A model generated the notes under the pieces. It saw nothing but the letters and a program-made list of their open reading frames with translations, was not told the DNA's origin and did no database searches. Positions 1 to 32,625 of a stretch of DNA of 32,625 bases are shown in pieces. Each line of letters opens with the position of its first letter. Position 1 is the stretch's first letter. Location of the stretch: IMG/VR virus record IMGVR_UViG_3300037851_000399, positions 1 to 32,625 of that record, one strand, 5' to 3'. The position numbers and the translations under genes were made by a program. Source of the DNA: a virus.

Positions 1-127
1 ATACAATTTTGAAATGAAAACTTTAAGATTCCGAAGCGATAACAAGCCGACCGCCGGCCAGCTCGTGGAGATCACCGGTCTGCCTTATATTCCGGTCTAT
101 ATAAAAAGCGAGGAATCGGCGAGCGTG
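1..127. repeat. Terminal direct repeat, copy 1. Identical to 32499..32625, so it is an assembly overlap marking a circular or complete 32,498-bp genome.
   Basis: Bases 1..127 (atacaattttgaaatgaaaac...ggcgagcgtg) recur exactly at 32499..32625. Confidence 0.95.
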
Positions 128-688
128 ACAAAATATGGCGTCAAGGAATTTAAAATCGTGGAGAATAAAATCAAAAGCAAAGGTGGTGCAATTGACCGGG
201 CGCAAGCCGAGCTGGAAACCTACCGCGAGAGCTTGAATGATGGCTCATTTTATACGTTAAAAAAAGGCCTGCGCGCCGGACAAAAAATAAATATCCAAAG
301 TACGAAACGCGGATTGAATAAGGATTTTTATATCAGTCGGCTGTCCATAACGGCGCCAACAAAATCACAATTGAAATACTCGGCGAATTTAATCTCGGCG
401 CCGACTTATGATATAGTTGGATTATTGCAACAGCTCCTCGACCGGACAGAAGTCAATGAATCAAGAGAGGGTGAAATTTTGGAAAAAATCTATAATTTGT
501 ATGAGGATTTGACGATCGATGAGGCGATAGCAATATCCGAGCCGATGGAAGTGGCTGAATCAATTTCTATCAGCGAAAACGTCCGCAAGGATCCGTGGAC
601 ACTGGAATGCGTGCTTGCGCCATATCAGGTGACCGGCGACAGCGACAATAAGCGTGAATTCTTACTCGACCATGGGATATTAAACTAA
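2..688 (+). CDS. C-terminal part of the same tail-tip/baseplate protein (continuation of 31717..32625 across the circular junction).
   Basis: The frame is continuous with 31717. The Met at 14 used by the track is internal (…CLYNFEMKTLRFRSD…). Confidence 0.8.
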   Translation, partial: YNFEMKTLRFRSDNKPTAGQLVEITGLPYIPVYIKSEESASVTKYGVKEFKIVENKIKSKGGAIDRAQAELETYRESLNDGSFYTLKKGLRAGQKINIQSTKRGLNKDFYISRLSITAPTKSQLKYSANLISAPTYDIVGLLQQLLDRTEVNESREGEILEKIYNLYEDLTIDEAIAISEPMEVAESISISENVRKDPWTLECVLAPYQVTGDSDNKREFLLDHGILN

Positions 689-695
689 GAAATTT

Positions 696-1160
696 ATGCA
701 AAAATCAATCAAAAAAATCTTGAGTATCCGCTATAACATCATTGCCACGTGGCGCGACAAGGCCGGCAATATCATAAGGCAAGAAAAAAAGCACAATCTC
801 GTGGCCACCGTAGGCCGGGCCGTGATTGCTCAGCGATTGGCAAACGATACCACCTATACCGGCACGATAAAATATTGCGCGCTTGGGAGTAATACCACGG
901 CGCCAACGTCCGGCGACATTCAGCTGGGGACGGAAACGTTCCGCAAGGCGCCGACGGCTTACGCTGACATAAGCAACAAGGCCTATATTACGGTCTTGTT
1001 CGAGCTCGCCGAGGCCGTAGGAACACACAAGGAATTTGGGACATTTATCGATGGGAGCGCAACGCCGAATTCCGGTCAGCTATTCTCGCACGTGGCCGTC
1101 GATTGGACAAAGGCAAGTGATCAGACGCTCACTATTGATATAATTTACACGATAAACTAA
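696..1160 (+). CDS. Hypothetical tail/baseplate-associated protein (154 aa).
   Basis: Tightly packed ORF between tail genes. No motif recognised. Confidence 0.6.
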   Translation: MQKSIKKILSIRYNIIATWRDKAGNIIRQEKKHNLVATVGRAVIAQRLANDTTYTGTIKYCALGSNTTAPTSGDIQLGTETFRKAPTAYADISNKAYITVLFELAEAVGTHKEFGTFIDGSATPNSGQLFSHVAVDWTKASDQTLTIDIIYTIN

Positions 1161-1170
1161 GGGGAAAAAT

Positions 1171-2667
1171 ATGCTAAAAAATAACTTCGCCGCCGGCGAA
1201 AAATTATACGCGACGGATGTTAACGATATCGTCAACGCGATAATTCAAAACGAACATAATATTTTTGAGTTATATTTGGAAAATTATTTTGATAGCAAAG
1301 CCACGCCATTTAATGGCTTATTTTTTGATGGATTTTCTGATACTGCAAAGAGAAATGGCGCTTCAACAACGCTTGTATCGCAAGCAAGTAGTGGGCAGGC
1401 AGACCTGATAGTTTCTGACGCTTCCGAATTTTTGGAAGATGAGGAGATTGTTATTTATGATGCAACAAACAGAGAGAATAAAGTTATCCAGAGTATCAGT
1501 ATTGGCGGAACGCTCGCCACCTATAACGAAAGTAATGTGGACGGCTTTACTAATATATGGCTTACACGAACGGCAGAAGCTATGAGTTTTAAGCCGACGC
1601 TTTCTGCCGATATGTCTCGCGTAAAACTTTATCTAAAAAAGACAGGGACACCGACACAAAATTGTGTTGTAAAAATATATAGCTCTGGTATTGACCCCGA
1701 AGCTGGGACACTACTTGGAACATCAGATGAGGTTGCCGAAAGTGCCGTTGGGACAAGTGCGTCGCTCATAACTTTTGATTTTTCAACACCAATATCCCTA
1801 ACTTCGGGGAACACATATTATCTTGTATTTCAACAAGTTAGCGGAACGGGCGACGCTTCAAACTATTATCAGGTTGGGCTTGATAGTAGTTCGCCAACAT
1901 ATACAGACGGAAACTCTTGGAGTAAAGAGAGCGGAACTTGGGGAAGCGAAAGCTCGGACTTAGCTTTTTATGTAGAAGCTGATAATGTAATTACACTAAC
2001 AGCCAATCTTTCTAATACTTACGCCATAGGTTCGGCAGTAAAAAGGACAACGGCGAATGTAGATACAGTAAATAAAAAACTTTCAATGCAGACAAGTGGC
2101 GTTGGAAACGATAAAGAGAATGTTTATTATTCAATCCTTATTGAATTCCAGCAAGTAATGGAATCCGCGCGACTATGGGTGACGCGCAATTGGACGGCTC
2201 GATTCAATCTCGCCTCGGCCATAGCGCAGGGCGCGACAACGCTCACAATATCCGGCGATCAGACCACAAAATTCGCCAATGGCGATACGATTGATATTTA
2301 TGACGCCAACAATTTCAATCGGGAGCGTAAGACAATAAGCGGATCCCCATCGTTCGGTGGCGGCGTGACTACAATAACATTTACAAGCGCCATTGCCTTG
2401 GCGACCGGATATGGAACCTCGGCTTATGTGGAGCGCGTAGACGTCGTGCCGACATTATCGGCCGTGGCAAGTGGCGATCCAGAGAGCTTCGGCACGCTGA
2501 CTTATGTGAGATCAACTGTTGACGGCGTAAATAGCGAAGTAGAGGATGAATACGCGCTAACGTTGGGAATTGATGCCCGCGACATGAAAGCCAAGGTGAC
2601 ATTAACAAGGCAAGACGCAACGCTTACGCCATACGCCAAGCGGTTGGGAGTAACATTTAATACCTAA
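1171..2667 (+). CDS. Tail fibre / receptor-binding protein candidate (498 aa).
   Basis: It sits last in the tail module. The N-terminus (LYATDVNDIVNAI) looks like a fibre N-terminus. It contains an internal duplicated motif (EIVIYDATNRENKVIQSIS and TIDIYDANNFNRERKTISGS). Confidence 0.6.
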   Translation: MLKNNFAAGEKLYATDVNDIVNAIIQNEHNIFELYLENYFDSKATPFNGLFFDGFSDTAKRNGASTTLVSQASSGQADLIVSDASEFLEDEEIVIYDATNRENKVIQSISIGGTLATYNESNVDGFTNIWLTRTAEAMSFKPTLSADMSRVKLYLKKTGTPTQNCVVKIYSSGIDPEAGTLLGTSDEVAESAVGTSASLITFDFSTPISLTSGNTYYLVFQQVSGTGDASNYYQVGLDSSSPTYTDGNSWSKESGTWGSESSDLAFYVEADNVITLTANLSNTYAIGSAVKRTTANVDTVNKKLSMQTSGVGNDKENVYYSILIEFQQVMESARLWVTRNWTARFNLASAIAQGATTLTISGDQTTKFANGDTIDIYDANNFNRERKTISGSPSFGGGVTTITFTSAIALATGYGTSAYVERVDVVPTLSAVASGDPESFGTLTYVRSTVDGVNSEVEDEYALTLGIDARDMKAKVTLTRQDATLTPYAKRLGVTFNT

Positions 2668-2670
2668 GAT

Positions 2671-2835
2671 ATGCAAAAAGTAATACGAAATAATGGCCGG
2701 GCTGTGGAATATATGGAATCACTGGACGAAAAAAATCAAAAGAAAAAGCATCGCGGCAAGAAATTTGACGCGCTAACACGGTCGGAAAAAGACGAATTGC
2801 TTGAAGTTTTGGCTAAGCGCGCCGGCCTCATTTGA
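2671..2835 (+). CDS. Small hypothetical protein (54 aa), below the ORF-track size cutoff.
   Basis: Hand translation gives MQKVIRNNGRAVEYMESLDEKNQKKKHRGKKFDALTRSEKDELLEVLAKRAGLI. It starts 4 nt after the previous stop. Confidence 0.4.
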   Translation: MQKVIRNNGRAVEYMESLDEKNQKKKHRGKKFDALTRSEKDELLEVLAKRAGLI

Positions 2836-2906
2836 TATTCAGATGGCCAAACGGCCATAAAAACGAAAAATAGCACCGAATTTTGCGAAATTCGCTGATA
2901 AAAATT

Positions 2907-3140
2907 ATGGATAGCCGAACGGAATCAAAACTCATCGAGGATATCGGATATATAAAAGCCAAGGTTCAGGACATCGAGGCGCACGCAAAGGAAACTAATG
3001 GATCCGTGGCCGCGCTAAAAGGAACCGTACAAAGGCACGAAATAATCCTCGGTAAATTCGGCGCCGGTATTGCGGCGGTAGCTTTCTTTTTATCAATCGC
3101 ATTCAATAAAGTTTGGGATTGGCTTTGGCGTGACAGGTAG
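2907..3140 (+). CDS. Lysis-cassette membrane protein (holin-like, tail-anchored single TM segment).
   Basis: In-frame ATG at 2907 (the track starts at a TTG at 2883). C-terminal hydrophobic segment FGAGIAAVAFFLSIAF. Located upstream of the endolysin. Confidence 0.55.
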   Translation: MDSRTESKLIEDIGYIKAKVQDIEAHAKETNGSVAALKGTVQRHEIILGKFGAGIAAVAFFLSIAFNKVWDWLWRDR

Positions 3141-3166
3141 TAAAATTTTACAATTAAAATAGGCAT

Positions 3167-3331
3167 ATGGATTATAATAAAGAGCTTCTGCTTTTTGTGG
3201 CCACCACGCTCGTGGCATCCGGCGCTACTCAGATCGCGACAAACGTGTGGGTGGGAGCTGGGCTACTTTTGGCCGGGGCTGTAGTATTTGTCGGGCGCGG
3301 ATTTTATAAAAAATTCGTTGATAAAAAGTAA
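3167..3331 (+). CDS. Small membrane protein with two TM segments (holin candidate, 54 aa). Not in the ORF track.
   Basis: Hand translation gives MDYNKELLLFVATTLVASGATQIATNVWVGAGLLLAGAVVFVGRGFYKKFVDKK: two hydrophobic stretches and a basic tail. It lies directly upstream of the M23 gene. Confidence 0.55.
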   Translation: MDYNKELLLFVATTLVASGATQIATNVWVGAGLLLAGAVVFVGRGFYKKFVDKK

Positions 3332-3371
3332 GGGGTATCGTTCCGGCGCCAAGCCGGGACGATTTTTATTT

Positions 3372-4085
3372 ATGAAATTATCAAGACCGCTCGCTTTCTG
3401 CGAGATCACGCAATTGTTCGGTAAAGAATTCTACACACCGGATCATCCGGCCGGATTTTATCATGACTTGGGATTAGCCGGGCATAACGGACTCGATCTC
3501 CGCGCGACAAGCGGACGCGACGTCTTTGCCGCGCACGATGGCACGATAAGCCACGCCAATCACAAGGACACCGGATATGGAATCGAGGTGAGGATATTGG
3601 GCCAAGACGCGGAGCTGGGATTTTACAGCACGATATATTGCCATTTCAAGGAATGCCTCGTTGAGATTGGACAGGAAATAAAACGCGGAGAACGGATTGG
3701 GATATCAGATAATACCGGACTATCCACCGGCCCGCACCTGCACTTCGGATTACGCTTTTTAGAGAATGACAAAATGACACCAAAAAATTTAAGCAATGGA
3801 TATTACGGATGGATTGATCCCACGCCATTCATGGATAAGGACTGGCTGAAACTTCCGATTGACTTGCGATATGGGAATGGCCGGAGCTGGGCAACATATA
3901 TGCAAGAAGTAAAGGCCATGGGGATCCTTGCCGGAATGTTAAAACGCCTACCGACAAGCCAAGAAGTATCGGCATTCGTTTATGGCGGGTGGCGCAATGA
4001 ATTACAGAACTCAGCGATGTGGGAGATTATAAGATTTTTATCAAAAAGCGAATATATGCTCGGCAAAAGGCCATACATTTTTTGA
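3372..4085 (+). CDS. M23 (LytM-type) peptidase, probable endolysin.
   Basis: HNGLDL (HxxxD) and GPHLHFG (HxH) metallopeptidase motifs. The probable start is the ATG at 3372, not the upstream alternative start at 3288 used by the track. Confidence 0.8.
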   Translation: MKLSRPLAFCEITQLFGKEFYTPDHPAGFYHDLGLAGHNGLDLRATSGRDVFAAHDGTISHANHKDTGYGIEVRILGQDAELGFYSTIYCHFKECLVEIGQEIKRGERIGISDNTGLSTGPHLHFGLRFLENDKMTPKNLSNGYYGWIDPTPFMDKDWLKLPIDLRYGNGRSWATYMQEVKAMGILAGMLKRLPTSQEVSAFVYGGWRNELQNSAMWEIIRFLSKSEYMLGKRPYIF

Positions 4086-4086
4086 A

Positions 4087-4181
4087 GTCGTCGTAGCTTA
4101 ACTGGTAAGGCAATCTCCACGCGCGCGCCAGCAGTGGTATTCGTAAGGGGATAGATGCGGGTTCGATTCCCGCCGACGGCT
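4087..4181 (+). tRNA. tRNA-like gene (95 nt) with a 21-nt insertion in the anticodon arm. Tentative anticodon CGU (Thr).
   Basis: Acceptor stem GTCGTCG/CGACGGC. T8, A14 and G18G19 are present. D-stem GCTT/AGGC. T-arm GCGGG-TTCGATT-CCCGC. Anticodon stem TCTCC/GGGGA with candidate loop TTCGTAA, but ACGCGCGCGCCAGCAGTGGTA (4119..4139) sits between the stem and the loop. Confidence 0.55.
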
Positions 4182-4197
4182 ATGCTTCCATACAAAA

Positions 4198-4224
4198 ATA
4201 TCCGGGCATGGCCGGATATTTTTG
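4198..4224 (+). terminator. Rho-independent terminator closing the late/lysis operon.
   Basis: Stem ATATCCGG (4198..4205) / CCGGATAT (4212..4219), a 6-nt loop, then a T-run. Confidence 0.8.
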
Positions 4225-4226
4225 AT

Positions 4227-4255
4227 TTGACAACCGGACAAAAAAATAATAAGAT
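4227..4255 (+). promoter_or_regulatory. Sigma70-type promoter.
   Basis: TTGACA (4227..4232), 17-nt spacer, TAAGAT (4250..4255). Confidence 0.6.
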
Positions 4256-4261
4256 GAGAGC

Positions 4262-4385
4262 GCACCATAGGCGATGAGGAGGCGCAAGTCACCACATCCC
4301 GATGCGTTGCCTTTTGTAGGCCTTCTACCTAACGGCGGATCGGCCAATGCAGAAGCCCGCGAATTCCTCCTTGCGGGTTTTTGTT
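4262..4385 (+). ncRNA. Candidate ~120-nt small RNA bounded by its own promoter and terminator.
   Basis: It lies between the promoter at 4227 and the terminator at 4356..4388. Possible helices are 4266..4275/4339..4349 and the GTAG-GCCTT-CTAC hairpin. The only ORF across it (4274..4465) reads through the terminator and looks non-coding. Confidence 0.4.
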
Positions 4386-4388
4386 TTG
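4356..4388 (+). terminator. Rho-independent terminator.
   Basis: Stem CCCGCGA (4356..4362) / TTGCGGG (4371..4377), followed by TTTTTGTTTTG. Confidence 0.75.
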
Positions 4389-4461
4389 ACAAGAATCGCA
4401 CCACGAATCGCGCGAAAAAGACGAAAAAATGGCCTATTTGTGGCATACTTAGGGACTCGAC

Positions 4462-4490
4462 TTGACTCAAGTCAATAAATGTGCTATAAT
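4462..4490 (+). promoter_or_regulatory. Near-consensus early promoter with an extended -10.
   Basis: TTGACT (4462..4467), 17-nt spacer ending in TGc, TATAAT (4485..4490). The -35 lies inside the inverted repeat TTGACT-ca-AGTCAA. Confidence 0.8.
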
Positions 4491-4493
4491 ATA

Positions 4494-4619
4494 GGGAGTA
4501 ATAAAAACCGAAAGCCGGCTGGGTGCGAATCCCTATAAAAGGCGATGCCATAGGCAAGCCAAGGCCGGCTCCGGAAATTTAATACCTTGCCGCGAACCAA
4601 TAAGCGGCTTGGATGATAT
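4494..4619 (+). promoter_or_regulatory. Long structured 5' leader of the first early gene (riboswitch- or attenuator-like; class not recognised).
   Basis: Possible helices are (A)TAGGGA 4491..4497 / TCCCTAT 4530..4536, GGCAAG 4553..4558 / CTTGCC 4586..4591, and CCAAGGCCG 4559..4567 / CGGCTTGG 4605..4612 next to the start codon. The self-complementary AGCCGGCT (4513..4520) could compete with GGCCGGCT (4563..4570). Confidence 0.4.
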
Positions 4620-4805
4620 ATGGAAAAAGAGGATAAGCTGGTGCTTGCCCATTTGGACGAAATGCACCGCAAAGGAGCCGAGCCGTACAATCTCGGCTGG
4701 GCGCAGGGAGAGGACTTTATCAGCTCCAAGACGGACAAGGGTCGCTTGCATACCAATCTCGACAGACGCGTGGGGGGGAATAAAATCGTCCATCAATGGG
4801 AGTAA
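4620..4805 (+). CDS. Hypothetical early protein (61 aa).
   Basis: ATG ORF with protein-like composition, the first ORF after the early promoter and leader. Confidence 0.5.
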   Translation: MEKEDKLVLAHLDEMHRKGAEPYNLGWAQGEDFISSKTDKGRLHTNLDRRVGGNKIVHQWE

Positions 4806-4812
4806 CGCTAAT

Positions 4813-5115
4813 ATGGCAACGCCAAAACAGATAAAATACATCGCCTACATTTTCACATTCAGGCCGGGCGAGAAGCTCAAAGAATTTAAGAAATGTATTT
4901 GGGATGCCGTAAAGCAGATCGAGCAAGCGGATCCGCACCAAACGGAACGCCTGATTCGCGCCTTGGAGGAGGATAATGTGGCCCGGGTCGAGGCAATATT
5001 TAGAGAATTAAAAATAGCAATCCACACGCCGGAGGAAGTTGATCGGCTCAAGGCCGAGCATCACCGTCGATGCGAGGAGGCAATAGCAAAAAAATATGGA
5101 ATCGAAAGGAGGTGA
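4813..5115 (+). CDS. Hypothetical early protein (100 aa).
   Basis: The ATG at 4813 (MATPKQIKYIAY…) lies 8 nt after the previous stop. The upstream part of the track ORF 4609..5115 is R/S/T-rich and overlaps 4620..4805. Confidence 0.6.
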   Translation: MATPKQIKYIAYIFTFRPGEKLKEFKKCIWDAVKQIEQADPHQTERLIRALEEDNVARVEAIFRELKIAIHTPEEVDRLKAEHHRRCEEAIAKKYGIERR

Positions 5116-5118
5116 AAT

Positions 5119-5457
5119 ATGAACACGGTAAAAGATAGAAAAATCGTCTATTCAATCGCCGCGATTATTTGCTTTCTGATTTTGGGAGCCGGAATCATAA
5201 CCGCGCAATACATGAGGCAAGCGTCCATCGAGCGCCAAAAGCAAATGGAAATAAATCAGGCGAATAGAATAAGGATGGAGCGCGAAATAGACCTCGCGAC
5301 CTGCATGGATGAAGCCGGGTCAGAATATTGGCGCTACATGGAACTGAATGGGACAAAGGATGCCAAGGGTATGATAAGCGCGCCGAATTACCGCTGGAGT
5401 ATCGCGGAGGAAAACAAACAAAGAGATATTGATAATTGCTTCAAAAGATATAAATAA
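5119..5457 (+). CDS. Membrane-anchored hypothetical protein (N-terminal TM segment).
   Basis: Preceded by AGGAGG. Hydrophobic segment IVYSIAAIICFLILGAGIITA. Confidence 0.6.
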   Translation: MNTVKDRKIVYSIAAIICFLILGAGIITAQYMRQASIERQKQMEINQANRIRMEREIDLATCMDEAGSEYWRYMELNGTKDAKGMISAPNYRWSIAEENKQRDIDNCFKRYK

Positions 5458-5463
5458 AAAACT

Positions 5464-5961
5464 ATGAATTTTATCATTTATAATATCGAGGGGAAGAAAG
5501 TAATTGTCTATGATGATCATCTTTATATAGAGGTAAAAGCTGAAAGCCAAAAAGACGACGAACCGACCGCCGATCCGGCACCGGCCAAAAGACATTATAA
5601 GAAGCACGCCAAGACCGGCGCAAAAAGCGCCGTCTTGTCGTCTGTAAAAAAGACCGACACCGCTTTCCGTTTTGGGCCGGAGGCAACGGAAACGTTGATA
5701 AAGGATATCGCCGCCGGCAAAAGCGTCGCGGAACTTGCCGAGAAATATGAAGTATCAAAAACAACGATTTATAATTTCAAACTAAGGCACAAGGCCGAGA
5801 TCGCATCCGCGCAAGGAAATGCTCGCATAGCCGGGGAATTCAAAAGTCAAAAGACATTCATCTGCACGGTCTGCGGATGGAAAGGCCGGCTCGATAAAAA
5901 GTCCGATTGCCCATCATGCAAGGCGGAGAAAACAGATATAAGTGAACTTGAGTCAGAATAA
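5464..5961 (+). CDS. HTH DNA-binding protein with a C-terminal zinc ribbon.
   Basis: KSVAELAEKYEVSKTTIYNF looks like a helix-turn-helix. CTVCGW…CPSCK provides four Cys. Confidence 0.55.
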   Translation: MNFIIYNIEGKKVIVYDDHLYIEVKAESQKDDEPTADPAPAKRHYKKHAKTGAKSAVLSSVKKTDTAFRFGPEATETLIKDIAAGKSVAELAEKYEVSKTTIYNFKLRHKAEIASAQGNARIAGEFKSQKTFICTVCGWKGRLDKKSDCPSCKAEKTDISELESE

Positions 5962-5965
5962 TTTT

Positions 5966-6289
5966 ATGATAAATAAGATACAACAAAAATACGGCGAGCT
6001 GATAATTTCGCCTGCCCATGAAAAATTTATTATAACGATACAGAGTGCCAAGACCAGAGAAATAATTTATGAATGGGAATCGGAATCCGGCGTATTCTGC
6101 TCGGCCGAGCGAATAGACAAAGTCGATAGCGAATCAGCAACGATCGAGGGGAACTGCCAGCATTTCGCATGGGGACATCCGGCTAAGCAAGTATTCGCCT
6201 TGGATCAGCTCCGGCAATTTTTTGCCAAGATGACGCGACAAGAACCGGCATTCCTAAAATTAATTAGGGACTTTTTCAAAAAATCCTAA
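5966..6289 (+). CDS. Hypothetical early protein.
   Basis: The ATG at 5966 follows the previous stop directly (the track uses a GTG at 5942). Confidence 0.5.
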   Translation: MINKIQQKYGELIISPAHEKFIITIQSAKTREIIYEWESESGVFCSAERIDKVDSESATIEGNCQHFAWGHPAKQVFALDQLRQFFAKMTRQEPAFLKLIRDFFKKS

Positions 6290-6296
6290 CTCCAAT

Positions 6297-6485
6297 ATGT
6301 TAAAAAAATGTCCTGTCTGTGGCACGCTTTGCGCGCCACGCGGATGGAAAAACCACATAACGAATAAGGCGGCGGCCGAACTGCGCGCGAACTTCAATCA
6401 CCTGACGCGTAAGGCGCGCACCGGCCCGAACCTCACGCCTCATTATTGCTGGATCATAAAAAATGCCAAGGATTTTGAATATTAA
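6297..6485 (+). CDS. Small Zn-finger-like protein (62 aa).
   Basis: CPVCGTLC…WKNH motif. Confidence 0.45.
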   Translation: MLKKCPVCGTLCAPRGWKNHITNKAAAELRANFNHLTRKARTGPNLTPHYCWIIKNAKDFEY

Positions 6486-6512
6486 ACAAAATCCCAAAAT
6501 CTCATCAGACCT

Positions 6513-6851
6513 ATGCAAAAATACCATGCTTGTATAGATTGCGGTTCAAAATCAGCCAAACTAACGGCCGGCCGATGCGTAAATACCTGCTATCGACGCC
6601 ACCGATACCATGCGGATCCGGAGGTCAGGCGCAAGGCAAAGGAACGTACAATCCGCTGGATGAAAAACAATCCTGAAAAATGGCATAAAATAGTGGCCCG
6701 GGCCGTAGCCAAGTGGACAAAAGAACACCACGAACAGGCAAAGGCAATGTGGCGCGCCGGCTATCGTAAGAGGGCCAAAGATCCGACATACCTACAACGT
6801 GAAAGGGATCGCCAAAGGAGGTACCGCGCCAAAAAGAAACGCCGCCATTAA
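6513..6851 (+). CDS. Small, highly basic Cys-rich protein (112 aa).
   Basis: CIDCGS…CVNTCYRRHRYH, then a K/R-rich helical tail. Confidence 0.5.
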   Translation: MQKYHACIDCGSKSAKLTAGRCVNTCYRRHRYHADPEVRRKAKERTIRWMKNNPEKWHKIVARAVAKWTKEHHEQAKAMWRAGYRKRAKDPTYLQRERDRQRRYRAKKKRRH

Positions 6852-7071
6852 GGTGGTTTTTCTTATCCCCAACATATCCCCAGCCGACACGAATAAGGCC
6901 GTGAAGTTATCCACAATGGGGCTAAGAATCCGCACGAATAGGCGCGGATCAGGCCATTTGACAGAAAACCGTAGGCAAGAGATAATGAAAATACCGTTAA
7001 GCGATTTTTTATCGGAAAACAAGAAAAGCTCAACCTCGGATATCCAAAGCTGAGCTCTTCGGGGCAAAGCC

Positions 7072-7109
7072 AAAAACCCGCCTGCGCTTAACGGTAAAGG
7101 CGGGTTTTT
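7072..7109. terminator. Bidirectional-type rho-independent terminator.
   Basis: AAAAACCCGCC (7072..7082) / GGCGGGTTTTT (7099..7109) with a 16-nt loop. Confidence 0.75.
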
Positions 7110-7363
7110 GTATAACAAAAAATTCCAAGGACGCCGGTCAATCGTGTTTGATCCGGCTTAGATAAAAAAAATCAGACCGAACAGCAATGAATTCAGGGTA
7201 TAGGGGTAGGGAACCTTATACTTCAAAATCCGGGCAACGCCAACCGCCTGCGTCCCGGCCTCTCCCCATGGATTTATTGCTTAACCAGTAGATAAGGGAA
7301 ATTGGAGTTCATCATTTCTTGTACCTCATAATAAGAGGGAGGGGATGGCGGAGGCAAAATCTG

Positions 7364-7396
7364 GGCGTATACACCTCACTGATGGGTGTATACACC
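7364..7396. promoter_or_regulatory. Two 12-bp palindromic operator sites upstream of the RHH gene.
   Basis: GGCGTATACACC (7364..7375) and the perfect palindrome GGTGTATACACC (7385..7396). Centre-to-centre spacing is 21 bp. Confidence 0.65.
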
Positions 7397-7416
7397 ACCA
7401 AAATTCGTGTAAATTT

Positions 7417-7614
7417 ATGAAAACCGAGAATAGAAAAATGGTGGGACTAAACGAAAAGACCTACATGCTTTTGCAGAATTTGGCATTTTTTTTTGGAATT
7501 GGAATAGGTGAATTCGTTGAGAAACTGATCGAGGAGGAATTTGTAAAGAATCAGGCGAACATTTTGGAAAAATTAAAGGTGGTGCCAAAAGAAACCACCG
7601 GCCAAGACCAATAA
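7417..7614 (+). CDS. Ribbon-helix-helix (CopG/Arc-like) transcriptional regulator.
   Basis: MVGLNEKTYMLLQNLAFFFGIGIGEFVEKLIEEE fits a beta-strand plus two helices. The start is either the ATG at 7417 or the one at 7438. The track start at 7345 would translate the operators. Confidence 0.55.
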   Translation: MKTENRKMVGLNEKTYMLLQNLAFFFGIGIGEFVEKLIEEEFVKNQANILEKLKVVPKETTGQDQ

Positions 7615-7680
7615 TTTGCTAAAATTACTAAAAAAAGATAAAATAGCTTAAAACAGGAGGATAAAATTAAAGGGAGCCGA

Positions 7681-9045
7681 ATGAGATCAAACAACGATCC
7701 CCGGCGACCAAAAGACGCTCCCAAGAGGAGCGCAAAAGGCAATATGGCATTCGTGCTACGTAAGGCCGAACGTAAAAAGGCTAAACTTAAGATAGGCGTA
7801 TTCGGGCCATCGGGATCCGGCAAGACATATTCGGCTCTCCTTATGGCAAAAGGAATGGCGCCATGGGATAAAATCGCCGTGATAGATACGGAGAATGGGA
7901 GCGCCGAGCTTTACAGCCACCTTGGCGCATACAACGTAATAACGCTATCCCCGCCATTTCATCCGGAAAAATACGCGGAGGCAATCATAGCTTGCGAAAA
8001 AGCCGGGATGGAAGTGGTAATAATCGACAGCATAACTCACGAATGGAACGGAACCGGAGGCATCCTTGAAATGGCAGATGAAATGGCCCAAGGATCAAAA
8101 AACTCATTTGCCGTTTGGAAAAAGCTGACGCCCATGCACAATCGATTCATAGATTGCATTCTACAATCCCCGCTCCACGTGATCTGCTGTGGGAGGACAA
8201 AACAAGAGTACGTCCTGAATCAAGTAGAGCGCAACGGCAAAACCGTAAACGTACCGGAGAAAACCGGAATGAAAGCAATGACGCGCGACGGCTTTGATTA
8301 CGAAATGACCGTGGCCTTTGACCTTGCTATAAGCCATTATGCCACCACCAGCAAAGACAGATCGGGCATTTTTATGGACAAGACGGCATTCAAGATCGGC
8401 GAGGATACCGGCAAGACGCTTCTCGATTGGGGAAATAGCGGAGCCGCCGACCTGCCCACGCCCGAACAGAATGAACGCTTTGCCGATCAACTCATGGCAT
8501 TTGGAATCACAAAAGAGCAATGGGAGGCAAAAATAGGCAAGAAGTGGGACGAATTGTCGCAAGCGAGCGCCGAGGCATACCTGAAAGCCCAAGACATCAA
8601 AATTCAGCAAAAGCGAAAGGACGATGGTCTGCCACCGGCCAGCTTTGCGCCAAAAGCCCAAAATCTGCCATCTCCCACGCCGGAACCGCCTAAACAGGCA
8701 GAACCGCCTAAAAGAGCCGAAGTCGCGCCTGATGGGCAGAATTTGACGCCAAGTGAACCGGCAAAGGATGCCCAAGACAATCCACCGCCGGACTGTCTTG
8801 CTCCCAGCCAGCCCGAAGCGGCCACGCGTGCGCAAAGGGAAATGATAGAATTTATGGTGCTGGAGAAAGGTAAGACATGCGAGGATGCCGCGAAGCTGGG
8901 AGGAAAGGAATCAATTGACCAGCTGACGGTAGAGGATGCAAACCGCGTGATCCAAGTGCTGGGATCCATGCCGGATGCCGAACTGAAAAAGAGAACACCG
9001 GCCGAGGCAATGCGCGCGGGCATGGGAGAAAAACCTATATTCTAA
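7681..9045 (+). CDS. Sak4-like / AAA_24-type RecA-fold ATPase with a long Pro-rich C-terminal extension.
   Basis: Walker A GPSGSGKT and Walker B VVIIDSITHEW. The C-terminal ~170 aa are P/A/E/K-rich (EPPKQAEPPKRAE) and are followed by a small domain. Confidence 0.7.
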   Translation: MRSNNDPRRPKDAPKRSAKGNMAFVLRKAERKKAKLKIGVFGPSGSGKTYSALLMAKGMAPWDKIAVIDTENGSAELYSHLGAYNVITLSPPFHPEKYAEAIIACEKAGMEVVIIDSITHEWNGTGGILEMADEMAQGSKNSFAVWKKLTPMHNRFIDCILQSPLHVICCGRTKQEYVLNQVERNGKTVNVPEKTGMKAMTRDGFDYEMTVAFDLAISHYATTSKDRSGIFMDKTAFKIGEDTGKTLLDWGNSGAADLPTPEQNERFADQLMAFGITKEQWEAKIGKKWDELSQASAEAYLKAQDIKIQQKRKDDGLPPASFAPKAQNLPSPTPEPPKQAEPPKRAEVAPDGQNLTPSEPAKDAQDNPPPDCLAPSQPEAATRAQREMIEFMVLEKGKTCEDAAKLGGKESIDQLTVEDANRVIQVLGSMPDAELKKRTPAEAMRAGMGEKPIF

Positions 9046-9054
9046 AAACTATTT

Positions 9055-9459
9055 ATGTTTTTTGGCAATGCTCGCAAACCAAGGAAACCGCGTGAGGAAA
9101 AAGAATATCATGAACAATGCGCATTTGTAAATTACCTTGAAATTTTGAAAGGTCAGGGTAGTGTAGTTTTATTCACAGCCATAAAACATAATCTGTGGAC
9201 AAAAAGCCGGAGGCAGATCATGAATCAAAAGCGGGAGGGCCTCCGGCCGGGATTCCCCGATCTCGCGATAATAATAAATCCGAGAAGCGGAAAGAAGCGC
9301 CTGATATTCATCGAAATGAAAGCGCCGGTCGGAGGAGAGGTAAGCGAATTCCAAGAGGCATGGCTGAAAGAGCTTGGTCAATGCAATATTCATTCGGCCG
9401 TGACTAAGGGATATGAGGAGGCCAAGGAATTAATAGATAGGGCAATCAAACTTTTATGA
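9055..9459 (+). CDS. VRR-NUC domain nuclease.
   Basis: GFPDLAII…IFIEMKAPVGGEVSEFQEAWL matches the PD-(D/E)xK VRR-NUC pattern. Confidence 0.7.
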   Translation: MFFGNARKPRKPREEKEYHEQCAFVNYLEILKGQGSVVLFTAIKHNLWTKSRRQIMNQKREGLRPGFPDLAIIINPRSGKKRLIFIEMKAPVGGEVSEFQEAWLKELGQCNIHSAVTKGYEEAKELIDRAIKLL

Positions 9460-9623
9460 TAAAATTACCAAAGGCCCATAAAAAGTGGCGACGGATTAAT
9501 CCATATAGGTGCGCCGTCTGCGGACTGCCGCGGTATTCATTCCAATATTCCCGGGCCAAAGGAGGCGTCTGCACCAAGTGTAAAAAGGTAGTGCCGGACG
9601 ATCGTCAACGGAAACTTATATGA
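9456..9623 (+). CDS. Small zinc-ribbon protein (55 aa). Not in the ORF track.
   Basis: ATGA overlap with the VRR-NUC stop. Hand translation gives MIKLPKAHKKWRRINPYRCAVCGLPRYSFQYSRAKGGVCTKCKKVVPDDRQRKLI (CxxC…CxxC). Confidence 0.45.
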   Translation: MIKLPKAHKKWRRINPYRCAVCGLPRYSFQYSRAKGGVCTKCKKVVPDDRQRKLI

Positions 9624-9680
9624 GTAATAAAAAAAGCAAAACAGATTTTTTGCGACTTTTGGATAAGACGCGACCGAAAT

Positions 9681-10475
9681 ATGTTGATAAATAAAATCAT
9701 ACAAGGAGATGCTTTAGAAAAATTAAAAGAACTGTCGGATGAGAGTATCGACTGCGTCGTGACAAGCCCGCCGTATTGGAAATTACGAAATTACAACATT
9801 GCTGGACAGATTGGATTGGAAAAAACCTACCAAGAGTTTATTAAAAATTTATGCGATATTTTTGATGAAGTAAAACGGGTTTTGAAACTAACCGGATCGT
9901 GCTGGGTTGTAATTGGCGACACCTATGCCGGAAGCGGCAGCGGTTGGCTATTGCGGAATGAAATTATATGGCACAAGCCGAATGTAATGCCGTCCAGCGC
10001 AAAAGATAGATTCACGGTGGATTTTGAAAAAGTATTTTTTTTCACCAAGAAAAAAGATTATTTTTTTGAGCAACAGTTTGAACATTATACCAAACCATTG
10101 AATCGCTGGGGTGGCCCGAAAACAAAATCGACTGATGCCAGCAAAGGCGACGATTTTTCGGTAAAAGAGCGGGATGACCGGCTCCGCCGGCCCAATCAAG
10201 CCGGACGGAATATGAGGACTGTTTGGAGTATTAATACGCGGCCATTTGCCGGCGCACACTTTGCCACCTTTCCGGAATCATTAATTGAGCCGATGATAAA
10301 AGCCGGATGCCCGCAAGGTGGAATTGTGCTGGATCCGTTTATGGGAGCCGGGACAACGGCTGTGGTGGCCGTAAAGCATGGGAGGAATTATCTTGGCATA
10401 GAATTGAATCCGGACTACATAAAAATCGCTGAGGAAAGAATAAAATTAGCCACAAGCCGGCAAAAAATACTATAA
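9681..10475 (+). CDS. DNA methyltransferase (N4-C/N6-A, beta class).
   Basis: SPPY motif IV (VVTSPPYW), NEIIWHKPN, and motif I DPFMGAGTT near the C-terminus. Confidence 0.8.
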   Translation: MLINKIIQGDALEKLKELSDESIDCVVTSPPYWKLRNYNIAGQIGLEKTYQEFIKNLCDIFDEVKRVLKLTGSCWVVIGDTYAGSGSGWLLRNEIIWHKPNVMPSSAKDRFTVDFEKVFFFTKKKDYFFEQQFEHYTKPLNRWGGPKTKSTDASKGDDFSVKERDDRLRRPNQAGRNMRTVWSINTRPFAGAHFATFPESLIEPMIKAGCPQGGIVLDPFMGAGTTAVVAVKHGRNYLGIELNPDYIKIAEERIKLATSRQKIL

Positions 10476-10592
10476 TAAACAATGGGCAAGCGGTGAGAAC
10501 TGCAAGGTACGTGGCCGGCAATTGAGAATAGGCAAAAGAGGCGCGGCAGATAGCGGACGGCCTGAAAGCCCATAAAATTAACGGAGGACAAT

Positions 10593-12695
10593 ATGGAGAA
10601 AAATAAACTCGAAATCATCCAAGTGCCAATCGATTCGCTTCGACCGGCCGAATACAATCCGCGTAAGATAACGGAAAAACAGAGGAATGACTTAAAGGCC
10701 AGCATTCAAAAATTTGGAATGGTGGATCCAGTGATTGTTAACCGATATCCGGACAGAATGAATATCGTGGTGGGAGGCCATATGCGACTTTTGATAGCAA
10801 GGGAGCTCGGCTGGACTGAGGTGCCGGCCGTTTTTGTTAATTTGGAGGAGGCGCAAGAGCGCGAACTAAATTTGCGCCTAAACAAAAATACCGGCGAGTT
10901 TGACCTTGAGCTTTTGGCCAGTTTTGATGAATCATTTTTGAAAGACGTGGGGTTTTCTGACATTGAGCTCGATAAGATCTTTGATTTGGAAATGAAAGAT
11001 GAGGACGATTTTGATACAGAGGCCGAACTGGCAAAAATCGTGGAGCCACAAACGAAGCAAGGCGACCTGTACGCGCTGGGAGAACATCGTCTGCTTTGCG
11101 GGGACGCGACCAGCAAGGATGACGTAGCAAAACTCACCGGTGGAATCAAGGCGGATATGGTATTCACGGATCCGCCATACAATGTGGATTACGGAGATAA
11201 AAACCCAATATGGGGACATCGTGGAGGAATAATGAATGACAAAATGGATGCCGAATCATGGAATAATTTTGTGGAAAAATGGATGAAAAATATATTGGAA
11301 TTTTGTGATGGAGGAATCTATATATGCATGAGTGGAAAGGAACTCCCGGTCGTCCAAGGGAAGTTTAATGAGCTTGGTGGACATTGGTCGTCGACAATAA
11401 TCTGGGTGAAAAATTCTTTTGCGCCGGGCCGTGCGGATTATCAGCAGGTGCATGAACCAATAATTTATGGGTGGCCGACAAGAATCAAGAATCATTATTT
11501 TGTAGATCAGCGAAACCTATTAAATGTCTGGGAGGACTTGCAAAAGGTAAAGACGCTGGTCGAGGGTGAGTATACCACGATAAAATTTCAAGGATTTGAA
11601 GTTAAGATAAAAGGCAAGGTGGAAAAAGGATGGGTGAAGCGCAGAAAACAGAGTGTGGATATCTGGCGGTTTGATAAACCGAGCATCAGCAAGGAACATC
11701 CGTGTCTTCCAGCTGGAGAATTGGTATTTATAAATGATAAATGGCAACCAATAGAGGAAGTTAAAAGTGGTAAAAGCAATTATGGCAAAATTTGTTCAAC
11801 GAGCTCTCATATTGCTGAAAAAATTATAGAGATAACGCTCGCAGATGGGAATCAAACAAAAGCAACATTCAATCATCCATTCTTGGTAATTGAAAATCAG
11901 ACACAGATAGTATGGAAGTCTGCCGGAATGATAAGAAAAGATGATATAATTTTGACTAATAAAAAGATACATAGTATAATGAAACCGCTATGTATAAAGA
12001 AAACAAAGGATACATCACAAACAAAGGATATAAAAGAATCTGCTCAAATGGAAAAATGCGGATGCAACATTGTATTGTTTGGGAACAATGCAATGGCAAA
12101 ATCCCAGAAGGAAAACAAGTCCATCACAAAAATGGGAAAAAACTTGACAATAGAATTGGAAATCTCCAGCTTGTCAGTTCCATTGAACACAAGCGGATAC
12201 ACTCCGGTTGCAAATTTAAGCAGGGAAAACAATATAAAAAATGTGGTCAATGTAAAAAATGGAAAGAAATCACATCGGTATATTGGTATTTTACAAAACA
12301 AGGATGGATATCAAGCGGAGAATGCAAAATGTGCATTATCAAAAGAGTCGGAGAACGTCGCAGAGTTCGTATTGCGGAGGGTTGGAAACGTCCGAATTAT
12401 CCGAAGAAAAACAAAAGTATATAACCTGACAATAGATGGAGTTCCTGCATTTGATACGTTAATAGGTGTAAGTCATAACACAATGAAACCGATTGCGCTC
12501 TGTAAGGAGGCCATTATCAACAGCTCCCAGCGCGGCGGATCCGTGATGGACTTATTTGCTGGTTCCGGTAGCACGCTCATTGCCGCCGAACAGAATGACC
12601 GAAAATGTTTTGCCATGGAGTTGGATCCGAAATACGTCGACGTTATAATAAAACGATGGGAACAGCTGACCGGAAGCAAAGCGGTAAAACTTTAA
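10593..12695 (+). CDS. ParB-N domain / DNA methyltransferase fusion interrupted by an intein. The precursor is 700 aa and the predicted spliced product is 441 aa.
   Basis: ParB-like N-terminus (DSLRPAEYNPR…GGHMRL). DPPY motif (FTDPPYNVDYG). …SKEHP|intein|TMKP…DLFAGSGST…ELDPKY. Confidence 0.85.
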   Translation: MEKNKLEIIQVPIDSLRPAEYNPRKITEKQRNDLKASIQKFGMVDPVIVNRYPDRMNIVVGGHMRLLIARELGWTEVPAVFVNLEEAQERELNLRLNKNTGEFDLELLASFDESFLKDVGFSDIELDKIFDLEMKDEDDFDTEAELAKIVEPQTKQGDLYALGEHRLLCGDATSKDDVAKLTGGIKADMVFTDPPYNVDYGDKNPIWGHRGGIMNDKMDAESWNNFVEKWMKNILEFCDGGIYICMSGKELPVVQGKFNELGGHWSSTIIWVKNSFAPGRADYQQVHEPIIYGWPTRIKNHYFVDQRNLLNVWEDLQKVKTLVEGEYTTIKFQGFEVKIKGKVEKGWVKRRKQSVDIWRFDKPSISKEHPCLPAGELVFINDKWQPIEEVKSGKSNYGKICSTSSHIAEKIIEITLADGNQTKATFNHPFLVIENQTQIVWKSAGMIRKDDIILTNKKIHSIMKPLCIKKTKDTSQTKDIKESAQMEKCGCNIVLFGNNAMAKSQKENKSITKMGKNLTIELEISSLSVPLNTSGYTPVANLSRENNIKNVVNVKNGKKSHRYIGILQNKDGYQAENAKCALSKESENVAEFVLRRVGNVRIIRRKTKVYNLTIDGVPAFDTLIGVSHNTMKPIALCKEAIINSSQRGGSVMDLFAGSGSTLIAAEQNDRKCFAMELDPKYVDVIIKRWEQLTGSKAVKL
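11952..11980 (+). promoter_or_regulatory. Consensus sigma70-type promoter inside the intein, directly upstream of the nested HNH ORF.
   Basis: TTGACT (11952..11957), 17-nt spacer, TATAAT (11975..11980). The ATG at 11990 is 9 nt downstream of the -10. Confidence 0.55.
11990..12424 (+). CDS. HNH homing endonuclease (144 aa) encoded out of frame entirely within the intein.
   Basis: QVHHKNGKKLDNRIGNLQLVSSIEHKRIH is a classic HNH motif. Its frame differs from the methyltransferase frame, which stays open across all 435 nt. Confidence 0.8.
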   Translation: MYKENKGYITNKGYKRICSNGKMRMQHCIVWEQCNGKIPEGKQVHHKNGKKLDNRIGNLQLVSSIEHKRIHSGCKFKQGKQYKKCGQCKKWKEITSVYWYFTKQGWISSGECKMCIIKRVGERRRVRIAEGWKRPNYPKKNKSI

Positions 12696-12699
12696 AAAT

Positions 12700-13326
12700 A
12701 TGCAAGGGCGAAAAAACAAGAACGTAGGTACGGCCATGATTCCCGCCTATCAATTCCATGCGATAAAAATGCGTTATAGTGGACAATACACGTATAAACA
12801 GATGGTTGAAGAAATAAATAAGAAGTATGGAGTTACCTTCAGCGTGGAGGCAATACAAAGCTGGTTCGGAAAGCGAGGATCATTAGGTGAAGCATACCGG
12901 CAATACGCCGATGAAATGATGGCGCTTGAAATCGAGGAAGCGCAGGATTTCATTAAAGGGAACGTATCAAAGGCGGCCAAGACGCTGGCCGCTGTTATGA
13001 TGGGAAAGGGCGGGCCGGCGCAAGTAATGGCCGCTAAGGAATTCCTTGATCGTGGCATCGGCCGTGTGACAGAAAAACTACAAGTGGCCGGCGTGCTGGC
13101 AACGATAAATGCGGAGGTAAAGGAGGACGGCGGATTCGCCGAACTATTTAAAAAAGCAGATGACGACACAAGGCGACAATTTATCTCCAGCTGGCGGAGA
13201 ATATTCAGAGGAGGAAATCAAGCGGGCAATTTACAAGGAGAGCATACCGGCAATGGCGGAGCTGGAGATATACAAAGCGAACAAGGTGGCCCGGGACAGG
13301 AACTATCGGATGGGAAAATTGCATGA
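12700..13326 (+). CDS. terS: Terminase small subunit candidate.
   Basis: It lies immediately upstream of TerL. It has an HTH-like N-terminal region (YTYKQMVEEINKKYGVTFSVEAIQSWF). The last ~55 codons overlap the TerL frame and are G-rich, so the true 3' end is uncertain. Confidence 0.55.
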   Translation: MQGRKNKNVGTAMIPAYQFHAIKMRYSGQYTYKQMVEEINKKYGVTFSVEAIQSWFGKRGSLGEAYRQYADEMMALEIEEAQDFIKGNVSKAAKTLAAVMMGKGGPAQVMAAKEFLDRGIGRVTEKLQVAGVLATINAEVKEDGGFAELFKKADDDTRRQFISSWRRIFRGGNQAGNLQGEHTGNGGAGDIQSEQGGPGQELSDGKIA

Positions 13327-14560
13327 CGAATGGAATGACCTACTGATGAGCCATCAGCTTTTGAATATCGTAGCTCCGCGCGACCACCTAAAAACATTCT
13401 TCTTCTCGGAGGCATATCCGTTGCAAGCCGCGAAATTCAACGCCGGAATCCGCATTCAGATATTTAGAAAATCGGATGGGCTGGGCGTGGAAACGCTTGA
13501 CAAAATAAAGAAGTGGGCTGAGGCACCATATTTTGCCGACCTTTTGTCCGGCGCGGATTTGTATAATAAAACTCAGCTCCGGTTTGGAAACGGAACGGAG
13601 ATATATACATCAGGATTTTGGAGCGCCGTAAGAGGAGGCCATCCGGACATTATTATTTTGGATGACATTATTGATACGGACGTGATATACAGCGATGAAC
13701 AGAACACCAAGGCACGCGAACGTTTGGCGGCCGAGATCCTGCCGATGGCCGAGCCGCATACCAAGATTGTTATCATAGGCACGATCCAGCGCGAGGACGA
13801 TATCTATTCGATCAATTGGGGAGAAGTAACCGGCGGAAAAATGGCATCCCGGACATATGATGCAATTACGGATGAGGAAAAACACACGACATTATTTCCT
13901 GAAAAATGGTCGTGGGATGCGCTGATGGCAAAAAAGGAAACGATAAAAGAAGTATCCGGTGTCGGATTTTTTAATAAGGAGTATAGGAACTGGCCAATTA
14001 GAGCCGGCGGTGCAATCATAAAACCGGAATGGTTGAGAACCTATGAGAAACTACCAGCCAATTTATCTATCTATACTGGCTGGGATTTAGCCACCGGAAA
14101 GGATTTGGAATCCGGCGACTGGACGGCCAAGGCCACGATTGGCGTGGACACGCTGGGCAACATTTATCTCATAGACATATGGCGCGCGCGTATCGATTTT
14201 GGACAGCGCGTGCGTAAATTGATAGAATTTGGACAGGCGGAAAATCCAAAAAAAATAAAAGTGGAGAGCAATGCCTTTCAAAACGATACTGTGCAAACGG
14301 CCAAGAAAAACTGCTCGCTCCCGATCGAGGGGGTAAAGACCACGAAAAATAAAATACAAAAATTCAGGGAGGATTTTGCACCAATATGCGAGAACGGAAA
14401 ATTTTATATCAAGGCCGGCGACAAAAATCAGGAGGAGTTTTGGGAGGAGGCGCTGGCGCTTCCGCGTGGGAAACACGACGATCGAGTGGACGCGGTCTGC
14501 ATAGCGATCAAAGACCTGCCGCTTTTGACCAAGGCCAGCGATTACATAATAACCGTGTAA
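13160..14560 (+). CDS. terL: Terminase large subunit.
   Basis: Walker-A-like APRDHLKT, Walker B DIIILDDI, and C-terminal nuclease-like acidic motifs. An alternative start is the ATG at 13310. Confidence 0.8.
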   Translation: MTTQGDNLSPAGGEYSEEEIKRAIYKESIPAMAELEIYKANKVARDRNYRMGKLHDEWNDLLMSHQLLNIVAPRDHLKTFFFSEAYPLQAAKFNAGIRIQIFRKSDGLGVETLDKIKKWAEAPYFADLLSGADLYNKTQLRFGNGTEIYTSGFWSAVRGGHPDIIILDDIIDTDVIYSDEQNTKARERLAAEILPMAEPHTKIVIIGTIQREDDIYSINWGEVTGGKMASRTYDAITDEEKHTTLFPEKWSWDALMAKKETIKEVSGVGFFNKEYRNWPIRAGGAIIKPEWLRTYEKLPANLSIYTGWDLATGKDLESGDWTAKATIGVDTLGNIYLIDIWRARIDFGQRVRKLIEFGQAENPKKIKVESNAFQNDTVQTAKKNCSLPIEGVKTTKNKIQKFREDFAPICENGKFYIKAGDKNQEEFWEEALALPRGKHDDRVDAVCIAIKDLPLLTKASDYIITV

Positions 14561-14758
14561 AGCCGCGCTACCATATCGACAGCTTTATCACCGCACACCG
14601 CCTGCCGGACCATCCGAACTTCAAGGTTCAATCGCATGGCCAAGACAAAAAAGAAGCCCGGCGATTTTATTTGGAAATGAAAGGTCGAGGAGCATTGATT
14701 AATTCCTATGTGATGAGTGGGAGGAACGGAGAATTCAGGGAAATATTTTTTGACGAAT

Positions 14759-15127
14759 ATGATCAATAAAAAAAAGGCCGAGGAGAGGATGATAATAACG
14801 GTGGGATTTGATAGGGTGGAGGAGGGCAAAGAGCTCCTGCAAACATTCCTCGTGGCCGCGCTGGCTGTGGATATGGAATGGGAGGATGGGACAAAAGAGG
14901 TCGCCGTCCTGCGCGGGCGCGTGCCGGTCAATCCCAGCTCGGAATTAAAAAAGCTGGTCGGCAAAAAATGGAAGCCGGATGAAATGATAAAGCTCGAAAA
15001 ATTTGGAGGTGAAACGCTGAAACAATTGCTCGATAATTTTTGGAAAGGCATTGAATTAATTACAGAAAAAAAGAAGTTATATGGACGAAGTTTCAAAGGA
15101 TTTAAACTTACGAAAAAAACAGAATGA
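14759..15127 (+). CDS. Hypothetical protein (122 aa).
   Basis: In-frame ATG at 14759 (the track uses a GTG at 14717). Protein-like composition. Confidence 0.5.
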   Translation: MINKKKAEERMIITVGFDRVEEGKELLQTFLVAALAVDMEWEDGTKEVAVLRGRVPVNPSSELKKLVGKKWKPDEMIKLEKFGGETLKQLLDNFWKGIELITEKKKLYGRSFKGFKLTKKTE

Positions 15128-15287
15128 CCTGTTTGTTATTTGTCCGGTCTGCGGGCAAAGCATCTTATACGAACGCGCTGGCGAACGCCGGCCGCATTTT
15201 GCCGACATAGACGAAAAACATTGCCGGACATATTGTTCGGAATGCGGAACCGGACTAAGGATTGACAAAACAAAAATAAAAAAATAA
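15081..15287 (+). CDS. Small zinc-ribbon protein (68 aa).
   Basis: CPVCGQ…CSECG, four Cys. Confidence 0.5.
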   Translation: MDEVSKDLNLRKKQNDLFVICPVCGQSILYERAGERRPHFADIDEKHCRTYCSECGTGLRIDKTKIKK

Positions 15288-15304
15288 AAGCATATCCTCT
15301 TGGC

Positions 15305-15339
15305 AAGGGGGCGCTGGATTTCCGCGCCTTTTTGTTTTG
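15305..15339 (+). terminator. Rho-independent terminator.
   Basis: GGCGC (15310..15314) / GCGCC (15324..15328), followed by TTTTTGTTTTG. Confidence 0.6.
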
Positions 15340-15377
15340 TGTTATTATTAAGACATAGATAATAACATCCAATTTTT

Positions 15378-17522
15378 ATGCCAACACTAAGGGGAATTTT
15401 ACGTGGGGCGCGCGATTTCTTTTTTGGCTATAAGAAAAAGTTTTTGGATAGTTTGGCCAACGCCTTCTCCATATTCTCGACCGGGCGCTCATCAATCGGA
15501 TATTATGAGAGCTGGGTCTTTGCGGCGGTGAATAAGATCGCCAAAGCATTCGCCGTTGTCAATTGGCGACTTTATAAAATGGATAGCTCAGGCGACATAC
15601 AAGAGGTAGAGGAGCATCCGGTACTGACGCTTCTGTATAAGTTTAATCCGCGATTCACGCGGTTTGATAGCTTGGAGTTAACGGCAATTTATTATTTGCT
15701 GAACGGAAAATCACCATGGCTTTTGATGGGAGAGGGGAAATCAACGGATGAAATATGGGTACTAAATCCCGAATATCTTTCGGTGAAAACCGTTGACGCG
15801 CAAGGATGGCCAACAAGCTATACATATTCAACCGGACAAAGTCAGATGACTATTCCGGCAACCAATATTTTGGATATAAGGAATCCCGATCCAGCTAAAC
15901 AAACGGATGGCAAAAGCACGCTCGATGCGGTGCGGACAGTTGCCGACATGGACAAAAGCGCGCGGGATTGGAATAAGACGCTCATGGATCGTCATGCCCA
16001 GCCATCGGCAGTCGTAGAGGTTCCGGAGAAGCTGGATGCCGATGAGGCGAAACTTTTGCGCAAAATGTTGGAGGAATCCTATTCAGGAGCCGAGAACGCG
16101 CATGCGATCGCCGTGCTGACAAACGGCGCCAAGCTCACGCCTTATTCAATGACACCGGCCGAAGTGGACTTCAAAGGCGGGCGCGAGAACGCGCGCGACG
16201 AGATCCTCGCGATATTCAACGTGCCAAAAATCCTGCTTGGTATGGAGGGGCAATACAATCGGGCCACGGCCGAAGCGGCCGAGGCCGTCTTTTCTAAGTA
16301 CGCCGTACAGCCGTTGCTCCAAAAGGTGACTGAACAGCTGAATGAGTTTCTGTTGCCGCGATACGGCGCCGGATACTGGCTTGAATTTGATAGCGTAGTG
16401 CCGGCCGACCGTGAGGCGAAAGTAAACGAATATAATCTCGGATGGAATAAGTGGCTCACCACGAATGAAATCCGCGAACAGGAGGGCCTGCCGAGCTTGA
16501 CCGGAGGCGATATGATATATGCGCCATTGATAAACGTGCCGATGATCGGAGCTGGCGGAAAAATCACACCGTCGGCCGAGGAGGGCAAGACAGCCGTAAT
16601 GAGGATGGAGCGCAAGGGCGTCAAGCCGTCTATGAGCGCGATCCGCAAGCACGATATGGCCTGCAAAATAAAGGCCCGCGACTTTAAGGTGCGCGAATTC
16701 GCAAAGGGAATAGCCGATGGGATTGTTCAAAAAATGGATGGCAAAAAGATAACGATAAAATGTGATCACCCGGAATGCGACCACGCAAAAAAAAAATTCA
16801 AAGTAGCTGATGACGCCAAACTGAAATGGTGGAATGAAACGATGGAATATAAAAGAAAGCTCGATGGAAGTTGGAAAGCAAAACTGATGGGCATCTTTGC
16901 CGAACAGGAGAGAATTATCAAGGCGAAGCTGGATGCCGTGGGATCGGATTATTTCAAGGCCGAGGGCAAGGCGACGGATAAGGCCAAGGAGCTCCTATTC
17001 GATATCGACAATCAAGTCAAGGCAACGATCACGGTTATTAAGCCGGAATACTATAACAGCATGCTGGCTGGAGCCGAACTTGCGGCCGGATACATAGGCG
17101 AGAAGCCGATTGACATTTTGGCGATACCGGAGGTAAAAGATTGGCTGGATTACGTGGCAAAAAAATATGGCGAGAGCATAACTCAGACCACCTATGATGA
17201 TTTATATCGGATATTCCAAACCGCATTTGCCGAGGGGCAAAGTACGAATCAGGTGGCCGAAACGGTCGCCGGATATTTTGATGATATAGCGCCGTACCGC
17301 GCGGATATGATAGCGCGAACGGAATCGGCCCGGGCCATGACCGCATCGCAAGGATATACGTGGGATGCCTACGGATTTGAGAACGTGGAATGGTACGCGG
17401 AGCCGACGGCGTGCGAGATATGTGTTGGTCTCTCCCAAGACGAGTGGACGGTAGAGGATGCAAAAGTCGGCACGGTAAATTATAGCCATCCGAATTGCGA
17501 ATGCCGCTTCCTCCCAAAATAA
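15378..17522 (+). CDS. Portal protein fused to a MuF / SPP1 gp7-like minor head protein domain (714 aa).
   Basis: The portal-like N-terminal ~400 aa lie just after TerL. The C-terminus carries the MuF signature (…MIARTESARAM…NYSHPNCECRF). Confidence 0.8.
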   Translation: MPTLRGILRGARDFFFGYKKKFLDSLANAFSIFSTGRSSIGYYESWVFAAVNKIAKAFAVVNWRLYKMDSSGDIQEVEEHPVLTLLYKFNPRFTRFDSLELTAIYYLLNGKSPWLLMGEGKSTDEIWVLNPEYLSVKTVDAQGWPTSYTYSTGQSQMTIPATNILDIRNPDPAKQTDGKSTLDAVRTVADMDKSARDWNKTLMDRHAQPSAVVEVPEKLDADEAKLLRKMLEESYSGAENAHAIAVLTNGAKLTPYSMTPAEVDFKGGRENARDEILAIFNVPKILLGMEGQYNRATAEAAEAVFSKYAVQPLLQKVTEQLNEFLLPRYGAGYWLEFDSVVPADREAKVNEYNLGWNKWLTTNEIREQEGLPSLTGGDMIYAPLINVPMIGAGGKITPSAEEGKTAVMRMERKGVKPSMSAIRKHDMACKIKARDFKVREFAKGIADGIVQKMDGKKITIKCDHPECDHAKKKFKVADDAKLKWWNETMEYKRKLDGSWKAKLMGIFAEQERIIKAKLDAVGSDYFKAEGKATDKAKELLFDIDNQVKATITVIKPEYYNSMLAGAELAAGYIGEKPIDILAIPEVKDWLDYVAKKYGESITQTTYDDLYRIFQTAFAEGQSTNQVAETVAGYFDDIAPYRADMIARTESARAMTASQGYTWDAYGFENVEWYAEPTACEICVGLSQDEWTVEDAKVGTVNYSHPNCECRFLPK

Positions 17523-17548
17523 ATTAAGCAGAAAATTAATTGACCAAT

Positions 17549-18607
17549 ATGCAAAACGAAAAAAGGGATTTCAAGAGCGTGTTGACCTTAAATTGCAAGG
17601 TTAACGAAATAAAGACAGACGGCGCCGGAATGATTGAGGCGTACGTTTCAATATTTAATAATATCGATAGCTACGGTGATATTATTGCGCCCGGCGCATT
17701 TGCCGAGAGCATCGGTAAGAAACTTCCTAAGGTCGTATGGAGCCACGATTGGGAAAAGCCGATCGGCAAGACGTTAGTCGCTCGCGAGGACAATAAAGGA
17801 TTGTATGTAAAAGCCCAGCTCCTGCTTTCGATAGACGATGGTCGCAAGGCATACGAACTTATAAAAGAGGGCATCATTGATGAATTTTCAATTGGATTTC
17901 GCGTGCAGGACTGGGAGATGCAGGGTGAAAACCGCGTGATAAAAAAAGTAAAGCTGTACGAATGGTCGCCAGTCTTAGCCGGAGCCAATCCGGCCACGGA
18001 GCTGGTATCAATCAAGGGAGAGGATATCGATGAGGATTTTGATGCGGACAAGGGTGAGGACGCTGGAAAGGCCTCCGATGGGCAAGGCGACGAAAACAAA
18101 GCGATAAAAGACGAAAGTAAAACCGGTGGGGATGGCATGGTGGAGCTGAAACTATGGGACGAAACCGATAATGAAATCGCTTATAGGGTCAAGGATCCTG
18201 CGCTATTTCAAGATGGGAGCTTCCGGACGATACAGATAAAAAAGGACAAACCGCGCGTAAACGGAATCGTCGGTAAACTAAAGGATGAGGACACGATGAC
18301 GCTCCAATCGCTCCGCTTTCCTAAAGAGGACGGCTGGACAATGGACGATGCAAAGCAGTGGGTAGAAGATCATCCGGACATAAAGATTGGGGACGAAAAG
18401 ACCGGAATCACAAGCGACGAAGCCAAGGAATTAATATCAAAAATCGATGCGCTTATTGCGGCACTACAACCTCTAAAAGAACTGGCGGAAAAAGCCGCCG
18501 GCGAGGGGATAAAAGTCGATGCAAAAGCCGGAGCCACGCTCCGTCTGCGCGCGGCCGCTAAGGAAATCGATAAAAAGGCGGAGATGATACTTCGCCTGAC
18601 AAAATAA
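17549..18607 (+). CDS. HK97-family prohead protease with an acidic/scaffold-like C-terminal half.
   Basis: NNIDSYGDIIAPGAF…WSHDW…FSIGF motifs. The ATG at 17549 is the likely start. Confidence 0.8.
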   Translation: MQNEKRDFKSVLTLNCKVNEIKTDGAGMIEAYVSIFNNIDSYGDIIAPGAFAESIGKKLPKVVWSHDWEKPIGKTLVAREDNKGLYVKAQLLLSIDDGRKAYELIKEGIIDEFSIGFRVQDWEMQGENRVIKKVKLYEWSPVLAGANPATELVSIKGEDIDEDFDADKGEDAGKASDGQGDENKAIKDESKTGGDGMVELKLWDETDNEIAYRVKDPALFQDGSFRTIQIKKDKPRVNGIVGKLKDEDTMTLQSLRFPKEDGWTMDDAKQWVEDHPDIKIGDEKTGITSDEAKELISKIDALIAALQPLKELAEKAAGEGIKVDAKAGATLRLRAAAKEIDKKAEMILRLTK

Positions 18608-18621
18608 TTAAAAACATTCTT

Positions 18622-19671
18622 ATGGACAACGAAAAAAAGGAGCTGACAATGGATGAGTTAAAATCCACCATTACAGCTACGCTTGAGGAATCTCCTCTCG
18701 CAAAAAAGATGGCCGATATTGAGAAAGGCCTTTCCGCGCTTCAATCCGTCCCGACCGACAAAAAAGCGGCCGAGATAGAAGTTGCCGCAAAATTCGTCAA
18801 GGATTTGTGCGATGGCAAACTCGAATCCGAAAGAAAGACAATCACAACCGGCTCAGGTTCATTCGGATATACCGTTCCTACGGAATTGGAATCATCCGTT
18901 CATGAGGCCAAGGATAAATTGGCCAAGATCCGCGCGAATGCGTTTGTATTCAAAATGGACGGTAAATACCAGCTTCCGGTCGAGGGTACCGGCGTGACCG
19001 CCTATTGGGTGACCACGGAAGCCGATAGCGATATCACCGAAAGCAATCCGACCGTTGGGAAAAAGGATTTGGATGACCAATATCTGGCCAGCCGCGTCCG
19101 CATTCCTTACAAACTGCTTCAGACCTCTGCGATCAATATCGTGGAATTTGTGAGCCGTTTATCAGCGCGCGCCTTGGTGAGCGCTGAGGAAACCGCGTTC
19201 GTGGGCGGCGACGGTTCAGGAAAGCCGACTGGCATCAGACAGGCCAGCATTACAGCTGTGCCACAAGCCGGCGCGAACCTTGCTTACGATGACCTCGTGA
19301 ATTTGTATTATGCGGTGCCGGAACAGTATCGCGTGAATGGCAAGTGGTTATTCTCTACTGCGGCCTTGAAGTTGGCCCGCAAGCTAAAGGACACCATCAG
19401 CTTGCCGATATTCAACGTCACGGACAATTCAATCTTTGGCAAGGAAGTATTGGAATGCACCGACATTCCTGAAAACTTGGGATCAGGTGCTAACGAAACC
19501 GAAATATACTTCGGCGACCTGAAAGAATATTGGATCAAGGACGGCCAAACAATGTTAGCCGAAGCAAAATCGGTAACAGGCCGCTTGCAGATTGACCTCT
19601 TTATGTATCAGAGCGTCGACGGCGTCGTGGTAAATACAGAAGCGTTCCGGAAAGGCACGGGAATAAAATAA
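18622..19671 (+). CDS. Major capsid protein, HK97 fold.
   Basis: …AYWVTTEADS…RIPYKLLQTS…AEETAFVGGDGSGKPTGI… is typical of the Phage_capsid family. It follows the protease gene. Confidence 0.85.
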   Translation: MDNEKKELTMDELKSTITATLEESPLAKKMADIEKGLSALQSVPTDKKAAEIEVAAKFVKDLCDGKLESERKTITTGSGSFGYTVPTELESSVHEAKDKLAKIRANAFVFKMDGKYQLPVEGTGVTAYWVTTEADSDITESNPTVGKKDLDDQYLASRVRIPYKLLQTSAINIVEFVSRLSARALVSAEETAFVGGDGSGKPTGIRQASITAVPQAGANLAYDDLVNLYYAVPEQYRVNGKWLFSTAALKLARKLKDTISLPIFNVTDNSIFGKEVLECTDIPENLGSGANETEIYFGDLKEYWIKDGQTMLAEAKSVTGRLQIDLFMYQSVDGVVVNTEAFRKGTGIK

Positions 19672-19697
19672 CTTGACACTCGTTAGGCAATGAGAGA

Positions 19698-19732
19698 ATA
19701 GTGAGAATAAGACAATTAATTATTCTCACTAT
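19698..19732. repeat. Perfect 13-bp inverted repeat (hairpin) immediately after the capsid gene.
   Basis: ATAGTGAGAATAA (19698..19710) / TTATTCTCACTAT (19720..19732) with a 9-nt loop. No T-run follows. A TTGACA lies at 19673. Confidence 0.7.
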
Positions 19733-19745
19733 GACTCAGTGCCGA

Positions 19746-20292
19746 ATGAAAAAAACAAAATAAATGCCTGCATTGTAAAAAAAGATTTAATCCGTGGCAT
19801 TCTCATCCCGATGCAGGATTTTGTTCTAATAATTGCAAGCAATTAGCCCGCCGGCGTCGGATTAAAAAAGTTTGTGAATTTTGTGGAAAAAATTTTGAAG
19901 CACTAAAATGTGAAAAAAAAGCAAGATTCTGTTCTCGAAAATGTAGGGCAAGAGCATGGTCAAAATACTTTCGCGGCGAGAACGTTCCTTGGTATAAGGG
20001 TGGAAAATGGATAAGACCGGACGGATATGTAATATTAAACATTGGTGGTCGGGAAATTTTAGAACACCGTTATGTAGTCGAGCAGAATCTTGGCCGGAGA
20101 TTAAAAGAAACGGAACATATCCACCATGTCAACGGAATAAAAACCGACAACCGTATTGAAAATTTGAAAATAATGACTAACTCTGAACATATCAAAGCAT
20201 CATGGGCGGAGGGACATTATAAAAATCGCAAAACTTATGCCAGAAAAAAAACTGCGCGATCACATGGCGCCGGAAGCCGGAAAACTTTATGA
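19746..20292 (+). CDS. Second HNH endonuclease with N-terminal duplicated CxxC…FCSxxC zinc motifs. It has no start codon in its own frame, and the only upstream ATG (19746) is +1 out of frame across an A7 run.
   Basis: An open frame of 180 codons runs 19750..20292 and contains EHIHHVNGIKTDNRIENLKIMTNSEH. The ORF track misses it because the only in-frame ATG/GTG/TTG codons are a TTG and an ATG about 40 codons before the stop, too late to encode the HNH domain. Confidence 0.7.
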
Positions 20293-20800
20293 TAGCGACG
20301 ATGTGATATTTGACCTCACGGAGTTTTTGAAAATATTAAAAACACAAGTAGAGGCAGATGGAATAAAGGTGGACGCGGACGTTTCTGTCGCAGTCGATAA
20401 CGTGGGCCTAAAAAATACGCTGGACGAACAGATAAATCCAGCAACGGAAGAAAAACAAGACGAATCGATAGGACTGTCCGGCAAGACACTTCATGAGGAT
20501 TTTGGTGAGGCGGCCGTTCCGCCATCGACGGAATCGACGCTTGCCAGCATTATTGTTCCGGTAGGAAAAAAAATAAGATTAAGGGGCGTACACGCTGAGG
20601 GTGACGATGACGGAATATTCAGGATATATGTTAACGCGCAAAAAAAATGGCAAGCGCGGAACGCTTGGACAAACAGAAATGTAAATTTTATAATTGAGTT
20701 AGAGGCGGTCGCCGGCGATACGATTTATTTAAAAGCGTATAATCCAAAAGGGTCAGTTAAAAATTATTCAGGAAGCATCTATGGATACGAAATTGGATAA
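20237..20800 (+). CDS. Structural accessory protein A (beta-sandwich C-terminal domain), paralogue of 20994..21587.
   Basis: Shared motifs are INPATEEKQDE, GKKIRLRGVHAEG and VAGDTIYL. The start is the ATG at 20237 or the one at 20264. Confidence 0.6.
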   Translation: MPEKKLRDHMAPEAGKLYDSDDVIFDLTEFLKILKTQVEADGIKVDADVSVAVDNVGLKNTLDEQINPATEEKQDESIGLSGKTLHEDFGEAAVPPSTESTLASIIVPVGKKIRLRGVHAEGDDDGIFRIYVNAQKKWQARNAWTNRNVNFIIELEAVAGDTIYLKAYNPKGSVKNYSGSIYGYEIG

Positions 20801-20981
20801 GGAAATCACAATCCTTGAACTTGGGGCCAAGCTCGATAGCCAAGAACATTCCCTTAAAGTGGCGATGGCCGAGCAGTTAAAACACCAAAAAAGAATTGCA
20901 GAACTTAGCGAAACGATTGTGGCGCTGAAAACAAAAATCGAGGAAACAAAAACAGAAATACAAAAAAGCTCTAATAATTAA
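20781..20981 (+). CDS. Small coiled-coil protein (66 aa).
   Basis: Heptad-like charged sequence. Its start overlaps the upstream stop. Confidence 0.45.
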   Translation: MDTKLDKEITILELGAKLDSQEHSLKVAMAEQLKHQKRIAELSETIVALKTKIEETKTEIQKSSNN

Positions 20982-20993
20982 GATAAAAATCAT

Positions 20994-21587
20994 ATGTCAG
21001 ATTTCAATTCGTCCTTACCAATAAGGACAGAAACAAACGGCGACGTAAAAGCTGGATTGCTTAACGATGCCGACGTAAGAATCAATCCCGCAACGGAGGA
21101 TAAACAGGACAGCGCGATAACTGAATTACAGACCATAAAAAGCAATCAAACTGACGGCTCGCAAGTTTCAAAAATAACGGACGGAACGGATGAGCTCGCG
21201 GTTAATGGTGACGGTTCCATTAATGTCAATATAGTAGACGCGGCCGTAGGCGACGATATCAATGTTTATGGAACTGCCAGCGCCGGCGTTCCCGGTACAC
21301 CGACCACGGTCGTGGATTATACGGTGAACACCGGAAAGACGTTGAAACTTAATGGCGTCCATGCCACCGGATCCGGCAAGATAAAAGTAGAGATAAAGGC
21401 CGGCACGCCGAGCTCAGAAACTACAAGAGCGGTAGGATTCAGCTCGACAGCCAATCCGAACATCGATATTACATTCCCGACACCGTTGGAAGTGGTGGCA
21501 GGCGATAAAGTACTGGTCATTATTACGAATAAAGACACGGCCAATCAGGACTTGTACGCTAACATTTCCGGCGAGGAAGTCGCTTAA
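20994..21587 (+). CDS. Structural accessory protein B, paralogue of 20237..20800.
   Basis: INPATEDKQDS, GKTLKLNGVHATG and VAGDKVLV. Confidence 0.6.
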   Translation: MSDFNSSLPIRTETNGDVKAGLLNDADVRINPATEDKQDSAITELQTIKSNQTDGSQVSKITDGTDELAVNGDGSINVNIVDAAVGDDINVYGTASAGVPGTPTTVVDYTVNTGKTLKLNGVHATGSGKIKVEIKAGTPSSETTRAVGFSSTANPNIDITFPTPLEVVAGDKVLVIITNKDTANQDLYANISGEEVA

Positions 21588-21602
21588 AAAGTAATCTTTT
21601 TA

Positions 21603-21626
21603 CTCTCGCTCTTTATGGAGCGAGGG
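21603..21626. repeat. Intergenic hairpin.
   Basis: CTCTCGCTC/GAGCGAGGG, a 9-bp stem including one G-U pair, with a 6-nt loop. No T-run. Confidence 0.5.
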
Positions 21627-21640
21627 ATAAAACGATAACT

Positions 21641-22477
21641 ATGTCCGACATAAACAATCCAACACAAGAAGTATCACTACACGAAAACGATAGTGGCAAT
21701 CCGCTTTCTGTTTTTAATAACGATAACAAGCTAAGGTTAGAGGTGCTTTCCGTTGACGAGTATATTGAAATTGCTCACGGACATATTGCCGATAGGTCTG
21801 CTCTTCACAGGTCTGCTTATTTGCCGTCAGGCACTACAACAGAGCAAAGTATATGGGGCGAGGGCGGAATTTATTCATTTCCAGCGTCGGCAACGATTAT
21901 GTCGGTATCAAGTAGCTCAGCAAACGACACTTCTGCTGGAACTGGGGCGAGAACGCTTTTGGTTCAGGGACTTAATGCCAGCTACGCAGAGATACAGGAG
22001 GTAGTTTCATTAAATGGACAGACAGGGGTAAGCACAATCAATTCTTTTTTGCGTATTAACTCCATTTGTGTTTTAACTGCCGGAAGCGGTGGCGTGAACG
22101 CTGGAAATATCTATGTCGGAACTGGAACGATTACAGGCGGGAAACCTGCCAATGTTTATCGCGTGGCTTTGGCTGGCAATGGTTGTGGCGAGGGGGCAGG
22201 ATATTGCGTGCCAGCAGGCAAGACGCTTTTTTTAAGAACTTTGTATATGTATTCTGGCGGTTCAAAAGAGGCAAGTTTGCGACTTTTCATAAGACCTTAT
22301 GAGATGAGTTGGCAATTAAAAGACCGCTTATCAATAATTGGTTCGTCATTTTCTCACACTTTTGGTGTTTGGCGAGCCGTGCCTGAAAAAACAGATATTG
22401 ATTATCGCTGTCAGTTATCCGTAGGAACAGCCGAAGTTGGCGGTGGGATAGATGCTATTTTAATAAACAATTCCTAA
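21641..22477 (+). CDS. Structural accessory protein C (278 aa), with a related C-terminal domain.
   Basis: AGKTLFLRTLYMYSGG resembles the GKTLKLNGVHATGSG segment of protein B. Confidence 0.55.
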   Translation: MSDINNPTQEVSLHENDSGNPLSVFNNDNKLRLEVLSVDEYIEIAHGHIADRSALHRSAYLPSGTTTEQSIWGEGGIYSFPASATIMSVSSSSANDTSAGTGARTLLVQGLNASYAEIQEVVSLNGQTGVSTINSFLRINSICVLTAGSGGVNAGNIYVGTGTITGGKPANVYRVALAGNGCGEGAGYCVPAGKTLFLRTLYMYSGGSKEASLRLFIRPYEMSWQLKDRLSIIGSSFSHTFGVWRAVPEKTDIDYRCQLSVGTAEVGGGIDAILINNS

Positions 22478-22478
22478 T

Positions 22479-22712
22479 ATGACGCTACAAGAAAAATTAA
22501 ATGAAATATCCGCTTTTGAAAATTATGTAATGCATAGCTTATTTTGTAAGTCATACGATAATGACGGCAGTGTTTGGAAGTGGCTTGAAAATAAAGGCGA
22601 TGGCACGGCAGACAGGAAAGAGCTGTTTGTGTGGTTTGCCGATGGGCAAGAAGTTGTCCAGCTTCTACAAAAAGAGATAGGCGGGAGCATTAAAGTCAAT
22701 AATCCAATTTAG
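22479..22712 (+). CDS. Hypothetical protein (77 aa).
   Basis: Tightly packed ATG ORF. Confidence 0.45.
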   Translation: MTLQEKLNEISAFENYVMHSLFCKSYDNDGSVWKWLENKGDGTADRKELFVWFADGQEVVQLLQKEIGGSIKVNNPI

Positions 22713-22717
22713 AATCT

Positions 22718-23002
22718 ATGAAAATGATCGTAGTAAAAGTAAAAAATGGATTTGAGGCATATGTGGCCGGCGACATAGCCGGATTCGAAGAGGATAGGGC
22801 CGTCGAGCTTATAGGCAAGGGAATCGTCGAGGAGATTGGCCATGCTGAGAGTGAAAGAGAAAAAGAGGAACACGAAAATTGGAGGAATAAAATTAAGAAG
22901 CCGGCTAAACCGGCTGATTATATTTGTGCTATATGCGGACAAAAAAATATAACAAAGGTAGGGTTATTAAGACACAAGGCAAGGATACATGGGATAAGAT
23001 AG
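22718..23002 (+). CDS. Small protein with a C-terminal C2H2-type zinc finger pattern.
   Basis: YICAICGQKNITKVGLLRHKARIH fits C-x2-C-x12-H-x4-H. Confidence 0.5.
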   Translation: MKMIVVKVKNGFEAYVAGDIAGFEEDRAVELIGKGIVEEIGHAESEREKEEHENWRNKIKKPAKPADYICAICGQKNITKVGLLRHKARIHGIR

Positions 23003-23928
23003 TTTTTTGCGGAAATTTCGAACCACCACATAGCACGGAGAATGATTATCGGAAGTCGTTTGAATCGCTGGGGATCCGCGTGATTCCTATTCAGGAAAAC
23101 AAACTGCATGAGGAAACCTCGCCGAGTCAGATTGCCGAGCTCGCACAAGGCGCGCTTTTTGTTTTATATACGCGGACATGGACTGACATGGGCAAGATTT
23201 GGCAAAAAACATTAGCTGAACTTCGCCGGATAAACGTTCCGACTGTAAGTGTCCATCTTGATTTATATTTTGGGTTGGCACGTGGCAAGGACTTGGAAAA
23301 GGATCCATTTTTTCAAAGCGATTTCGTATTCTCAGCTGATGGAGGACATCAAAAAGAATTCAAGGCGCATGGGATCAATCATTTCTTTCTACCTCCGGCC
23401 ATCCTAAAGGACAGCTGTTATCGGGGAAAATTTATCCCCGAACAGAATCATAAGGTGATCTTTGTGGGCTCGTATAATTATCATAAGGAATGGGATTACC
23501 GGCCAAAACTTATAAATTGGTTGACCGAAACGTATGGCAAGGACTTCCGGCTTTACGGCGCGCGCGAGAGCGTACGCGGGGACGCGCTGAATAACTTATA
23601 TGAGAGCGCCGAAGTAGTAGTGGGTGATAGCACATGGAGCGAGAATTATTGGAGCGATCGGATACCGGAAACGCTTGGCCGAGGGGGATTCCTTATACAT
23701 CCGGGCGTGTCGGGATTAGAGAATCAATTTATACCATATAAGCATTTTATTCCTTACATGCCGGGTGATTTTGAATCGCTGAAAGAAATCATAGATTACT
23801 ACGCCGAGCATAAAATAGAGCGCGATGCGATCCGCCATGCGGCCGCCGAACACGTAAAGAAAAATCATACCTACGAAAACCGCGTCAATGAGATGATGGC
23901 GACGCTAAAAAAAGAGGGCGCAATATGA
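22924..23928 (+). CDS. Glycosyltransferase, CgeB / Glyco_trans_1_2-like.
   Basis: The C-terminal region …IPETLGRGGFLIHP…LKEIIDYYAEHKIERDAIRHAAAEHVKKNHTYENRV resembles the CgeB family. The exact start is uncertain because it overlaps the upstream ORF. Confidence 0.6.
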   Translation: MCYMRTKKYNKGRVIKTQGKDTWDKIVFCGNFEPPHSTENDYRKSFESLGIRVIPIQENKLHEETSPSQIAELAQGALFVLYTRTWTDMGKIWQKTLAELRRINVPTVSVHLDLYFGLARGKDLEKDPFFQSDFVFSADGGHQKEFKAHGINHFFLPPAILKDSCYRGKFIPEQNHKVIFVGSYNYHKEWDYRPKLINWLTETYGKDFRLYGARESVRGDALNNLYESAEVVVGDSTWSENYWSDRIPETLGRGGFLIHPGVSGLENQFIPYKHFIPYMPGDFESLKEIIDYYAEHKIERDAIRHAAAEHVKKNHTYENRVNEMMATLKKEGAI

Positions 23929-24965
23929 AAAATGAATTGCTGGAAAAAATAAAAAAAGAGGGTGGATATCAGGACGTAGAAATCGGCGGAATCAAGGAAT
24001 GGAACGGCTGGCGAAACTGCGACGATCGGTGGGACGTGATAAAGCCGGCGCTTTCCGGAGCCAAAACAATGCTTGACTTCGGGTCGCATTACGGCTTTTT
24101 TTCTTTGCGCGCGGCGCGTGAGCTGGGGATAGCCGTGCTTTCAATCGAGGGTGGTGAGGCCCGGGCCGAAATACAGCAAGACGTCCTGCGTGAGAATAAC
24201 GAAAAGCGTGTGGCATTATGCCGCCGGCAGATGGGCCTACCGGATTGGATAGGACTGCTACGATCCTGCGAGGGCATCGATGCGATTTTGGCGCTTTCTG
24301 TCATGCATTACTTTTCGCCGGCTGAACTGATAAGCATGCTGTGGATATTCTCGCAGATATCGCCTGTTTTGGTAGTGGAATGGCCACGGCCGGAGGAGAA
24401 TGCGCCAAACGCCAATTGGACGCGGGAAATCGGCGATTTGAGCGATAAACTGGCTATGTTTTATGAGGACATCCAAAAGATAGCCGAGAAGCCGGGCGCC
24501 AAGCCGGGATCAATGCGGACGATTTACAGGGCAAGCAATAAAAAGATATTTAGAAACGCGGCCGGAAGCTACCTGACATTTAAGAACCGGACACGAAAAC
24601 ATGCGCTGGCGAATTTCGGTGGGAAATGGTGCCTCGATATGCAGATGCCGGGGGCGTGGAAGCCGGGAATCAATCTACAGACGATGCTGGAGCTTGGGCT
24701 TATTTGGCCGGACAAGGAAATGTTAGCAAAGGAAATAACAGAAAAATATTGGGCGCTTTTGAAAACCACCGCCGGGATCCTGACGGACGTCCATCCGCGC
24801 AATGTGATATTCGGCCCGGCCGGTCTTGAGATTTTGGATTTTACGGAAAGCGCTGGACAGGATATTTACGGCGTGGCGTGGGAGCAATACCGTAATATGC
24901 TCCTAACGATTGAGGAATCGCGTTTGCGCGAAATAATTTCAAACAGAATTAACGGAGGAGATTAA
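23925..24965 (+). CDS. Two-domain enzyme: SAM-methyltransferase-like N-terminus plus a kinase-like (APH/PK-fold) C-terminus.
   Basis: MLDFGSHYGFF looks like motif I. DVHPRNVIFGPAGLEILDF resembles the catalytic loop HPxN…DF of small-molecule kinases. Confidence 0.4.
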   Translation: MKNELLEKIKKEGGYQDVEIGGIKEWNGWRNCDDRWDVIKPALSGAKTMLDFGSHYGFFSLRAARELGIAVLSIEGGEARAEIQQDVLRENNEKRVALCRRQMGLPDWIGLLRSCEGIDAILALSVMHYFSPAELISMLWIFSQISPVLVVEWPRPEENAPNANWTREIGDLSDKLAMFYEDIQKIAEKPGAKPGSMRTIYRASNKKIFRNAAGSYLTFKNRTRKHALANFGGKWCLDMQMPGAWKPGINLQTMLELGLIWPDKEMLAKEITEKYWALLKTTAGILTDVHPRNVIFGPAGLEILDFTESAGQDIYGVAWEQYRNMLLTIEESRLREIISNRINGGD

Positions 24966-24966
24966 T

Positions 24967-25677
24967 ATGATAAAGAAAATTGGAAACTTTGAATGCCATC
25001 TGCGCGATGATGAATCGTTTGACGCGCGGATTTTTGATGAGGTAGTGCGCGACAATATTTACAGAATCGGCCAAGCGACAATGCCGAAGTCAGGAACGTT
25101 CACAATGATTGACGCCGGCGCACATATCGGAATAGCCAGCTTATTCGTCGCCTCGGTAGCAGACCAGCTTGGATTGGACTTCCGGATATATTCCATGGAG
25201 CCATTGAGGAAAAATTTTGAAATGCTCCGCGAGAATATCGAACGGAATGGACTGGAATCAAAAATAACAGCAATCCCATTTGCATTGGCGCCTTTCACCG
25301 GCCCGGCCAAGCTGATGCAAAATAAGGAAAATTCCGGTGGTAGTGCCATGCGACCGGACGGCGACACGGACATCGATACCAAAAGAATGGAGGACATAGC
25401 GGATGAGTTTGGCATCAAACGCGCAGATCTTTTGAAGCTGGATATTGAGGGGATGGAATACGCGAATATTTTGAGCTGGTCGGACGAAACGCTGGGAATA
25501 TTTGACCAGATCGTGGCAGAAATCCACGGATTTGTCATTCGAAGCGAGGGCTTGGGATTTTATCAATCATTTATAGAAAAATTAAATCGGCAATTCGACG
25601 TTGAGGTTTTGGGAACGCCGATGGACGGAGGAAATATATATGGAAAAAAAAGAACAGCTACCGCCGCGACTGATTAA
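24967..25677 (+). CDS. FkbM-family methyltransferase.
   Basis: MIDAGAHIGIASLF…MEPL…LLKLDIEGMEYANIL. Confidence 0.7.
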   Translation: MIKKIGNFECHLRDDESFDARIFDEVVRDNIYRIGQATMPKSGTFTMIDAGAHIGIASLFVASVADQLGLDFRIYSMEPLRKNFEMLRENIERNGLESKITAIPFALAPFTGPAKLMQNKENSGGSAMRPDGDTDIDTKRMEDIADEFGIKRADLLKLDIEGMEYANILSWSDETLGIFDQIVAEIHGFVIRSEGLGFYQSFIEKLNRQFDVEVLGTPMDGGNIYGKKRTATAATD

Positions 25678-26731
25678 GAAGTACAAAGGCGCCGGGCTGG
25701 GGATAATTGGCCGAGGCGACAATACCGGATTGGGAATTGAAACGTGGGAGATGGCGAAAAACTTTCCTGAGGCCAAAGTTTTGCTTGTGGACTTCTCCGG
25801 CCAGCCAAGAATGGATAGGCAGATTTATAAATTATTCCCGCAACGATTCCACCGGCCAATAATAATATCGGGCGCGCCAACAGATGCGGATTTAAAAGAT
25901 TTCTTCACCGGCCTAAGTTTGATATTCACAATCGAAACGCCATACAATAGCAACCTGTACCGACTGGCGCGCGAGCGCGGAATAAAAAGCGTCTTGCGTG
26001 TGAATTATGAATGGCTGGAAAACTTTGCCGATCCGCCGGATTATTATATTGCGCCAAGTTTGTGGTATTATAAAAATATACCGAAGCCAAAAAGCTATAT
26101 CCCATTTCCGGTGAATACTGACCTGATAAAATTTAAAAAGCGCGTATTTGCTAAGCGATTTCTGCATATCGCGGGTAACCGTAAGGCGGCATACGATAGA
26201 AATGGAACGGAGCTGTTGATAAAGGCAATCCCGCTCATCAAAGCCAAGGAGATTGAGATAATAATCCGGAGCCAAGTACCAATACCGGAAGTGATAAACG
26301 ATAGGCGAGTGACGGTTTTGGCTGGCGACGTGGAGAATTATTGGGAAATATGGGACACCAAGGCAGACGTGCTTGTCCTGCCTCGGCGATATGCCGGCCA
26401 AAGTTTGCCAATAAACGAAGCCATGGCCGCCGGATTGGCCATAGTTTCCTCGGACATGGGGCCACAAAATGAATTCCTGCCAACAGATTTGCTTGTACCT
26501 GTGGAAAATTTTGATGAAATAATGATAAAGAATCCGATTGAAATCGCCAATATCCGGCCGGAAACGCTGGCCGCCAAGATCGATGAGATAGCCCATAAGG
26601 ATATCCGCGCATACTCAGAGGCAAGCGGCCGAATTGCCGAGGAATGGAGCTGGAAATCGTTGAGCTTTAAATATAAGAATTTATTTACAAACCTATGCCC
26701 GCACTTTATCTCACCACTAAGGACAAAGTAA
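25640..26731 (+). CDS. Family-1 (GT4-like) glycosyltransferase.
   Basis: …VLVLPRRYAGQSLPINEAMAAGLAIVSSD… is Ex7E-type. The ATG at 25640 is the likely start. Confidence 0.7.
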   Translation: MEKKEQLPPRLIKKYKGAGLGIIGRGDNTGLGIETWEMAKNFPEAKVLLVDFSGQPRMDRQIYKLFPQRFHRPIIISGAPTDADLKDFFTGLSLIFTIETPYNSNLYRLARERGIKSVLRVNYEWLENFADPPDYYIAPSLWYYKNIPKPKSYIPFPVNTDLIKFKKRVFAKRFLHIAGNRKAAYDRNGTELLIKAIPLIKAKEIEIIIRSQVPIPEVINDRRVTVLAGDVENYWEIWDTKADVLVLPRRYAGQSLPINEAMAAGLAIVSSDMGPQNEFLPTDLLVPVENFDEIMIKNPIEIANIRPETLAAKIDEIAHKDIRAYSEASGRIAEEWSWKSLSFKYKNLFTNLCPHFISPLRTK

Positions 26732-27255
26732 AAGCCCACGCCGGTATCACCGGATCCGGCGACGATACAATCCTCGCAACACTATGCGAGCAGATTACGG
26801 CATTCATAGAGCGCTACACCGCGCGCACCGTGACGGAAGTAACCGTCGAGGATGAAATCCACGATGCCGATGATTTCAAGCATTACCTCCGCCTAAATAG
26901 ATTTCCGATCAAGGAGATGACCGCGCTGGAGGAACGCGATGATATAAGCGATACTACGTGGGCAACGATTCCGGCCGACGAATATGATGTGGAAAAAAAC
27001 AAGGGCGTGATTTATTTTGAGGACAGACGCTATGGAAAACGGAATATCAGCGCATCTTATAAAGCCGGCCTGATGACCGTGCCGCTGGATTTGGAATTGA
27101 TAGCGACAAAACTCGTGGCTAAGATTTATAATAAGCGTAAAAGTGAGGGCATTACGCGCGAACAGATGGATGCGGCAAGCGTGGATTGGGCCGGATTTTT
27201 GCAAGATGAGGATAAACTGATTCTCGATAGCTATAAACGAAGCGCACTCGTATGA
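26695..27255 (+). CDS. Head-tail connector (gp6-like / DNA-packaging QLRG-type) protein.
   Basis: N-terminus LTTKDKVKAHAGITGSGDDTILATLCEQITAFIERYT, plus its position. Confidence 0.65.
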   Translation: MPALYLTTKDKVKAHAGITGSGDDTILATLCEQITAFIERYTARTVTEVTVEDEIHDADDFKHYLRLNRFPIKEMTALEERDDISDTTWATIPADEYDVEKNKGVIYFEDRRYGKRNISASYKAGLMTVPLDLELIATKLVAKIYNKRKSEGITREQMDAASVDWAGFLQDEDKLILDSYKRSALV

Positions 27256-27569
27256 ACTTCTTTTTTGACACTACAATCACCGTGGAGCATTTGGCCGATA
27301 GCGATTCCGGCACGATAAAAGAGGCGTACACGGCCGGCACTACGATATATGGAATGATTCAGCGCATAAGCGCCGATGACGTCATGCTTTCCGATGGCGA
27401 TCCGGCCAAGAGCGCCGTGCTTTATGTGCCGTACGGAAGCGATTTGCGCGACCATGACAGAATCACGGCCGACGGAATAAAATACATAGTAAAGGGTGCG
27501 GCTAATCAGAAAGGAACCGGGCGCCGGCCACAATACATGAAAGCAATCATTGAAAAAATGAGAAGTTAA
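27252..27569 (+). CDS. Head-closure / head-tail adaptor protein.
   Basis: Size, ATGA-type coupling to the upstream gene, and position. Confidence 0.55.
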   Translation: MNFFFDTTITVEHLADSDSGTIKEAYTAGTTIYGMIQRISADDVMLSDGDPAKSAVLYVPYGSDLRDHDRITADGIKYIVKGAANQKGTGRRPQYMKAIIEKMRS

Positions 27570-27579
27570 AATCAATTTT

Positions 27580-28023
27580 ATGTATACGATTGAGGTGAAA
27601 AATTTAGAGGAACTGCAAAGGCGGTTCGCGGAATCACCTCGAATCGTCGGGGCAGAATTAGAATGGGCAACGAAAGAATCGGGTAAAGAAATCCTCAGGA
27701 CGGAAGTAAGCGAAGCTCCGCATGACACTGGCAACCTGCAACAGAGCGTGGAAATGCAATATAAGCCGATTCAAGTTATCGTGGGGCCGAGAGCAAACTA
27801 TGCTCTGGCCATAGAAAAAGGGACAAGACCGCACAAGGTATCGGCGACAGCATTGACCGGATGGGCGCGCCGGCACGGAATGAATCCATATCTTGTGGCC
27901 CGGGCCATAGCACGGAAAGGCACAAAGGCCAATCCATTTGTAAAGCGGACGGTGGAACAAGTCGCCGGGCCGATCAATAAATTCTTCAAAAAAGCGCTAC
28001 AAAATATAATTGGACAATTATGA
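27580..28023 (+). CDS. HK97 gp10-like tail-completion / neck protein.
   Basis: …APHDTGNLQQSV…GPRANYALAIEKGT… pattern. Confidence 0.65.
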   Translation: MYTIEVKNLEELQRRFAESPRIVGAELEWATKESGKEILRTEVSEAPHDTGNLQQSVEMQYKPIQVIVGPRANYALAIEKGTRPHKVSATALTGWARRHGMNPYLVARAIARKGTKANPFVKRTVEQVAGPINKFFKKALQNIIGQL

Positions 28024-28430
28024 CGGATAATTTTACAGCCACCAAAAACGCAGTGCTGGCAAAGCTCCAAGGACTGACAAAGCTGAAATACGTATACGCC
28101 TATGAAAAAGGTGAGAAGCCCGGCTTTCCGACATGCACGCTTTACGGATCAGAATATATTGCCGATTGGACTACGAACTTTCACGATTTGGATACGTATG
28201 TTTTTACAATCCGCGTGTATCAAGAAATGGCTACGCGCGGAGCCGAGTCCGCCGAGGCGATTATTGACAATGCGTTGATAGAACTCATACAAGCATTTCA
28301 AACGGATTATACTTTGGGAGGAAAAATTGATAAAATGTCAATAAGGGCGCGAAAGGGATGGGTGACGGCAGAAACGGAGAACCGAATCGCCGAGATCACG
28401 CTTACAACCTCGAAATTAGTGGCGATCTAA
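28020..28430 (+). CDS. Tail terminator-like protein.
   Basis: Position and size, with ATGA coupling to the upstream gene. Confidence 0.5.
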   Translation: MTDNFTATKNAVLAKLQGLTKLKYVYAYEKGEKPGFPTCTLYGSEYIADWTTNFHDLDTYVFTIRVYQEMATRGAESAEAIIDNALIELIQAFQTDYTLGGKIDKMSIRARKGWVTAETENRIAEITLTTSKLVAI

Positions 28431-28431
28431 T

Positions 28432-28560
28432 ATGGAAAAACGAATACAGAATAAAGCTGAGCGCATAGATCCGTGGGATCCGTATCCGGAGAATCATTGG
28501 CGGAAATACAAAAAGAAGAAAAATAAGAAGATAGAACATAAAAAATTAACCGGGCAATAA
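28432..28560 (+). CDS. Tiny basic ORF (42 aa). Not in the track.
   Basis: Hand translation gives MEKRIQNKAERIDPWDPYPENHWRKYKKKKNKKIEHKKLTGQ. Confidence 0.3.
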   Translation: MEKRIQNKAERIDPWDPYPENHWRKYKKKKNKKIEHKKLTGQ

Positions 28561-28573
28561 GCCCACGAAAAAT

Positions 28574-29548
28574 ATGACACAATTCATTGGCCGGCTCAGG
28601 AGAGTCGGTATCGCAAAGGAGAACGTAAAAGGAACCGGCGTCGTGCCGGCTTATTGGCTTCCGCTAACTGCGGCAGACCTGAATCCGGTGGTAGAAACGA
28701 AATTGAAAGAGGGCGCGATAGGGCGCATTGAGGATGCCTACGATTCCGACGTGGTGAGCAAGCATAATAGCCCGGCGCTTGAGGGGTACCTGACGGATAA
28801 AGCCGTTGGACTTTTACTCTTGGCCGCATTGGGTCAGGTTTCGTCAGCATTAAAAGGTGGCGAGAGCGCGGTATATGAACATACATACATAATAAAAAAT
28901 GACAATGACCATCCGGCGCTCACGCTTTCATTTGCCGATCCGGTTTATGGGAAATGGCTTCAATACGCCATGCTAAACAAGCTGGATATCGAGGCGAAAG
29001 TGAATGACTACGTGCAATTTAAATCTGAATTCCTTTCAAAGCTCGAAGCTACCAAGACCGGACTCACGCCGGCGGCATCAAACGAGAACGCCTTTGTGCC
29101 TCGTCACATAACCGTAAAAATCGCCGACAACGTAGCCGGCCTTGGTGCCGCGAGCGCTGTCGCGCTTCAATCCATAAGATTGGGATTTGGCAAGAATGCC
29201 GAGGCGGTTTATACATTTGGTAGCAATGAGCCGAACACGATTGTAAATAAGGAATTCGCACTTGAGGGCGACCTCGAAGCGGTTGTGGCCGATGCAACAT
29301 GGCGCGATTTATACCTTGGCAACACCACGAAAGCTATGCAGATTGCCATTACAAGCGACGTGACAATCGGATCGGCCAGCAATCCATCAATCGTAATCAC
29401 GCTGAATTCCGTGAAATTCACTACCTACAAAGACGGCGCCGGTAACAAGGATTTGATAAAAGAACAGGTCGGCTTCAAGGTTTTGTATAACGTGTCGGAT
29501 GCCAAGGCAATCGGCGTTATTTTGACCAATGACGTCGCCAGCTACTAA
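28574..29548 (+). CDS. Major tail (tube) protein.
   Basis: 324 aa, immediately upstream of the chaperone and tape-measure genes. Confidence 0.7.
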   Translation: MTQFIGRLRRVGIAKENVKGTGVVPAYWLPLTAADLNPVVETKLKEGAIGRIEDAYDSDVVSKHNSPALEGYLTDKAVGLLLLAALGQVSSALKGGESAVYEHTYIIKNDNDHPALTLSFADPVYGKWLQYAMLNKLDIEAKVNDYVQFKSEFLSKLEATKTGLTPAASNENAFVPRHITVKIADNVAGLGAASAVALQSIRLGFGKNAEAVYTFGSNEPNTIVNKEFALEGDLEAVVADATWRDLYLGNTTKAMQIAITSDVTIGSASNPSIVITLNSVKFTTYKDGAGNKDLIKEQVGFKVLYNVSDAKAIGVILTNDVASY

Positions 29549-29550
29549 CT

Positions 29551-29898
29551 ATGAATCGAGAATTGCGGAAAATTAAACTGCCGATATCCGGATGCACGGC
29601 GCTCATTATTACATTTTGGAGCTGGGGTGAACAGCAAGAATTGGCCCGGGCGCTTTTGGGTGATACATCAATCCCCGCTGGCTCCACGGCCGAGGATATC
29701 AAGGCGGTCATGGGTAACATAAAGGCGGACAAGGGAATAGACCTGCAGAAAAAAACGCTCGAATTGGCTATTAAGGAACTGTGCGATCCTGCCGGCCAAG
29801 CCATAGACAAAAAGGAGGTCCTCGATTTGCCGCCAAAAGACGTCGAGCTGATATTCGCTGAATTGCAGAAACTCGATGAGCAAAAAAAAACTGCCTAA
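29551..29898 (+). CDS. Tail assembly chaperone (G-like).
   Basis: Located between the tube and tape-measure genes. It ends just after an A9 slippery run. Confidence 0.7.
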   Translation: MNRELRKIKLPISGCTALIITFWSWGEQQELARALLGDTSIPAGSTAEDIKAVMGNIKADKGIDLQKKTLELAIKELCDPAGQAIDKKEVLDLPPKDVELIFAELQKLDEQKKTA

Positions 29899-30095
29899 GC
29901 GAGATTGAAAAGATTTTGAGATTCAAACGGCAATTTCACAATTCGCCGGAAGCCATAACAATGATAAATACCGCGCGCATTTGCGAGCGGTATCACTGCT
30001 TGCCATCGGCTGTCCGTGCTGAAAAAGCAAGCGATATCGAAGCGCTCCTGCGCATCATAGAACTTGATGCGGAAAATAAAAATATCAAAATATGA
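29551..30095 (+). CDS. Tail assembly chaperone -1 frameshift product (GT-like).
   Basis: After the slip on A9 (29882..29890), the -1 frame is open for 68 codons (NCLSEIEKILRFKRQ…ENKNIKI) up to the TGA at 30093..30095, which overlaps the tape-measure ATG. Confidence 0.65.
29882..29890 (+). other. Slippery homopolymer (A9) for programmed -1 frameshifting.
   Basis: C AAA AAA AAA C sits 3 codons before the zero-frame stop. Confidence 0.65.
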
Positions 30096-31720
30096 ATGAG
30101 GAGCTAAACATAATTTTGAAAGCAAAAGATGAAGCCAGCAAGGTGGTTGAAGATTTGAGCAAAAAGACAGAGCAATCTTTTGCGCAGATAGCAAAAACCG
30201 TGGGAACCGCAATGACAATCGCCGGTGGAGCCATCACCGGCGTTTTGGCTTTGACGGTAAAATCGGCGGCGGAAGCTGAAAGAAAAAGGGCGCAATTTGA
30301 TGCGACATTAAAGAATGTGGAGGGGACTACGGATGACGTACGGAAAGCGCTTATCGACGCGGCAGACGCCACCACCAAGCTCGGATTTGATAATGAGGAG
30401 GCGGCGGTACGATTGGCGCAGTTTTATCAGCGTACTGGCGACGTGACAGAGGCAATCAAGCTGAATAATTTGGCCATGGATTTATCGCGAGCGAAAAATG
30501 TTGACCTTGCGACAGCCAGCCAGCTCATAACAATGGCAATGTCGGGCGCCGGCCGCGTGTTAAAGCAATACGGAATAGAAATAAAGGATTCGGCCACACC
30601 GCTCGAAGCGCTGGGGATTCTACATCAAAAGGTTGGGGGGCAAGCCGATGCCTTTGCCAAGACATACGCCGGATCAATGGAGATTCTACAAAACAGATTA
30701 GGAGATTTGCGCGAACAGATAGGTGAGGCATTTTTGCCGATGCTAACTCAGCTGGCCGGAGAGGTATCGGATATAATCACCAAGGTTCAAGAATGGGCAA
30801 AGGCGCATCCGGAACTTTTTGATAAAATCGTGCAATTCACGGCCGGAGCCGGACTTTTGGCATTGGCGCTGGGAGCTGTAGGGATGGCACTGCCTGTCAT
30901 AATTTCCGGTGTGACATTGCTCGCTGGGCCGGTAGGAATTGTAATAGCCGGAATCGGATTTCTGACTGCGGTAATGTGGGAACTTTATCAACAAGGACTT
31001 CTTACGCGTGAATTTTTATCAACACTCATAAGGACAATTGAGGAAAAAACAAACGTGATATCAATGGCAAAAGCGGCGTGGCAAGTCATAGTAAAAATGT
31101 GGAACGAAATGGTAATGCCAGCATTGCGGAATCTTTGGGAAACGTTAAAGCCATACGTGCCATATCTACAAGAATTTGGAAAGGCAATCGGAATCACGCT
31201 CGTCGCCTCGTTCAATATTTTAATAGCACTGATAAGCGGAGCCGTGCTCGGTGCGTTATTTGCCTTAACAACCGCATTGGACGGCATCGACTTTTTAATA
31301 AAAACCGTTAGAGGAGCGCTCGAATCTTTTGGCGACGGATGGAGGGCGATCGGCGAAGCGGTGGGATGGGTGGTCGGTAAACTTGAAGACTTGATTGAAG
31401 CCGCCGTCCGAGCGGCATCGGCGCTGGGGAACGTTCTAAACAAAAGCGGAGCTGGAGGAATTTTGGGAGGAATTGCAAGCGGTATTGGCGGAATAGCTCT
31501 TGGGATGATTCCAAAATTTGCCACCGGCGGAATAGTGACTCAGCCCACGCTGGCTATGGTGGGAGAGGCCGGGCCGGAGGCAATCGTTCCGCTCCGGTCA
31601 GGATTCGGCTCCGGAAATATAACCGTAAACGTAAACGGCGGATATTATTTGTCCGATGACGCCGCGCGCGACATGGCCGACAAAATTGTCGACCGCCTGA
31701 AATTACAGCGGAGAATATGA
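30092..31720 (+). CDS. Tape measure protein (542 aa).
   Basis: Helical N-terminus, central hydrophobic segments, Gly-rich C-terminus, and position. Confidence 0.8.
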   Translation: MNEELNIILKAKDEASKVVEDLSKKTEQSFAQIAKTVGTAMTIAGGAITGVLALTVKSAAEAERKRAQFDATLKNVEGTTDDVRKALIDAADATTKLGFDNEEAAVRLAQFYQRTGDVTEAIKLNNLAMDLSRAKNVDLATASQLITMAMSGAGRVLKQYGIEIKDSATPLEALGILHQKVGGQADAFAKTYAGSMEILQNRLGDLREQIGEAFLPMLTQLAGEVSDIITKVQEWAKAHPELFDKIVQFTAGAGLLALALGAVGMALPVIISGVTLLAGPVGIVIAGIGFLTAVMWELYQQGLLTREFLSTLIRTIEEKTNVISMAKAAWQVIVKMWNEMVMPALRNLWETLKPYVPYLQEFGKAIGITLVASFNILIALISGAVLGALFALTTALDGIDFLIKTVRGALESFGDGWRAIGEAVGWVVGKLEDLIEAAVRAASALGNVLNKSGAGGILGGIASGIGGIALGMIPKFATGGIVTQPTLAMVGEAGPEAIVPLRSGFGSGNITVNVNGGYYLSDDAARDMADKIVDRLKLQRRI

Positions 31721-32625
31721 TAATAAAAATCAACAGTAATGACATCACCTCGGCCGTTATCCTTGACTCATTCAGAATCGAACAGGTAATAAGCAAGGAG
31801 GCCGATAACCTAAAAATGACTCTGATTGATCCGGCGAACGCGCCGGAAATTTTGCAAGAGGTGGAAGTTAAAGACGACGATGACGATATTATTTTTGGCG
31901 GCGTGGTCGCAAGCATTTATACAAAAAATGTATCGCAGAAAATTACATACGATTTGGTTTGCAAGGATTACACGGAATTAATGGACGGCAAGTACGTGGT
32001 GGAAAGTTACGAGGATAAGACCGCCAATGAAATTATTGCCGACATTCAAAGCAAGTATTTACCGGCCGGAATCACAATCACGAATGTGGATTGCGACACG
32101 GAACTTGCTTACGTGGCATTCAATTATGAGAAGCCATCAAAATGCCTCGAACGGCTGGCCGAGCTTTGTCTCGCCGATTGGTATATTGATTACAATAAAG
32201 ATATCCATTTTTTTCTGCGCGCCGACAATCCGGCGCCGTTTGGCTTGACGGACGATAACAATAATTACGAATCGTCCTCGCTCGTGACAAAAGAGGATGC
32301 CTCGCAGATTAAAAACACCATATACGTGCGAGGCGGAGAATACAAAGGTGCGTCATATACGGAAAAACAGCTCGCAGACGGCGATCAGACAACATTCAAT
32401 CTTGCCTACAGATATTCCGGCCTCACCGTAACCGTGGACTCGGTAGCGCAAGACGTGGGCATAGATTTCTTGGATGACGAAGCAGACCATGATTGCCTAT
32501 ACAATTTTGAAATGAAAACTTTAAGATTCCGAAGCGATAACAAGCCGACCGCCGGCCAGCTCGTGGAGATCACCGGTCTGCCTTATATTCCGGTCTATAT
32601 AAAAAGCGAGGAATCGGCGAGCGTG
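31717..32625 (+). CDS. Tail-tip/baseplate protein in the Dit/Tal position, N-terminal part. It runs off the window end and continues at 2..688 (about 489 aa in total).
   Basis: The ATG at 31717 overlaps the tape-measure stop (ATGA). I translated the frame by hand and it stays open to 32625. The frame matches ORF 14..688 once the 127-bp overlap is applied. The ORF track misses it because there is no stop inside the window. Confidence 0.8.
   Translation, partial: MIIKINSNDITSAVILDSFRIEQVISKEADNLKMTLIDPANAPEILQEVEVKDDDDDIIFGGVVASIYTKNVSQKITYDLVCKDYTELMDGKYVVESYEDKTANEIIADIQSKYLPAGITITNVDCDTELAYVAFNYEKPSKCLERLAELCLADWYIDYNKDIHFFLRADNPAPFGLTDDNNNYESSSLVTKEDASQIKNTIYVRGGEYKGASYTEKQLADGDQTTFNLAYRYSGLTVTVDSVAQDVGIDFLDDEADHDCLYNFEMKTLRFRSDNKPTAGQLVEITGLPYIPVYIKSEESASV
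32499..32625. repeat. Terminal direct repeat, copy 2 (identical to 1..127).
   Basis: Exact 127-nt identity with the window start. This length is typical of a k-mer overlap on a circular contig. Confidence 0.95.

Follow-up and report, generated by a model that had tools for sequence, protein, structure and literature searches.

WbdD of E. coli O9a is a bifunctional kinase-methyltransferase that phosphorylates and then methylates the end of the O-polysaccharide, thereby terminating the chain (PMC3482155). Among phages, the capsid and head-tail connector genes of the Cluster J mycobacteriophage LittleE are separated by an insert, gp15-gp21 (PMC3706429), and Corndog gp35-38 comprise an O-methyltransferase and glycosyltransferases in the structural operon (PMC4351075). 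The virions of Che8, Corndog and Myrna are glycosylated according to PMC12363180, which cites Freeman 2023, and genes for a WbdA-like glycosyltransferase and a WbdD-like methyltransferase have been described in the Asgard archaeal virus 'Fenrir' (bioRxiv 10.1101/2021.07.29.454249). Here we describe a known kind of system in a new form, encoded in the window, i.e., the whole stretch of 32,625 nucleotides from IMG/VR virus record IMGVR_UViG_3300037851_000399 that was analysed. The original prediction of a four-gene sugar-modification cassette between the capsid and adaptor genes was borne out at 22924..26731, while its overall interpretation as virion decoration is partly supported.

Organisation and conservation of the locus

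The genome is complete at 32.5 kb, with a 127-bp terminal repeat. The capsid gene and the head-tail adaptor gene anchor the cassette locus upstream and downstream, respectively (Table 1), and 22924..26731 is filled by four co-directional, tightly packed and overlapping plus-strand ORFs, with the end of GTb and the adaptor gene sharing 37 nt. Because the cassette genes overlap one another and the adaptor gene, we place them in the late structural operon, as had been proposed. The anticipated insert of about 7 kb is also present, the capsid-to-adaptor gap measuring 7,023 bp, of which the cassette occupies 3.8 kb; the remaining half consists of an HNH endonuclease gene, the genes A, B and C, and small ORFs, all absent from every relative examined. 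A/B/C and the HNH endonuclease gene are an insertion separate from the cassette, and the suggested co-occurrence of the cassette with the genes at 20237..22477 did not hold, as A, B and C were missing from every cassette-bearing related phage.

Table 1. Features of the cassette locus and its flanks
Feature	Position	Strand	Evidence or remark
Major capsid gene, HK97-type	18622..19671	+	PF05065, 2.5e-45
RNA hairpin	19680..19749	+	directly 3' of capsid stop codon
s94, C-terminal C2H2 zinc finger protein	22718..23002	+	alignment, jackhmmer
GTa, CgeB-like glycosyltransferase (probable start)	22933..23928	+	PF13524
P2, WbdD-like methyltransferase + kinase-like fusion, 346 aa	23925..24965	+	family profile, AlphaFold2, Foldseek
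FkbM-family SAM methyltransferase	24967..25677	+	PF05050, TIGR01444
GTb, GT-B fold, GT4-type glycosyltransferase	25640..26731	+	PF13692, PF00534
Head-tail adaptor gene	26695..27255	+	phrog_442, 1.3e-22

No protein of the lineage is better conserved than the capsid protein (62-67% identity in the relatives L001-L003 and L006). The hairpin behind its gene has a folding energy of -31.4 kcal/mol (z = -7.9 vs shuffles), and hairpins occur at the equivalent place in the same four relatives (z -3.4 to -9.3); such a structure may stabilise or attenuate the transcript, so that downstream expression would be lowered relative to the capsid gene. The small protein s94, in which CxxC-x12-H-x4-H is conserved in an alignment of five phages, was found by jackhmmer in 14 loci. 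On contigs that carry both the capsid gene and GTa it lies between the two, in most of the lineage as the direct upstream neighbour of GTa, and it may be a cassette partner.

A fixed order of capsid, s94, GTa, variable enzymes, GTb and adaptor was observed in 13 complete loci, and only the enzymes between GTa and GTb vary among these related phage contigs. GTa and GTb are thus the constant upstream and downstream bookends of a glycan island. As far as the contig permitted, GTa, P2 and GTb were mutually adjacent in all fetched loci whose P2 is full-length and at least 31% identical to that of the window, and gene fusions occur elsewhere (GTa::P2, GTb::GTa, methyltransferase::P2 and FkbM::GTa). 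This adjacency and these fusions suggest that the cassette enzymes work together. The GTa-P2-GTb triad also sits directly before the adaptor gene in an unrelated phage with a SU10-type adaptor, directly upstream of the terminase gene in other phages, and beside lysis and lysogeny genes in L013, a temperate-looking contig. As the triad is found elsewhere in other phages, position alone does not fix the target; more distant IMG/VR islands mostly do not lie visibly within structural operons.

The cassette enzymes

The predicted glycosyltransferase and FkbM assignments held up, since GTa, FkbM and GTb all exceeded curated Pfam or NCBIfam cut-offs. GTa scored 72.5 bits against PF13524 (cut-off 25) and 8.7e-49 against phrog_28745. 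Its longest ORF begins at TTG 22924, but homologues of 328-330 aa span the whole 331-aa ORF that begins at ATG 22933, which is therefore probably the start. GTa is 55-60% identical in relatives, only the capsid protein being more conserved, and has 1158 homologues at E <= 1e-10 and 251 IMG/VR loci. GTb scored 46.8 bits against PF13692 (cut-off 27) and 28 bits against PF00534; it starts at ATG 25640, preceded by a GGAGG ribosome-binding site, within a longest ORF from TTG 25601. Its identity is ~35% in L001-L003 and 44% in L006 and L009, and it was labelled in 79 of a screened set of 106 sequences that takes in all 90 with GTa. FkbM scored 55.8 bits against PF05050 (cut-off 22.7) and 78.2 bits against TIGR01444 (cut-off 37.7). 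FkbM, just 28% identical in L003, is a replaceable middle enzyme of the island, since related phages have other enzymes in its place, and it would supply an accessory O-methylation step.

P2 by itself gave no Pfam match above the curated cut-off. However, a profile of its 84-sequence family searched against the PDB matched WbdD at 2.4e-24, vs 1.7e-7 for the next best structure, and a Foldseek search with the AlphaFold2 model (pLDDT 96.9) placed the WbdD structures 4ax8/4azt/4azs on top (2e-14, ~380 columns). By profile and model, P2 is a compact WbdD homologue of the methyltransferase-kinase type, which sharpens the kinase-like fusion of the original prediction. Residues ~1-205 form a class I SAM methyltransferase domain and the C-terminus a reduced protein-kinase-like domain. 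Residue mapping to WbdD (PDB 4AZS, 4AZT, 4AZW, 4AX8 and 4UW0), using residue roles from PMC3482155, related the phosphate-methylating residues Y16, H132/H133 and R203 of WbdD to Y15, H128/Y129 and R198 of P2, the pocket residues R31/C33/R36 to R30/C32/R35, and the kinase residues D351, N356 and D369 to D288, N293 and D305. The residues scored for conservation, which are those mapped apart from Y129, are 85-98% conserved among the 84 family members. The 'HPxN...DF' motif that had been noted stands in part: D288, N293 and D305 are conserved, but the His is not.

Possible targets of the cassette

The best explanation, to which we give about an even chance, is that the cassette is a late-expressed cytoplasmic module that glycosylates virion proteins during assembly with methyl-phosphate-capped or methylated glycans. 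The cassette is tied to the virion by its overlap with the adaptor gene, the fixed gene order in 13 loci, the triad of the unrelated phage with the SU10-type adaptor and the high conservation of GTa, and Cluster J, Che8, Corndog and Myrna offer precedent. GTa and GTb would start and then extend a short sugar chain on the acceptor protein, for which the capsid protein is the leading candidate, using host nucleotide sugars as donors. The kinase-like half of P2 would then phosphorylate the non-reducing terminal sugar and the WbdD-type methyltransferase half would methylate the phosphate, the resulting methyl-phosphate cap stopping extension, and FkbM would add an O-methyl group.

Whether phosphate enters the glycan depends on the kinase-like half of P2, which may be inactive or differently employed. 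It could have degenerated into a substrate-binding or scaffold module, with P2 and FkbM O-methylating an unphosphorylated glycan as in O8-type chain termination. This is doubtful, albeit consistent with several features of the domain: at ~140 aa it is ~110 residues shorter than the 250-aa kinase domain of WbdD; neither a counterpart of WbdD Y230 or E274 nor a conserved ATP-site Lys or Glu was identified in it, which, like its size, also counts against the virion reading; the 'HPxN' His and WbdD W355 are lost in the clade of the window; and the kinase match alone is weak (conditional E 8e-6, i-Evalue 1.4). Conservation of D288, N293 and D305 at 94-98% across 84 diverse family members favours catalysis over decay, however, and the methyltransferase half retains the Arg, His and Tyr that WbdD requires specifically for a phosphate acceptor. 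Moreover, Cluster J phages retain a separate mini-kinase gene adjoining the same type of methyltransferase.

The target might instead be the host envelope, if the enzymes modified lipid- or wall-linked polysaccharide such as O-antigen, teichoic acid or S-layer glycan. Lacking the ruler, a WbdD-like enzyme would cap chains at an early stage and new sugars would come from the glycosyltransferases, and the altered surface would block superinfection or keep progeny from sticking to debris. Indeed, WbdD itself acts on lipid-linked polysaccharide and not on protein, which counts against virion decoration, its natural substrate being undecaprenyl-linked O-polysaccharide (PMC3482155). Distant relatives of P2 are cellular and adjoin GT4 genes, the PHROGs class of the glycosyltransferase families is 'moron / host takeover', and the L013 triad lies near GT9 heptosyltransferase-like, lysis and repressor genes, a typical lysogenic-conversion site. 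We nevertheless consider an envelope target unlikely: late genes that overlap the adaptor gene leave little time to export a modified polymer, and the capsid-adaptor position is kept in 13 complete loci (35-67% protein identity), unlike that of a dispensable moron. Seroconversion, raised in the original prediction, is likewise unlikely because the genome is complete and a search of it revealed neither an integrase nor a transporter nor Gtr-type membrane proteins. The genome search also found no initiating phosphoglycosyltransferase, flippase, ABC transporter, ligase or membrane anchor, and the four cassette enzymes have no transmembrane-like segments. Decoration of modified phage DNA bases against restriction would fit with two DNA methyltransferase genes in the genome and with the precedent of DNA-modifying phage glycosyltransferases (Pyle et al. 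2024, as cited in PMC12619734). It is highly improbable, as no thymidylate-synthase-like hydroxymethylase, TET/5mYOX enzyme or DNA polymerase was detected genome-wide, the closest relative of P2 is a sugar-phosphate enzyme, and related islands otherwise carry carbohydrate enzymes between GTa and GTb, namely GT2, GT47-like, NDP-sugar epimerase and cytidylyltransferase proteins.

Comparison with known systems

P2 shares with WbdD the order of methyltransferase and kinase-like domains and the conserved phosphate-site, pocket and catalytic residues, but has 346 aa instead of 708, lacks the coiled-coil ruler and the membrane-binding C-terminus, and its clade has Tyr for H133 and Arg for W355. Unlike the setting of WbdD, the phage genome has neither a Wzm/Wzt transporter nor a WbdA polymerase. 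The Fenrir report is a prior proposal of virus-encoded glycan synthesis with a WbdD-type terminator; made at annotation level for an archaeal virus, it mentions the methyltransferase alone and, unlike the present case, involves neither a kinase half nor a structural-operon context, nor does it include comparative analysis.

CgeB is a spore-surface maturation glycosyltransferase of Bacillus subtilis and, if the virion reading is right, both it and GTa decorate a proteinaceous shell. The link is at the level of the shared family PF13524 only: close GTa homologues are called 'spore maturation protein CgeB' in some sources, but PDB sequence searches with GTa gave no significant match, and GTa has no near relative among solved structures or characterised enzymes.

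Corndog and Che8 resemble the cassette by enzyme class and description, with phage glycosyltransferases in or near the structural operon. Virion glycosylation was shown experimentally for them. The Che8-like C-terminal acceptor regions of mycobacteriophage capsid and tail-tube proteins are not evident on the counterparts here, which counts against virion decoration. Cluster J parallels the layout and, like Corndog (PMC4351075), contradicts the claim of a set more elaborate than those known. LittleE is a 109-kb actinobacteriophage, vs 32.5 kb here; its glycosyltransferases belong to other families, with no GTa or GTb homologue detected, and its mini-kinase (gp16, 17.3 bits) and WbdD-type methyltransferase (gp17, 96.5 bits) are separate genes in reversed order, the methyltransferase being fused to a glycosyltransferase. 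Yet its set occupies the same genomic position, between capsid and connector genes (PMC3706429), and likewise joins a SAM methyltransferase and a kinase-like protein to several glycosyltransferases.

A cassette inside the structural module of a complete phage genome

All long ORFs of the window lie on the + strand. Its first 127 nt are identical to its last 127 nt (1-127 and 32499-32625), forming an exact terminal direct repeat, which makes the window a complete genome of 32,498 bp, either circular or with terminal redundancy. A stretch of 7,023 bp lies between the major capsid gene and the head-tail adaptor gene, and the adaptor is followed, in order, by head closure, Neck1, tail terminator, major tail protein and tape measure genes. 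No integrase, DNA polymerase or thymidylate-synthase-like gene was found among the window ORFs scanned, nor was a repressor found in the complete genome. Promoters (32 counted vs 25.1 expected from shuffled sequence) and terminators (28 vs 20.9) were near expectation. The portal has relatives of similar length. The genome also encodes a fusion of a ParB N-terminal domain and an N6/N4 DNA methyltransferase (10593-12695, +) that is split by an intein (PF14890, residues 403-620); the equivalents in relatives are intein-free proteins of 427-436 aa. No close kin among cultured phages emerged when 15000-32000 was compared by megablast with 50,697 phage records, and a 43-residue fragment in an Acidobacteriota MAG was the sole return of a host and prophage scan of 185,579 genomes. 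The MAG names attached to capsid homologues disagree with one another (Falkowbacteria, Clostridiales, Desulfobacteraceae); roughly 40 full-length contigs encode a capsid protein with 60% identity or more.

Features of the window, with the s94 genes and post-capsid hairpins of four related contigs (L001-L003 and L006, in the coordinates of each contig); identities are those of proteins in relatives to the window protein
Feature	Position	Strand	Support or remark	Identity
Terminase large subunit	13160-14560	+		51-54%
Portal	15378-17522	+	PF04860, fused to a C-terminal Mu-F-like head-morphogenesis domain (weak, 21 bits)	37-39%
S78 prohead protease	17540-18607	+		
HK97-type major capsid protein	18622-19671	+		62-67%
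Post-capsid hairpin	19680-19749		-31.4 kcal/mol, z = -7.9	
Post-capsid hairpin, L001	8698-8805			
Post-capsid hairpin, L002	8718-8800			
Post-capsid hairpin, L003	8467-8581			
Post-capsid hairpin, L006	6678-6760			
HNH_3 homing-endonuclease ORF	about 19746-20292	+	directly after capsid gene; overlaps start of gene A	
A, B, 66-aa coiled-coil ORF, C, 77-aa ORF (in this order)	20237-22712	+	C: phrog_8198	
s94	22718-23002	+		
s94, L001	8803-9066			
s94, L002	8798-9061			
s94, L003	8579-8830			
s94, L006	6757-7032			
GTa	22933-23928 (longest ORF from 22924)	+	PF13524, 72.5 bits (cut-off 25); phrog_28745, 8.7e-49	55-60%
P2	23925-24965	+	single sequence: weak methyltransferase matches only	43-44%
FkbM	24967-25677	+	PF05050, 55.8 bits (cut-off 22.7); TIGR01444, 78.2 bits (cut-off 37.7)	28%, detectable in one relative only
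GTb	25640-26731 (longest ORF from 25601)	+	PF13692, 46.8 bits (cut-off 27)	about 35%
Head-tail adaptor	26695-27255	+		
Major tail protein				33-36%

The four cassette ORFs are present as the original prediction had described them: a CgeB-like glycosyltransferase (GTa), a methyltransferase and kinase-like fusion (P2), an FkbM methyltransferase and a GT4-type glycosyltransferase (GTb). For GTa, FkbM and GTb the family call is a profile score above the curated cut-off. The genes are tightly packed, with an ATGA overlap between GTa and P2, a spacing of 1 nt between P2 and FkbM, and overlaps of 38 nt between FkbM and GTb and 37 nt between GTb and the adaptor gene, so that there is no space for separate regulation. 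The GTb start ATG at 25640 has a GGAGG site just ahead of it, and no transmembrane-like segment is seen in any of the four proteins. As read from the sequence, the EX7E motif of GTb keeps its second Glu (..PINEAMAAG..) and has Ala at the first position; this stretch falls within the best PDB alignment. PDB sequence searches gave no significant match to a solved relative for GTa, either alone or as a profile, and marginal matches only for GTb and FkbM.

The other half of the insert has a different character. Directly 3' of the capsid stop lies a strong hairpin, and hairpins of differing sequence occupy the same position in related phages (z from -3.4 to -9.3 across five phages, without a T-tract). 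They may act as transcript stabilisers or attenuators that set the ratio of capsid to downstream product. In the HNH_3 ORF the ATG is out of frame owing to a run of seven A at 19749-19755; deletion of one A yields a 181-aa HNH_3 protein (PF13392, 42.5 bits), and the frame break may stem from a sequencing error, mark a pseudogene or be a site of frameshifting. The proteins A and B are paralogues (6e-10) with the common motif INPATE[ED]KQD. Homologues of C are scattered in cyanomyoviruses and freshwater (including spring-water) phages, where they usually adjoin endonuclease genes or else sit in the terminase-portal interval; some of those in cyanomyoviruses are annotated 'tail fiber protein'. 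The original prediction had expected the genes at 20237..22477 to travel with the cassette. Neither the HNH ORF nor A, B, the 66-aa ORF, C or the 77-aa ORF has a counterpart in any related locus, and this link is therefore rejected; the HNH-A/B/C block is a separate mobile insertion, specific to the window and outside the cassette. The neighbouring s94, by comparison, is a small protein (83-94 aa) encoded between the capsid gene and GTa in five phages, and in 14 loci in all; its C-terminus is a classical C2H2 zinc finger (CxxC-x12-H-x4-H), and the 3' end of its gene overlaps the GTa ORF by 70 nt.

P2 and its relation to WbdD

When P2 and its three closest homologues were used as a profile, the best PDB match was WbdD (3e-6), the E. 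coli O9a enzyme that modifies the end of a sugar chain, first phosphorylating the terminal mannose and then methylating the phosphate (PMC3482155). The family grew to 785 members in an exhaustive profile search, with 61 below 1e-30, where a word-index search with P2 had recovered 3. With an 84-sequence profile the match to WbdD reached 2.4e-24, the next structure standing at 1.7e-7; the kinase catalytic loop aligned in the same order as in WbdD, and residues 6-214 of WbdD, its methyltransferase part, aligned to P2 at 76 bits. With 4 sequences as input, AlphaFold2 modelled residues 208-263 at a pLDDT under 50; the 84-sequence alignment cured this and gave a model with pLDDT 96.9 and pTM 0.94. 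In this second model the methyltransferase part is a seven-strand Rossmann fold with pLDDT above 95, and a Foldseek search against the PDB placed WbdD entries at the top (2e-14), aligned over approximately 380 columns across both domains.

The residues known to matter in WbdD map onto P2 in the HMM alignments. Among those needed for methylation, namely Y16, H132, H133 and R203 (PMC3482155), the counterparts are Y15, H128, Y129 (a His to Tyr change) and R198. Of the anion pocket R31, C33, N34, Q35 and R36 (PMC3482155), R31, C33 and R36 correspond to R30, C32 and R35, while the kinase catalytic and Mg-binding residues D351, N356 and D369 (PMC3482155) correspond to D288, N293 and D305. Leaving out Y129, the mapped residues are 85-98% conserved in the 84-member family; D288, N293 and D305 are 94-98% conserved, and the class I SAM methyltransferase residues D51, G53, G57, E75 and D119 are 92-98% conserved. 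The kinase-like call had been made originally from an 'HPxN' motif, the His of which is not conserved.

P2 also differs from WbdD. Its kinase-like domain has approximately 140 aa compared to 250 aa, and we identified no equivalents of WbdD Y230 and E274, which belong to the N-lobe with the ATP site and acceptor binding, or of an ATP-binding lysine. Two short helices close P2 at residue 346, and it lacks the C-terminal region of WbdD (460-708) with the coiled-coil molecular ruler and the membrane-targeting part; it has no hydrophobic or amphipathic tail. WbdD works with the WbdA polymerase and the Wzm/Wzt ABC transporter, none of which is encoded in the complete 32.5-kb genome, though the host may supply components of an O-polysaccharide pathway. 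Taken together, profile alignments and the structural model show P2 to be a compact WbdD homologue that retains the catalytic residues. P2 would serve as a compact 346-aa model for WbdD-type enzymes, and we single out Y15, H128, R198, D288, N293 and D305 for point mutants.

A scan of metagenomes with P2 returned six short loci, and the viral structure library BFVD mostly matched the methyltransferase half. The one viral model aligned beyond that half, over 431 columns, was K7YUZ4 (Megavirus courdo11, 401 aa), so an enzyme with methyltransferase and kinase-like parts may exist in giant viruses too. More distant relatives of P2 (below 27% identity) are cellular, with GT4 genes adjoining. On a cyanobacterial-looking contig (L016, 1793-8780), a 1358-aa protein has a P2-like region together with Methyltransf_24 and GT1 domains; its gene adjoins a GT41 (OGT-like) gene and a pilin gene, a context that hints at capped glycans on a cellular protein.

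Constant glycosyltransferases around a variable middle

The three closest homologues of P2 (43-44% identical) are on contigs of 28-33 kb with the same order as the window: capsid, small protein, GTa, P2, FkbM, GTb, adaptor. Judged by protein identities, GTa is the second most conserved protein of the lineage, after the capsid protein. Scanning IMG/VR with a GTa alignment gave 251 loci, of which 80 were fetched. Using our own gene calling and iterative searches, we found the order capsid, s94, GTa, [X], GTb, adaptor in 13 complete loci, where X takes at least six forms at one fixed site of a single lineage: P2 with FkbM (the window and L001-L003), a GT2/nucleotidyltransferase fusion with P2 (L006), FkbM alone, GT2 alone, GT2 with a nitroreductase-like protein, and a small class I methyltransferase. 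GTa and GTb are therefore constant bookends around a replaceable enzyme set, and P2 with FkbM is one variant of that set. The islands fetched contain 26 distinct middle proteins, in the main carbohydrate enzymes, including GT2 (7), class I methyltransferases (5), GT47-like proteins (3), an NDP-sugar epimerase/dehydratase and a cytidylyltransferase.

Wherever the flanking sequence sufficed, GTa and GTb also lay beside every fetched full-length relative of P2 at least 31% identical to it. Natural gene fusions link the cassette enzymes functionally: GTa is fused to P2 in L007 and L008, GTb to GTa in L013, an extra methyltransferase to P2 in L023, and FkbM to GTa in the homologues P0197 and P0224. 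In L002, a 618-aa fibre-like protein and a BppU_N-like protein are inserted within the cassette, so the region tolerates the insertion of structural accessory genes.

Among the IMG/VR loci L026-L105, many larger viral contigs (up to 197 kb) carry, in this order, GTa, FkbM, proteins of approximately 262 and 221 aa and GTb, after which the strand switches; between GTa and GTb there are also nitroreductase-like, Fic and Clp-protease-like proteins. L013, a temperate-looking contig of 52.8 kb, has GT2, P2, the GTb::GTa fusion (677 aa) and a GT9 heptosyltransferase-like gene at 7285-12339, flanked by a CHAP lysin and an M78/HTH repressor module.

A broader idea, which we put forward tentatively and regard as possible though doubtful, is that GTa and GTb bracket a hypervariable glycan island widespread in environmental phages, a viral counterpart of the O-antigen locus that would diversify virion glycans ('phage serotypes') and that would here include a WbdD-type methyl-phosphate terminator. 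To our knowledge, phage-encoded virion glycosylation has been shown only in a few mycobacteriophages, where it altered antibody recognition. If the island idea is correct, virion glycosylation would extend well beyond actinobacteriophages, and a modification not yet reported for any virus particle would be added. If the cassette likewise glycosylates virions, self-glycosylation would be widespread among uncultured environmental phages, even those of only about 30 kb, the glycan would be varied by enzyme swaps between two constant glycosyltransferases, as in bacterial O-antigen loci, and phages would have borrowed a bacterial methyl-phosphate chain ending without its molecular ruler.

Candidate targets and comparison with known systems

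Our leading hypothesis is that the cassette decorates a virion protein. The genes would be expressed late, within the structural operon, and their soluble products would work in the cytoplasm, GTa and GTb building a short glycan on a virion protein. P2 would place a phosphate on the terminal sugar and then a methyl group on the phosphate, thereby stopping extension, and FkbM would add an O-methyl group. The acceptor, the sugars, both activities of P2 and the purpose of the cap are given here as we infer them. The mass adducts expected comprise sugar increments and shifts of +14 Da and roughly +94 Da.

Several observations count against a virion target. In two other phages (L007 and L023) the GTa-P2-GTb triad is placed upstream of the terminase gene, and in L013 it stands beside lysis and lysogeny genes and a GT9 gene, the setting most in keeping with host-surface modification. 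Moreover, the substrate of WbdD itself is a lipid-linked polysaccharide (PMC3482155). On the capsid and tail-tube proteins of the window we saw no acceptor motif and no Ser/Thr-rich C-terminus, and the capsid protein stops where the Pfam capsid profile does (profile positions 279/280 fall on residue 346 of 349). Lysogenic seroconversion modules (Gtr-type/O-antigen) belong to temperate phages, with GtrA, GtrB and GtrC membrane proteins or an acetyltransferase close to the integrase or attachment site. In the complete genome no integrase or repressor was found, the four enzymes have no transmembrane segment, and the site is within the late operon. Glycosylation of phage DNA would call for an enzyme that generates hydroxymethyl-pyrimidines beside a DNA glycosyltransferase, and neither thymidylate-synthase-like nor TET nor 5-hmdU kinase genes were detected in the window. 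Both readings were rejected because the partner genes they need are lacking; export genes were not detected either. Thus, of the original interpretation, the enzyme calls stand, as does decoration of virion proteins in the rank of a leading hypothesis, while the connection to A/B/C and the supposedly unprecedented elaborateness do not.

Indeed, this kind of system is already known. In Cluster J mycobacteriophages, described in 2013, 8-10 genes separate the capsid gene from the head-tail connector genes, and among them are several glycosyltransferases, a SAM methyltransferase and a putative Ser/Thr kinase (PMC3706429), so that the set in the window is not the more elaborate version it had been taken for. 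The P2 family profile matches the methyltransferase half in gp17 of the Cluster J phage LittleE (96.5 bits) and the D-x4-N...D kinase motif of its gp16 (17.3 bits). In the same genomic position Cluster J thus seems to have a WbdD-like pair that is split and reordered, which suggests an identity for the long-noted kinase and methyltransferase genes of that cluster. The cassette glycosyltransferases themselves, on the other hand, are not shared with LittleE. PMC12363180, citing Freeman 2023, reports glycosylated virion proteins for Che8, Corndog and Myrna, and a virus-encoded pair of WbdA-like and WbdD-like proteins was already suggested in an Asgard virus preprint (bioRxiv 10.1101/2021.07.29.454249). 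Like the window, actinobacteriophage-type cassettes place glycosyltransferases, sometimes accompanied by methyltransferases, within the structural operon or next to it, but Che8-type phages have C-terminal acceptor tails on the capsid or tail-tube protein, whereas no such region was recognised on the window proteins. Against this background, what is new here is the fused, ruler-less WbdD homologue, the pairing of CgeB-like and GT4-type bookends around a variable middle, and the occurrence of such a system in small environmental phages.
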